Notes under the pieces: model-generated
The model's input: the letters and a program-made list of their open reading frames with translations, nothing else
The model's database searches: none
What the model was told of the DNA's origin: nothing
In this document: one piece after another, positions 1-57,433 of the stretch
Numbering within the stretch: position 1 is the first letter of the stretch
Layout of the letters: every line of letters begins with the position of its first letter
Position numbers and translations under genes: made by a program
Origin: Synechococcus sp.
GTDB lineage: Bacteria; Cyanobacteriota; Cyanobacteriia; Thermostichales; PCC-7336
Assembly: GCA_051439425.1 (NCBI GenBank)
Contig: JBFRWD010000074.1
Location: forward strand, 1 to 57,433
DNA: 57,433 nucleotides
Direction of reading: 5' to 3'

Positions 1-10
1 GACTAGTCCC

Positions 11-1735
11 CTAAAACCCACCCGCGACCCCCTCTCCCCTCGGATCTGCAGCCCCCTCTAACCCACCATCCGGCGTCACCACGATCGCCCCAGCATTTCC
101 CCACCCGTCTCTGACTTCTAGCTCGTGGCCGCGATTCTCTAACTCACGCAAAGTATCCGCATCAAAGCCCCATTCCTCTATGCGCACTATGTCGGGCAAC
201 CACTGATGGTGCAGACGAGGGGCTGACACGGCTTCCCCAGCATCCATGCCGTATTCCACAACATTCAGCACAATTTGGAGAACGGTGGTGATGATAGTGC
301 TTCCTCCCGGAGAGCCGGTGGCCAGTCGTAGTTGGCTGGTCCCATCTGGAGAGCTCTCAGTAACGATGGTGGGAGTCATGCTGGATAGCGGTGTTTTCCC
401 AGGGGCGATCGCGTTTGCCTCTCCTCCCACTAACCCAAATAAGTTGGGGACTCCAGGTGCTGCCGCAAAGTCGTCCATTTCGTTATTCAGCAGAATGCCG
501 GTGCCCTCCGCCACCACGGCTGCCCCAAATCCTCCATTCACCGTGAATGTCAGACTGATGGCGTTACGATCGCTATCCACCACCGTTAAGTGGCTGGTGT
601 CTTCCGATTCGCGGATTGCAGCCAATGCTGCTGCGTCTGCAGCAACCACATCGTCTGAATCCCGCGCCGTCTGCATATCGATCTCGATGCGACGCAGATC
701 GGCATAGTCGGGATCGATCAGCTCCCGTAAGGGAACATCGTAAAAGTCGGGATCGCCCAAATGAGTGGCGCGATCGGCATAGGCAATTCGCATGGATTCG
801 ATCGCCAGATGCAAGCTATCGGTATCGTGCCAACCCGCCGCCGCCAAATCGCGATCGCCAATCAGATTCAGAAGCTGCAACAAATGTACGCCACCGGAGG
901 AGGGCGGGGGCATCGAGCAGACAGTGACCTCCCGAAACGGGCCGCAGACCGGGTCTCTCCAGATGGGTTCGTAATTATCTAAATCTTCTAGAGTGATGAG
1001 TCCGTTATTCGCGGCCATATCGGCAGCGATCGCCTCAGCAATATCTCCGTCATAAAACGCTTGGGGATCGGCGGAGATCGCCTCTAGCGTGGCGGCCATG
1101 TCCGGTTGAGCGAGACGGTCTCCGAACGATAGCGGTATGCCCTCGTTGGTAAATGCCTCGATCGCAGCCGGATTTTGAGACAGCACATCCCACCGCCGCT
1201 CCACGGCTCCCACAAAGCGATCGCCGACGGGAAACCCGCTTTGGGCCAGTTCGAGCGCCGGGGTCACCACCTCTGCCCATTCCAAAGCACCGTGGGCCTG
1301 ATGAATTTCGGCCAAACCAGCGACAGTTCCCGGCACTCCTACGGCCAAATGACCGTCCAAGCTGGCTCGCGGCAATACGTCGCCATTACCGTCCAAATAC
1401 ATATCTCGGCTAGCTGCTCGGGGCGCTCGTTCCCGAAAATCGAGGGCTCGAATTTCGCCCGAAGCTGCATCCCAATGCAACAAAAAACCACCACCGCCAA
1501 TCCCGGCAGAGAATGGCTCCACCACAGAGATGGCTAGCGCGGTAGCCACTGCCGCATCGACAGCATTTCCCCCCGCCTCCAGCATGGCCACACCAGCATC
1601 GGTAGCCAACGGATGGGCGGACACCACCATGCCGTTTTCGCTACGGGCAGGTGAGAGGAAGGCAGCGGCACTCTGGGCTGTCCACAGGAAGGCGATCGCA
1701 CTGAAGGCTAACGGTCGAATGATGCCTGCAGTCAT
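11..1735 (-). CDS. ggt: Gamma-glutamyltransferase (secreted, signal peptide)
   Basis: GGNAVDAAVA, DFRERAP, TSHLTVVD autocleavage Thr, LNNEMDDF, PLSSMTP and ADPR motifs; likely start is ATG 1735 (MTAGII, signal-peptide-like), ORF open to 1837. Confidence 0.95.
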   Translation of the reverse strand: MTAGIIRPLAFSAIAFLWTAQSAAAFLSPARSENGMVVSAHPLATDAGVAMLEAGGNAVDAAVATALAISVVEPFSAGIGGGGFLLHWDAASGEIRALDFRERAPRAASRDMYLDGNGDVLPRASLDGHLAVGVPGTVAGLAEIHQAHGALEWAEVVTPALELAQSGFPVGDRFVGAVERRWDVLSQNPAAIEAFTNEGIPLSFGDRLAQPDMAATLEAISADPQAFYDGDIAEAIAADMAANNGLITLEDLDNYEPIWRDPVCGPFREVTVCSMPPPSSGGVHLLQLLNLIGDRDLAAAGWHDTDSLHLAIESMRIAYADRATHLGDPDFYDVPLRELIDPDYADLRRIEIDMQTARDSDDVVAADAAALAAIRESEDTSHLTVVDSDRNAISLTFTVNGGFGAAVVAEGTGILLNNEMDDFAAAPGVPNLFGLVGGEANAIAPGKTPLSSMTPTIVTESSPDGTSQLRLATGSPGGSTIITTVLQIVLNVVEYGMDAGEAVSAPRLHHQWLPDIVRIEEWGFDADTLRELENRGHELEVRDGWGNAGAIVVTPDGGLEGAADPRGEGVAGGF

Positions 1736-1850
1736 GGGGATACCTCGTAGCGTTGCTGGGCACAGGGTATCCCGTCGTGAATGATTTGGCAGCGATTTCC
1801 CTAAACCAGGGCAGCAGATGGGACTGGGTTCGCCCACCGCATGAGTGGGC

Positions 1851-2759
1851 CTACAACCCTAAAACTTCCGATTGAACGCCATTGGTCACGCTGACGCTGC
1901 GAGCATCGATCGATGCCACTCGCCACCCTCCGCCAATCGCTTCACCAACCGCGACTTGACGCATGTTATTGCCTACCATCACCAACGCAATCGGAGCACC
2001 ATCATTGCCATCCATCACACCCACCAACGTCATATCCGGAGCAGGAGGGGGCGCAGGGGCAGGAGCAGGGGGTGGAGCATAGGCGACGGGTGGAGCATAA
2101 GCGACGGGAGACGGAGCCACCGGTACAGGAGCAGGAGCGGTAGCTGCCAAGATGCGATCGACTTCTGCCTGATCGACGTGAATAGTTGGGTCAACTTCGA
2201 TGCTAGCGATCGTCGGATTGGCACCAGCACTGGCTGGATTGGACTGGGTGGCTACAACCAGCTCGGAGGCTGCCGTTGCAGATGTCTCAACGGCATCTTC
2301 TACCACTCCTTCCACAGCATCCGAGACAACATTCGCACTGGCACTGGCGGTATCGGAGAATGAGTTAGAACTCTCGATCGCATTGTTAGCCGTCGACAGA
2401 CTGTTCGCGTCCTTGGCATCGGACGCTTCCGACAGGCTAGAACTGGCCACACCGTGCCCGGATAAGAGTGCCAGTCGCTTGGGCAAGTGAACGTAGCTCC
2501 ACCACAGCACTGTCGCGGACGCTGCCGCCAACCCTCCGACAGCAACTGCAACCCAGGGCACGGCACGGGAGCGCGATCGCTGATTTGACTTTGATGGGTT
2601 CGTTGACGGGCGATCGCCGCCTGTCGAATCTCCATCCTCCTGCGGAAGTGCCGCTTGAGTCGAAAACGAGTCTTCAACGTCTCTAAACAACTCGTCCATC
2701 AACGCATCTGCGTCAGATTCATAATCCTGGACGGATTTGGATGGAGATTTAGACGTCAT
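1851..2759 (-). CDS. Conserved cyanobacterial single-TM protein with low-complexity Ser/Ala/Pro linker and C-terminal GspC/PilP-like beta domain
   Basis: N-terminal DALMDELF motif, one TM helix, PVAYAP repeats, C-terminal LVGVM...VAVGEAIGGGWRV pattern. Confidence 0.6.
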   Translation of the reverse strand: MTSKSPSKSVQDYESDADALMDELFRDVEDSFSTQAALPQEDGDSTGGDRPSTNPSKSNQRSRSRAVPWVAVAVGGLAAASATVLWWSYVHLPKRLALLSGHGVASSSLSEASDAKDANSLSTANNAIESSNSFSDTASASANVVSDAVEGVVEDAVETSATAASELVVATQSNPASAGANPTIASIEVDPTIHVDQAEVDRILAATAPAPVPVAPSPVAYAPPVAYAPPPAPAPAPPPAPDMTLVGVMDGNDGAPIALVMVGNNMRQVAVGEAIGGGWRVASIDARSVSVTNGVQSEVLGL

Positions 2760-2774
2760 GGCGAACAGTCCACA

Positions 2775-3758
2775 CTACAACATGCGGAGCTGCGGGTACT
2801 CGGTTTGCAATTCGAGAGCGGTAAGGGTGTCACCAGCCGCTTGCGGAGTCCACAGCACTTCGAGCGCGACTAACTTGTCGGAGGCAACCGCACCTAGCTG
2901 AACCAAGCAACGACGCAACGATTCCGCTGAATCTACTACAGGTAGTGTACCCTGGGATGATTCATACGCCACCACTAGCGTTACGACGATGTATTCCCCG
3001 CTTTCAGCGAGTAGATCGTCGCGGTTAAATTCTTTGCTGTCTTCTGCGGTCTCGATAGTGGCAACGCTGGCGCTGGCGTCGGTATTTACCAGGGTTTCCA
3101 GACTGAACTTGCTGCGTTCCATCAGCGAAAGCTGGTTAAATCGCTGTTCGGCGCTGTTGAGCCGCATGGTTTCGCTACTGCTGTTTCCGTATACCCAATA
3201 TTCGTTGTGTCGGCTCAGAGTCAGGGTAATTTCCTGCAGGAGCTTGCTGAGGCCGGAGGGACTGTTGGGGTCGGTAGCGCGAGCGAGTTTATCGACCTCT
3301 GTTTGCAAGCTGCGGGCACTGGATAGCATGGCCACCTGCAGTTCGGTGACTTCCACTTTGGGGTTGGCCTCGGCTTGGGATGAATATTCATCACGGGCTG
3401 TACGGAGAGCGCGAATCACAAAACTGCCCACTCCGAAAATCAATAGCAGGGTAAAGATACTGCTACCACCGGTGAGAAACATGGGAAACAGTAGGGGAAA
3501 TCCCAACCCACCGCCGTAGCCCCCGTAATATCCGCCACCATAGTTGCCACGATTTTGGCTGGGGGCACGCCTCGGAGCCGACATTCTAGGACGACTGAAG
3601 CTGCCGCCACCGACCCGACCACCCGTTCGAGCAAACGCGGTGCTGGCGGGGGCTAAGAAAAGAACGATAGCGAATGCGATGGCGATCGCCGATCGCAGCC
3701 ATTTCATCCGGCGAAACTGTGCCCGGCGGGGCTGTGGGGATGGCTTATGGTTCGACAT
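2775..3758 (-). CDS. DUF1517 family membrane protein (FLAP1-like)
   Basis: GGRVGGGSF motif, Gly/Tyr-rich stretch, TM segment, EVLWTPQ and EYPQL C-terminal motifs. Confidence 0.9.
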   Translation of the reverse strand: MSNHKPSPQPRRAQFRRMKWLRSAIAIAFAIVLFLAPASTAFARTGGRVGGGSFSRPRMSAPRRAPSQNRGNYGGGYYGGYGGGLGFPLLFPMFLTGGSSIFTLLLIFGVGSFVIRALRTARDEYSSQAEANPKVEVTELQVAMLSSARSLQTEVDKLARATDPNSPSGLSKLLQEITLTLSRHNEYWVYGNSSSETMRLNSAEQRFNQLSLMERSKFSLETLVNTDASASVATIETAEDSKEFNRDDLLAESGEYIVVTLVVAYESSQGTLPVVDSAESLRRCLVQLGAVASDKLVALEVLWTPQAAGDTLTALELQTEYPQLRML

Positions 3759-3935
3759 TGGCTTGAAAACCCTAAGGTTGGAACGTTTCAGACGATACTT
3801 TCACTTTAATCTCTTGAACCGCTGCCTGTCCGAATAGACAAACGACCGAGCAGGTTGTGCTGCTCCAGATGGACGAGCATCAGAGTCGTGTACCGTCATT
3901 GGCTCATTCTGCACTCGACTAGTATTTTGAGAGTC

Positions 3936-5057
3936 CTAGCCTGTATAGGTTTCGCACAATGCCACTAACACATCGGCGCAAGCAGAAATTGCTCCTAAAT
4001 GGGCGATCTCAAATCCGTGGGTATTTTCAGTCGGGAAACTGAGGCAAGCAGCTTTGGGAACGTGACCGAATTTCATCGCGATCGAGGCATCGCTGCCAAA
4101 CCCTTGCAAAATAGCCAGTTGCAGCGAAATTGCTTTCTCCTGTGCTACCGCTCTGATGGCTGCATTGAATGGCTCATCATACAGTCCGTAGGCATCTTGA
4201 GACAGCAGTACTGGCACCTCGTTGTGCTCGATGGGATATTCGCTCGATACCGGGCAAATCTCCAAGGCAATCATGGCATCAAGCTTGTGTTGCTGGCTGA
4301 AGTATAGAGCTCCTAATGCCCCCACTTCTTCTTTGGCCGAGAAGATCAAATACGTGTCGATCGCCGGTTCCGTTAGCCGAGCAGCGATCGCCAACAAAAT
4401 CGCCACCGATGCCTTGTTATCTAGCGTGTAGCTACCGATAAAGTCACCCAACCGAACTGGAGCTTTGCGGTGTTTGCCCACCACCACTCTGGTTCCAGGG
4501 CGGACTCCAGCATTGTCTAAGTCAGAGGCACTGAGTTTAGTATCCACCCAAGCATCCGACCAGCTGACTGGGCGTTCCTCCTGCTGAGCTTTTTGAGGAG
4601 ATTCGTGAGAGACGTGCCGGGAACCAAAACTCAACACCCCCTGCACCATCTGGCAATCGCCTAAAATATCCATCACCCCTTCGCCATACACCCACGGATA
4701 CGATCCCCCCAAGCGGCGTACAGCAATCTGACCATCCCCTTGGACCTCTTTCACAATGGCCCCAATCTCGTCTTTATGGGCCGTAATGCCCATTGACTTA
4801 GAAGAGTCCCGTCCGGGAATTTTCACCACAAGATTGCTAGAGGAATCTTGCCAAATATTTTCGGCTCTGCTGATGGTGGATAAGCCTGTCAAATACTCCA
4901 AAATCCAGCGATCGACTTCGGATTCCACGCCGCTGGGGGAATGGCACATCACTAGCTGCTGGATGGTGTCAAACCAGGTGTCGATACTGGCGGTGCGATT
5001 GAGAATGGGGAACTCGGGAGCAGGCATTTCACTGCTGTGCAACTCAACGCCACTCAC
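3936..5057 (-). CDS. M42 family metallo-aminopeptidase
   Basis: SPSGVE, AHKDEIG, LDNK, EEVG and NTHGFE metal-binding motifs. Confidence 0.88.
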   Translation of the reverse strand: MSGVELHSSEMPAPEFPILNRTASIDTWFDTIQQLVMCHSPSGVESEVDRWILEYLTGLSTISRAENIWQDSSSNLVVKIPGRDSSKSMGITAHKDEIGAIVKEVQGDGQIAVRRLGGSYPWVYGEGVMDILGDCQMVQGVLSFGSRHVSHESPQKAQQEERPVSWSDAWVDTKLSASDLDNAGVRPGTRVVVGKHRKAPVRLGDFIGSYTLDNKASVAILLAIAARLTEPAIDTYLIFSAKEEVGALGALYFSQQHKLDAMIALEICPVSSEYPIEHNEVPVLLSQDAYGLYDEPFNAAIRAVAQEKAISLQLAILQGFGSDASIAMKFGHVPKAACLSFPTENTHGFEIAHLGAISACADVLVALCETYTG

Positions 5058-5130
5058 CGTATCAAAATCGATTGTGAGGGTGACCAGACAGCATCAGGCC
5101 AAGCATCGCTGCTTGAGTCTGCCCACCTAC

Positions 5131-6525
5131 CTACGCCATCTCAGAAAGAGCGAGTTCAATGCCTTCGCGATCGCCGGCAGACGCGATTGATGCATTCTGC
5201 TGCAACAAGTGGGTCACAATTGCTCGATTAAATTGCTTGAGGGCCGCAATAGCATGGAACCGAACGCCATTATCCTCCACCTGAAGCAGAGAGATCAGTG
5301 GCGGAATGCTCTCAGGCTGACCCAGCCGCCCCAGACTATGGGCGATTGCCCGTAACGCCTCTGCCGATTGCTGAGATAAATCTAAACTAGCCATCCAGTC
5401 CTGCAATGTCCGGCTAGCGGCAGCCATCAAAGAATTGGGTTCGTAGCGCCCTAACCCCCGGATGCATTCCACCAATGTGGCCTCAGCATCGTTTGCCCTG
5501 GCAGACTGCAGGACCTGCTCCAGAGCGGCAATCGCCTCTGGTGTTTCGATCCAAGTAAGCGCCCGCACAGCTTCTACTTTCAACACCTGCGGGGCACAGG
5601 AGTCTCGTAACACCAGGCTGAGTTCGGTCACGGCCGCCCGATTACCAACACGACCCAACACCCGGACTGCGGCAGTAGCTACAGCACTGTTGATATCCAA
5701 CACCAGCGGACGAATAATCCCCACCCAATCTCGCTCGGGATGAGACTTTGCCCACACAGCAATACCCCTCAGAGCCATTTCCCGTACGCGAGCGGAAACG
5801 TCGGTGAGAGCATTCAGCAAGACTTCCAGAGAATCTCGACGGCAGGGCAAACTGCACAGAGCTTCGAGCGCCGCCTCTCGCACCATTGGATCGCGATCGG
5901 TGGCAACTGAAATCAGTGTGGGAATGGTATCGCTAGACCGAATGTAGGCCAGTGCCTGCACTGCCACCCGCCGTTTTTCAGGCATTTCTAGCAGCCGCTG
6001 TAGGGCAGGCAATGCATCGGTACCAAAAGTCGCGAGCGCAGTGGCTGCCGCCGATATCACATCGTCACTAGCGCTGTCATCGCCACCAGGACCGCGATGA
6101 CCAGCAGTTTCACGACCCATTTCAATTCCGTCGTGAATCGCGTTTTCGCCGCCCGAGCGGGAGTAATCCCGATCTAGCAAGCACACTAATGCCGTAGCTA
6201 CATCTGGGTGATTGAACTGTCCCAGCAACCGCGCCAGGAACCACAGCATTTCGGGATCCGCGTCGGGGCGATCGAGCAGATCGAGCAGATCGGGCAGAAC
6301 CGCATCACCATACGATGCCAAACGCTTGCTAGCATCCCAGCGGATTTGGAAATCATCAATCCACAAACTGTCGAGATACCGTGCCCACGGAGACGGAGGC
6401 TGGGAGGAGGGGGTAGACGAAGCACTGGAACTACTACTGTCCGCAGACAGCGCTAAAGGTGAGTACTCGTTTGCTGCGTCCAAACCCGATCCATCTACAT
6501 GCTCTTCCACGAGCGAATTCCCCAA
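5131..6525 (-). CDS. nirB: HEAT-repeat (PBS-lyase-like) protein divergent from nirA, probable NirB
   Basis: Repeated VRxxAxxAL HEAT units; position divergent from nirA matches Anabaena nirB; start codon uncertain. Confidence 0.65.
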   Translation of the reverse strand: MGNSLVEEHVDGSGLDAANEYSPLALSADSSSSSASSTPSSQPPSPWARYLDSLWIDDFQIRWDASKRLASYGDAVLPDLLDLLDRPDADPEMLWFLARLLGQFNHPDVATALVCLLDRDYSRSGGENAIHDGIEMGRETAGHRGPGGDDSASDDVISAAATALATFGTDALPALQRLLEMPEKRRVAVQALAYIRSSDTIPTLISVATDRDPMVREAALEALCSLPCRRDSLEVLLNALTDVSARVREMALRGIAVWAKSHPERDWVGIIRPLVLDINSAVATAAVRVLGRVGNRAAVTELSLVLRDSCAPQVLKVEAVRALTWIETPEAIAALEQVLQSARANDAEATLVECIRGLGRYEPNSLMAAASRTLQDWMASLDLSQQSAEALRAIAHSLGRLGQPESIPPLISLLQVEDNGVRFHAIAALKQFNRAIVTHLLQQNASIASAGDREGIELALSEMA

Positions 6526-6691
6526 GCTGCAAACATTAATTCGACGTTGCTAACTCGACACTTGAGTCCGTACCCAGCGCGATTCGATACCATTAGCTAT
6601 CTCGGTATCAGAGGATAGGTACCTGCAACAAGTATTGCGACCGTACAGTGGCAACCTTCCCATTCAACCCCGAAAGTTTAATAGTCCTTTA

Positions 6692-6704
6692 TGCAAATTT
6701 TGCA
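6692..6704 (+). promoter_or_regulatory. NtcB (LysR) box TGCA-N5-TGCA
   Basis: TGCAAATTTTGCA, a T-N11-A inverted repeat centred about 52 bp upstream of the NtcA box centre, matching the motif known at Synechococcus nirA. Confidence 0.75.
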
Positions 6705-6742
6705 AATCTTGAATGCAGAGAGTCGAACAGACCTTCTGCCTG

Positions 6743-6784
6743 GTATCGCAAGTTACAAAAAGAAGCCGAACTCGTCTCTACCGT
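6743..6784 (+). promoter_or_regulatory. Canonical NtcA-activated promoter of nirA
   Basis: GTA-TCGCAAGT-TAC (6743-6756), 22-nt spacer, then TACCGT (TAN3T -10 box, 6779-6784). Confidence 0.9.
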
Positions 6785-6871
6785 GAGCCTATCTTGGCAA
6801 GTCGAGATGCGGTAATGAACATCGCGTTCTGGCTAGCCGTTCTCTTTCGCCGGTAATTTCCGAGGTATCAC

Positions 6872-8413
6872 GTGGCTCAAGCAGTAGATGCAGCTAAGCC
6901 CAAGCTCAACAAGTTTGAGAAATACAAGGCCGAGAAAGATGGCCTAGCGGTGAAGGACGAACTGGATGAGTTCGCCAAGATCGGCTGGGAGGCCATGGAT
7001 GTCACCGATCGCGAACAGCGGCTCAAATGGTTGGGGATTTTCTTCCGGCCGGTGACCCCTGGTAAGTTCATGCTGCGGTTGAGAACTCCCAACGGGGTAC
7101 TGACCCAAGCTCAACTTGAGGTTTTGGCAGAAGCCATACAGCGGTATGGCGACGATGGCAGTGCAGACGTCACCACTCGCCAGAATATCCAGTTACGCGG
7201 CATTCAAATCGAGGACATACCCGAGATTTTCCGCCGCTTCAAGGCTGTAGGCCTAACCAGCATGCAGTCCGGTATGGACAACGTGCGCAACATCACGGGC
7301 TCTCCGGTGGCAGGCCTAGATGGCGACGAGTTAATCGATACTCGCCCGCTGGTCCAAGCGGTGCAGGACATGATTACCAACTCGGGGGAGGGAAATTACG
7401 ATTTCACCAACCTGCCTCGTAAGTTCAACATTGCGATTGAAGGCAGCCGAGATAACGCGGTTCATGCAGAAATTAATGACATTGCGTTTGTACCTGCTGA
7501 GAAAGACGGCGAGCTGGGCTTTAACGTCCTGGTCGGAGGCTTCTTCTCCGCCCGCCGCTGCGAACCTGCGATTCCTTTAGATGCGTGGGTCCGCCCGATT
7601 GCCGATGAAGTTGTGCCGGTCTGCCGCGCCATTCTAGAAGTGTTCAGAGACAACGGCCCGCGGGCAAATCGACAGAAGTCTCGCCTCATGTGGCTGATCG
7701 AAGAATGGGGCATCGACACCTTCCGCTCTAAAGTCATGGAGCAAATGGGTCAAGATTTACCTCAAGCCGCTCCTGAAGACTTAATCGACTGGGACAAGCG
7801 CGATCATCTTGGCGTGCACGCTCAGCAGCAAGACGGTCTGAGCTTTGTCGGACTGCATGTCCCTGTGGGTCGCTTACAAGCTTCAGATCTGTTCGATCTG
7901 GCTCGCCTATGTTCTGTCTACGGCAGCGGCGAAGTTCGTCTCACCGTCGAACAAAACGTTATTATTCCCGACATCCCCGACACCAAGCTAGAGGCCTTTT
8001 TGAGTGAGCCCCTGCTGGAACGGTTCACGATCGCCCCTGCTCCACTGACACGATCGTTGGTGTCTTGTACGGGAGCACAGTTTTGCAACTTTGCGCTAGT
8101 GGAAACCAAACAGCGTGCCCTAGCGCTTGCAAACGATCTCGAGCAGGAGTTAACCCTGCCTCGTTCCGTTCGGATTCACTGGACGGGATGCCCCAACTCC
8201 TGCGGTCAGGCGCAGGTGGGGGAGATTGGTCTGATGGGCACCAAAGCTCGTAAAGATGGCAAAACCGTCGAGGCGGTAGACATCTTTATGGGTGGCAAGG
8301 TGGGCAAAGATGCCCAGCTGGGCACAAAAGTCCAGAAAGGTGTGCCTTGCGACGAACTCAAAGATGTATTGAGGTCAATTTTGATCGAACAATTCGGTGC
8401 AACTCCTGCGTGA
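6872..8413 (+). CDS. nirA: Ferredoxin-nitrite reductase
   Basis: NLPRKFN motif; CTGAQFC and GCPNSCG siroheme/4Fe-4S cysteines. Confidence 0.97.
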   Translation: MAQAVDAAKPKLNKFEKYKAEKDGLAVKDELDEFAKIGWEAMDVTDREQRLKWLGIFFRPVTPGKFMLRLRTPNGVLTQAQLEVLAEAIQRYGDDGSADVTTRQNIQLRGIQIEDIPEIFRRFKAVGLTSMQSGMDNVRNITGSPVAGLDGDELIDTRPLVQAVQDMITNSGEGNYDFTNLPRKFNIAIEGSRDNAVHAEINDIAFVPAEKDGELGFNVLVGGFFSARRCEPAIPLDAWVRPIADEVVPVCRAILEVFRDNGPRANRQKSRLMWLIEEWGIDTFRSKVMEQMGQDLPQAAPEDLIDWDKRDHLGVHAQQQDGLSFVGLHVPVGRLQASDLFDLARLCSVYGSGEVRLTVEQNVIIPDIPDTKLEAFLSEPLLERFTIAPAPLTRSLVSCTGAQFCNFALVETKQRALALANDLEQELTLPRSVRIHWTGCPNSCGQAQVGEIGLMGTKARKDGKTVEAVDIFMGGKVGKDAQLGTKVQKGVPCDELKDVLRSILIEQFGATPA

Positions 8414-8446
8414 GTTGAGACCTAAATCAACCTTGAGTTTTCCCTT

Positions 8447-8471
8447 GCGGATGTCCGCTTCGGACCTCTGC
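8447..8471 (+). other. Intergenic stem-loop between nirA and nrtP
   Basis: GCGGA-T-GTCCG-CTT-CGGAC-C-TCTGC inverted repeat. Confidence 0.45.
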
Positions 8472-8558
8472 CTCAGACTTAGACTTCGGTAGCTTGTTTT
8501 ATTCAAAAACAACTGCTGAAACCAGCCTGACAACTGTATTGCAAAGTGAAGGTATCAG

Positions 8559-10073
8559 ATGCTAGGTGAGTTGTTTCAGTTGCGAGGCCGATATAAGGTC
8601 TTGCACTTAACTTGGTTTGCCTTCTTCCTGACATTTGTGGTTTGGTTCAACTATCCTCCGTTGGCCACAACCATTCAGGAAGAACTTGGTTTGACTGACG
8701 CCCAACGTGGCATCGTCGGTCTATGTAACGTTGCCCTAACAGTTCCCGCACGTATCATTATCGGGATGCTGTTAGACAAGTACGGTCCTCGTAAGACGTA
8801 TACGGTTCTGCTGCTGTATGCAGCGATCCCCTGTTTGATGTTTGCCTCTGCCAACAGCTTTGAAATGCTGGTGGCTAGCCGTCTACTTCTGGGTATCGTT
8901 GGGGCTGGTTTCGTCATCGGCATTCGCATGGTTGCCGAGTGGTTCCCTCCCAAGGAAATTGGTCTGGCAGAAGGGATTTACGGCGGTTGGGGGAACTTCG
9001 GTTCTGCCGCCTCCGCACTTAGCCTGGTAGCGGTTGCAGGCTTCCTGAGCTTCCTACCTGGCGGTCACGAGTATTCGGTTACGGGGAACGTCCTGCATTG
9101 GAGAGCTGCAATCGCCTTTACCGGTATTTTTGCTGCTCTGTATGGATGCTTCTACTACTTCAACGTTACTGACACACCCGAAGGAAAGGTCTACCAGCAG
9201 CCCGAACGGCACGGTGGTATGGAAGTCACCTCTCGTGGCGACTTCTACTTTCTGTTGCTGATGAACTTGCCTCTGACTGGCGTAATGGGTCTGTTGGCCT
9301 GGCGTTTGAGTCGGGCAGGTCTGTACGGTACCGGCATGATGTACATCATCTGGGCCATTTTGGGGGCCATCTACCTGTTCCAATCCTTCAATGCATGGAA
9401 CGCAAACAAAGGTTTGATGGTAGGTACCAAGCATTATCCTAGTGACGATCGCTACAGCTTCAGCCAAGTGGCGATTCTCGAACTGACTTATATTGTTAAC
9501 TTCGGTTCCGAGCTTGCGGTTGTTACCGTTCTGCCTGTTTTCTTTGAAAAGATCTTCGGCCTTACCCCCTTCTGGGCAGGTGTGATTGCATCTAGCTACG
9601 CATTCATGAACTTGATGTCACGCCCCGGCGGCGGCCTGATTTCTGATTCCATTGGTAGTCGTAAATGGACCATGGCCGTATTAACGGGCGGTATGGGAAT
9701 CGGCTACATGCTGATGGGCTCCCTGACTGGCGGCGGCTTGCTGGTATTCGCTGTGATTCTTACCATGGCGTGCTCCTTCTTCGTACAAGCCGGTGAAGGA
9801 TCTACATTTGCAATCGTGCCGTTGGTCAAGCGTCGTGTCACCGGACAGGTTGCCGGTAATGTGGGTGCTTATGGAAACGTAGGTGCTGTAACCTATCTAA
9901 CCGTATGGACCTTGTTGCCCAAGACGCCCGAAACACTGGCCAGCTCCTTCCAAACCTTCTTCTTCATGTTGGGGATCGGTGCGCTGGTGGTTACCGTTCT
10001 GTGCGCTCTGTTCTTGAAAGAGCCCAAGGGCTCCTTTGCCGAATTCCACGAAGGCGAGGAAATCACTGCTTAA
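8559..10073 (+). CDS. nrtP: NarK-family MFS nitrate/nitrite permease
   Basis: Many TM helices, GGWGNFG and RPGGGLISD nitrate-signature motifs, located between nirA and narB. Confidence 0.93.
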   Translation: MLGELFQLRGRYKVLHLTWFAFFLTFVVWFNYPPLATTIQEELGLTDAQRGIVGLCNVALTVPARIIIGMLLDKYGPRKTYTVLLLYAAIPCLMFASANSFEMLVASRLLLGIVGAGFVIGIRMVAEWFPPKEIGLAEGIYGGWGNFGSAASALSLVAVAGFLSFLPGGHEYSVTGNVLHWRAAIAFTGIFAALYGCFYYFNVTDTPEGKVYQQPERHGGMEVTSRGDFYFLLLMNLPLTGVMGLLAWRLSRAGLYGTGMMYIIWAILGAIYLFQSFNAWNANKGLMVGTKHYPSDDRYSFSQVAILELTYIVNFGSELAVVTVLPVFFEKIFGLTPFWAGVIASSYAFMNLMSRPGGGLISDSIGSRKWTMAVLTGGMGIGYMLMGSLTGGGLLVFAVILTMACSFFVQAGEGSTFAIVPLVKRRVTGQVAGNVGAYGNVGAVTYLTVWTLLPKTPETLASSFQTFFFMLGIGALVVTVLCALFLKEPKGSFAEFHEGEEITA

Positions 10074-10087
10074 TCACGTCTCCAAAT

Positions 10088-10116
10088 CGTTGGGTACTGC
10101 TTTGCTGTGCCCAACG
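10088..10116 (+). terminator. Hairpin after nrtP (possible terminator)
   Basis: CGTTGGG...CCCAACG stem shortly after the stop codon; no clear U-tract. Confidence 0.45.
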
Positions 10117-10682
10117 GCCATTAGAATCGATTGAATTGATTCTTTGGATAAAGTTCATTCACAGGTAAAGATGGCTGCTGGCGAGCAATCGCCGCAGCCT
10201 TTTCCTTAAGATCGCAACAAGATGACAAGAGTAAACATAAATCCGAACGGCTTTGTGGAACCAATGGATTACTTGCATCTAGAATATCTAGGCTTAACAG
10301 ATACCTTTGACAGATATGAGATTGGCGACTATCACGTTGGTAAGTAGGCAATCGGTGGACACTAGACCAGTCGCCACCCGATCGGCAAGCAGATTGGTCG
10401 CCACCCAAAAATTGACAGGCATCGAATGCTAAGACAGCATCAGCAACATTGCCCCTCAAACCACCCAGGCTTGAGCAGGCAACCTCTCGAAGCAGTGCTA
10501 CACATTCCCGCCCGGTATTGATTGATATTGAGTATGAAAAGCGATATTGACATTGATTTGAAAAGAGCCAAGCACTAGATTCGGTGTGCCGAACACAGAT
10601 TTTTCACGCCTACAGAATTGCATTCATCTTTTGCCCAACATTGATAGTGTTCGCGCAGTACCTTATATGGCCACAAGCGCAG

Positions 10683-10696
10683 GTATCGTGAACTAC
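10683..10696 (+). promoter_or_regulatory. NtcA box upstream of narB
   Basis: GTA-TCGTGAAC-TAC perfect consensus ending about 77 nt before the narB ATG. Confidence 0.7.
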
Positions 10697-10772
10697 ATCT
10701 ACTGAATGGGAAAACCACCTGCTTGTAAGCATTGTCCTTCGGGAGATTACAGCCAAAAAGGAGAGCGACTGC

Positions 10773-13007
10773 ATGGCTGACATGACCAAGACTCTATGCC
10801 CGTATTGTGGGGTTGGATGTGGCCTGGAAGTGGCTCCACCAGCCGTACCAGGCAAACCCATTAATCGAGACGCTGAAGGGAATCCGGTCTGGCGAGTCAG
10901 GGGCGATCGCGCCCATCCTTCCAGTCGCGGCCAAGTGTGCATTAAAGGGGCAACTGTTGCGGAATCTCTGGACAAGAATCGTTTGCTCCATCCCATGATG
11001 CGGGACAGCTTAGATGAGTCATTTCGGCGAGTCAGCTGGGATGAGGCCCTCAATCGAATTGCATCTGAAATTCGTTCGACTCTGGCAACCAAAGGGCCCG
11101 AGGGCATTTGCATGTACGGCTCGGGACAATTCCAAACCGAAGACTATTACACAGCCCAAAAACTGCTGAAGGGCTGCCTAGGAACGAATAATTTTGATGC
11201 AAACTCACGGCTGTGCATGTCATCGGCTGTGGCGGGCTACATCCAAAGTTTCGGCTCTGATGGCCCTCCCACCTGCTACGACGATTTAGAGAACACCGAC
11301 TGCGCATTTCTTATTGGTACCAATACGGCAGATTGCCACCCGATTGTCTTTAATCGTTTGCGCAAGCACCACAAAAAAAACCGTAACGTCAAACTCATTG
11401 TGGTGGATCCCCGCCGCACGGCCACTGCTGAAGCTGCCGACCTGCATCTGGCTATCCGGCCCGGTACCGACCAGCATTTACTCAACGGCATTGCCCATCT
11501 ACTCATGCGCTGGGGAGCGATCGATACCGTTCTCATTGATGAATGTACCGAGGGGTTCAGTCAATTTGCCGAGATCATTCAGCACTACCCTCCCGAATTG
11601 GTGTCCCGCGAGTGCGGTATTCGCATGGACGATCTGGAGAAGGCCGCTCGCTGGTGGGGGGACTCCAAACGAGTATTGTCGCTATGGTCGATGGGCATTA
11701 ACCAGTCCACAGAAGGTACGGCTAAGTGCCGAACCATCATTAACTTGCACCTAATGACCGGTAATATCGGGCGCGCGGGAGCAGGACCGTTTTCGCTGAC
11801 CGGTCAACCCAATGCTATGGGCGGTCGGGAAGCTGGTGGCCTATCTCACATCCTGCCTGGCTATCGCGTTATTAAGAACCCTCAACACCGGGCCGAAATA
11901 GAAGAACTTTGGCAAGTTCCTGCCGGACGTATTTCTCCAAAACCGGGCTTGGCAGCCTGGGATATGATTCGCGGGCTGGAACAGGGAACTGTTGGAGTGA
12001 TGTGGGTGGCTGCCACCAATCCCGCAGTCAGTATGCCGGACTTAGTGCGAACCAAAGCAGCCCTGAAGCAGTCACCGTTCACAATTTCTCAGGATGCATA
12101 TTATCCGACCGAGACTGCAAAGTACGCCCACGTTGTCCTCCCTGCAGCTCAGTTTGGCGAGAAAACGGGAGCGATGACCAACTCCGAGCGAGTGGTCACA
12201 TTGTGTCCTGCCTTCCGTAAGCCTCCTGGGGAAGCTCGTGCAGACTGGGAGATTTTTGCAGAAGTGGGCCGTCGGCTAGGATTTACTGCTGAGTTTGACT
12301 TTGCGGATGCAGCTGCCGTCTATTCAGAATTTATCCGCACCACTAAGGGCCGTCCTTGCGATATGACCCGCCTCAGCCACCGCCGCCTCCAACTGGAGGG
12401 ACCGACCCAATGGCCTTGTCCTGGCTACCCTACCGATCCAATTGAACTAAACCGCCAAGAATCTCCCAAACGCTTATACACCAACCTCAATTTCAATACA
12501 CCAAATGGACGAGCTAAATTTGCAGCCTTCCATGCCAAAGGGTTGGCCGAACTGCCTAATCCCGACTATCCCTTGGTTCTCACAGTGGGCCGTTTGTACG
12601 AGCACTGGCATACGATGTCTCGAACCGGGCATATTGCCAAAATCGCGAAGAAGAATCCCCACCCATTTTTGGAAATTCATCCCAAAGATGCCAAGAAATC
12701 TGCGATCGCCGATGGTCAGTGGGTCGACGTACTCTCTAAGCGGGGAAAAGCTCGCTTCCTGGCCCGCGTCACAAAAGCCATCTCTCCCGGCACGATCTTT
12801 GCCCCGATGCACTGGGGTGAGTTGTGGGCTGATAATGCTGAAGCCAATGCACTGACCCACCCTGAAGTGTGTCCTATCTCATTGCAGCCTGAGTTGAAAG
12901 CCTGTGCTGTTCGAGTCCAGCCGGTGAGCCAGCAACCCCTCGACGCAGAGCTGGCTCAAGAGCCGCAAGCCAAAGTCGAGATGCTGCAGTTAGTTGAAAG
13001 CCGTTAG
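10773..13007 (+). CDS. narB: Ferredoxin-nitrate reductase (molybdopterin oxidoreductase)
   Basis: CPYCGVGCG...C 4Fe-4S motif, [26 protein letters not shown]. Confidence 0.97.
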
Positions 13008-13680
13008 TCGCCGTACTCCAACCGGTGAGCCAGCACCTGTCACTGTATAGCAGTGGCCATACCACTGCGGACATTTCAGCGATGCCAAGGCTCCAGTGAT
13101 GATGGGGCGATCGAGGCCCAAATCGACCGGTTGTTCTGGGGCGGCTACTATCCGGCGGGCAACGGCTTTCCCATAAGCAATACCGTCCACAAGCGCCATC
13201 AGACCTGCGGATGTGCACGAGCTGTCATTGTCTTGCTTGCAACATTCCTCCGGGCATCCCTGCGAACCTGTCCGTAGTCACCGAAACAAGGCTTAATTGG
13301 CAAGATACGACATAGTCCAAAGCGGTGAATTGAGTCAATCTAATGCTGCATCAGCGGCAAAGTGATGGGCAAATCGCTTTCTCTACTAGGCTCGGTGGCA
13401 TGTTCTCATAGCAAGCCTGACAAACTATTAGACTTTCAAACCCTACCAATTGCATCGCGCCGCATAACCGATTTCTCAAGAGTTACACAAGTCACTTTGG
13501 TTCATGAGTTCGATCGCCGATCCTTGCAAATGAATTGTAATTGCTGCTAATTTCTCCAGGCATAATCGGCCTGGGGCGATCGAACGCCCATTACACTGGC
13601 ATACGTGAAGAGCGCCTCAGTCTCCCTGACAGTAACTGGTACGGGATAGAGAGTATTCACCGTTGTTCAATATTGCTGAT

Positions 13681-14097
13681 ATGGCACCATCGCTTTTGCA
13701 ATCTCAAACGTTACTCAACCGCTTTGCTTGCAACCATCGCCCGGAGATTTCTCCAGATTATTATGCCGACATTAAAGACGCGCTACGAGAGGTTGTCGCA
13801 GCGTCAGATTTCCTGACCTGTGGCGTCTGTGCAGATAGTAGTGCGGAAGGATATGCGGCTTTAAGTCGGTACTTGGCTGCGTTACATACTAGCGAAACCG
13901 GGATTCTTAGTTCTGCAGGTCAACAGTCGGAAATCAACGGCCCGATCTATATCAAGTACAACACTCAAACCTCTAAGTACTACGAGAGTAACTATCCGGG
14001 GACGGCGAGAGGAGTATTAGTGTGCTGTCATGTGTCCGAGCCAGAAATGATGTCGGATATGTATGGGCATTTGCCGTTGGATTTATTTGGTCATTAG
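13681..14097 (+). CDS. DUF1824 family protein
   Basis: GVCADS, GPIYIKYN, RGVLV and C-terminal YGHLPLDLF motifs; ATG 13681 (ORF open from 13663). Confidence 0.8.
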   Translation: MAPSLLQSQTLLNRFACNHRPEISPDYYADIKDALREVVAASDFLTCGVCADSSAEGYAALSRYLAALHTSETGILSSAGQQSEINGPIYIKYNTQTSKYYESNYPGTARGVLVCCHVSEPEMMSDMYGHLPLDLFGH

Positions 14098-14121
14098 TCA
14101 TTGGTCATTGGTCATTGGTCA
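14087..14121. repeat. STRR heptamer array (TTGGTCA/TTAGTCA) x5
   Basis: Five tandem units, overlapping the DUF1824 stop codon. Confidence 0.9.
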
Positions 14122-14300
14122 TTTATCGTCGATCGTTCTGAGTGGGTTGCATACATTAGCTCTGGGCATGGACATCTGTGCGGCGGACATGACCTGATAG
14201 CAGTAATGGGTGGGCGATCAGTGGGGAATGACGGCAACTTGCGCGCTGAGAATCCTTGCAGGGCTTGTAGAAGTTCGCTACCATCTGCGCAAATCCGTGG

Positions 14301-15266
14301 GTGCGTGTGATGAATATTGTTGTGCTGGCTGGTGGCCCTTCTTCCGAGCGGGATGTATCAATCGTGACGGGGAAGGCGGTACAAGTGGCTCTGACGGATT
14401 TGGGTCATAGCGTGACCACCATCGACCCTGGGCCCGATCTACCTCAACAGTTGTGGAAGGTAGCGCAGCGAGGTTGTGATTTTGTCTGGATTGCCCTGCA
14501 TGGTGAGGGGGGAGAAGACGGTACCGTTCAGGCCATGCTGGATTGGCTCGGGTTGCCGTATCAAGGATCGGGGTATCTGTCGAGTGCGCTGGCAATGGAT
14601 AAATGGGTGACCAAACAAATTATCCAATCTTGCCAATTACCGACCGCTGCATGGATACCCATTCGAGTCAACGTTGATGAGATACCGAGCTGGGAAGCGG
14701 TGACCGATCGCCTGGGGACTCCGGTGGTCATTAAGCCGGTGGCGACGGGCTCGACCGTGGGTATTAGTATTGCTCGGTCTGCCGCCGAATACCGCACTAG
14801 CCTGGAGGTGGCGCAGCAGCATGGCGATCGCTTGCTCATCGAACAATATATCGCAGGCAAAGAGCTGACCGTTTCGGTCATTGGCGATCGCGCCTTGCCT
14901 CCGATCGAGATCGTTCCTGCCGAGGGAGACTTCTACGATTACGAAGCTAAATACGCTCCGGGTGGTTCCCGTCACCTGATCCCGACGACACTGAGCACCG
15001 CTGGGGAACAGAGAGTAAGAGCATTGGCGAAGCAAACTTACGATGTCTTGCATTGTGCAGGGCTCGCTCGGGTTGATTTTCGAGTAGACGCGAACGAACA
15101 CGCTTGGATCTTGGAGGTTAATTCGCTGCCTGGGATGACACCAACATCTTTGAGTCCCGACTCGGCGGCAGCAATCGGCTGGTCGTTCAAAGACTTAGTG
15201 CACTACATGATTGAAGATGGCTTGCGACGCAGACAACGGCTTGATGTAGTTAAGGCCACAGTCTAA
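14301..15266 (+). CDS. ddl: D-alanine--D-alanine ligase
   Basis: GGPSSERDVS, LHGEGGEDG, FYDYEAKY and EVNSLPGMT motifs; start may be 14310. Confidence 0.95.
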   Translation: MRVMNIVVLAGGPSSERDVSIVTGKAVQVALTDLGHSVTTIDPGPDLPQQLWKVAQRGCDFVWIALHGEGGEDGTVQAMLDWLGLPYQGSGYLSSALAMDKWVTKQIIQSCQLPTAAWIPIRVNVDEIPSWEAVTDRLGTPVVIKPVATGSTVGISIARSAAEYRTSLEVAQQHGDRLLIEQYIAGKELTVSVIGDRALPPIEIVPAEGDFYDYEAKYAPGGSRHLIPTTLSTAGEQRVRALAKQTYDVLHCAGLARVDFRVDANEHAWILEVNSLPGMTPTSLSPDSAAAIGWSFKDLVHYMIEDGLRRRQRLDVVKATV

Positions 15267-15718
15267 AGTACCGGAGACAGCGCAGAATTATTGTCAGCGG
15301 TGTGTCAGGCTAACTTGCCAGAACAGACTTTCCACGCCAACCGCGCAGCTAAGGCGCGGGGAATATGCTTGTTCAATCTGAATGGTAATTGACGCAGCCT
15401 CATCAAGCCCTTTGTGTCAGGCAGCGAGTTCGCTGATTAATACCAGGCATGCATGCCCATCGATTTTCTTAAATCGCAGTCAAATCAGCTACTTCCAATC
15501 CCTCCACTGCTGCAAGATGCCCACACCACACGTAGGAGTAGATACAGCCTAAGGGACAAATAATAAAATAAATCTAAAATCTTCTGCGTGATTACACGCA
15601 TGATTGAACAATTTAAGGCGAGGTACAGGATCGTATCGTTAGTGAAAATCTCTGAAAGGATTTCACCAAGTTGAATCCTGGTGGTAGGATCTGCTTGTCT
15701 GCATTCAAAAAATGGCCT

Positions 15719-16726
15719 GTGCTTCGTTCTGCACCGTTGCCCCTGCGCTCCTCTCCTCTTTCGATCGCTGACAACAATCGCCTCAAGATTTTTTCCGGTT
15801 CCTCCAATATTCCTCTCGCTTCTGAAGTGGCTCGGTATCTAGGTATGGACCTAGGCCCCCAAGTTCAGAAGCGTTTTGCTGATGGGGAGCTGTACATCCA
15901 AATCCAGGAATCCATCCGGGGGGCGGATATCTATCTGATTCAGCCCACCTGTCGACCCGTCAACGATCACTTGATGGAGTTGCTGGTGATGATTGATGCC
16001 TGTCGTCGGGCATCGGCTCGACAAATCACAGCGGTTTTACCTTACTACGGCTACGCTCGCGCCGATCGCAAGACTGCCGGTCGCGAAGCGATTACCGCCA
16101 AGCTAGTAGCTAACATGATTACCACTGCTGGAGCCGATCGCGTTCTGGCTATGGACTTACACTCCGCTCAAATTCAGGGATATTTCGACATTCCCTTCGA
16201 CCACGTTTACGGCTCTCCCGTTCTGATTCGCTACATCAAAGAGCAAATCAAGGAAAAGCAGCTCCCCGACGTGGTAGTTGTTTCTCCTGACGTGGGTGGG
16301 GTTGCTCGGGCGCGCGCGTTTGCCAAGAAGCTAGACGATGCGCCGCTAGCCATCATCGACAAGCGCCGTCAAGCCCACAACGAAGTGGACGTGATGAACG
16401 TGATTGGCGACGTTCGCGGCAAAACCTGCATTCTGGTGGACGACATGATCGACACTGCCGGAACGATTACGGAAGGGGCCAAGCTACTGCGCCGCGAGGG
16501 AGCAGAGCGCGTCTACGCGTGCGCCACTCACGCGGTATTTTCTGGCCTTGCGGTCGAGCGCCTATCCACACCCGGTATTTTTGAAGAGGTGATCGTCACC
16601 AATTCCATCCCGCTAGCAGAAGATAAGCGCTTTGCTCAGCTCCGTATTCTGTCGATCGCCAACGTACTGGGCGAAGCAATCTGGCGTATCCACGAAGATA
16701 ACTCCGTTAGCAGCATGTTCCGTTAA
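15719..16726 (+). CDS. prs: Ribose-phosphate pyrophosphokinase
   Basis: FADGE, PYYGYARADRK, DLHSAQIQGYF, VSPDVGG and VDDMIDTAGT motifs; GTG 15719 likely start (ORF open from 15671). Confidence 0.97.
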   Translation: MLRSAPLPLRSSPLSIADNNRLKIFSGSSNIPLASEVARYLGMDLGPQVQKRFADGELYIQIQESIRGADIYLIQPTCRPVNDHLMELLVMIDACRRASARQITAVLPYYGYARADRKTAGREAITAKLVANMITTAGADRVLAMDLHSAQIQGYFDIPFDHVYGSPVLIRYIKEQIKEKQLPDVVVVSPDVGGVARARAFAKKLDDAPLAIIDKRRQAHNEVDVMNVIGDVRGKTCILVDDMIDTAGTITEGAKLLRREGAERVYACATHAVFSGLAVERLSTPGIFEEVIVTNSIPLAEDKRFAQLRILSIANVLGEAIWRIHEDNSVSSMFR

Positions 16727-16831
16727 GGTTCTTGGATAGCAGACTCAACTAGCAATCGACTGATATACCTAAACTTCATCATCCAGGCTGCCCTTGTGAC
16801 GTAAGCTTGGATGAGTTTTTCTATCTGGGCC

Positions 16832-17959
16832 GTGTACCTGCGATCGCTCTCCCTCACGAACTTCCGCAATTACACCAACCAGCAGGTGAATTTTTCCTCA
16901 CCCAAGACGATTTTGGTGGGGGAGAACGCTCAGGGAAAGTCTAATTTGTTGGAGGCAGTGGAAGTCCTAGCCACATTGAAGTCTCATAGAGCTGGCCGCG
17001 ATCGCGAATTTGTGCGCCAAGGAGAAACGGCAGGCAATGTGGTAGCCATTGTCGATCGGTTGGGTACGAGACACGAGTTGGCAATTGATGTGCGCCAGCA
17101 GGGGCGGCGATTGCTACGCTTGGATGGGCAAACCATTCGGCGGCGGGTGGAATTTTTAGGACAGTTGAATGCCGTAACGTTCTCGAGCCTCGATCTCGAT
17201 TTAGTGCGGGGCAGCCCCAGTACACGGCGAGATTGGCTGGACGGTATTTTGCTGCAACTGGAGCCAATTTATGTCGATATTTTGGATCGCTATCGACAGG
17301 TATTGAAGCAGCGCAATGCGTTATTGAAAGCGCCTGATACCTTAGACGAGTCGAGTTTGACGGCGTGGAATGCGGAATTAGTGGCGGCAGGCACCCGGGT
17401 AATTCGGCGCCGGGCTCGTCTGGCGGAGCGGTTGCAACCACTGGCGGAGCGCTGGCATCGCGAGATTAGCGGCAATCGCGAGACACTGATTCTAACCTAC
17501 GCACCTCAAGTGGAGATCGCGCCCTCCACCGTAACAGTAGAGGAAGTTCAGGCGTGTTTTTGGCAGGAACTGGAGAAGAAAGTGGGTGCGGAGCGGGCGA
17601 GGGGGACATCCTTGGTGGGCCCCCACAGAGACGACGTTCTGCTGAACATCAACGGCAATCTAGCGAGGGAATTTGGCTCGCAGGGACAGCAACGAACACT
17701 TGTACTCTCCCTCAAGCTGGCAGAGTTGGAATTGATAGAAGCAGTGGTGGGGGATGCACCTCTGCTCTTGCTAGATGACGTGTTGGCAGAGCTAGACTTG
17801 CAGCGCCAAGATCGACTACTGGATACCATTAGCGATCGCATTCAAACCATTGTTACCACGACTCATTTGGGCAATTTCGATGCCCGTTGGTTAGAGTCCG
17901 CTCAGGTCATTGCGGTCAAGCAGGGATGCTTGCAGTTCGATGAAGCTGGTGACGATTAG
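16832..17959 (+). CDS. recF: DNA replication/repair protein RecF
   Basis: NFRNY, GENAQGKSN Walker A, GPHRDD, SQGQQR and LLLLDDVLAELD motifs; GTG 16832 likely start. Confidence 0.96.
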   Translation: MYLRSLSLTNFRNYTNQQVNFSSPKTILVGENAQGKSNLLEAVEVLATLKSHRAGRDREFVRQGETAGNVVAIVDRLGTRHELAIDVRQQGRRLLRLDGQTIRRRVEFLGQLNAVTFSSLDLDLVRGSPSTRRDWLDGILLQLEPIYVDILDRYRQVLKQRNALLKAPDTLDESSLTAWNAELVAAGTRVIRRRARLAERLQPLAERWHREISGNRETLILTYAPQVEIAPSTVTVEEVQACFWQELEKKVGAERARGTSLVGPHRDDVLLNINGNLAREFGSQGQQRTLVLSLKLAELELIEAVVGDAPLLLLDDVLAELDLQRQDRLLDTISDRIQTIVTTTHLGNFDARWLESAQVIAVKQGCLQFDEAGDD

Positions 17960-17966
17960 CAAAGAG

Positions 17967-18581
17967 TTAGGAGGATGCAATCGCCTGCAATCTCTGCAAT
18001 CGCAATACTGTTAGAACATCTGTACGATCGAGTCGTTGGACGTTCTCTAAGGCTGCAAGCAAATGTCGAGCAGCATCGCGGCGATCGTAGCCCCGATACT
18101 GAGCCCGTCGCAGTGCGAATTCATCCGCATCGAATTGAGCATTATCGCTGTTCACGTTCTGCCATACCTGACGCACAGCCAATCCGGTCAGACTTCCGGC
18201 CAACAATACTGACAGAGGATTGTGCAGGGCCAATTCCACCACTGTTGCCAGCGACCCGGCAGCTGCTAATCCTTGATACAGTCCTGGCTGCAACCAGTTG
18301 CGCCCGTCAAACCACCCCGCTTCTCGTAAAAACAACATGTCTCGCTGAGGTTGGGGCAAGCTCAGCCAACGGGGAAACTCAATCTCGACAGTGCCGTTGG
18401 GTGCCCAGGGGGGACGAGGCTTAATGCCGATGAGCGAACTAGAGACTCCTTTAGCGGGGGCGATCGCCAGCAAGGGCCGCAGCGACGCAGGCAGCAAATC
18501 TCGCAGTCGTTGAATTTCTTGTTGAGGGTCTGGGCGCGAACTTGAGTAAGCCACGGGTAATGGGAAGCCGAAAATCTTCAC
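17967..18581 (-). CDS. DUF3318 family protein
   Basis: EIQRLRDLLPAS motif, central hydrophobic pair, DADEFA...RGY motif. Confidence 0.75.
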   Translation of the reverse strand: MKIFGFPLPVAYSSSRPDPQQEIQRLRDLLPASLRPLLAIAPAKGVSSSLIGIKPRPPWAPNGTVEIEFPRWLSLPQPQRDMLFLREAGWFDGRNWLQPGLYQGLAAAGSLATVVELALHNPLSVLLAGSLTGLAVRQVWQNVNSDNAQFDADEFALRRAQYRGYDRRDAARHLLAALENVQRLDRTDVLTVLRLQRLQAIASS

Positions 18582-18653
18582 TTAGCGTAGCGTTAAGCGA
18601 TCGCTTCGTGGCTTGTCTGTTGGCTACATTTTGGTTTTTGGGAGGGGGTTGGT

Positions 18654-18750
18654 TCAGTCATTGGTTATTCGTCATTGGTCATTGGTTCTTTGTTCTGCAC
18701 TAAGGACAAAGGACGAAGGACAAAAAAGAAAGAATGACCAAAAAACAAAA
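18654..18750. repeat. Degenerate STRR heptamer arrays in inverted arrangement
   Basis: TTGGTCA-like units followed by AAGGACA-like units. Confidence 0.7.
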
Positions 18751-18785
18751 GGCTCAATGTCACCATTGATGTAGCGTTAAATGCC

Positions 18786-21700
18786 TTATGCCGTCGCAAT
18801 CGTCGATCGCGCCTGTTGACCCATGCCAATCAGGTACTTCACGGCTCCCAACACAGCTTTCTCGCAGTCATGGGGAGAACGTTCGTAAAATGCAGACCAC
18901 GCTTGGGCTCGCAAGCCTCCATCCAGGCGGTAGCGATGGGTATCGCTGGGGTGTTCGCCTAACCAAGCCAGCCGGACGGCATGACCGATTAATACGTCCA
19001 TTACCAAATAGTCGTTGAATCGCAGATTGGGATTGGCCTCGATCGCCTGCGAAATAGCCATCAGCGCTTCAACATTTAACTGGCGATATTCCGGTGCGCC
19101 AATTTTATTGAGGAGATGCTCTACAGCTAGAGCAAAGTTCTTCTCTCCGGGGGTCATCTCGGCCAAAATTGTGCGGCTGTCCAAGCGGTTGCGTCGCTCT
19201 AACTTGTCACCAATCGCCAAACCACGACAGTGCTGCATCGTCTGCCACACCCGCTCGTAAAAATCTGACGGTACCCGGTTAACGCTACCATCCAGCTTTC
19301 TCAGCCTGAGCCAGCCCCCCTCCGGTGTGGGGACTTCTGCATCTGGAACCTCGACATCCTGAAACTCAGGCGAGTCATCTTCAACGTGCAACGATTCTTG
19401 CTGCTCGACGGTGCGATCGAATTGGCTGTACGCCTCCAACACCTGACGTAATTTCGCCTTGATATCGAACGGACTCAATCCCATCAATCGCTCGTAGGCA
19501 TCCCCCTGTTCCAGCCCTTCTTCACCGGCAATTTCTCCAGAGATCAGCAGGATGAGATTGCTGACTCGAACAGTCATGAGATTGTCGAACAGTACGGGTT
19601 CGGAACGGATGAGCAGACTGAGGAAAATGACTATCTCTTGGGTGAGGACGTGCTCGCGGACATCCTCGCTACAGAATTTGAGAATTTTGCGGATGATTTG
19701 CTCTTGAGCCAGTGGCTTAACAATCGTGGATTCAGCCGAATACGCTTTGCCCACAGCAATAACTTTCTGACGAACTAAGATATCGGTCACTGCATCCGCC
19801 AGGCCAATATCCACCTTTTGCAACAAGCCCGCTGCCCGCCGCACCACCGACCACTCCTGCAAACCAATCGCCCGTCGGTAGACCTCATCGAGCAGATCGC
19901 GAACGGTGACATCCAATCCTTCATAGCGCCCCATGCTGGTGTCGTAGTCTAACCCCTGCAGACGATCTAGCGTGGCCAAGACTTCCACCTGCTCGTACAG
20001 ATTGCCGGATTGCCGCAACGTTTGTAGCAGCGAAATCATATCGGTCTCGCACTCCAACAACAGCTCGCGACTGTTATTGAGGGGACATGTAGCTGCAGGG
20101 TCAAACTTGAGATAGAACGGCATGGTCAGATCGCCTGCCACCATGCGGCGGGTGGGCTCGAAGCCATGCAGGTAATCAATGCGTTCGGTACTAGCGGTGC
20201 GCAGCAACTCGCGCAGTTTTCCGACTTTAACTGTCGTGCTACCACACTGACCGCCCTGAAATTCCCGCATAACATCCAACAACGCCGTGCTGCCAGAGTC
20301 CAGCATCGTTCGGGTAATCAATAACACCATGGTGGGGCGACCGGGCGATCGCCAGTGGGATTGTAGATAGGCCAGCTCGCTCCGAATCTGAGACACCAAA
20401 TAGTGGTAGTCGATGGTGAGATAAAACTGGGTGATATCCAGAAAAGACGGTAGAAACACCACCTGGCGATCGCGCAATTGATAAATGCGCGAGGTGGCCA
20501 AACTGCGCATCCGTTGGGCCGGACAGCCCGTCAGTTCTAGGCGATCGTTGCGCCCCACCTGAGCGTAGGCTGCGGTCAGCTGTTCTGCCGCACACACCTG
20601 AACCGGAGCAATCTCCGCCATTGTCTCCGTTTCAATTCCGTAGGCTTGCAGCTCCGCTTGTAGTTCGGCATTTTCCGCCATCAAAGCCACTTGGACCACC
20701 GGCACCGACTGCCGCCCCAAATTTCGCCGCCGCCCCAGCGGATCGATATCTTCTACGGTCAAGAGCCCCTCGGCTACCATCTCCCCCAAGTAGTACAGGC
20801 TTTGAGCCCATACCAGCGGTACGTTTGCATTGGGATAGCGTTGCTGGCTACCCGGCTTTGCCCGTTCTTCATTTAACGAGCCGGGGGGAACAACATACAG
20901 CTCGGGTAGTAACTGCTGGCCATCTCGGTTGACTAGCAGCGATCGCAGCTTTTCGCGATACGTGTCGGCTTGCTGGCGATCGCCCCGACACAATCCATCC
21001 AGCACCGAATAGGTGAAAAATAGCGGCCACTCGCATTCCACATGCTCGAACTGCTTCAACTCTGCGGGCTCGTAATGCAAGCGACTATTGTCTTCAATTG
21101 CGGTTTGATGACCATCCCGCAAAAATCGTTTGCAGCCGTATGGTCCTTCCAATTTGTCGCGAATCGTCTCGCGGGTGAGGGTGGCTAGATCGTCGTCTTC
21201 AATGGCATACGCCGGATACCCAATAATACTGAGCAAGGCTGCGTCTACTTCCTTAGAGCTGGACTCTCGGGGGAGCAACGATTCGAGGGTGACTCGCGCA
21301 CGAGCAATGTCGTGGGACATGACGTGTATCACCGACGCTTGCCCACCTTGCGTCCCGAATAAGTTGCAGCCGCCGATCGCCTCCAGCGCAGCTTTGGCCA
21401 TTCCCACCGAGCTTGCATTGAGTTCGGCAGTGCCGTGATTGATTTTGTTACCCCGCTCCCAAATACCGTAATCGGGGGTTTGATAGGCTTTGCTAATGTA
21501 AAACACCAAATTTTGGACAAAATTGACTTCGTCCAGCGTGAAGGTAATCCGCAGCCCTGATGCTGTCATCTGAGCCAACATCAATAGAAACAGGGAGGTA
21601 GCGTCTACCTGCAAGTGGCCCCACTCCGTATCCCCCACCACCACATCACCAGTGGCTGTGTCGTATTTGGCATGGAGGGCATCGAGGGGCGCTTGCGAAT

Positions 21701-22034
21701 GTTTAAACAGTTCTACTTTGTGGGCCTGACGCATCATCGATATCAGCAAGCCACGCATCAGTTTAACGACCCGCTGTTCCAGCTCGTAGGTTCGGCCGTC
21801 CCCATCATCCACTTTGCGATAGGCCAGGGCTAATCCCCACACCGCCAAAATGCTGTAGACGTTATCCCGCACCCAGGCATCGGTGTAATCGCCATGATCG
21901 TTGATTGCCGTACTAGCCGGGAGCAGGCCGGAAATAGGATGCTGGCGATCGAGGATGGTGCTGGAAACTCGATCGTAGTAATGGGCCAGTCGCGCTTGCT
22001 GCTGGGCCTGACGGGTGAGGAAGTGCTGAACCAA
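18786..22034 (-). CDS. Glycoside hydrolase family 15 / phosphorylase kinase alpha-beta subunit homolog
   Basis: AWVRDNVYS, WGHLQVDA, DYGIWERG, KRFLRDG, ECEWP and PELY motifs; 1082 aa. Confidence 0.9.
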   Translation of the reverse strand: MVQHFLTRQAQQQARLAHYYDRVSSTILDRQHPISGLLPASTAINDHGDYTDAWVRDNVYSILAVWGLALAYRKVDDGDGRTYELEQRVVKLMRGLLISMMRQAHKVELFKHSQAPLDALHAKYDTATGDVVVGDTEWGHLQVDATSLFLLMLAQMTASGLRITFTLDEVNFVQNLVFYISKAYQTPDYGIWERGNKINHGTAELNASSVGMAKAALEAIGGCNLFGTQGGQASVIHVMSHDIARARVTLESLLPRESSSKEVDAALLSIIGYPAYAIEDDDLATLTRETIRDKLEGPYGCKRFLRDGHQTAIEDNSRLHYEPAELKQFEHVECEWPLFFTYSVLDGLCRGDRQQADTYREKLRSLLVNRDGQQLLPELYVVPPGSLNEERAKPGSQQRYPNANVPLVWAQSLYYLGEMVAEGLLTVEDIDPLGRRRNLGRQSVPVVQVALMAENAELQAELQAYGIETETMAEIAPVQVCAAEQLTAAYAQVGRNDRLELTGCPAQRMRSLATSRIYQLRDRQVVFLPSFLDITQFYLTIDYHYLVSQIRSELAYLQSHWRSPGRPTMVLLITRTMLDSGSTALLDVMREFQGGQCGSTTVKVGKLRELLRTASTERIDYLHGFEPTRRMVAGDLTMPFYLKFDPAATCPLNNSRELLLECETDMISLLQTLRQSGNLYEQVEVLATLDRLQGLDYDTSMGRYEGLDVTVRDLLDEVYRRAIGLQEWSVVRRAAGLLQKVDIGLADAVTDILVRQKVIAVGKAYSAESTIVKPLAQEQIIRKILKFCSEDVREHVLTQEIVIFLSLLIRSEPVLFDNLMTVRVSNLILLISGEIAGEEGLEQGDAYERLMGLSPFDIKAKLRQVLEAYSQFDRTVEQQESLHVEDDSPEFQDVEVPDAEVPTPEGGWLRLRKLDGSVNRVPSDFYERVWQTMQHCRGLAIGDKLERRNRLDSRTILAEMTPGEKNFALAVEHLLNKIGAPEYRQLNVEALMAISQAIEANPNLRFNDYLVMDVLIGHAVRLAWLGEHPSDTHRYRLDGGLRAQAWSAFYERSPHDCEKAVLGAVKYLIGMGQQARSTIATA

Positions 22035-22201
22035 GGTGAAGGGTTATCTAAATCACTACATCGTTAGCACTATTGTTCAGTATTGACGTCCAAACGGATA
22101 CGGAATTCATGCCTAGTGCAGAACTTGTTATCAGCCTGCAGAGCATACAACCCCTGAAAACTATCCAGCCCACAGTCAGGGCAATAGTGCCGGTTGAGCC
22201 A

Positions 22202-22687
22202 TTAATGAACGGTGCCGGTTGCTGAGCGGTTGCTGGGGACGTTAACGTCCACTTGAATCATTCCTGCTAAAGCCGGGTCAAACCCTGCGGGAAACAGTGT
22301 CTGGGATGAATAGTAGGCATCTACTAGGTTGGCCTGATTGAGATGGGTGGCCCGCAAGTCGGTCGCCACCAGATTACTCCAATTGAGTTGGGCGTCATTT
22401 AAATTGGCCCCAACCATGCAGGCTTGACCCAGATTGGCCCAATTCAAATGTGCTGCCATTAGCTGAGCATCTGTTAAATCCACTGCCACAAGGTTGGCCC
22501 ACTCTAGGTTTGCCCGCCGTAGATTGGCTTTGACTAAGTGGGCTTGGGCCAGACATCCCCAACTGAGATTTACTGCCACAAGTTCGATCTCGGGTAAATA
22601 AGCATTGCGCAGATTGGACCGAGAAAAGTGCCGCACTCCCACCGCATATTCATCCAGTAATTCAACTGCCGTTTCGATCGCAGGCAT
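22202..22687 (-). CDS. Pentapeptide repeat protein
   Basis: A(N/D)Lxx repeats and C-terminal TLFPAGFDP; ATG 22687. Confidence 0.88.
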   Translation of the reverse strand: MPAIETAVELLDEYAVGVRHFSRSNLRNAYLPEIELVAVNLSWGCLAQAHLVKANLRRANLEWANLVAVDLTDAQLMAAHLNWANLGQACMVGANLNDAQLNWSNLVATDLRATHLNQANLVDAYYSSQTLFPAGFDPALAGMIQVDVNVPSNRSATGTVH

Positions 22688-22781
22688 AGAGCAGCACCGC
22701 TCCACAATCTTGTTTATGGAGCAACTATATTTCATCCTGCATCGGTGATGTCCTCTTATAAAACTCTTTAAGTCTTGCCTA

Positions 22782-23588
22782 CTATTGTTCCAAGCAGTCA
22801 CCGTAGCCCATGACTAAACTGGCGATCACCAACGGAGCGGTGACCGTTCTCAAAATCCTTTTTCCCAAGCTAATTGGTAGGACTCCTACCACTTGAGCTT
22901 GCTCCAGTTCGCGATCCGTCCATCCCCCTTCCGGGCCAACAGCGATAGCCAGCGTGGCGCAAGGCTCTTGCTGATTTAGACGAGTCAACAAATACGGATT
23001 ATCGTCTCGCGCCGCAGCAATATATCGATAATTGCTTGTCCGGTTTATCTTGTTCGGAACGCTGTTCGAAGAGTCACCACTATGCAACCAACTGCGGAAC
23101 GTAGACGGCTCTGCAACGATCGGTACAACCACCCGTTCGCACTGTTCCACCGCCTCTGTGGCAATGGCTCGCCATCGCTGCAGCTTTTTCGAACTGGGAA
23201 CAGACACCGTGCGCTCGCTCGTCAGCGGCACAATTCGGCTCACCCCCAACTCGGTCAACTGCCTAACCAGCGTGTCAAACCCCGACCCCTTCGGAACGGC
23301 GATCGCCAATTCAAGCTGGAACGGAAGTTCTCGCCCAACGGGAATGAGTTCGGTTTCAATCACTGCGTCGGCATCTGCTAACGCGGCTTGCCACAATCGC
23401 CCGCTACTATCAAACGCTAAAAAGCGATCACCAATTCTCAATCGCCGCACCCGCTCTAAATAGTGTCTTTGAGCGGAGGTGAGGGTTAGGGTGGCAATGC
23501 CGCGATCGACCGTGGAGGAAATAGAGCCCGATGCAAACGCTAGACGCGGCAACTGCTTTAGGCTCTGCGGATGTTCAGGCAGCACCAT
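22782..23588 (-). CDS. rsmE: 16S rRNA m3U1498 methyltransferase
   Basis: HYLERVRRL, TELGV, EAVEQCER, GPEGG and LGKRILRTVTA SPOUT motifs; true start probably near 23552. Confidence 0.93.
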   Translation of the reverse strand: MVLPEHPQSLKQLPRLAFASGSISSTVDRGIATLTLTSAQRHYLERVRRLRIGDRFLAFDSSGRLWQAALADADAVIETELIPVGRELPFQLELAIAVPKGSGFDTLVRQLTELGVSRIVPLTSERTVSVPSSKKLQRWRAIATEAVEQCERVVVPIVAEPSTFRSWLHSGDSSNSVPNKINRTSNYRYIAAARDDNPYLLTRLNQQEPCATLAIAVGPEGGWTDRELEQAQVVGVLPISLGKRILRTVTAPLVIASLVMGYGDCLEQ

Positions 23589-24562
23589 TCCTTACGCTTC
23601 CACAACGCTGCTACAGTCCAGCCATGGGCTTCTAGTGTGGCGCTCACCATTTTGACTTGCTCGACTAAGACACCACTCAGCACTAGCCAGCCGTCTGGCC
23701 GCAGCACTAATTCAAATTGAGGAATCAGATCGATAATCACTTCCGCCAAAATATTGCAAACGAGACCATCAACACGGCGGGGAACGGCATCCAAGCTGCC
23801 AGTCAAGACCTCGACTCGGTCGTCTACTCCATTACGATGCACGTTGAATGTCGCCGTTTCGATAGCCAGCTCATCCGTATCGACGGCATAGACCCGTTCG
23901 GCACCCAAGGTCGCCGCGACTAACGACAAAATACCCGACCCACAGCCAATATCGGCAATTTCAACTCGCTCGTCTGGCTCCAAGAAGTCCAGATGCATTT
24001 CCAGGGCTTCTGCACACATCTGAGTGGTCGGGTGTGCCCCCGTCCCGAAGGCAGCTCCAGGGTCCATAACAAGAACGTGGCGATTGTCTTTCGGCTCGAC
24101 ATCCAACCACGCGGGGCAAATAAGAATCTTGTCGCCAATTTCTTGCGGCTGCCAATGCTGTTTCCACTCGGTGGACCAGTCTGCAGCTTCAAGCCGTTCC
24201 CAATGAACTGCGGGGGGCTCGGTTCCGAGCAGCAATGCATCCTGACGCAGCAGCAGGGCCAACGCAGACAAATCTAAAGGGGTGACACGCTCGAACGCAA
24301 GATAAGCTCGCATCTCAACGGCTTGGCTTCGATTCTCGCTGACTGTTCCCTGACAGCCGAACGACTGCAACCTCCAGAAAACACTGTCTTCCTGCTCTGG
24401 GGAGATAGCAATATGCACTTCCCACCAGGCAGTTTCCGGTTGCCGGATCGTTGGAGGAGTATCGAGAGTGGATTCAGGTATTGCGTTCAAAAAAGCCATT
24501 CCTTCGGCCGCAGACGACGCTTTCAGCACCACCACATCATCACTGTACCCTGCGCGCTCCAT
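23558..24562 (-). CDS. prmA: Ribosomal protein L11 methyltransferase
   Basis: DPGAAFGTGAHPTT, DIGCGSGIL and NILA motifs; start uncertain. Confidence 0.95.
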   Translation of the reverse strand: MERAGYSDDVVVLKASSAAEGMAFLNAIPESTLDTPPTIRQPETAWWEVHIAISPEQEDSVFWRLQSFGCQGTVSENRSQAVEMRAYLAFERVTPLDLSALALLLRQDALLLGTEPPAVHWERLEAADWSTEWKQHWQPQEIGDKILICPAWLDVEPKDNRHVLVMDPGAAFGTGAHPTTQMCAEALEMHLDFLEPDERVEIADIGCGSGILSLVAATLGAERVYAVDTDELAIETATFNVHRNGVDDRVEVLTGSLDAVPRRVDGLVCNILAEVIIDLIPQFELVLRPDGWLVLSGVLVEQVKMVSATLEAHGWTVAALWKRKEWCCLNIRRA

Positions 24563-24738
24563 TCCATACTGTTGAAAATGGATTTTCTACGGACGCAAAC
24601 CAGTCCGACTGTCCGGTGTCATGTACTCGTGTCCAACTGCTATTCGTTGGGTAACTGACGAGACAGAGCGTAACGAGCGACAACTCTTCAAAGGACGAAC
24701 GGACGATCGGTGTTTGCGATACATTAACGTACCGCAGA

Positions 24739-25149
24739 CTAGTCTTGAATGTAGTCCGTTCCGTCTACAAGAGCGGCTTCCGCCTTTTGGAACTCTCGTC
24801 CAAGATACGCTGCATGGTCAATATAGGTAACGGGTGAGTGCTTGTGCTCGGGATTCTCGAAGAGGGCAATGCATAACTCTTTCGCCGTTCGCCCCGTGTA
24901 GGTATTCAGCAGAGGATTCGAAAGGGTGCCTTTGGCCGACAGAGGCCTGCCCGTGTCCGGATCGATCGCCAATCCGCGTTCGTTGACTACGACCCCATAA
25001 TGCTTGGCACAGATCAGACCCTCCACGCGATCGACGTAAATGATGAAGTATCCAGCGGGATCGAGGGGGATATGCCGCTTGGATAGTTTGTCATCAAGTG
25101 CTGTCAGGTGCTCGCGAGTAATGATGGGGCGATCGAGGGAGGAGGTCAT
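24739..25149 (-). CDS. DUF4346 family protein
   Basis: LDPAGYFII, GRTAKEL, DHAAYLGRE and YIQD motifs; ATG 25149. Confidence 0.85.
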   Translation of the reverse strand: MTSSLDRPIITREHLTALDDKLSKRHIPLDPAGYFIIYVDRVEGLICAKHYGVVVNERGLAIDPDTGRPLSAKGTLSNPLLNTYTGRTAKELCIALFENPEHKHSPVTYIDHAAYLGREFQKAEAALVDGTDYIQD

Positions 25150-25344
25150 AAGTCTAGGGCGCTGCTGAGTGCATGGCAGATCGATAGGCTTTTTAATCTT
25201 GACAGATTGGCGGGCAAACCTCGAAATTCCGGGCGGGGAATTTTCTAAGCCAGTCTGGTTCACCGTTAACTCTTCCCCCGCATTGTGACCAATTGCTCGG
25301 GAGGAATGCCGTAGGCTCTTTATAGAATTCGCAACCAGCAAACC

Positions 25345-26031
25345 GTGGCCGACTATCCCTTAGATCTAGATTTAGCACCCTACATCGATCATTCACTACT
25401 CGATCCGGCAGCCGTCCCAGAACAGGTGGATCGCCTCTGCAGAGAGGCCGACCGGTTTGGATTTGCGAGTGTCTGCGTGTTGCCCTGCAACCTCAACCAA
25501 GCGGTGGATGTGTTGCACAATCGTCCATCTAAAGTGACGACAGTGATTGGATTTCCTTTGGGGGGGAACATGCCGGGGGTGAAGCTGTACGAGGCGATGG
25601 CGGCTCGGGAAGTCGGTGCTCAGGAGCTAGATGTGGTCATCAATGTGGGCTGGCTGAAGGCGGGAGACAGCGATCGCGTCCATGGGGAGATCGCTCAGAT
25701 TGTGGAAGAAACGGGCTTGCCCGTCAAGGCCATTTTGGAGACAGCCGTATTGACGGAAGAGGAAAAGCGGTTGGCAGGAGAACTGTGTGCCGATGCAGGA
25801 GTAGCTTTTTTGAAAACGTCTACCGGTTGGCGCGGAGGCGCGACAGCCGCTGACGTGAAGTTGCTGTGGGAGATTACTCGCGGTCAAGTGGCAGTAAAGG
25901 CATCGGGGGGCATTAAGACCGTGGAGGGGGCAATGGCGTTGATCGAGGCAGGAGCGACACGGCTAGGTACCTCGCGGGGGGTGCAGTTGATGCAGCAATG
26001 GATGAACGCCGGAGATACCGAACCGATCTAA
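25345..26031 (+). CDS. deoC: Deoxyribose-phosphate aldolase
   Basis: IDHSLL, VIGFPLG, KTSTG, KASGGI and RLGTS motifs. Confidence 0.96.
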
Positions 26032-26918
26032 GTCCGTCTGTTGGCTGCTTGGGGGGAGCGTGGAAGGACCTGCGAGCGCGGAGGTGAGCCTGCAATCAGG
26101 ATGTCTAGCGATCGCTGCATGTGCTCGACCACCAATTGATAACACTCCTGAACGTAATCGCGATCACGGGCAGCTTCCGCACCATAGCGAGCAAACGTGA
26201 TGGGCTGACAGACTCGGGTCCGAATTTGAATCGGTAGGGGGACGTTGGGGATGGGCCCCACCCCCACCCCCCACGGCAATCCCAAGAAAATGGGAAATAC
26301 CTCGGGATCGACATTGAACAGCCAAGGAAATAGTCCGCGATCGTGCAACGCCTTGACTTGCTCGTAGCAGTCTTCTAAGACAACAACCGTATCGTGAGCC
26401 CCGGCAGAAATCACCGGCACAATCGGGACTTCTTGACGCAGGGCCACTTTGATAAATGCCGTATTGCCCATCAGGTGAATGCGATCGCGCAAGCGATGAG
26501 GTCGAAATAAATCTCGCGCCCCCCCCGGATAGACCAATACACTGGCTCCAGCCTGGAATGCAGCAAATGCCATTTTGGGATGGGCCTGAATTGCCCCCAA
26601 TTGCGCCCCAATCTGCCCCAACTGCGGTGCCACCTTCCACACCCCTGGGTGCATGAGACCGTAGACGGTGCGATCGAATGTATAGCGACGAAACCAATCC
26701 ACCATAAACATTGGCAAATCGGGACTGGCTAGCCCGCCATTATGCGATCCGACAAATAAAACCTGGTCGTCAGGGATATGCTCCCAGCCGTCTGTTTGGA
26801 CTCGAAAGTAATGCTCGTACAGCCATTCCCAAACTGGCAATATGCGCTCGATGGCACCAGGATCGCGATCGGTCAGCGACCAGCCACTATAGGGTTCGAC
26901 TGCAGAAAAAGCTGTCAT
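26028..26918 (-). CDS. PlsC/DGAT2-like acyltransferase, Slr2103-like
   Basis: [15 protein letters not shown]-x3-D and YPGG motifs resemble Synechocystis Slr2103 (from memory); ATG 26918. Confidence 0.75.
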
Positions 26919-26997
26919 GCAACTCGGGTAAGAACTAACTCTAGTCTGCCTCACGAAACGGTGGTAGAACCGTGGCGATCGCTTCAGAGCAACGCCT

Positions 26998-27101
26998 AAT
27001 GACGAATGACATATGACCAATGACGAAGGACCAATGACCCGATTCCGTCCTTAGTCCTTAGTCCTTAGTCCTTAGTCCTTAGTCCTTAGTCCTTAGTCCT
27101 T
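26998..27101. repeat. STRR arrays: degenerate (C/T)AATGAC units, then (GTCCTTA)x7 plus a partial unit
   Basis: Perfect heptamer tandem at 27047-27101; opposite-orientation degenerate units at 26998-27039. Confidence 0.92.
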
Positions 27102-27110
27102 CGTTCTCCA

Positions 27111-27755
27111 CTACAACTTATGAAAAACCACCGATAGATTATTTGCCGGCATCTCCACTGTCTTTAGCAAACTCAGCCCCTCCGCTGTCGCGGCTTTGAC
27201 AACGTCCTCCAGATGGCGAACTCCCCAGGCTGGATTCTGCGATCGCAAACTCAGGTCAAACGCGGCATTACTAGGAGCGGTATGCTGTCCGTTGCGCTGG
27301 TAGGGGCCGTAAAGATAGAGAACACCTCCTTCGGGCAAGATCCGCCCTGCACCAGCCAGCAACCCCAGACAGGCTGACCAGGGGGAGATGTGAATCATAT
27401 TTATGTTGACGATCGCAGAGATCGGGGTGGGCAACACCAGCGGCTCTAGTTCAGTGCCAGACAATTCAACTGGCCATCGATTCTGGCTGGCATCTAGCTC
27501 GATGGCTGGGTGAAGCATTGCAATGCCACTCCGCGCTCTCCAGGCGGCAATGCTGGCCCTAGCGATGGGATTGGGATCGGATGGAAGCCAGGTTAACTGA
27601 GGTAGGTGTCGGGAGAAATAGACAGCATGCTCTCCAGTGCCGCTGGCGACTTCCAGGACGGTGCCGCTGGCAGGCAGAATCTGTTGCAAGACCACGAGAA
27701 TAGGGTCTCGATTGCGCTGGGTGGCGGGAGCATATTTGCGATCGCCACTGGTCAT
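27111..27755 (-). CDS. DUF938 family SAM-dependent methyltransferase (METTL26-like)
   Basis: APATQRNRDPIL, LEVASGTGEH, NMIHISPW, YGPY and MPANN motifs. Confidence 0.9.
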   Translation of the reverse strand: MTSGDRKYAPATQRNRDPILVVLQQILPASGTVLEVASGTGEHAVYFSRHLPQLTWLPSDPNPIARASIAAWRARSGIAMLHPAIELDASQNRWPVELSGTELEPLVLPTPISAIVNINMIHISPWSACLGLLAGAGRILPEGGVLYLYGPYQRNGQHTAPSNAAFDLSLRSQNPAWGVRHLEDVVKAATAEGLSLLKTVEMPANNLSVVFHKL

Positions 27756-28663
27756 GACTGCATGTTTGCGACGGGGTGGGATTCCGATGTTGTAGTGGAA
27801 TCTCCTGCTTTCGGACAGGCTGCAGCTCTGGAATTGGCGATGTCACATTGGCCGACCAAACAGGGTTCGCTGAATGCCGGATCGTCTGCCGGTTGAGCAG
27901 CCTGTTGGCCGAACACCATCGTGCAGCTCATATCCTCAAAGTTGGGGGTCATGGTGAGGGGAATGCCAAATTCTTGAGTAAAGAAATCTTGGGTGGGCAG
28001 CTTGCACAAGTTGACGCAGGTACCCACACAGCGGCTTTGTTCTAGATAACGACACTTCTGGATCTGTACGCCACTGCTCTGCTGTCTCACGGTTCCGTCC
28101 GGCAAAGTAACCTCCACCTCGGTGACCTCGCAAGGTCCCACCAACCATTCGAACATTTGGGTGGCAAACCATGCATTCAGCTCGCACACCAATTGCGTGG
28201 GAGAAAAGAACGCCCGAATACCTTTCAGCGCAAAACTAGGCACCAGTGAGTTTAGGACTTGGGCTACCACCTGTCGTTGCTCGCGAGGCGATCGCCCCTG
28301 CACAATTTTCTGAGACAGATCCACAAATCCGTCGTAACCAGCCAACTCGGTTTGTTGACCGACGGCTGCCGCCATCTTGCGAGAAAACAGCCAAATAAAT
28401 AGCCGATCGATGGTGTTATCGGAATAGCAGGTGCCGCCATCATGGGCGAGCGCCATCGGGCTATCTGGTGTTTCAGAAACGCTGGCACTGCAGCTATCTG
28501 CGGACGAACCACAAGACGAAGTGCCCTCGGTCACACCATGGTTCTCATCTTGAGTTCTCTTGCCTTGAATCCTCTTGCCTTGAATATTCTTGCCTCGAAT
28601 ACTCTCGCTATTAGTCTGCTCGCCTCTATTGATATTGGTCATATTCAAATTCAAAGCCCTCAC
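27752..28663 (-). CDS. DUF4033 / DWARF27-like beta-carotene isomerase family protein
   Basis: FEWLVGP, KCRYLE-x3-C-x3-C-x3-CKLPTQDFF, and PNFEDMSC motifs; start uncertain (28663, 28642 or 28456). Confidence 0.85.
   Translation of the reverse strand: MRALNLNMTNINRGEQTNSESIRGKNIQGKRIQGKRTQDENHGVTEGTSSCGSSADSCSASVSETPDSPMALAHDGGTCYSDNTIDRLFIWLFSRKMAAAVGQQTELAGYDGFVDLSQKIVQGRSPREQRQVVAQVLNSLVPSFALKGIRAFFSPTQLVCELNAWFATQMFEWLVGPCEVTEVEVTLPDGTVRQQSSGVQIQKCRYLEQSRCVGTCVNLCKLPTQDFFTQEFGIPLTMTPNFEDMSCTMVFGQQAAQPADDPAFSEPCLVGQCDIANSRAAACPKAGDSTTTSESHPVANMQS
28557..28601. repeat. 15-bp tandem repeat x3
   Basis: CTCTTGCCTTGAATC / CTCTTGCCTTGAATA / TTCTTGCCTCGAATA. Confidence 0.8.
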
Positions 28664-29062
28664 GATCTGCGATCGCCCTACTCTCCCGAGCTACTGCACT
28701 ATTGTCCCCCCATTCAGCATGCCAATACTCTTGATTTTGTCAGGCAACAAGCCACTAACTGCGAGCAATCAACATAGCAGCGTGCTTACCGATAGATATG
28801 CGTCGATATGTTCATCACAAAACAGCAGGTTCAGATTGAACTAGCGCATTTTCGTAACAAAGTGTTAAAGTCGTCAGTGGCTTTGACATTTTTTACAGAG
28901 CCATTCGAGCACGCAGTTAAACTGAACCGTTAGTGCAGCCTTCGCTCATGGTGAGCCTGTTGGGTAGCTGTTGCGTTTGCGGTCGCAGGATTTCCGTTCT
29001 CGCACATCCACCGTCCAGCTCTGTCATTCACAGATTGCCCGGACAGCCACTACAGGACCCCC

Positions 29063-30784
29063 ATGACCCAAGCTACTGTGCCTCAGTTTGCCGAGTTTCC
29101 CCTGTCCGAACCTATTCTCCGGGCGATCGCTGATGTGGGCTACGAGTCCCCGTCCCCCATCCAAGCGCAAACCCTACCTCCTTTATTAGAAGGCCGTGAC
29201 CTAGTTGGTCAGGCTCAAACCGGTACTGGAAAAACTGCCGCATTTTCGCTACCGCTGCTCAGCAATCTCGACCTATCCCGCCGCGAACCTCAAATTCTGG
29301 TACTGGCCCCTACTCGCGAGCTGGCAATTCAGGTGGCAGACTCAATGCAATCGTACGGACGTCACCTGTCCGGCTTCAAAATAACCACTCTGTATGGTGG
29401 CATGAGCATTGGCCAGCAGATTCGCGATCTGCGCCACGGGGTCCACGTTGTTGTGGGTACCCCCGGACGCCTGCTCGATCACTTACGGCGCGGCACCCTA
29501 AAGTTGGACGGCCTATCCTCTGTGGTTCTTGACGAAGCTGATGAGATGCTACGCATGGGCTTTATTGACGATGTGGAAACTATCCTCAGCCAAGCCCCCG
29601 AAACCCGCCAGGTGGTATTGTTCTCGGCCACCATGCCCCTCGAAATTCGCAAGGTAGCCCGCAAGCACCTCACCGATCCAGTCGAAATCAAAATTGCCAC
29701 CGAGACGGCGACAGTTTCCAGCATTGCCCAGCGTTTTTGGATGGTACAGGGGATGCGCAAGCAGGATGCACTAATTCGCATTCTGGAAGCCGAAGAATTT
29801 GATGCTGCGATCATCTTTGCCCGCACGAAAACCATGACAGCGGAGGTCGCAGAGTTATTAGAGAATAGCGGTTACTCTAGCGCTGTCCTGAATGGCGATG
29901 TTAGCCAAGCGTTGCGAGAAAAGACGGTCGATCGCCTCAAGCGAGGCTCTATTGACATTGTTGTGGCCACCGATGTTGCTGCTCGCGGATTGGATGTCGA
30001 GCGCATTAGCCACGTCATTAATTACGACATTCCTCTCGATACCGAAACATACGTTCACCGCATTGGTCGTACCGGTCGAGCGGGACGCAAGGGTGACGCG
30101 ATCTTATTTGTTCATCGTCGCGAGCGTCGCTTGTTGCGCAACATCGAACGAGCGACTCGCCAGCAGATCGAGCCCATGCAGTTACCCAGCAATGTAGACA
30201 TTGCCGGACGTCGTATTGCTCAGTTTAAAGAGAAAGTTGCCGAAACAATCTCCAACCAAGAGGACATGGAGTTCTTTGAGGATTTGGTGAACAACCTGCA
30301 GGAAGAAAAGGAGTACACTCCCCTACAAATTGCTGCTGCACTAACCTACTTGGTACAAAAGGAGCGTCCCTTACGTCTTCCCAAAGAGCCCGAACCCAGA
30401 TTCCGCGACGACCGTGAGTCCCGCGAACGTCCCCAACGACGCGATCGCAATAATCGCAGCAATCGTTCGGAAGAGGGCATGGTCAGCTACCGGATTGAAG
30501 TGGGTCGCAATCATGGCGTCACCCCAAAGCACATCGTGGGCGCGATCGCTAACGAAGGAGGCATCAACAGCCGTCATATCGGTCGTATTCGCTTATTCAA
30601 CACCTTTAGCGTGGTTGACCTCCCAGATGGGATGCCGCCTGAAACCTTCGAGCACCTGAAGCAAGTCCAGATATGCGGGGAAGCCACCAACATCTCGATC
30701 GATGCAGGCCCCCGCAATGGTGGTGGTCCACGTCGCAATAGCTTCAGAGGGAACCCTCGCCCTCGTCGCGACAACCAGTTCTAA
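29063..30784 (+). CDS. deaD: DEAD-box RNA helicase DeaD/CsdA type with C-terminal DbpA RNA-binding domain
   Basis: AQTGTGKT, PTRELA, DEAD, SAT and HRIGRTGRAG motifs; YRIEVGR...IVGAIANE domain. Confidence 0.93.
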   Translation: MTQATVPQFAEFPLSEPILRAIADVGYESPSPIQAQTLPPLLEGRDLVGQAQTGTGKTAAFSLPLLSNLDLSRREPQILVLAPTRELAIQVADSMQSYGRHLSGFKITTLYGGMSIGQQIRDLRHGVHVVVGTPGRLLDHLRRGTLKLDGLSSVVLDEADEMLRMGFIDDVETILSQAPETRQVVLFSATMPLEIRKVARKHLTDPVEIKIATETATVSSIAQRFWMVQGMRKQDALIRILEAEEFDAAIIFARTKTMTAEVAELLENSGYSSAVLNGDVSQALREKTVDRLKRGSIDIVVATDVAARGLDVERISHVINYDIPLDTETYVHRIGRTGRAGRKGDAILFVHRRERRLLRNIERATRQQIEPMQLPSNVDIAGRRIAQFKEKVAETISNQEDMEFFEDLVNNLQEEKEYTPLQIAAALTYLVQKERPLRLPKEPEPRFRDDRESRERPQRRDRNNRSNRSEEGMVSYRIEVGRNHGVTPKHIVGAIANEGGINSRHIGRIRLFNTFSVVDLPDGMPPETFEHLKQVQICGEATNISIDAGPRNGGGPRRNSFRGNPRPRRDNQF

Positions 30785-30832
30785 TTTCGATGGGATTGGT
30801 TTTGCGTCGGGATTGATTTTCGTCGGGATTGG
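30785..30832 (+). repeat. Three imperfect ~16-bp direct repeats right after the deaD stop
   Basis: TTTCGATGGGATTGG / TTTTGCGTCGGGATTGA / TTTTCGTCGGGATTGG. Confidence 0.7.
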
Positions 30833-31290
30833 TTCTAACGACAGCCTTTTATCCGCAGTGGAGTAACATCTGCTGCGGATTGATTGTACGTGCAAAATTC
30901 TATGCACATGCCAGTGTGCGCACGGGCCTTGCGATCGCACCCCCAAGAGAGAGAGCGATCCCGCTGGCTATCTGAGCGCGAGCCAGATTGATATTGGCGA
31001 ATGACTTAGCCTCTTCAAACCAGCAATAGACATCAAACTGTAACGAATTCGAGGGACTTCCGTTTGCTTTTTATTGCTAATTCCTAAGAATCCCTTGCAT
31101 CACTTTTATACTAGTCAATAGATAAAAGCGCGAAGGAGGGCATTATTTTGACGCGCTTTCTTGCCGATTTCTACTAAAGGCTAATCGACCAAAGGTGTGA
31201 GTTATACGAGATGTCTGCTTGCAACACCTGTTTAGACAATCGCAAGCCATAAGGTTGTGAGAGGGAGAACGCGCAGTTCTTCAAAGCATT

Positions 31291-33360
31291 ATGAATATTC
31301 ACCGAACAGTTATCCCTCCAGACAGGGGGGGGACAGTTTATCCAGGCCGAACATTGCCGTCATTACTGGATGAAGCCTGCGAATTGCGGCCCAATCAACA
31401 TGCTTTGAATCAGTATATTGATCGGCAATGGCAGGGGATTTCCCTTCAAGAATTGCGCGTGTCTGCCGATGGATTTGCCCTAGGACTGTTGAGCTTGGGA
31501 CTCAAGAAAGGCGATCGCGTTGCACTATTTATGACTAGCGATAGTCAGTTTGCGATCGCCGATATGGGATGTGTATCTGCCGGCTTGGTGGACGTCCCCA
31601 TCGAGCTGTCTGAAGCTCCGTCTGCGATCGCCTATATCCTCAATCATTCACAAGCCAAAGCACTGATTGTTTCGACGTGGGACTTGCTGCAACAGATCGC
31701 AGAACAAATCTCCACCAGCAGCGATCTGACTGCGATTGTGGTAGCCGAGCAACAGCCTTGTCCCTCTACATTCCAATCTCCCAAGCCAGAGTTTCAGTAT
31801 TTTGCGCTCTCTGAGATAACGGCACGCGGCACTGCCCGGTTTTCGGTCGGGAAGCGCATGCAACTGCGATCGCGGCTCGACCCCGATGACCTGGCCACGA
31901 TTATTTACGTCATTGGCAGCACCGAACATGTCAGCGATGCACCGTTAGAAGACTGGCCCTGTTCACCCAGCACTATCCAACGCAATACCATCCAGCAACA
32001 ATTGTGGGAGCGCAGTCCAAAACGAGGCCCGACATGCGACGTTCCCAGAGGGGTCGCACTGAGTCATGCCAACATCACCTCCAGCACGCTGTCGGCTCTC
32101 TCCAGTCACCCCGATCTAATTCTGGGTCAGCCGGAAGTCGCTTTATCGTTCTTACCTCTGACCCATATTTTTGCTCGGGCCTTCCTATACGGACATCTCT
32201 TTTACGGCCATACCGTCTATTTCTCTACGCCAGAGCGAGTGAACCGCCATCTCAAAGACGTACAACCCACCATTTTTCTCACCGTTCCCCGATTGTTAGA
32301 GAAAGCATACGAGCAGATTCTGAAAACGGGCACTCAGCTAAGAGGATGGCGACGATGGGCCTATAGTTGGGCACTCAAATTAGCCGATCGCTACGAAATC
32401 GGACAAGTTCCACGAGGCTGGTATGCCGTAGAACTGTGGCTGGCAAGTTTGGCAGTCTTTTCCCAATGGCGGCAGGCGTTTGGAGGGCAGGTGAAGTTTC
32501 TGGTGTGTGGTGGTGCGGCCCTGAGCGCCGATCTTGCCAATTTTTTCACGGCAGCCGGAATTCCCGTACTACAGGGCTACGGCCTGACGGAAACCAGCTC
32601 GGTGGTCTGCTATAACCGCGATCGCTGGAACCGTGCCGGAACAGTGGGATTGCCAATTCCAGGGGTGGAGTTGGCGATCGCCGATGACGGCGAAATTCTG
32701 GTGCGCGCCCCTTACGTCATGCAGGGGTACTACAAAGACGAAGCAGCCACGCAAGCCGTTATCGATACCGACGGTTGGTTCCACACGGGGGATATGGGGG
32801 AACTAACGGGTGATGGCTTCCTCCAGATTGTTGGCTACAAGAAAAATCTGTTCAAGCTCTCCACTGGAAAGTACGTCTCTCCTCAACCGCTGGAACGCTA
32901 TCTGATGCATTCTCGCTTGGTGGAACGGGCGATCGCGATTGGGGCCCGCCGCAAGTTCTGCTCGTTGGCAATTTTTCCCAATGCCGAAGCACTGCGAGAG
33001 TGGGCCGACCGGGAGGGACTGGACGAACCACTGGAAGACTTGCTGACTCATCCACACGTGTTGAAGCTTTATCAATCACTGGTGGATGAAGCCAATGAGT
33101 GCATGCCCTATTGGTCCCGGGCCAAGCGGTTCCAACTGATCGATCCGGAACTGGCCCTGCATTGCGACATCACTCGGGTTGAGCGCCGGGTGGAGTGTTC
33201 GGAAAACGTCGAAGGGCTGAACGTCGAAGGGTTTAGCGCTGCGATTGAGGCCATGTATTCCAGGCCACTGCGCAACGGGATGCTGGCGATCGCGGGGCCG
33301 CTGACGGCTTTAGCCTATCGGGCTGGTCAGCTCTACGCCAGCTTGCCGATTCACACTTAA
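31291..33360 (+). CDS. fadD: Long-chain acyl-CoA synthetase-like AMP-binding protein with degenerate motifs
   Basis: LSFLPLTHIF, VPRLLEK, GYGLTETS and FHTGD present; P-loop altered and interrupted by an insertion. Confidence 0.8.
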   Translation: MNIHRTVIPPDRGGTVYPGRTLPSLLDEACELRPNQHALNQYIDRQWQGISLQELRVSADGFALGLLSLGLKKGDRVALFMTSDSQFAIADMGCVSAGLVDVPIELSEAPSAIAYILNHSQAKALIVSTWDLLQQIAEQISTSSDLTAIVVAEQQPCPSTFQSPKPEFQYFALSEITARGTARFSVGKRMQLRSRLDPDDLATIIYVIGSTEHVSDAPLEDWPCSPSTIQRNTIQQQLWERSPKRGPTCDVPRGVALSHANITSSTLSALSSHPDLILGQPEVALSFLPLTHIFARAFLYGHLFYGHTVYFSTPERVNRHLKDVQPTIFLTVPRLLEKAYEQILKTGTQLRGWRRWAYSWALKLADRYEIGQVPRGWYAVELWLASLAVFSQWRQAFGGQVKFLVCGGAALSADLANFFTAAGIPVLQGYGLTETSSVVCYNRDRWNRAGTVGLPIPGVELAIADDGEILVRAPYVMQGYYKDEAATQAVIDTDGWFHTGDMGELTGDGFLQIVGYKKNLFKLSTGKYVSPQPLERYLMHSRLVERAIAIGARRKFCSLAIFPNAEALREWADREGLDEPLEDLLTHPHVLKLYQSLVDEANECMPYWSRAKRFQLIDPELALHCDITRVERRVECSENVEGLNVEGFSAAIEAMYSRPLRNGMLAIAGPLTALAYRAGQLYASLPIHT

Positions 33361-33488
33361 GCTCTCAAGTTTTAGAGCTGTCAACGTCCAGAGTTTTCCG
33401 GTTGCAACGTTTCCCAGTTCCAGAGTTTCTAACTTCAGGCGTATTCAGTACATAAGTTTTTCCAGTCACAATCCGGGAGGGTACCGAC

Positions 33489-35867
33489 ATGATGCGAGCA
33501 TTCCGAACAGCTGCCGTCTTGGGTGCAGGAGTGATGGGCACTCAGATCGCCGCCCACCTAGCCAATGCCGGACTGACCGTTTACCTACTGGATTTGCCTG
33601 CCAAGAACGGCTCTAAAAATTCGCTGGTGAATGCAGCGCTGAAGAAAGCATCCCGACACAAGCCATCCGTGTTCTTCACGGAAGGAACCGTGCGACGGAT
33701 TGTGGCTGGGAATTTTGACGATGATTGGCATCGGCTAGACAACGTGGACTGGGTAATTGAAGCCGTTGTGGAAGATTTGGCCATCAAGCAGCAGCTGATG
33801 GAGAAGCTTGAAGCCGTGGTGGGCGATCGCACGATCGTTTCCACCAACACGAGTGGTTTACCCATTCACACCATTACGGAAGGGCGCTCTCTTGATTTCC
33901 GCCGTCGGTTCTTGGGCACGCATTTCTTCAATCCCCCCCGCTATCTCAAACTATTGGAACTGATTCCCACCGACGACACCGATCCGGCCGTGCTCGATCG
34001 CATGAAGTGGTTTGGTCGGATGCACTTGGGTAAAGGGGTGGTAGTGGCCAAAGATACCCCGAACTTTATCGCCAACCGCGTGGGCATGTTTGCCACCCTA
34101 TTGGGCCTGAGATGGTGGTTGGAGGAAGGCTACACCATCGAAGAAATCGATCGCCTCACCGGTACGCTGGTGGGCCGGCCCAAATCTGCCACTTTCCGGA
34201 CCGCCGACCTGGTGGGATTGGATACGCTGCTGTACGTGATCGAGCATCTATACGACGCCATTCCCCATGACGAGAACCGGGAGGTGTTCCAGGCTCCGGA
34301 TATTCTGCAGGAGCTGGTGAGCACGGGGACGCTGGGGGCCAAAACCAATCAAGGCTTCTATAAGAAAGCGGACGGGACAATTTTGTCCCTCAACCCCGAG
34401 ACCTGGACCTACGAACTGCCCCAACCGATGAATTTGGGCTACTTGGAGGATATGGGTGGAATGCGACTGGGCGATCGTCTGCGAGCTCTCTATCGCGAAC
34501 CCGGACGGGCTGGGGACTTTTTCCGCCAAACCACCCTAGAGATCCTTGCCTATGCTGCCAACCGCATTCCCGAGATCGCCGAACTTCCGGTAGCGATCGA
34601 TCGGGCCTTGCAATGGGGATTTGGCTGGCAGATGGGGCCGTTTCAAATCTGGGACGAACTGGGATTCGAAGCCGTGCTGGAGGATATGCAGGCGGCCGGG
34701 CTGACAGTACCCGAATGGATCGAGCAAATGTACGAGGAGGGCTACCAGCACTTCTATACCCATCGCGAGGGCGAGGACGTTGAATCGCGATTGCTGCAGG
34801 GATACGACCCCAGCATGGGTGGATGCGGATATACCGATGTGGAGCCGCATGCCGACGAGATCGAACTGGACGATCTGAAGCACGACCCTCAGCGGACGGT
34901 GTGGCACAACCCAGAAGCCGCCCTACTGGACTTGGGGGATGGTGTGTTGCTGTACGAGTTTCGCTCGAAAGGCAATACCCTCAGCAACGACGTGCTAGCG
35001 GGATTGGAGGCCAGCCTCGATTTACTGGAAACCAAAGATTATCTCGGCTTGGTGATTGGCAATGGCGGGCAAAACTTCTCTGCTGGAGCCAATCTCAAAG
35101 AAATGGCCTATGCCGCGCAGGAGGGAGGAGCGGCAGCGATCTCAGGACTGATTCGGCAGTTTCAAGCTCTGATGCAGCGGATTCATTATTTCCCCAAACC
35201 GATTGTGGCTGCCGTGCAGGGTCGAGCATTGGGAGGGGGATGTGAATTGGTGCTGGCGTGCCCTCACGCGGTAGCAGCGGCTGAAACCTATATCGGTTTG
35301 GTGGAGTTGAGTGTTGGCTTGGTTCCGGCTGGCGGTGGCCTATTGCGAATGGTATCCCGCGCCGTCGATCGCGCTCCGTCCGCAACCCCCAGTCACATTC
35401 AACCTTGGCTACAAAAAGCCTTTGAAACCATCGCCACAGCGACTGTTTCCAATAGCGCAACAGAGGCGATTGAACTGGGCTTTTTGCCCGCCGACACGGT
35501 GGCGGTGATGAATGGAGATCGCCGTCTCTACGTGGCCAAACAAGAGGTAATTCGCCTGGCCAACGAAGGTTACAGCCCTCCCCCAGACAACCACAACCTC
35601 TGGCTGATGGGCAGCTCCGCCCGCGCCCTCATGGAACACGCGGCATTCACCATGCATGAGGCCGGTTTCGCCTCTGACTACGATCGCCATTTAGCCGGCC
35701 AGTTGGCCTACGCCATGACCGGCGGCGAGCTGAACGCCCCCACTCTGGTGGAGGAACAGTACCTGCTGGATCTGGAGCGGGAGGCATTTGTTCCGTTGCT
35801 GGCAGAACCCAAAACGCAGGAACGGATGGCGTATTTGTTGAAGCACAAGAAACCGTTGAGGAATTGA
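33489..35867 (+). CDS. fadN: 3-hydroxyacyl-CoA dehydrogenase / enoyl-CoA hydratase (FadN type)
   Basis: GAGVMG Rossmann fold, STNTS, HFFNP, FIANR; C-terminal crotonase motifs FSAGANL, GGGCE and GLVPAGGG; ends KPLRN; GGAGG RBS. Confidence 0.92.
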   Translation: MMRAFRTAAVLGAGVMGTQIAAHLANAGLTVYLLDLPAKNGSKNSLVNAALKKASRHKPSVFFTEGTVRRIVAGNFDDDWHRLDNVDWVIEAVVEDLAIKQQLMEKLEAVVGDRTIVSTNTSGLPIHTITEGRSLDFRRRFLGTHFFNPPRYLKLLELIPTDDTDPAVLDRMKWFGRMHLGKGVVVAKDTPNFIANRVGMFATLLGLRWWLEEGYTIEEIDRLTGTLVGRPKSATFRTADLVGLDTLLYVIEHLYDAIPHDENREVFQAPDILQELVSTGTLGAKTNQGFYKKADGTILSLNPETWTYELPQPMNLGYLEDMGGMRLGDRLRALYREPGRAGDFFRQTTLEILAYAANRIPEIAELPVAIDRALQWGFGWQMGPFQIWDELGFEAVLEDMQAAGLTVPEWIEQMYEEGYQHFYTHREGEDVESRLLQGYDPSMGGCGYTDVEPHADEIELDDLKHDPQRTVWHNPEAALLDLGDGVLLYEFRSKGNTLSNDVLAGLEASLDLLETKDYLGLVIGNGGQNFSAGANLKEMAYAAQEGGAAAISGLIRQFQALMQRIHYFPKPIVAAVQGRALGGGCELVLACPHAVAAAETYIGLVELSVGLVPAGGGLLRMVSRAVDRAPSATPSHIQPWLQKAFETIATATVSNSATEAIELGFLPADTVAVMNGDRRLYVAKQEVIRLANEGYSPPPDNHNLWLMGSSARALMEHAAFTMHEAGFASDYDRHLAGQLAYAMTGGELNAPTLVEEQYLLDLEREAFVPLLAEPKTQERMAYLLKHKKPLRN

Positions 35868-35869
35868 GA

Positions 35870-35953
35870 TTCGTCATTGGTCCTTGGTCATTTGTCCTTA
35901 GTGAAGAGTGGCCCAACCAATAGACTAATGACCAATGACTAATGACCAGTGAC
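35870..35953. repeat. Inverted STRR heptamer arrays between fadN and fadA
   Basis: TTGGTCA/TTGGTCC units followed by TGACCAA/TGACTAA units. Confidence 0.8.
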
Positions 35954-36006
35954 TCCTACCCCGTAAGCCATACCCCTCCTCACCCATTCACTTTCGGAGG
36001 CCCACC

Positions 36007-37188
36007 ATGAATACCGTCTACATCGTTAGCTCTGTTCGTACTGCCGTCGGTAAAGCACCTCGCGGCTCCCTGCGCTCGATGCGACCGGATGAGATGGGGG
36101 GCGCAGTGGTGAAGGACGCGATCGATCGCGTTCCGGGGTTGGAGCCTGAGGATATTGAAGATTCCATCTTTGGCTGTGCCTTTCCGGAAGGAGAGCAGGG
36201 GATGAATTTGGGGCACGTGGTGGCTCACGTGGCTGGGCTGCCGGATTCCGTTCCGGGCTATACGGTCAGTCGCTGTTGTGCATCTGGATTACAGGCGATC
36301 GCGCTAGCGTCTCAAACGATTGAGGTGGGGCAGGCGGATGCGATTGTGGCAGGGGGAGCAGAGTCTATGAGCCTGATGCCTCCGGGTGGGAACTACGTGG
36401 CACCGAACCCCGGTCTGATGGGGGATTGGCCGCAAGCATACATGACGATGGGGTTGACGGCGGAGCGATTGGCGCAGGAGTTTCGCATCTCTCGGGAGGA
36501 GCAGGATGAATTTGCTCTGCGATCGCACCATCGCGCGTTGGCTGCGATCCGAGCCGGTCGCTTCACACCGGAGATCGCGCCCCTGTCGATTTACACCACG
36601 ACTTACCGAGACGGTCATCTCCATTCGCTAGCCTCCCGCTTCGATACCGATGAAGGCCCGCGTCCCGACACCACGTTGCCAGCACTGGCCAAGCTGAAGC
36701 CCGTGTTTAGTGCCAAAGGGACGGTGACAGCTGGAAATTCGTCGCAAACGTCGGATGGTGCAGCTGCATCTGTGGTGATGAGCAAGGGAATGTGCGATCG
36801 CCTCGGCATTCAGCCGATGGCTCGGTTGCTGGGCTATGCCGTTGCTGGGGTACCGCCAGAGATGATGGGGATTGGCCCGATTGAAGCGGTTCCCAAAGTG
36901 TTGCAGCAGGTGGGATTGCGAATGCGGGACATTGGGCTGATCGAACTGAACGAAGCGTTTGCCGTTCAGGCGTTAGCCGTAATTCGCAAACTGGGTTTGG
37001 ATGCTGGCATTGTCAATGTCAACGGCGGGGCGATCGCCCTCGGCCACCCGCTAGGCTGCACCGGAGCAAAGCTGACAGCAACGTTGCTGCACGAGATGAA
37101 GCGGCGCGGGATTCACTACGGTCTCTGCACGATGTGCATTGGCGGCGGCATGGGAGCTGCAGGGGTGTTTGAGAATTTGATGCGTTGA
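36007..37188 (+). CDS. fadA: Acetyl-CoA C-acyltransferase (3-ketoacyl-CoA thiolase)
   Basis: CASG, NEAF, GGAIALGHPLG and CIGGGMG catalytic motifs; GGAGG RBS. Confidence 0.95.
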   Translation: MNTVYIVSSVRTAVGKAPRGSLRSMRPDEMGGAVVKDAIDRVPGLEPEDIEDSIFGCAFPEGEQGMNLGHVVAHVAGLPDSVPGYTVSRCCASGLQAIALASQTIEVGQADAIVAGGAESMSLMPPGGNYVAPNPGLMGDWPQAYMTMGLTAERLAQEFRISREEQDEFALRSHHRALAAIRAGRFTPEIAPLSIYTTTYRDGHLHSLASRFDTDEGPRPDTTLPALAKLKPVFSAKGTVTAGNSSQTSDGAAASVVMSKGMCDRLGIQPMARLLGYAVAGVPPEMMGIGPIEAVPKVLQQVGLRMRDIGLIELNEAFAVQALAVIRKLGLDAGIVNVNGGAIALGHPLGCTGAKLTATLLHEMKRRGIHYGLCTMCIGGGMGAAGVFENLMR

Positions 37189-37238
37189 AGCTTGATGGTT
37201 TGAAGCTAGCAGGTTGCTGGCAGATTTCGGAGGTCGTG

Positions 37239-39722
37239 ATGATGGTGTTTCTTCAATCCCCTATTGTCGTTGTTCCCATTGGGTTGCTGCTGTTGCTTTT
37301 GCTGGGTTACTGGGCAGCACCCATGTGGGCTTGGTTTGGTTTGGTTGCAATTGGACTGTTAGCCATTCAAAGTCCGGTTTGGATTTGGGCAATCTTTGCC
37401 GCCATTGCTCTGGTCTTCAATATCCCAAAATTTCGAAGAGCCGCGATTACATCAGCCATTGTCAAAGGAATTACGGCGCTGAAGTTGCTGCCATCGATTT
37501 CGGAGACGGAGCGAGCGGCGATCGAGGCCGGCAACGTGTGGGTGGAAGGGGAGTTCTTCACGGGTAAGCCCGACCTGAAGCAAGCGATGGACGAGCCCCA
37601 TCCGGAATTGACCGAGGCTGAGCAAGCGTTTCTGGATAACCAAGTGGAAACCGCTTGCTCGATGACTAGCGACTGGGAAATTTACCAGCTCCAGGATTTG
37701 CCCGCTGATGTGTGGGCGTTTCTGAAGCAAGAGCGCTTCTTGGGCATGATGATTCCTCAGGAATATGGCGGATTGGGGTTTTCCAATGCGGCCTACAGTG
37801 CGGTGATGACCAAACTGGCATCAAGATCGTTCACCTACGTGGCAACGGTGGGGGTGGCCAATTCCTTAGGGCCTGCAAAACTACTGCTCCATTACGGAAC
37901 CCCAGAACAGAAGCAGCATTACCTACCGCGATTGGCGCGAGGAGAGGAGATTCCCTGCTTTGCTCTCACGGAGCCCACTGCCGGTTCCGATGCTGCCAGC
38001 ATGACCTCTAACGGGGTGGTGTTTGAGGGAGACGATGGGGAGCTGTACGTTCGCCTCAATTGGAAGAAGCGCTACATCACGCTGGGGGCGATCGCCACAC
38101 TCTTGGGTCTGGCCTTCCAGCTTGAAGATCCGTATAACCTGCTGGGCAAAGGTACCCGTGTCGGCATTACCTGCGCTCTGATTCCCACCGATAATCCTGG
38201 TGTGACCGTCAACCAACGGCACGATCCGATGGGAGTACCGTTTTACAACTCCCCCACCGAAGGCCATGACGTTGTCGTGCCCGTATCCCAAATCATTGGT
38301 GGCGTGGAGCAGGCGGGTCAGGGGTGGAAGATGCTGATGCAGTCGCTGGCGGCAGGGCGCGGGATTAGCTTCCCGGCTACCTGTTCTGGCGTCGCCAAGT
38401 TGGTGTCGCGGGTGACGGGAGCTTATGCCACAGTGCGCAAGCAGTTTGGGTTGTCTATCGGCAGGTTTGAGGGGATTGAAGAACCGCTGGCTCGCATTGC
38501 CGGACTGACCTACATCGTGGATGCAACGCGCCTGTATACCTGTGGAGCGGTCGATCGCGGCGAGCAACCGGCAGTAGTGTCGGCCATTGCTAAATACGCA
38601 ACGACCGAGCTGTCCCGCCAAATCATTAACGATGGCATGGATGTGATGGGCGGGGCGGGCATCTGTCGCGGGCCGCGCAATTTGCTGGCCAACATCTACA
38701 CGGCGACACCGATTTCCATCACGGTGGAGGGGGCAAATATCCTGACGAGATCGATGATGATTTTCGGTCAGGGGGCGATTCGCAGCCATCCTTACGTATT
38801 AAAAGAAATTGAGGCACTAGAAAACTCCGACCTGGCTGGTTTCGATCGCCTGTTGTGGGCGCATATGGGGTCGGCGACCAGTAACTCTATTCGCGCTATC
38901 TGGCTGCATCTCACCCGAGCCCGATTGCTGCGCAGTCCCGTACAAGGGCCGACTGCTCGGTACTATCAAAAACTGGCTTGGGCGTCAGCTGCGTTTGCTT
39001 CTATGACCGATCTGGTGTTGGTCAACTTGGGGGGCAGCTTGAAGCGACGGGAGAAGCTGGCCGGTCGGTTTGCGGATGTGTTGACCTGGATGTATTTGGC
39101 CACCGCTACGCTGCGTCGGTACGAAGCTGAAGGACGACAAGCGGAGGATCTGCCGCTCGTGCAGTGGGCGTTGGATTACGCATTCGCTCGCATTCAGGCG
39201 GCATTTGAAGGGATTGCCAGTAACTTATCGGATGCTGGGATGGGATTGCTGGGTGGATGGCAGTTGAGCTGGTGGCGGTTGAGTCCGATTGGAACCATGC
39301 CTAGCGATCGCCTCGGTCACGCTGTGGCTCGGTTGCTGCAAACTCCGGGTAGTCACCGCGATCGGTTGACGGACGGTATTTATCTGCCTGCTGATGTGAA
39401 GGAATCGTTGGGTCGTTTGGAACGAGCGTTTGCATTGGCAGTGCAAGCGGAGCCTGTCTTGAAACGTATCAAGCAGGCCAGTCGTGCCGGTCAGTTACCC
39501 AAAGGGCGTCCAGCCCAGTTGATTGCGGAAGCGGCAGTGCGCGGCATTATTTCTGCGGACGAGGCAGAATTGCTCACTGCAGCAGAAAAAGCTCGGTATG
39601 ACGCGGTGCAGGTGGATGCATTCGATTTGGAGGAGTATCGATCGCTGGCTGGATATCGCTCGTTAGAGGGAAAAGCATCTCAGCCGATCGCCGGTGCGTC
39701 TCCTGTGAGCGTGGGGGGCTAA
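37239..39722 (+). CDS. fadE: Acyl-CoA dehydrogenase, large membrane-anchored FadE type with DUF1974-like C-terminus
   Basis: N-terminal TM segments, ISETER, CFALTEP-GSDA, R-QFG and ITVEGANIL (catalytic Glu); GGAGG at 37229 supports ATG 37239 or 37242. Confidence 0.93.
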   Translation: MMVFLQSPIVVVPIGLLLLLLLGYWAAPMWAWFGLVAIGLLAIQSPVWIWAIFAAIALVFNIPKFRRAAITSAIVKGITALKLLPSISETERAAIEAGNVWVEGEFFTGKPDLKQAMDEPHPELTEAEQAFLDNQVETACSMTSDWEIYQLQDLPADVWAFLKQERFLGMMIPQEYGGLGFSNAAYSAVMTKLASRSFTYVATVGVANSLGPAKLLLHYGTPEQKQHYLPRLARGEEIPCFALTEPTAGSDAASMTSNGVVFEGDDGELYVRLNWKKRYITLGAIATLLGLAFQLEDPYNLLGKGTRVGITCALIPTDNPGVTVNQRHDPMGVPFYNSPTEGHDVVVPVSQIIGGVEQAGQGWKMLMQSLAAGRGISFPATCSGVAKLVSRVTGAYATVRKQFGLSIGRFEGIEEPLARIAGLTYIVDATRLYTCGAVDRGEQPAVVSAIAKYATTELSRQIINDGMDVMGGAGICRGPRNLLANIYTATPISITVEGANILTRSMMIFGQGAIRSHPYVLKEIEALENSDLAGFDRLLWAHMGSATSNSIRAIWLHLTRARLLRSPVQGPTARYYQKLAWASAAFASMTDLVLVNLGGSLKRREKLAGRFADVLTWMYLATATLRRYEAEGRQAEDLPLVQWALDYAFARIQAAFEGIASNLSDAGMGLLGGWQLSWWRLSPIGTMPSDRLGHAVARLLQTPGSHRDRLTDGIYLPADVKESLGRLERAFALAVQAEPVLKRIKQASRAGQLPKGRPAQLIAEAAVRGIISADEAELLTAAEKARYDAVQVDAFDLEEYRSLAGYRSLEGKASQPIAGASPVSVGG

Positions 39723-40618
39723 TGATGTCGCAAGCAGTTGTGGAACGGGAGGGATTTTTTACGGGAGCGGATGGGTTTCAGTTGTTCACTCGCACCTGGT
39801 TACCCAAGTCCGACCCCAGGGCAGTCTTGCTGTTAGTGCATGGGTTGGGTAGTCATAGCGGCTCGTTTTCTTATTTGGCCGAGATGTTGGTGGGCTATGG
39901 CTATGCTCTGTATGGTTTGGATTTGCGGGGGCACGGGCGATCGCAGGGGCAGCGGGGATTTATCCGCACCTGGGAAGATTACCGCTCGGATTTGCGATCG
40001 TTTCAGGAATGGGTCGATCGCCAGGCGGCCAACTGCACGCGATTTCTAGTCGGGCACAGTTTGGGGGCGGTGGTGGTGTTGGATTTTGTCATGCGGATGC
40101 AGCCGTCGTTGGCGGGGGCGATCGCGATGGCTCCGGCGTTAGGGACTGCAGGGGTGCCGCCGGTGAAGTTGGCAGTGGGGCAGTTGCTATCTAGTATTTG
40201 GCCTCGATTTGCTCTCGATACTGGGATTGACCCGTTCAAGGGGGCCCGCGATCCGCAGTTGTTGGAGGAGTTTTTAAACGATCCGTTGCGGCATTCGAAA
40301 GGAACGGCTCGGTTGGCAACGGAGTTTTTTGACACGGTGGACTGGATTCAAGCGAATCCCGATCGCCTGCAGGTGCCGTTGTTAATTTTGCATGGGGAAT
40401 CGGATGCGATCGCGTTGCCGGAGAGTAGTGCGGAGTTTATCGAACAGCTTCAGCATCCGGATACCAGTCGGTTGGCCTATCCCCAGTGCTATCACGACAT
40501 TCACCGGGATTTGAGTTGCGATTCGGTGGTGGAGGATTTGGTGGATTGGTTGGATTGGCATTCGGAAGATGATTGCTGTCAGTTGGGCCTGCCTCCGGTT
40601 CAGGAAATTGCGGCATAG
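39722..40618 (+). CDS. Alpha/beta hydrolase, lysophospholipase/monoacylglycerol lipase family
   Basis: VHGLGSH, DLRGHG, GHSLG nucleophile elbow, HGESD and YHD; start overlaps the fadE stop (TAATG). Confidence 0.9.
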   Translation: MMSQAVVEREGFFTGADGFQLFTRTWLPKSDPRAVLLLVHGLGSHSGSFSYLAEMLVGYGYALYGLDLRGHGRSQGQRGFIRTWEDYRSDLRSFQEWVDRQAANCTRFLVGHSLGAVVVLDFVMRMQPSLAGAIAMAPALGTAGVPPVKLAVGQLLSSIWPRFALDTGIDPFKGARDPQLLEEFLNDPLRHSKGTARLATEFFDTVDWIQANPDRLQVPLLILHGESDAIALPESSAEFIEQLQHPDTSRLAYPQCYHDIHRDLSCDSVVEDLVDWLDWHSEDDCCQLGLPPVQEIAA

Positions 40619-40660
40619 GTTGGTTGGCTAAAATGCGGCGGGTAGGTGCAAAAAAATCGA

Positions 40661-40673
40661 GGCGCTACGCGCC
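40661..40673 (-). other. GC hairpin GGCGC-GTA-GCGCC downstream of the CLec gene (candidate DGR recognition hairpin)
   Basis: Perfect 5-bp stem with GTA loop about 65 nt after the stop codon, preceded by pyrimidine-rich CTTTTGC-like repeats. Confidence 0.5.
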
Positions 40674-40737
40674 AAAGCCAGTGAAAAAGAGGTGAGAGCA
40701 AAGGGCAAAAAGGCAAAAGAGCAAAGGGAAGAAGAAT

Positions 40738-42060
40738 TCACGCGGGGGAACAGGCGACACGGAACCCGTAGAAGCGGTACCGATAGCCGGGAAAGTCCCA
40801 GCTGCGGCAGGCAGACCGGCAGTCCTGCGGGCCGTAGTCCCACGAACCACCACGCAACACCCTATAGTTTTTATCTCCTCCTTTTATCCAGGGGGTTCCC
40901 CCTGGGGGCGCGCCCTCGTAATTTGCATGCCAGTGGTCGGCACACCACTCCCAGACATTGCCGTGCATGCCATACAGCCCAAAGGCATTGGCTTTAAAGG
41001 TGCCAACAGGTGTTGTTTGTTCGCGATACTCCCCTTTCGACCCCTTCCCGTAAATGTAGTTGCCGTTGTAATTGGCCAAATCTGTAGAAATCGTCGGTCC
41101 AAACGAAAAGGGGGTGACTGTTCTTGCTCGGCAAGCATATTCCCATTCCGCTTCGCTGGGCAATCGATAATCTTTACCAGTCTGTTGCGACAGGCGATCG
41201 CAAAATTCAACCGCTTCGAACCAAGAAATTTGTTCCACTGGGCGATCTAGACCGAAAAAATGCGAAGGCTGTGGTGTAAGTTCCTCCTTCACTTTCGGGA
41301 GAGCTGCTACCTCCATCCACTGCGCTTGAGTGACCGGATATTTGCCCATCCAAAAGGGTTGAAGATTGACTCGATGCTGAGGACCTTCTACATCAACGAG
41401 TGATTCATCGAACTCCTCATACCAATCTCGGCCTTCTTCACGCTCGGGCGATCCCATCCAAAATCCGCCTCCTGGAATTGCGATCATCTCCAGCGCTACG
41501 CCGTTTCCCAGGGGCTCTGAGAAATTCTCAAGACCGCTTGACTTCGGAGGTGAAGCGTTACTTTTGCTAGGGGGAGTTTGAAGAGGTGGCGGTGCAGAGG
41601 ATGGCTGTTCGAGCAGATCTTCGACAGTATTGGTTAACTGAACCCAGATTTTATCTTGCTCAAAAGTGGGCAACCCCAACAAAGGTTGGGAGGGAGAATT
41701 CACCGCTTGGAATTTTTTTAACGGACTTCTTTTGAACCGACAATGTCCCAAAATGACCGGCAATACGTCCAAACCTTCACGAGCTTGAGCCAGCAATATT
41801 GGCGGTAATTCGTCGTCATGAATAAAATCAGATGCCAAAAAGTCAGCACTCACCAATAAGATGGCTACCCGCGCTTCATCCAAAGCCCGATCGATCTCCG
41901 CTTTCCAGTCCTGACCGGCCCGTATTTTGGTGTCATCCCAGCGTTCTACAATTCCATCACGCTCCAGTGGCTTCAAATGAACCTGTAATCGTTCGAGTGC
42001 TGAGGAATCACGATGGCTGTAGCTGATAAATACTTTGGTGCGTTTGGTATTGCTTGCCAT
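40738..42060 (-). CDS. TIR domain + FGE-sulfatase (SUMF1/CLec) domain protein
   Basis: N-terminal VFISYSH...WDD...EL TIR motifs; C-terminal FWMGS, YPVTQ, RLPSEAEWEYACRA, GNVWEW and RGGSW...GFRV motifs. Confidence 0.92.
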   Translation of the reverse strand: MASNTKRTKVFISYSHRDSSALERLQVHLKPLERDGIVERWDDTKIRAGQDWKAEIDRALDEARVAILLVSADFLASDFIHDDELPPILLAQAREGLDVLPVILGHCRFKRSPLKKFQAVNSPSQPLLGLPTFEQDKIWVQLTNTVEDLLEQPSSAPPPLQTPPSKSNASPPKSSGLENFSEPLGNGVALEMIAIPGGGFWMGSPEREEGRDWYEEFDESLVDVEGPQHRVNLQPFWMGKYPVTQAQWMEVAALPKVKEELTPQPSHFFGLDRPVEQISWFEAVEFCDRLSQQTGKDYRLPSEAEWEYACRARTVTPFSFGPTISTDLANYNGNYIYGKGSKGEYREQTTPVGTFKANAFGLYGMHGNVWEWCADHWHANYEGAPPGGTPWIKGGDKNYRVLRGGSWDYGPQDCRSACRSWDFPGYRYRFYGFRVACSPA

Positions 42061-42321
42061 TCGTACCGCTGCAAATCGTTCGAGACACAGTGGCCTCAGA
42101 ATACGCGGAAATCTTTGGGTAGCACAACACTTTTATACGACTTTCGGTGAGCTGCAGTCTTTAGGAGTAGGGGCGCTCGGACCTACCCTCAAATCGAGGC
42201 TCGCACCTGTCAACCCAATGCCCTTGGTGTGCCTTCTGGATATTCTCATCGTGCCAATCGGTCTAGTTAACCTACTTATTGGTCTATTCTGTCAACGACT
42301 GTTGCGATTGACCCAATCCCT

Positions 42322-43950
42322 ATGAAGCCCTTGAATAGCCAAACTTGGGGGAACTCATTTGGCCTCTGTCTCACAGTGTTTTTGCTGTCGTACACAGTGG
42401 GGGTGGTGCCACCGATGATGCCGCCCATGGTGCGAGAGTTTGACTCCAGCATGGGGTTTATACAGTCGGCTCTGGTGCTGATGTCGCTAATCACAGCCTC
42501 CTTTATCCCCACTGCAGAAAATCTAAGTCGCCGTTTGGGGCGTAAAGCTGTTTTTGCTGCCGCCCTCTCGATCTATGCCATCGGCTTGGTGCTGATAATC
42601 ATCAGTCCCACCATTGCTGGGTTCATGTTGGGGCTATCCGGCGCGATTGGGCTGTCGGCGGCGGCCTTGATCGGTACGCCCTTCACCTTGATGTTGATGT
42701 CTCCCGAAAGTAAATCTCGGCAATTGAACCTGCTAGCCCTCAGTCTCTCTAGCATCGTTGGCACATTGGTGGGCTCGGTGTTGGGAGGGCTTTTTGCGGC
42801 CCAGCTGAGTTGGCGATGGGCGTTTGGTGTCGAGCTTTTGCTGGTACCGGCGATTTTGATGTTGGTGCGCCAGTTTCCGGTGGGCGAGACGCGGGATACC
42901 AACGTGCCGATTGATTGGGTGGGTGGCTTGCTGTCGGTATGTGGGTTTGGATTTACCCTAGTTGGAATTAGCCTGGCGGGAGTCTATGGATGGTGGGAAC
43001 CGATCGCGACTCCTCCCATCTTTAAGGATCTCCTGACCCCGTTTGGCATATCAATTGTGCCGGTGTGCATTCTGTCGGGGGCGATTTGCTTGGGGTTATT
43101 GGTGTACTGGCAGCGGCAACTGGTTCGAGCCGGCCAGCCATCTCTATTGCGAATGGGGGTGTTTGCCAGACGAGGATATGTTGTCGGTCTGGCGATTGGT
43201 ACCCTGCACACGGCGATTTCATCAGGGTTGCGGTTTAACTTATTTCAGTTCTTACCGGTGGTAGTGGGCCTCAATACGCTGCAGACTGCACTGACGGTGA
43301 TGTCATCCACTGTGGCTCAATTAGTGGTGTTAATTGGGTTGCTGAAGTACAGGAATAAATTTCGTCCCCGAACAATTTTGCAAATGGGCTTAGTGCTTGA
43401 ATGTGTAGGGCTGATGCTGTTATTTCCTGCTTTTGGCTCGTCATCAGGGTCGACGGTTAGTGTGCTGCTGCCACTCGTTTTGTTTGGCATGGGCATGGGA
43501 TTGTTTGTGTTGTTTATTACATCGCTGACATTTTCTGCCACTGCCGTTGAGGAGAAAGCAGAAGCCAGGGGCATTTATCGACCATTTCAACAATTAGGAG
43601 CATCTCTGGGACGCGGCGTTTTAGGGACTATTTTGGTTGGCTTTGCCTCTACAAAGATTGTTGATGGGTTGATTGCGAATTGGGATCGCTCCTTTTCGGA
43701 TAGTGCGCGATCGCAAGTTATATCCCTGGTGCGGCGGGCCATTCAAACATTTACAAAAGATGAGAGATCTGCCTTAGTTTCAGAATTACCAGACTCTGTC
43801 CGCGATAACTTTGGCAGCATTGTAAATCTAGCAGCAACTGAGGCCATGCAGATTACGTTGGGAATTATCTTGGCACTGAGTCTTCTCTGCTTAATGGCTT
43901 CATTTCTCTTGCCCAAAAACATTACGCAATTTGAGGTTCCCATTGAATAG
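42322..43950 (+). CDS. MFS transporter (DHA2-like)
   Basis: About 14 hydrophobic segments; LSRRLGRK motif A variant, WRWAF and IDWVG. Confidence 0.85.
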   Translation: MKPLNSQTWGNSFGLCLTVFLLSYTVGVVPPMMPPMVREFDSSMGFIQSALVLMSLITASFIPTAENLSRRLGRKAVFAAALSIYAIGLVLIIISPTIAGFMLGLSGAIGLSAAALIGTPFTLMLMSPESKSRQLNLLALSLSSIVGTLVGSVLGGLFAAQLSWRWAFGVELLLVPAILMLVRQFPVGETRDTNVPIDWVGGLLSVCGFGFTLVGISLAGVYGWWEPIATPPIFKDLLTPFGISIVPVCILSGAICLGLLVYWQRQLVRAGQPSLLRMGVFARRGYVVGLAIGTLHTAISSGLRFNLFQFLPVVVGLNTLQTALTVMSSTVAQLVVLIGLLKYRNKFRPRTILQMGLVLECVGLMLLFPAFGSSSGSTVSVLLPLVLFGMGMGLFVLFITSLTFSATAVEEKAEARGIYRPFQQLGASLGRGVLGTILVGFASTKIVDGLIANWDRSFSDSARSQVISLVRRAIQTFTKDERSALVSELPDSVRDNFGSIVNLAATEAMQITLGIILALSLLCLMASFLLPKNITQFEVPIE

Positions 43951-43980
43951 TTTTATGACTATTCAGTTAGTAACAAAACA

Positions 43981-44005
43981 GCCAATCTCTGATATAGAGA
44001 TCGGC
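43981..44005. terminator. Hairpin between the convergent MFS and desaturase genes
   Basis: GCCAATCTCT-GATAT-AGAGATCGGC. Confidence 0.45.
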
Positions 44006-44217
44006 AATCTGCCATGAAGACTTCCCTGACTACTTTTCCTTGAAAATAAATATTTTCGCCATCTCAATCCTTCAGGCCTTACAGCGGATTGCTATAGATG
44101 TATTTCTCACACCTCTGCCACCAAATTTTAAGCTAGACATTGTTATATATCCAACCAAAAAGATACTGAGAAGTGCCATTAAAATCATTCAATCTCTTCA
44201 GCCCACCGGCACAAGCC

Positions 44218-45711
44218 CTACCCTGATAAATCGTGGCTCACAAACCGAGCAGTATTTTTTGCCGCTTCCAGAATAGTCATCAAGCCACTACCCGGATGAA
44301 CCGCTCCACCAACCCAATAAAGTCTCTCTGTGAATTCCGATCGAATGGGAGGACGCAAGGGGCCAAGTTGTTTCCACGTATGACTCAGATTAAAAACCGC
44401 CCCCAAGTAAACGGAATAATCATCCTGCCAGGTATTTGCGGTGTAACAGGTTTCCGTGACAATGTGTTGCTCCACATCTTCATATCCCAAAAGGGGTAAT
44501 CGTTGGATAATCATGTCGCGATAGCTTTGTTTTTTTTCCTGCCAATTCACCTGATTCCCGGTGTGGGGAATAGGCACTAAAACATAAAGTGTTGAATGAT
44601 TTTCCGGTGCATTGCTTGTATCCACCGGAGTCGGGTTGCACACGTAAAAGGGCGGATTAATTTCATCGAGAGCCGAATCATCAATGAACGGGCGCTCTTG
44701 CTTGAGAATATGCTCTGACAGATACAGTTGGTGGTGGGGCAAGCCGTCATAACGCCGATTGAGACCCAGATAAAGCATAAAGGTGGAACAAGAAAACTGC
44801 TTTTTAGCAAAGTAGCGAGCAGTGTATTTTCCTCGCGCCGATGGCGGCAGTAGTGTCTGTACGGCTTGGGCAAAGTCAGCATTTACGACGACAGCATCTG
44901 CTGCCACCCGCTCACCGGTTGTGAGTATTACCCCGCGGGCCTTTCCTTGTTCGAGCCACACCTGCTTGACAGTAGCCGATAACCGGATGTTTCCCCCTAA
45001 GTCTTGAATGGCCCGAGCGATCGCTTGGGCTAGGGCGCGAAACCCGCCTTGAGGATGCCAAACGCCAAACGCCATTTCCAGATATGGAATCAGACTAAAG
45101 ACGCTGGCGCTCAATGTGGGGTGCATCCCCAAGTACTTAGCTGGATAGCTGAGAGCATAGACTAATCGTTCGTCGCGAAAAGCATTCCAGAAATGCTGAT
45201 ACAGCGTTTCCCAAGGCCGGAAGCTGAGTGCAGTCGTCATGACCTGAGGGCGCATGTATCCCAATAGCGATCGCGACGGTTCACTCAGGAAAGGTCCGTA
45301 CCCTTTTTCAAATCTGTATTGGTAGTCTGCGTACCAGCGGTCCAATGCCTCAGGTAAATCGCTGCGCCAAATGGCAAGTTGCTGCTTTAATTTGTCGAGG
45401 TCGGTGGTCAGATCGAGTTGAGTATCGTCCCAGAACCGCAGACGAGTGTAAGGTTCAAGAGGAGTAAAGGTGATATAGTCCGCACGATTCAAGCCCGCAC
45501 TGGCAAAGAGCGCGTCGTAGAGTTGGGGCATTTGGAGAATGGTGGGGCCGGTGTCGAAAGCGTAGTCGCCCACTTTCAACCCTCGCATCCGCCCGCCGAC
45601 GCAGTTAGCAGCTTCCAACAGTTCAACGCTGTAACCTTGCCCAAGCAATCGTAGGGCAGTCGCCAACCCCCCTGGCCCTCCTCCCACAACAATCACATGC
45701 TGGCGAGTCAT
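44218..45711 (-). CDS. crtQa: CrtI-family carotenoid desaturase, CrtQa-like (zeta-carotene desaturase)
   Basis: GGGPGG FAD fold, FDTGPT, YLGMHP and GGAVHPGSGL motifs; resembles Nostoc PCC 7120 CrtQa as recalled. Family is secure, the subtype less so. Confidence 0.7.
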   Translation of the reverse strand: MTRQHVIVVGGGPGGLATALRLLGQGYSVELLEAANCVGGRMRGLKVGDYAFDTGPTILQMPQLYDALFASAGLNRADYITFTPLEPYTRLRFWDDTQLDLTTDLDKLKQQLAIWRSDLPEALDRWYADYQYRFEKGYGPFLSEPSRSLLGYMRPQVMTTALSFRPWETLYQHFWNAFRDERLVYALSYPAKYLGMHPTLSASVFSLIPYLEMAFGVWHPQGGFRALAQAIARAIQDLGGNIRLSATVKQVWLEQGKARGVILTTGERVAADAVVVNADFAQAVQTLLPPSARGKYTARYFAKKQFSCSTFMLYLGLNRRYDGLPHHQLYLSEHILKQERPFIDDSALDEINPPFYVCNPTPVDTSNAPENHSTLYVLVPIPHTGNQVNWQEKKQSYRDMIIQRLPLLGYEDVEQHIVTETCYTANTWQDDYSVYLGAVFNLSHTWKQLGPLRPPIRSEFTERLYWVGGAVHPGSGLMTILEAAKNTARFVSHDLSG

Positions 45712-46431
45712 ATTTTTCCCTTCAAAAGTTGAAGGTAGCCTAACAAATCAATTTGAGTCTTGACTTCATGGTTCTTGCAAGACTCCACCCCAGGACTTGG
45801 TTCAAACTCCTAGGCGACAGGGTCACACCCTAAACAAGGGTCGATTCGCATCAAGACTGAGTTGGTATGGATTTAAGGAGTTGATGAGCAACCAAAAGTG
45901 TTGCCCTTCCTTGAACTAGAACAGATTTCAACTCATCTCGTGACTAACCTTGGTAAATCCTGAGGAGTCAATAGAGTTTTTGGGAGACGTCGTAGATTTA
46001 AGAAGAAGAGTAGCAGCGAGACTTTCTTCCCAAAAGAGTACATCTTGGAAGTTTTAGGAGTACAGATAAACATCAAAATCTATAGTGGGTAAACTCGAAT
46101 ACAGAGCTGGTCGGGGACTCAGCAAATGCAAAATCTTCCAGTCATATAGGGAGACTATCGGCTTAACGAAAGAACTCGCCTCAGAGATTGAGTTTACCCA
46201 TCAGCCAGGAGTGATTGACGGGGTTGTTGGTTTAACAAAAGATATAGCAAAATTGCCAGAAAGTACTGTCAGTCAGAGTATTGAGATATTGACGAAAAGG
46301 AACCGAGCTGTTCATCGCCTGAGATGACATTCGTGCCAAGTCGAATTTATCTATTCCATCTTTAAGATAGCTTTCTGACAATCAGGATAGGGGCAGAACT
46401 TTCGCTGCTCTATCACTTGTTCACGACACTT

Positions 46432-47148
46432 CTACATCATTTGTGATGCATCTTCCTGCTGACGACGAAAATCTAAAACATACTTATACCTTGACCAAGA
46501 ATAAGAAAGTACGGCCACGGCAAATGCCAATTCACCAATTTCAGAGAATCGCCCAGCAAAAAAAAGAGCTTCCCTGGCGAGCTCAATCGGAATTTCTCCA
46601 AACTGCTGTCTAGCATATTCCCATACAAAGCAAGTCAGCAATACTGTAAGCAACAAGTATCTTAAATTACTATCTGGCTTTATCATCTTAAACCAATCGA
46701 AGCGAATATAGGTGGCTATAAGTCCGAGTAGAGGAACAGAACCTAAATACCAGTGCCGATATCTCTGAATAAAATCTAAGTTGTGAATATTAATTTCATC
46801 TTGTGCATTGATATCTTGCCAATATTCAGGAGTTTCAATGTTAAACACTCTCTGCCCCCAACTAATTTCCTCTCCCGCCAAAAAGAAGGAACATAGTGTT
46901 GCAAATATAAGAAAATAACGCCAAGGACGTTTTTCTATATATGCTGCCAATGCGAAAATGAAACTAGAAGCAAACAAGAAAATAAATTGCCAAGTCTGTA
47001 CAATTCTCCCTTCACCGGTAATGAATCCGGCATATCTACTATCAAGCCCCCATAAAATCAACCAATAAATCATGATAAACGTTATGCCCCAAGTCAAAAT
47101 CCAGTGATAAAAAAATTTTATTCTAAGCTTATCTCTCAATGATTTCAT
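46432..47148 (-). CDS. Hypothetical multi-pass membrane protein (low GC)
   Basis: About 6 TM segments, GEEISWGQR and NIHN motifs; ATG 47148. Confidence 0.7.
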   Translation of the reverse strand: MKSLRDKLRIKFFYHWILTWGITFIMIYWLILWGLDSRYAGFITGEGRIVQTWQFIFLFASSFIFALAAYIEKRPWRYFLIFATLCSFFLAGEEISWGQRVFNIETPEYWQDINAQDEINIHNLDFIQRYRHWYLGSVPLLGLIATYIRFDWFKMIKPDSNLRYLLLTVLLTCFVWEYARQQFGEIPIELAREALFFAGRFSEIGELAFAVAVLSYSWSRYKYVLDFRRQQEDASQMM

Positions 47149-47249
47149 GATTTCTCTTAGGCTCAAAATAATTGTTTGATTACATAATTCTAGACTAGAT
47201 TCTGTTGAACTCACATCTTGCACCCGGTAGGACGATCGCTTAGAAAAGA

Positions 47250-47876
47250 GAACGTCATTTAAAGAGCGTTTGAAAGCGATATCCACCGGAGAGGAACGAG
47301 CAGTGCCGTTCCAAATAACAAGCTACTAATCATCCTTGGAGATTAGAAGGGACCTACATCCGAGTCGGAAGGGTTAGCAAAACCTTATATCGGGCGATGG
47401 ATTCAGCCGGAAAGACTCTGGATTGTTTGCGGACAGCCAGACGTGATGTCAAAGTGGCCAAACAGTCTCTGTGTAAGGTTTTGCAACGGGAGAACATCCA
47501 CAGTCCAAGAATCATCAATTCTGATAAGAACGGTTGCTACGCCAAGGCGATCTCCAAATTGAAGCAATCGGTCGAGTTACCAGAAAGCTGCAGGCAGCGT
47601 CCAGGAAAGGACCTCAGCAATATAGTGGATCGGGATCGCCAATTTGTTTGAGGGAAAGACCAAGCGAGTCGGCATTGCAAGAACCGCTTGAGTGCTCAAC
47701 GAACTCTCAGAGGAACGAAACTAGAAACATGATTTGCAAAGGGCAGCCTGATGATATTGCTTGGGGAGACGTCATTCCTCAGATAAGCTTCTTCCAGCAG
47801 TTCTTTGGTATTGCTGTCAAAAAACTTAGGGGCGGCGATAAGCTCTTGCCACTAATCTCTTTGTTGCAACACAACC
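47250..47876 (+). mobile_element. Degenerate IS6-family element (transposase pseudogene plus right IR)
   Basis: Decayed WRLEGTYIRV, LYRAMDSAGKTLD, INSDKN and LSNIVDRD motifs with stops and frameshifts; terminal TTGCAACACAACC resembles an IS6 IR. Confidence 0.85.
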
Positions 47877-47979
47877 GTTCTGACTCATAGCCACAACATC
47901 AACATATAGATAAACCGCCTGCGCATCGCGAGGCGGTCAGATTGTGGGTTACGACTCGTGCAGAAGAAATGCAAGCGAG

Positions 47980-48558
47980 TTAGGAGCAAGCGTGGTTGAC
48001 GAAGACATTAACCGTGCGGGAGTTGTTGGAAGGATTAGAATCTCCGTCTGGGGTGACCGTAGCGTTGAGGTCATAGCTGAATACTTCGGGGAAATCGACA
48101 TTCGTAAATTCCACCCAAGTATGGTTCCCAGCAGCGATCGCATTGAACGGCAAAGTATAGGTTGCATCCGCCGTTGGGGCATTGAAATAGTCGGAATCGT
48201 CAATCGGTTCGGGAACCGTGAGGGTGACGGTACCGCTGGGACCAACCGCGTCACCAATGTTGCTAACCAACACTCGAACCACATTGTGGCAACTGCCATG
48301 CTTCCAGATTCCTTGCGGGCCGCTGGTAGGAGCACTAGGGGCAAACGCTTGATAGTCGTAGCTGCCTGGGTTGTTGAGGGGCTGAACGTTATTGCTTTGT
48401 TGGGGCTGGCGCAATCGGTAGTCTCGTTGAATCTGTAATTGAGGGAGTTGTTGACGGCGTTGCGCAGAGAGCAAGGGACGGGCTTGAGCAATCGGAGCAA
48501 TGACAAGACCCAAACCAACCAGGGCGAAAATCTTGGAAGCAGAAGATTGGAAGCTCAT
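47980..48558 (-). CDS. Secreted protein with C-terminal CARDB-like Ig domain
   Basis: Signal peptide ending AQA, Gln-rich linker, VSNIG and DSNPSNN motifs; ATG 48558. Confidence 0.65.
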   Translation of the reverse strand: MSFQSSASKIFALVGLGLVIAPIAQARPLLSAQRRQQLPQLQIQRDYRLRQPQQSNNVQPLNNPGSYDYQAFAPSAPTSGPQGIWKHGSCHNVVRVLVSNIGDAVGPSGTVTLTVPEPIDDSDYFNAPTADATYTLPFNAIAAGNHTWVEFTNVDFPEVFSYDLNATVTPDGDSNPSNNSRTVNVFVNHACS

Positions 48559-49279
48559 GTGTAAATCTCTGGGTAGCTGCATGAGTTCACAATATTTTGT
48601 CTCGAAAGAATGTCTTGCGATCGCGATCGTAAAGAGCCTGTGATCTAGATCGCAAGCAGACAAAATCGAATAATTTTGATTAAAAATAGACGAATCAAAA
48701 AAGCGACCCGATCGCACATCAAAGCCTATACATATAAGGGGTTTCAGAGTTACCCGATCTAAAAGAAACACAAGAATTCTTCGTCTATTTTTCCATTTTG
48801 TGCAATTACAATCAGGCTCATGTGAATCAAAAGTCACCGTTATCTGTAGTCGATTTAGACAGTTATAGAAAGGGAGAGAACGTCGAGAAAAGTTCCCATG
48901 CAGACGGGATGAGTAGAGGGAGCTTCGACCGTGATGAGGGGGCAATACTTGTCCACTGAAGTGTACTTGTGGTTCATTAGCTTCCTGCTCTGTATCGACA
49001 TCGGGGCGGATTTCCGCTTGGCAAGGTTTTCTTGCCGCAGTTCTCTATAAATCTGCTGACGATCCACCGCAATGCTCTCACGCCCGAAGGCATAGTAAGA
49101 ACGCCACCCACCCCCGACAAATTGCATGCCTTTTTCTAAGGCAAAAGAGATGAGCGAACTCTTGCGCAAGTGCACGCTAGAGAAGTCGCCATCGATTCAG
49201 ATGCAAGTCAACAGCGACCAAAACGTTTAGGGGCAACAAGCTTCTCTTCCTTGATGGAATCTGGCTTTCCACACACTTG

Positions 49280-50149
49280 TCACACAACTTTTGCCGGCTG
49301 CAAAAGTGATGCGCAGTCACGCGCATACTGCGCAAATCGTCTCGGATCGTGTCCGGTTACATGCTTGATGTCGTTTGTGATGCGGTTTGCCCGATCCTCG
49401 CGATAGTAACGTTCGAGGTCGAGCATCCGATCCGCGATCGCCTCCGGCATGCCTTCTGCAAGCAGACCGTGCTTCAAGTCCGAGGGGGAAAGGTTGATAT
49501 GGCTGATTTTACGCCCAAGCACTTTCGACAGCTCGTCCGCGAGTTCGTCGTAGGTTATGGCCTCGGGTCCGGTCAACGTATAGACCTGTCCCGCATGGGT
49601 GGGTTCGGTTAGCGCTTTCACGGCCACCGCAGCGATGTCACTCACATCGACATGGGCAATCTTTGCTGTGCCGCTGGCGCTGTAAAACGCTGATTCAGCC
49701 GCGATCATCTCGCTCATGAACGTTACGACATTCTGCATAAAACTGTTAGGGCGGAGAAACGTCCATGCCATGCCGCTCGATTCAATCGCCTTCTCGACAG
49801 GTCGATGAACCAGAGCAAGACTGAATGCCTCGTCTTCGGCTCCCATCACGGATTGCTTCACGATGTACTGCACGCCAACTTCTTTCGCCGCTTCGACGGC
49901 GTTGAGTTCGAGCTGCGTCTGGTTATGTGCGTTTGGCCCTAGGAGGAATAACTTATCGCATCCCTGAAACGCAGCACGAAGGGTCTCTGGGTGGTTATAG
50001 TCGATGATGACGGCCTCCATCCCTGTCGCCAGTGCGGCCTCCATCTTCTTTTTCGAGAAGTAAGCAACGCGAAACGGCACCTTTGCGAATTCAAGCTGTT
50101 TGACAACTTCGCGACCGACAGTTCCACCAGCTCCAGTAATGCAAATCAT
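49280..50149 (-). CDS. NmrA-like atypical SDR / NAD(P)H-binding oxidoreductase
   Basis: ITGAGGTVG, LRPNSFMQN, VDVSDIA and LTGPEA motifs. Confidence 0.9.
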   Translation of the reverse strand: MICITGAGGTVGREVVKQLEFAKVPFRVAYFSKKKMEAALATGMEAVIIDYNHPETLRAAFQGCDKLFLLGPNAHNQTQLELNAVEAAKEVGVQYIVKQSVMGAEDEAFSLALVHRPVEKAIESSGMAWTFLRPNSFMQNVVTFMSEMIAAESAFYSASGTAKIAHVDVSDIAAVAVKALTEPTHAGQVYTLTGPEAITYDELADELSKVLGRKISHINLSPSDLKHGLLAEGMPEAIADRMLDLERYYREDRANRITNDIKHVTGHDPRRFAQYARDCASLLQPAKVV

Positions 50150-50258
50150 CGTTTGTTTCCCTCCTTTGAGGCTTAAGGTATTGATTGATTAATGGCTACA
50201 TGTATGGTGTTTGCCATATTGGTATGGCCACTGCTATAGCAGCCAAAATAGGCATTCT

Positions 50259-50762
50259 TCAAAGTCTGAAGAGAAGAATCATCAACAAAACAGATGCCAA
50301 GCCAGCAAAAGGCGTTCTGATTAAATTCCATCGATTCCAACCGGGCTCGAAGTCCATCCGAGCAGTCTTCAGAGCCTCTTCATCCATGGCATCAACATTC
50401 AGCGCTTGGAGTTGATTGTTCAGCGGGACATTAATCGTGAAAGTGGACAATTGGACACCCAGGATGTAGACAATCGGAGCGGAGATCAACAGCAGACGTT
50501 GAGCACCATCCAGTGCTCTGAAGCCCAGCCCAGCTGCCATCACCAACGCCACAACAGACCCCATCCACACGACCACAAATAGCGGCTGGTTATTTTGGAT
50601 GACACCGTCAATCACCTGAAAGGCCCGGATAAATTCGCGGTCGTTCAACGTTTTGATACCGGGCATCACGACTGTGGAAAAGGCAAACAAGAAGCCTGCC
50701 ACGAGGGAACAAAGTAAGGTCGCCAAAATCAGAACAATTTGAAACGTTGATTCGATGGACAT
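50259..50762 (-). CDS. DUF1772 (anthrone oxygenase family) membrane protein
   Basis: AGFLFAFS-VVMPG, NVPLNN and WNRWNLIRT motifs. Confidence 0.88.
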   Translation of the reverse strand: MSIESTFQIVLILATLLCSLVAGFLFAFSTVVMPGIKTLNDREFIRAFQVIDGVIQNNQPLFVVVWMGSVVALVMAAGLGFRALDGAQRLLLISAPIVYILGVQLSTFTINVPLNNQLQALNVDAMDEEALKTARMDFEPGWNRWNLIRTPFAGLASVLLMILLFRL

Positions 50763-50861
50763 GGTTCAAGTTCCTTAGCTTGAAACGCCAGCGGTAGAAG
50801 TGATGTGAATGAATCCCTTTACGACAACATCCTCAGCTTACGGAGAGTGACCCGGTACTGC

Positions 50862-50896
50862 TTGTCATTTCTTGCGGGGTTGTCACTTTCTTGCGG
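50862..50896 (-). promoter_or_regulatory. Tandem direct repeat upstream of the DUF1772-NmrA pair (candidate regulator site)
   Basis: TTGTCATTTCTTGCGG and TTGTCACTTTCTTGCGG with a period of about 19 bp. Confidence 0.4.
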
Positions 50897-51108
50897 TGAC
50901 TTGTGGAACCGGTGAGTTGTTAAGAGCAAAATCGCCAATCTCTGATATCTCAATCCGCTGTAAGGTCTAGAGTCGGGAAACAGCTCAAAGCCTTAACCCA
51001 CACGGAGAAATGAGTGGAGAACTCTCCATGGCGGATGGCCTGGCACTATAGCGAAGGGCCATACTATTTGAACATTGAGAAAGTTACAGTAGCTGATTGT
51101 CTGTGGCC

Positions 51109-52194
51109 ATGCGACACCTATTCCCTCTGCTTTCCAGCGCAGCGATCGCTGGAGCTATCACGCTTCTATCCCCCACTGCATTGGCCGATAACCCGCAACC
51201 ATTGACCTCACAACCATTAACAGAAGCAACTGTCGATCGCCTACAGAACACCGTCACCGTAGAACTTCAGCAAGAACCTATCCGATATGCCCGCGTGGAT
51301 GACTTGCTTGTGCCCGACGACAAATTGAGCACAGGAGCGCGGTCGTTGGCCCAAATGCTCTTTAACGACGCATCCTTGCTGCGTGTCGGGCAAAACTCGC
51401 TATTTCAGTTCGTACCCAGCGAGCGGCAAATCCTACTAGATCGAGGGTTGATGATGATAGTCACACCACCTGGAGCCGGGGGGGCTGAAGTTATTACGCC
51501 GACAGCGATCGCCGGACTGCAGGGGAGTTTGGCGACCTTTGTGAGCGAAGAACAAGGGGGAGATGAAATATTGGAAGCCGCCACATTTACGAGCGAATTG
51601 ATTTTGTACAACCGCTCGCGAGTGGAGATTGGACGCTTGCAACCGGGGGAACTCGGTATCGTTCGCAATGGAGTGCTGGAGTCGGTACAGCAGTTCGATC
51701 GCTGCAATGCTCTTCAGGAGAACTTGCTATTAGCTGGCCTCCATCCCGAAGACAATTCTATCGACGATGAATCCGAGGCAACAGCGGCAACACTACAACA
51801 GGAACGTAACCTGCTAGAAGACCAGGGGGCTTGCGATCCCGACCGCGAGATTGTTGCCAATCCCGAGCCACCCATTCCCCTCAGCCCCATCTGCCAGCAA
51901 ATTGTGGATTTGTACACAAACAATGTCCGCAGCTATGGGAGTGGCAGTTGGCAACCTCGCGGCTCCGAAGTCCCTCCCGGATCGGGCCGATTTCGCACGG
52001 AGTTGGTATACAACCTGAGACGAGGGGGCACGGTAGATAATGTCCGGGTGGTGCAAAGTAGCGGTCATGAGCCGTTGGATCGCTCGGCGATCTCGCATGT
52101 CCAATCGTTGAGCGGCTTTCCAGAATTTCCCAGTTGCTATCCCGGCGACACGCTGGAAGTCGATCACGGCTTCACGTTATTGGTAGGGCCGTAA
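51109..52194 (+). CDS. Secreted FecR-domain protein with C-terminal TonB_C-like domain
   Basis: Signal peptide; TGARSLAQMLFND-SLLRVGQNS and TPTAIAGLQGS (FecR); GTVDNVRVVQSSG-PLDRSA (TonB_C). Confidence 0.75.
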   Translation: MRHLFPLLSSAAIAGAITLLSPTALADNPQPLTSQPLTEATVDRLQNTVTVELQQEPIRYARVDDLLVPDDKLSTGARSLAQMLFNDASLLRVGQNSLFQFVPSERQILLDRGLMMIVTPPGAGGAEVITPTAIAGLQGSLATFVSEEQGGDEILEAATFTSELILYNRSRVEIGRLQPGELGIVRNGVLESVQQFDRCNALQENLLLAGLHPEDNSIDDESEATAATLQQERNLLEDQGACDPDREIVANPEPPIPLSPICQQIVDLYTNNVRSYGSGSWQPRGSEVPPGSGRFRTELVYNLRRGGTVDNVRVVQSSGHEPLDRSAISHVQSLSGFPEFPSCYPGDTLEVDHGFTLLVGP

Positions 52195-52403
52195 TGATTG
52201 GTGGGGTCATCATTCCAGAGCAAGCTCACACTTCAATCAAAAAGCTAATTCGTTCAAACGATAGAAACTAGGGCTGAATGCATGTATTGCCAACACAACT
52301 AGTCCGGCAACTTGTTCTGGCCTTGCTCAATTGTGTGGCCTAATTCACAGAACCAAGCTGACCACTTAAGTAGAACAACAAGTTTGTAAGGATAGACCAG
52401 AAC

Positions 52404-53382
52404 ATGATTGAGTCGGTGCGCGAACAGCCCAGGGTTTCGGTGATTATCCCCACCTACAATGTCGAAGAATATATCGGACGGGCCATTGAATCTGCACTGA
52501 ATCAAAGCATCGCGGACATTGAGGTGATTGTGGTTGATGATGCGTCAACCGATGGCACGCTTTCGATTGTGAAAGGCTTTGCCGAACGAGACCCCCGAGT
52601 AATAGCAATTGCCTGCAGCGAAAATGCTGGTGCTGCTGCTGCTCGCAATCTGGGGTTTGATGCCGCGAATGGAGAGTGGATTTGTCCGTTAGATGCCGAT
52701 GATTGGTTTTCTCCCAATCGGTTATCAACTCTTTTGGAAAGCGTGCCAGATTCAGCAGTTGACATGATTGCTGATGATTTCTATTTCGTGGATTACGAAA
52801 GTCTGGAGCCACAGACAACATTTTCTAAAAAAAAATGGAGATAGCTTCGATAAACCATTTCAAATTACGCCGTCCTTTTATGTCGAACAATCGAATAAAG
52901 CATTAGGACATGGCAGTAGTCCTGGATTTCTGAAACCTCTGGTTAAGCGATCGTTCCTCATCGATCGCGGCATTCGCCACCAAGAAAGCATACGGGTAAT
53001 GTACGACTTTTTCTTTACCCTCGACATCCTAATCGCTGGTGCTCGCTTCCACTTTCTTCCCGACCCTCATTATTTTTATCTGGTGCGACCTGGATCGCTA
53101 TGTCGACTTAACGACGACAGACAAGCTGAGAGAACTCGGATATTTATTGAAAAATTGCAGCAGAGATTGAACGATGCGCGGGTGAGTGCAGATCCAGAGT
53201 TAAACGCAGCTCTTTTACATAAGCTCGGTATTTGCCAAAAAAGGCTGGCATATCAGACTATAGTTGCATTTGTTTATCGCAAGCATTACTGGCAGGCATT
53301 CACCCAAACATTGAAACATCCGATAGCTGTCGTACATTTTGTTGAAAAATCCTTCCAAAAATTTCGCAGGGCTTTCAACTAA
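52404..53382 (+). pseudogene. Family 2 glycosyltransferase (ExoO/ExoU-like), frameshifted at an A9 run
   Basis: N-half has VSVIIPTYN, VDDASTD, ARN and LDADD; C-half has GFLKP and YDF; removing one A from 52827-52835 fuses them into a ~325 aa ORF. Confidence 0.8.
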
Positions 53383-53521
53383 TTCTGCCAGTTGTCTGAT
53401 TGCTCCCGCCGTCTCTGCAAAATTGCGGCCCAAGTCCTGAATCGACGGGGATTTGGGGGCAATGCTCCTGTCATTTGCCTACTATCAAGGCAGCTCAGAC
53501 TCTCAACTTATTAAGGAGTAT

Positions 53522-53953
53522 GTGGTGCCGGGTGACGATCGCCAGCGGGAACATCAAGCGAACGAACGGACGTTTTTGGCTTGGGTACGCACGTCTCTGT
53601 CGTTTATCGGTATCGGTCTGGCACTGACGCGGTTTTCGCTGTTCGTTCGCCAAGTCAATCGCTTGGGTTCAACAACCAATGGCTCGGTTTCCAGCGACAT
53701 CACCACGTTTTTGGGCGTGGCCATGATCGCGATTGGGATTACCACCATTGTTTTGGGTCTGTGGGAATACAATCGGGCTTACCGACAAATCGAAGCTCGT
53801 TCGTACCAACCCAATCGGGTGTTGGTGTGGGTGGTGGCGATCGCTATCTTGCTGTTGGGGGTTGTCAGTATGCCGCTGGCGTTGTGGAGGGCTGCAGCGA
53901 GCAAACCCAAACCGCTAGAACCTCCGGCCTTGTTGGCGCCTGAAGAGAATTGA
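53522..53953 (+). CDS. DUF202 / YidH family inner membrane protein
   Basis: HQANERTFLAWVRT motif, three TM helices; AAGGAG RBS before GTG 53522/53525 (ORF open from 53453). Confidence 0.9.
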   Translation: MVPGDDRQREHQANERTFLAWVRTSLSFIGIGLALTRFSLFVRQVNRLGSTTNGSVSSDITTFLGVAMIAIGITTIVLGLWEYNRAYRQIEARSYQPNRVLVWVVAIAILLLGVVSMPLALWRAAASKPKPLEPPALLAPEEN

Positions 53954-54040
53954 TGTTTGGATATTCCTTTATGGTGGCCACCTCCACAATTGCAGTGAGG
54001 TAGCCGTAGAATCATATGCAACGGCTGCGGACGAGTTTGC

Positions 54041-55108
54041 ATGAGAAATGATGCCAAGTTTGATGTGTTCCTTTGCCATAACAGCGAGGACAAGGATGCT
54101 GTTATTGAAATTGCTGAACAGCTGGAAGCCGGGGGCTTGCGGCCTTGGTTGGATGAGTGGGAATTGCGACCGGGGTTGTCTTGGCAGCTTGCGTTAGAGC
54201 AGCAGATTGAGCAGATTGCTTCAGCAGCGGTTTTTGTTGGTGCAAGTGGGCTTGGACCTTGGCAGCAGCAGGAAATTTATGCATTTTTAAACGAGTTTGT
54301 TAGCAGAAAATGCCCGGTAATTCCGGTGATTTTGGCAAATGCTCCGCAGAGGCCTGATTTACCCATTTTTTTGAAAAATAATACATGGGTGGACTTTCGT
54401 AGGCAGCGACCCGATCCTTTTGATCGATTGCTTTGGGGGGTGACGGGGAAAAAACCTACTCGAATTCACACACACATTTCTCCAAAACATCAATTAGATC
54501 GGAGTACTCAATCACTACTGGCAAATCTTGATTCTCTAAATTCTTTGGGATTGGGACGACCATTCGTTCCGAAGACATCAGAATGTGTAAAGTTGATTTC
54601 TTCGGTGGGAATGGACTATAGCATATTGAGAGACTTGCTAGCGGAGGGCAAATGGAAAGAAGCAGATCGTGAGACGGTGAGAGTCTTCTTGGCAGCTGCT
54701 AACCCTACCACCCCTGAATCTCCATATCTAGCTCAAGACTCGATTGGGAATTTTCCATGTCAAGATTTAGAAATAATTAATCGGCTTTGGGTGGAATATT
54801 CCAATGAGAAATTTGGATTCAGCATTCAAAAAAGAATATGGGATAAAATTGTCGGAAAAGGTACTAGTGGTATTGGGATAGGACCGCTTTTTGCGGATGA
54901 TTTTTTTAACCGTATTCAATGGAAGAAAGGGAAGAGCTGGTTGCCTTATTCAAATTTGATCTTTAAAAAAAATGCCCCAGTTGGCCATCTGCCAACTCTT
55001 GAGAGACAAATGGATCCGAATGGCTTGCAGTTTATCTGGGAGGTTATGGGAAGAAGTAATGAGTGGGCATGGCTATTCCAAAGACTAGAGACTTGTAAAA
55101 TAACGTAA
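54041..55108 (+). CDS. TIR domain + GUN4-like domain protein
   Basis: FDVFLCHNSEDK...WLDEWEL...PWQQQE (TIR); DYSILRDLL, WKEADRET, FPCQDL, FGFSIQK and GHLP (GUN4). Confidence 0.9.
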   Translation: MRNDAKFDVFLCHNSEDKDAVIEIAEQLEAGGLRPWLDEWELRPGLSWQLALEQQIEQIASAAVFVGASGLGPWQQQEIYAFLNEFVSRKCPVIPVILANAPQRPDLPIFLKNNTWVDFRRQRPDPFDRLLWGVTGKKPTRIHTHISPKHQLDRSTQSLLANLDSLNSLGLGRPFVPKTSECVKLISSVGMDYSILRDLLAEGKWKEADRETVRVFLAAANPTTPESPYLAQDSIGNFPCQDLEIINRLWVEYSNEKFGFSIQKRIWDKIVGKGTSGIGIGPLFADDFFNRIQWKKGKSWLPYSNLIFKKNAPVGHLPTLERQMDPNGLQFIWEVMGRSNEWAWLFQRLETCKIT

Positions 55109-55421
55109 GCTATCCATATTTCTACGATTTCTTCAATGCCTAGCATTGGTTCGAGCTACACCTAAGCTTGAATATTGCCTTGACAAGGCTTGGCTTTCAG
55201 CCTCAGGAGTTTTAGTAATATGCTTTCAAAAACAATATATTTTTTATGAACACTATCTTTCTTTGTGTTGGCAGCAGTATTCCAAATATCCTCCAGGAAT
55301 GAAGAACTTAAGGAAAATATCTCCCACTTATGAAGGATCTTAGGAGTCATCAAACCCTTCCCACTAGCCACCAACCACTCACCCACGCCACAATAAACCC
55401 AGCCAATTCCGTTCCTATCCC

Positions 55422-55727
55422 ATGCCCATCCGCCTCAGCACCCCCCTAGAATGGGCCATCCGTGGCTACAAAGTCGGCATTTCCCCCCTCCTCCCGGACA
55501 GTTGCCGCTACTATCCCACCTGCTCGCAATACGCCCTAGACTCCCTGCAAAAATTCGGCCTACTCCGCGGCTCCTGTCTTGCCGCCTGCCGCATCTGCCG
55601 CTGTCACCCCTGGAACCCCGGCGGCTTCGATCCCGTCCCCGACACCTGGGCCGAAGCAATGGGCAAAACAAAAGCTGTAGACAACGATTCCACCTCAGAA
55701 CCTGCAGAAAACACCGACCAACCGTAA
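55422..55727 (+). CDS. yidD: Membrane protein insertion efficiency factor
   Basis: [15 protein letters not shown] and [14 protein letters not shown] motifs. Confidence 0.95.
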
Positions 55728-55777
55728 ACTAGCGAAAGCCCTTCACTAGCTGCATCTGCAGGCAAGCTCCGACCGGA

Positions 55778-56902
55778 ATGAGCAAGACCGTTGTCGTCAA
55801 AATTGGCACCTCTAGCCTGACCAATAATCAGTCAGGAGACTTGCGGCTATCGGCTATTGGCCCGCTCGTAGAAACCCTGACCCACCTACGCCGCGACGGT
55901 TGGCGAGTCGTCCTGGTATCTTCCGGAGCCGTTGGAGTGGGCAGCGCTCGCCTGAAACTGAAACAGCGCCCCACCACGATCGCCGAAAAACAAGCCGTAG
56001 CAGCCGTCGGCCAAGGACGTCTCATGCGGCTATACGACGATCTGTTCTCCTCCCTCAACCAACCCATTGCCCAAGTGCTGCTCACACGCGGAGACTTGGT
56101 CAACCGCGATCGCTACCTCAACGCCCAACGCACCTTCAACCAACTACTGGACATGCACGTCATCCCAGTAGTCAACGAAAACGACACCGTATCGGTGGAC
56201 GAGCTGCAATTTGGCGATAACGATACCCTTTCAGCGTTAGTGGCAGGCATCGTCGAAGCCAACTGGCTCATCCTTTTAACCGACGTCGATCGCCTCTATT
56301 CCGCCGACCCTCGACTCGACCCCAACGCTCAACCCATCACCCGCGTCGAAAAAGGCAAACCCCTACTCGTCCAAGCAGGTTCCACCGGAGCCAGCGGTTG
56401 GGGCACCGGCGGTATGGCCACCAAACTATCCGCCGCTCAAATCGCCACATCAATGGGAGTGACAATGGCGATCGCCAACGGCAAATCCCCCCACCTCATC
56501 CCTGGCATTCTGGCCGGAGATGACATCGGCACCCGCTTCGAGCCCGACCCCCAACCCTCCAATGCCCGCAAGCGCTGGATTGCCTTTGTACTGCAACCCA
56601 AAGGCTCCCTTGTGCTCGATCCGGGAGCAGTGAAAGCAGTGTACGACCAGGGGCGATCGCTTCTGCCCGCTGGAATCGCCAGCGTTAATGGCAACTTTGA
56701 AGCAGGGGCAGCAGTGAGTTTACGGGATGAGAGCGATCGCGAGATTGCTCGGGGACTCAGTAACTACAGCTCTGTCGAATTAGATCGAATTCGGGGCAAG
56801 AACTCTCGCGACATCGAGAAGACGTTGGGCTACAGCGGCGAAGATACCGTGGTTCACCGCGACAATCTAATGCTCCTAGAGCTGGAGCCATTCGCTGGTT
56901 GA
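55778..56902 (+). CDS. proB: Glutamate 5-kinase with PUA domain
   Basis: VVKIGTS, VSSGAV, NENDTV, FGDND and GTGGMATK motifs. Confidence 0.97.
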
Positions 56903-57239
56903 AGCCCCGTTAATGAAGCAGCCATCTCCTGACTCATGAACGACCATCCATACTCGTATATTCCCGCAATACCTTTCGAATAGCTGGTGGCACAAGGGTA
57001 TGCTGCGATTCGGGTTGCAAAACCCATCGATTGATGAAAGATGAACAGGCACATATCCGCTCCGCAAGATGTCTCGAAAGGGTTTGCTTAGTCTCAGCAG
57101 TTGTTCTGCTTTACAGCAGCACCCATGGCATGAACACTCAACTGAAAGGATTACACCAGCATGCTTCCCAAACGGCCACGGGGAGCCGCCTATCTTAAAA
57201 TCGGTCAGCGCAAGTTTAAAGGAGCTAACAAACACCGTT

Positions 57240-57433
57240 TAAGTAGGTCGTTCTAATTAAACAGAAAACGTTCGAGAGAGCGTCCATGCCTATGTGCCCG
57301 AGCCTCAATGCCAGCAATGATGGCATCAACTAAGTCAAGCTCATCATCAAACTGACGTCCAGCTAGCTCGTGTGTTTTGAACTGATGCCATTCGGTTTCG
57401 ATGCTGTTGAGCTGCGGACAATATGGAGGCAAA
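57240..57433 (-). mobile_element. IS630-family element: transposase C-terminus and terminal IR, truncated by the window edge
   Basis: Minus-strand frame 57432-57253 encodes LPPYCPQLNSIETEWHQFK (DDE Glu motif); end sequence TAAGTAGGTCGTTCTAATTAAA begins with TA. Confidence 0.85.

Follow-up and report, generated by a model that had tools for sequence, protein, structure and literature searches.

The window, i.e. the whole stretch of DNA analysed, comprises 57,433 bases and corresponds to an entire contig (G000:C74) of the host genome G000, an assembly of 182 contigs with 96% completeness. The first-pass annotation had described five co-oriented genes encoding a FadD-like ligase (FadD' below), FadN, a thiolase, FadE and a lipase, and the coordinates of the open reading frames as well as the Pfam and NCBIfam profiles agree with these families (Table 1). 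The TAATG overlap that it had read between fadE and the lipase gene is present in the sequence. The fadE reading frame opens at 37185 (845 aa), with the ATG at 37239, behind a GGAGG, as the likely start; its product has a hydrophobic N-terminus by hydropathy and exceeds the NCBIfam thresholds for NF007000 and NF009586, but not for FadE_coli.

Table 1. Genes and features of the operon, with positions in the window and the basis of each assignment
Feature	Position	Strand	Basis
FadD', long-chain acyl-CoA ligase homologue, 689 aa	31291..33360	+	PF00501, motif tallies, AlphaFold model, dN/dS
FadN, 3-hydroxyacyl-CoA dehydrogenase + enoyl-CoA hydratase, 792 aa	33489..35867	+	Pfam 3HCDH_N, 3HCDH, ECH_1; His and both Glu
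Two inverted heptamer arrays, hairpin between fadN and fadA	35869..35953		Repeat pattern and folding
FadA thiolase, 393 aa	36007..37188	+	TIGR01930 above cut-off; Cys/His/Cys; single tblastn match
Long FadE, acyl-CoA dehydrogenase of E. coli architecture, hydrophobic N-terminus, ACDH_C	37239..39722	+	NF007000, NF009586, PF09317; catalytic Glu
Monoacylglycerol-lipase-like alpha/beta hydrolase, 298 aa	39722..40618	+	PF12146; coupled to fadE

The catalytic motifs of four of the products had been called intact, and all residues concerned could be located: H145, E586 and E606 in FadN, C91, H347 and C377 in FadA, E515 in FadE (numbering of the 845-aa frame) and the triad S113, D228 and H258 in the lipase, where the predicted GHSxG nucleophile and HG oxyanion motifs are also found. 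These catalytic patterns are retained in 40-50 of 50 copies of FadN, FadA and FadE, and the lipase triad is unchanged in 27/27 aligned copies; the best PDB matches of the lipase are monoacylglycerol lipases (E 2e-39). FadN, FadA, FadE and the lipase occur in one copy each in G000, with FadA being the sole thiolase match by tblastn. On these grounds, the full complement of beta-oxidation cycle enzymes is supported as the predicted content of the operon. Compared with E. coli, the window FadE shares with FadE of that species its length and the extra C-terminal domain (PMC9329746), while FadN has a dehydrogenase-first order, unlike FadB, and the window system differs from FadE/FadBA in having its genes in one operon and no FadL. 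The nearest named homologue of FadD' is from Synechococcus sp. PCC 7336 (62% identity).

Long residence in the host had been proposed based on HIP1 richness and on a host-type repeat array, and the counts bear this out. The 9.3 kb of the operon hold 18 HIP1 sites, a number reached in ~1% of 418 genome windows; the genome-wide density is 0.86/kb, and windows of operon size have a genome median of 8, where base composition predicts 0.2. In Rhodothermia, eight loci of 18-20 kb have 0-6 sites each. The heptamer arrays, which we take to be STRR-like, are predicted to form a hairpin with a raw folding energy of -37.8 kcal/mol (no shuffle control), and 26 heptamer pairs of similar type are present in G000. 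As for the flanks, whose coverage had been suggested as a check, a contig of 7,278 bases, taken from what may be the source run, covers positions 27084-34361, from the left flank into fadN, with 0 differences; on the right, no contig bridging 40676-41135 was found among those listed, and synteny with the same-genus genome G003 spans the region. Moreover, a sequencing run from a separate study contains most of the operon, G001 and G003, both of the same genus, have flanking genes in common with the window (including the upstream deaD), the window sequences cluster with their own genus in all four gene trees, and the operon is also found in single-contig cyanobacterial genomes (e.g., G002, G051, G584 and G599). 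These observations confirm that the operon is real, native and long-resident in a cyanobacterial genome.

A survey across cyanobacterial genomes, as had been proposed, showed that the operon is widespread but patchy. FadN was found in 10/61 relatives and in 9/401 genomes sampled from the phylum (three of these being distant matches in other classes), and the long FadE in 85/401 genomes sampled from the class, corresponding to 50/167 genera and ranging by family from 0/46 to 21/46. Since the two 401-genome samples differ in composition, prevalence is lineage-dependent, and related genomes are not independent counts. We fetched 52 cyanobacterial loci, 12 through FadN matches and 40 from the 85 FadE matches, and the order fadD-fadN-fadA-fadE is kept in 49 of them, five of these 49 complete loci having a split gene. 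The remaining three comprise one that stops at a contig edge and two in which fadE lies apart and fadN elsewhere in the genome. The lipase gene is inside 36 of the 52 loci, downstream in the genus of the window and mostly upstream in others, and three loci have it as a fusion with FadD'; at the genome level, it is present in 8/10 FadN-positive versus 1/51 FadN-negative genomes. The strain-level rarity that the first-pass annotation had implied is thus unsupported: with 85/401 genomes carrying FadE and 49/52 loci in order, a strain-specific novelty is out, and the genes have been named and found induced in Chlorogloeopsis (see below).

Outside cyanobacteria, a block with the same gene order and protein types, fadD-fadN-fadA-long fadE, was found in 16 of the top 20 loci by score in the Rhodothermia, presumably the class of Rubrivirga litoralis, where FadN is present in 94/101 genomes. 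Identity per protein between the window and this block is 40-66%. The Rhodothermia loci differ in that FadD is intact and a lipase homologue is lacking, and ETF is present in 3/5 of the genomes tested. The FadE of the window is 56-61% identical to those of Rhodothermia and 49% to that of E. coli. The per-gene trees that had been called for were quick ones, with SH-aLRT support only, few outgroups and thin sampling of other phyla. Cyanobacterial FadN, FadE and FadA each form a single clade (98, 100 and 100) beside Rhodothermia, and proteobacterial FadE, including that of E. coli, falls outside cyanobacteria plus Rhodothermia. The trees differ on the direction of transfer: cyanobacteria are nested within Rhodothermia for FadA (three outgroups only), whereas the two groups are sister clades for FadE. 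In the case of FadD', three intact FadD sequences (P0032, P0087 and P0093) are the closest sister of the cyanobacterial proteins, nearer than Rhodothermia; across 401 cyanobacterial genomes, with three candidates scored per genome, the best match to P0032 has 56% identity. The same block in Rhodothermia and trees that join both groups demonstrate the common ancestry of the cyanobacterial and Rhodothermia blocks, as one unit. A mosaic of a Bacillus/Bacteroidetes-type FadN and an E. coli-type FadE, suggested by the first-pass annotation, is therefore rejected. The block, which Rhodothermia also possess, would have entered cyanobacteria once as a unit, followed by patchy retention; plasmids of Acaryochloris bear the FadE, therefore the block can move.

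The main difference within this shared block concerns the ligase. FadD' belongs to the AMP-binding family (PF00501), and the first-pass annotation overlooked that its ATP-using motifs are missing. We compared 49 operon copies (the window and 48 loci, with the split L092 omitted) with 18 Rhodothermia orthologues. In cyanobacteria, the P-loop Ser is found in 0/49, the A8 Arg in 0/49 and the A10 Lys in 2/49, versus 18/18, 18/18 and 17/18 in Rhodothermia. At the same time, the adenine-stacking Tyr, the phosphate-binding Thr, the ribose-binding Asp, the A4 His, GYGLT of A5, TGD of A7 and the A8 Gly of the CoA tunnel are retained in 49/49 (Y430, T433, D501, G526, Y528 and H292: 49/49), with the A5 Glu in 27/49 and Gln in the other 22/49. 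Among the 205 positions that do not vary in Rhodothermia, 86 remain in ≥90% of the cyanobacterial copies; the lost ones number 21, and 10 of these fall within the P-loop, the Asp-Arg of A8 or A10. The Fisher p is ~1e-8, to be read with the positions having been picked after viewing the alignment and the sites not being independent. The pattern is wider than these loci: in 117 of the 120 best FadD' homologues, both the P-loop consensus and the A8 Arg are missing, and A4, A5, A7 and KK..FKL..GKY are nearly invariant in the same set. The P-loop positions vary freely among copies, including acidic residues and insertions (~38 residues in the window), and three of five superfamily-invariant residues are altered in the window protein (G473A, R to Y516 and no A10 Lys). 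The degenerate copies form one clade (96), therefore the motifs were lost once. Pseudogene decay is ruled out, as fadD' has a dN/dS of 0.084 against G003, like its neighbours (0.03-0.11; in the comparison with G001, dS is saturated). The AlphaFold model has a two-domain ANL fold (pLDDT 86.6) and its Foldseek matches are all ANL enzymes; a single-sequence fold reached a pLDDT of 36, and the alignment model lies closer to thioester-state structures (rmsd ~5, versus ~10), an observation given little weight. Together, alignment and substitution rates demonstrate a selective loss of motifs under purifying selection.

According to published work, the P-loop and the A10 Lys serve adenylation, and the A8 Gly, which forms part of the wall of the CoA tunnel, is important for the thioester-forming step only (PMC6122825); the CoA pocket adjoins A8 (PMC8460268). 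A preprint on FATP2 reports that activity is lost on mutating a P-loop Thr, the K-loop Lys and an Arg, which is here taken as the A8 Arg. The cluster contains no complete acyl-CoA ligase, with P-loop, A8 Arg and A10 Lys all lacking in FadD', and it is very probable from these motifs that FadD' no longer adenylates.

As for acyl activation, Aas-type genes are present in 60/61 genomes, and G000 encodes two intact Aas-type enzymes, an acetyl-CoA synthetase, a FAAL and MenE. Aas belongs to the same superfamily as FadD', yet is 28% identical and encoded by intact, separate genes; it can also form acyl-CoA, according to the literature. The second Aas was considered as the operon's own activator and rejected, since two copies occur in 4/4 genomes of the genus and one in each of the six other FadN-positive genomes of the set. 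Concerning the lipase-to-acetyl-CoA pathway proposed in the first-pass annotation, the complete set of cycle enzymes stands, and a self-contained route is unsupported because FadD' probably cannot perform the ATP-dependent step.

The exit of electrons and carbon was also screened. Neither etfAB nor FadL had been seen in the window, and this absence extends to the whole genome: the proposed search of G000 for etfAB and ETF-QO found neither, nor FadL. ETF was detected in 0/39 operon-bearing cyanobacteria, with controls detected, and is lacking in 2/5 operon-bearing Rhodothermia. ETF may not be required for the long FadE, whose electron acceptor we infer to be quinone; ETF-free electron transfer by long FadE has been put forward as speculation, still unproven (PMC9329746). 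No isocitrate lyase or malate synthase was found in G000, and isocitrate lyase is present in 3/36 operon genomes (two clear matches and one partial).

Parts of this system have been described before. In C. fritschii PCC 9212, genes with consecutive locus tags (UYEDRAFT_05556-05553) carry the same four names as in the window, fadD, fadN, fadA and fadE, are jointly 8.6-11.4-fold up in far-red light and are taken as beta-oxidation; biochemistry, a survey and the missing FadD motifs are not mentioned in the passages covered (PMC6424891). In another C. fritschii assembly, the FadD homologue P0074 has degenerate motifs as in the window. Fatty-acid degradation genes are also induced in PCC 6912, where fadD is equated with aas and the induction is explained as recycling and not degradation, which counts against a beta-oxidation reading (PMC10830646). 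A Phormidium assembly was credited with full beta-oxidation capacity (PMC8002359), most of 129 KEGG genomes were reported to lack fadE, fadN and fadA (PMC8252387), and a review states that beta-oxidation gene sets have never been reported in cyanobacteria (PMC10114076). In the literature covered, with subscription journals mostly outside its scope, we found no survey of the operon, no mention of a degenerate FadD and, for strains that carry the operon, neither enzyme assays nor experiments following the shortening of labelled chains. So, the operon is already partly known, and the new part is the conserved, disabled FadD' ligase. As for regulation, a ribbon-helix-helix gene lies beside FadD' in Acaryochloris; present in only 6/52 cyanobacterial loci and absent from G000, it was discarded as the operon's regulator. 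No common motif was found in 47 upstream regions, a promoter scan scored below chance, and the RNA run X7, which contained only relatives ~88-92% alike, gave no evidence of expression in this strain.

We consider it fairly probable that the locus is a lipid-scavenging beta-oxidation operon for energy, in which FadD' is non-adenylating and Aas supplies acyl activation. The lipase would free fatty acids from lysolipids or monoacylglycerols, the cell's Aas-type enzymes would carry out the ATP step, and FadD' would keep a selected job at the entry point of the pathway. Judging from the intact catalytic residues, FadE, FadN and FadA would then cut acyl-CoA to acetyl-CoA and NADH, with the electrons of FadE passing to the membrane quinone pool without ETF. 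The gain would be energy and recyclable acetyl-CoA under light limitation, and not growth on fat because there is no glyoxylate shunt. Within this explanation, the most likely role of FadD', held tentatively, is to transfer acyl groups to CoA through just the second half-reaction, and otherwise FadD' would bind or channel the acyl substrate. Its pattern of residues fits a non-adenylating acyl-CoA ligase of the PtmA2 type, and PtmA1/PtmA2 offer a precedent for split half-reactions, with an ANL-fold protein that apparently performs only one of them (PMC6594144). That pair, however, belongs to secondary metabolism and has a dedicated partner, while no second AMP-binding gene was found in the 52 cyanobacterial loci, and PtmA2 is not among the Foldseek matches listed for the FadD' model. 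The idea of a second half-reaction is weakened by the loss of the A8 Arg, because in 4-chlorobenzoate:CoA ligase this residue contributes to the stability of the thioester-forming state as well.

An alternative that we regard as unlikely, although it is the strongest of those considered, is that FadD' has no catalytic role and, by binding fatty acid, AMP or acyl-CoA, serves the lipase and the cycle enzymes as a scaffold, carrier or sensor, with Aas making acyl-CoA directly. The three altered superfamily-invariant residues, the lipase-FadD' fusions and the acyl-CoA synthetase side activity of Aas would fit such a protein, but the retention of AMP-phosphate, ribose and pantetheine-tunnel residues in 49/49 goes beyond any obvious need of a scaffold. 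It is improbable, moreover, that the cycle enzymes leave bulk membrane fatty acids aside and act on special acyls (limited trimming, oxidised or branched chains, phytol-derived acids). The lack of FadL, ETF and a glyoxylate shunt, the disabled ligase and the patchy distribution could be accommodated in this way; however, the enzymes are orthologous to the general fad block of heterotrophs, a monoacylglycerol-lipase-like partner travels with the cycle genes, and no biosynthetic genes are conserved near the loci. Slightly less credit still is due to FadD' as a working ATP-dependent ligase with substitute residues, in an ordinary, self-contained fad operon. Database names call it a ligase, the fold is intact in the model and an invariant KK..FK lysine cluster lies near the active site, but this cluster is shared with the intact Rhodothermia enzymes, which need the other motifs, the P-loop positions vary freely, and in other ANL enzymes one substitution at an equivalent site is enough to cripple the protein. 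Finally, a chimeric assembly or contaminating DNA, conceivable in a genome of 182 contigs, has a negligible probability in view of the HIP1-rich operon, the 7.3-kb bridging contig and the operon within single-contig genomes.

Returning to the lipid-scavenging operon, fatty-acid labelling and biofuel strategies rely (PMC8252387) on the statement that no beta-oxidation gene set is on record for cyanobacteria (PMC10114076). With a full, inducible set occurring in many filamentous lineages and in some unicellular ones, cultured strains allow a direct test of the question. The absence of ETF makes these organisms a clean system for studying how the long FadE passes electrons on, and the disabled but conserved ligase, for which an intact orthologue serves as a natural control, points to an undescribed hand-over of fatty acids to CoA in cells that normally use ACP. 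One rather doubtful form of it is that FadD' is an ATP-independent gate from ACP to CoA, limited to the half-reaction that forms the thioester and either using acyl-AMP from Aas or moving acyl groups from acyl-ACP onto CoA via an enzyme-bound acyl-AMP. Were FadD' such a gate, a rise in AMP would turn on fat burning, the electrons of FadE would go straight to plastoquinone, and about one fifth of the sampled cyanobacteria would run beta-oxidation without a true FadD and without ETF.

Among the operon loci fetched from other genomes, the lone fadN of an Oscillatoriales assembly is placed by the tree as sister to all remaining cyanobacterial fadN copies, and a search of that genome for FadD' (the acyl-CoA ligase homologue without P-loop, A8 Arg and A10 Lys) gave no match. 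In two genomes within one genus (L091 and L095), fadE lies apart from fadN. A further, longer alpha/beta-hydrolase-like gene is found near the operon in 10 of the 52 cyanobacterial loci, including L113, L115 and L117, and is joined to the lipase as a fusion in three loci. The ribbon-helix-helix gene that neighbours fadD' in Acaryochloris marina S15 occurs in 6/52 of these loci and is absent from G000, the genome under study.

Elsewhere in the window, the consecutive nitrogen genes are an ordinary nitrate assimilation cluster. Several paralogues of the TIR + FGE-sulfatase gene are present in G000, and a contig of the possible source run differs from the window inside this gene, at 40767-40879. 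The reverse-transcriptase motif on another G000 contig is of the diversity-generating-retroelement type; no adenine-biased template matching the 3' end of the window gene was found.

Two intact FadD homologues, P0138 and P0161, are extended at the N-terminus by long additions; judged by eye, these resemble a regulator of the TetR type and a domain of the patatin type. The two acyl-ACP synthetase (Aas)-type paralogues of G000 share 48% identity, and such a pair is present in all four genomes of its genus and in one of the 57 other genomes searched.

Features in the window, in other contigs (C) of G000 and in operon loci (L) of other genomes
Feature	Location	Strand	Remark
Nitrite reductase, MFS transporter, molybdopterin oxidoreductase	window 6872-13007		consecutive
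Glyco_hydro_15 + phosphorylase-kinase C-terminal domain	window 18786-22034	-	1082 aa
TIR + FGE-sulfatase gene	window 40738-42060	-	
Reverse-transcriptase motif	G000:C146:12598-13317		amid three FGE genes
Aas-type paralogue	G000:C141:21535-23478		intact
Aas-type paralogue	G000:C78:23376-25322		intact
Lone fadN	L016:7980-10361		Oscillatoriales assembly
Ribbon-helix-helix gene	L195:2796-2936		46 aa, divergent from fadD'; Acaryochloris marina S15 plasmid
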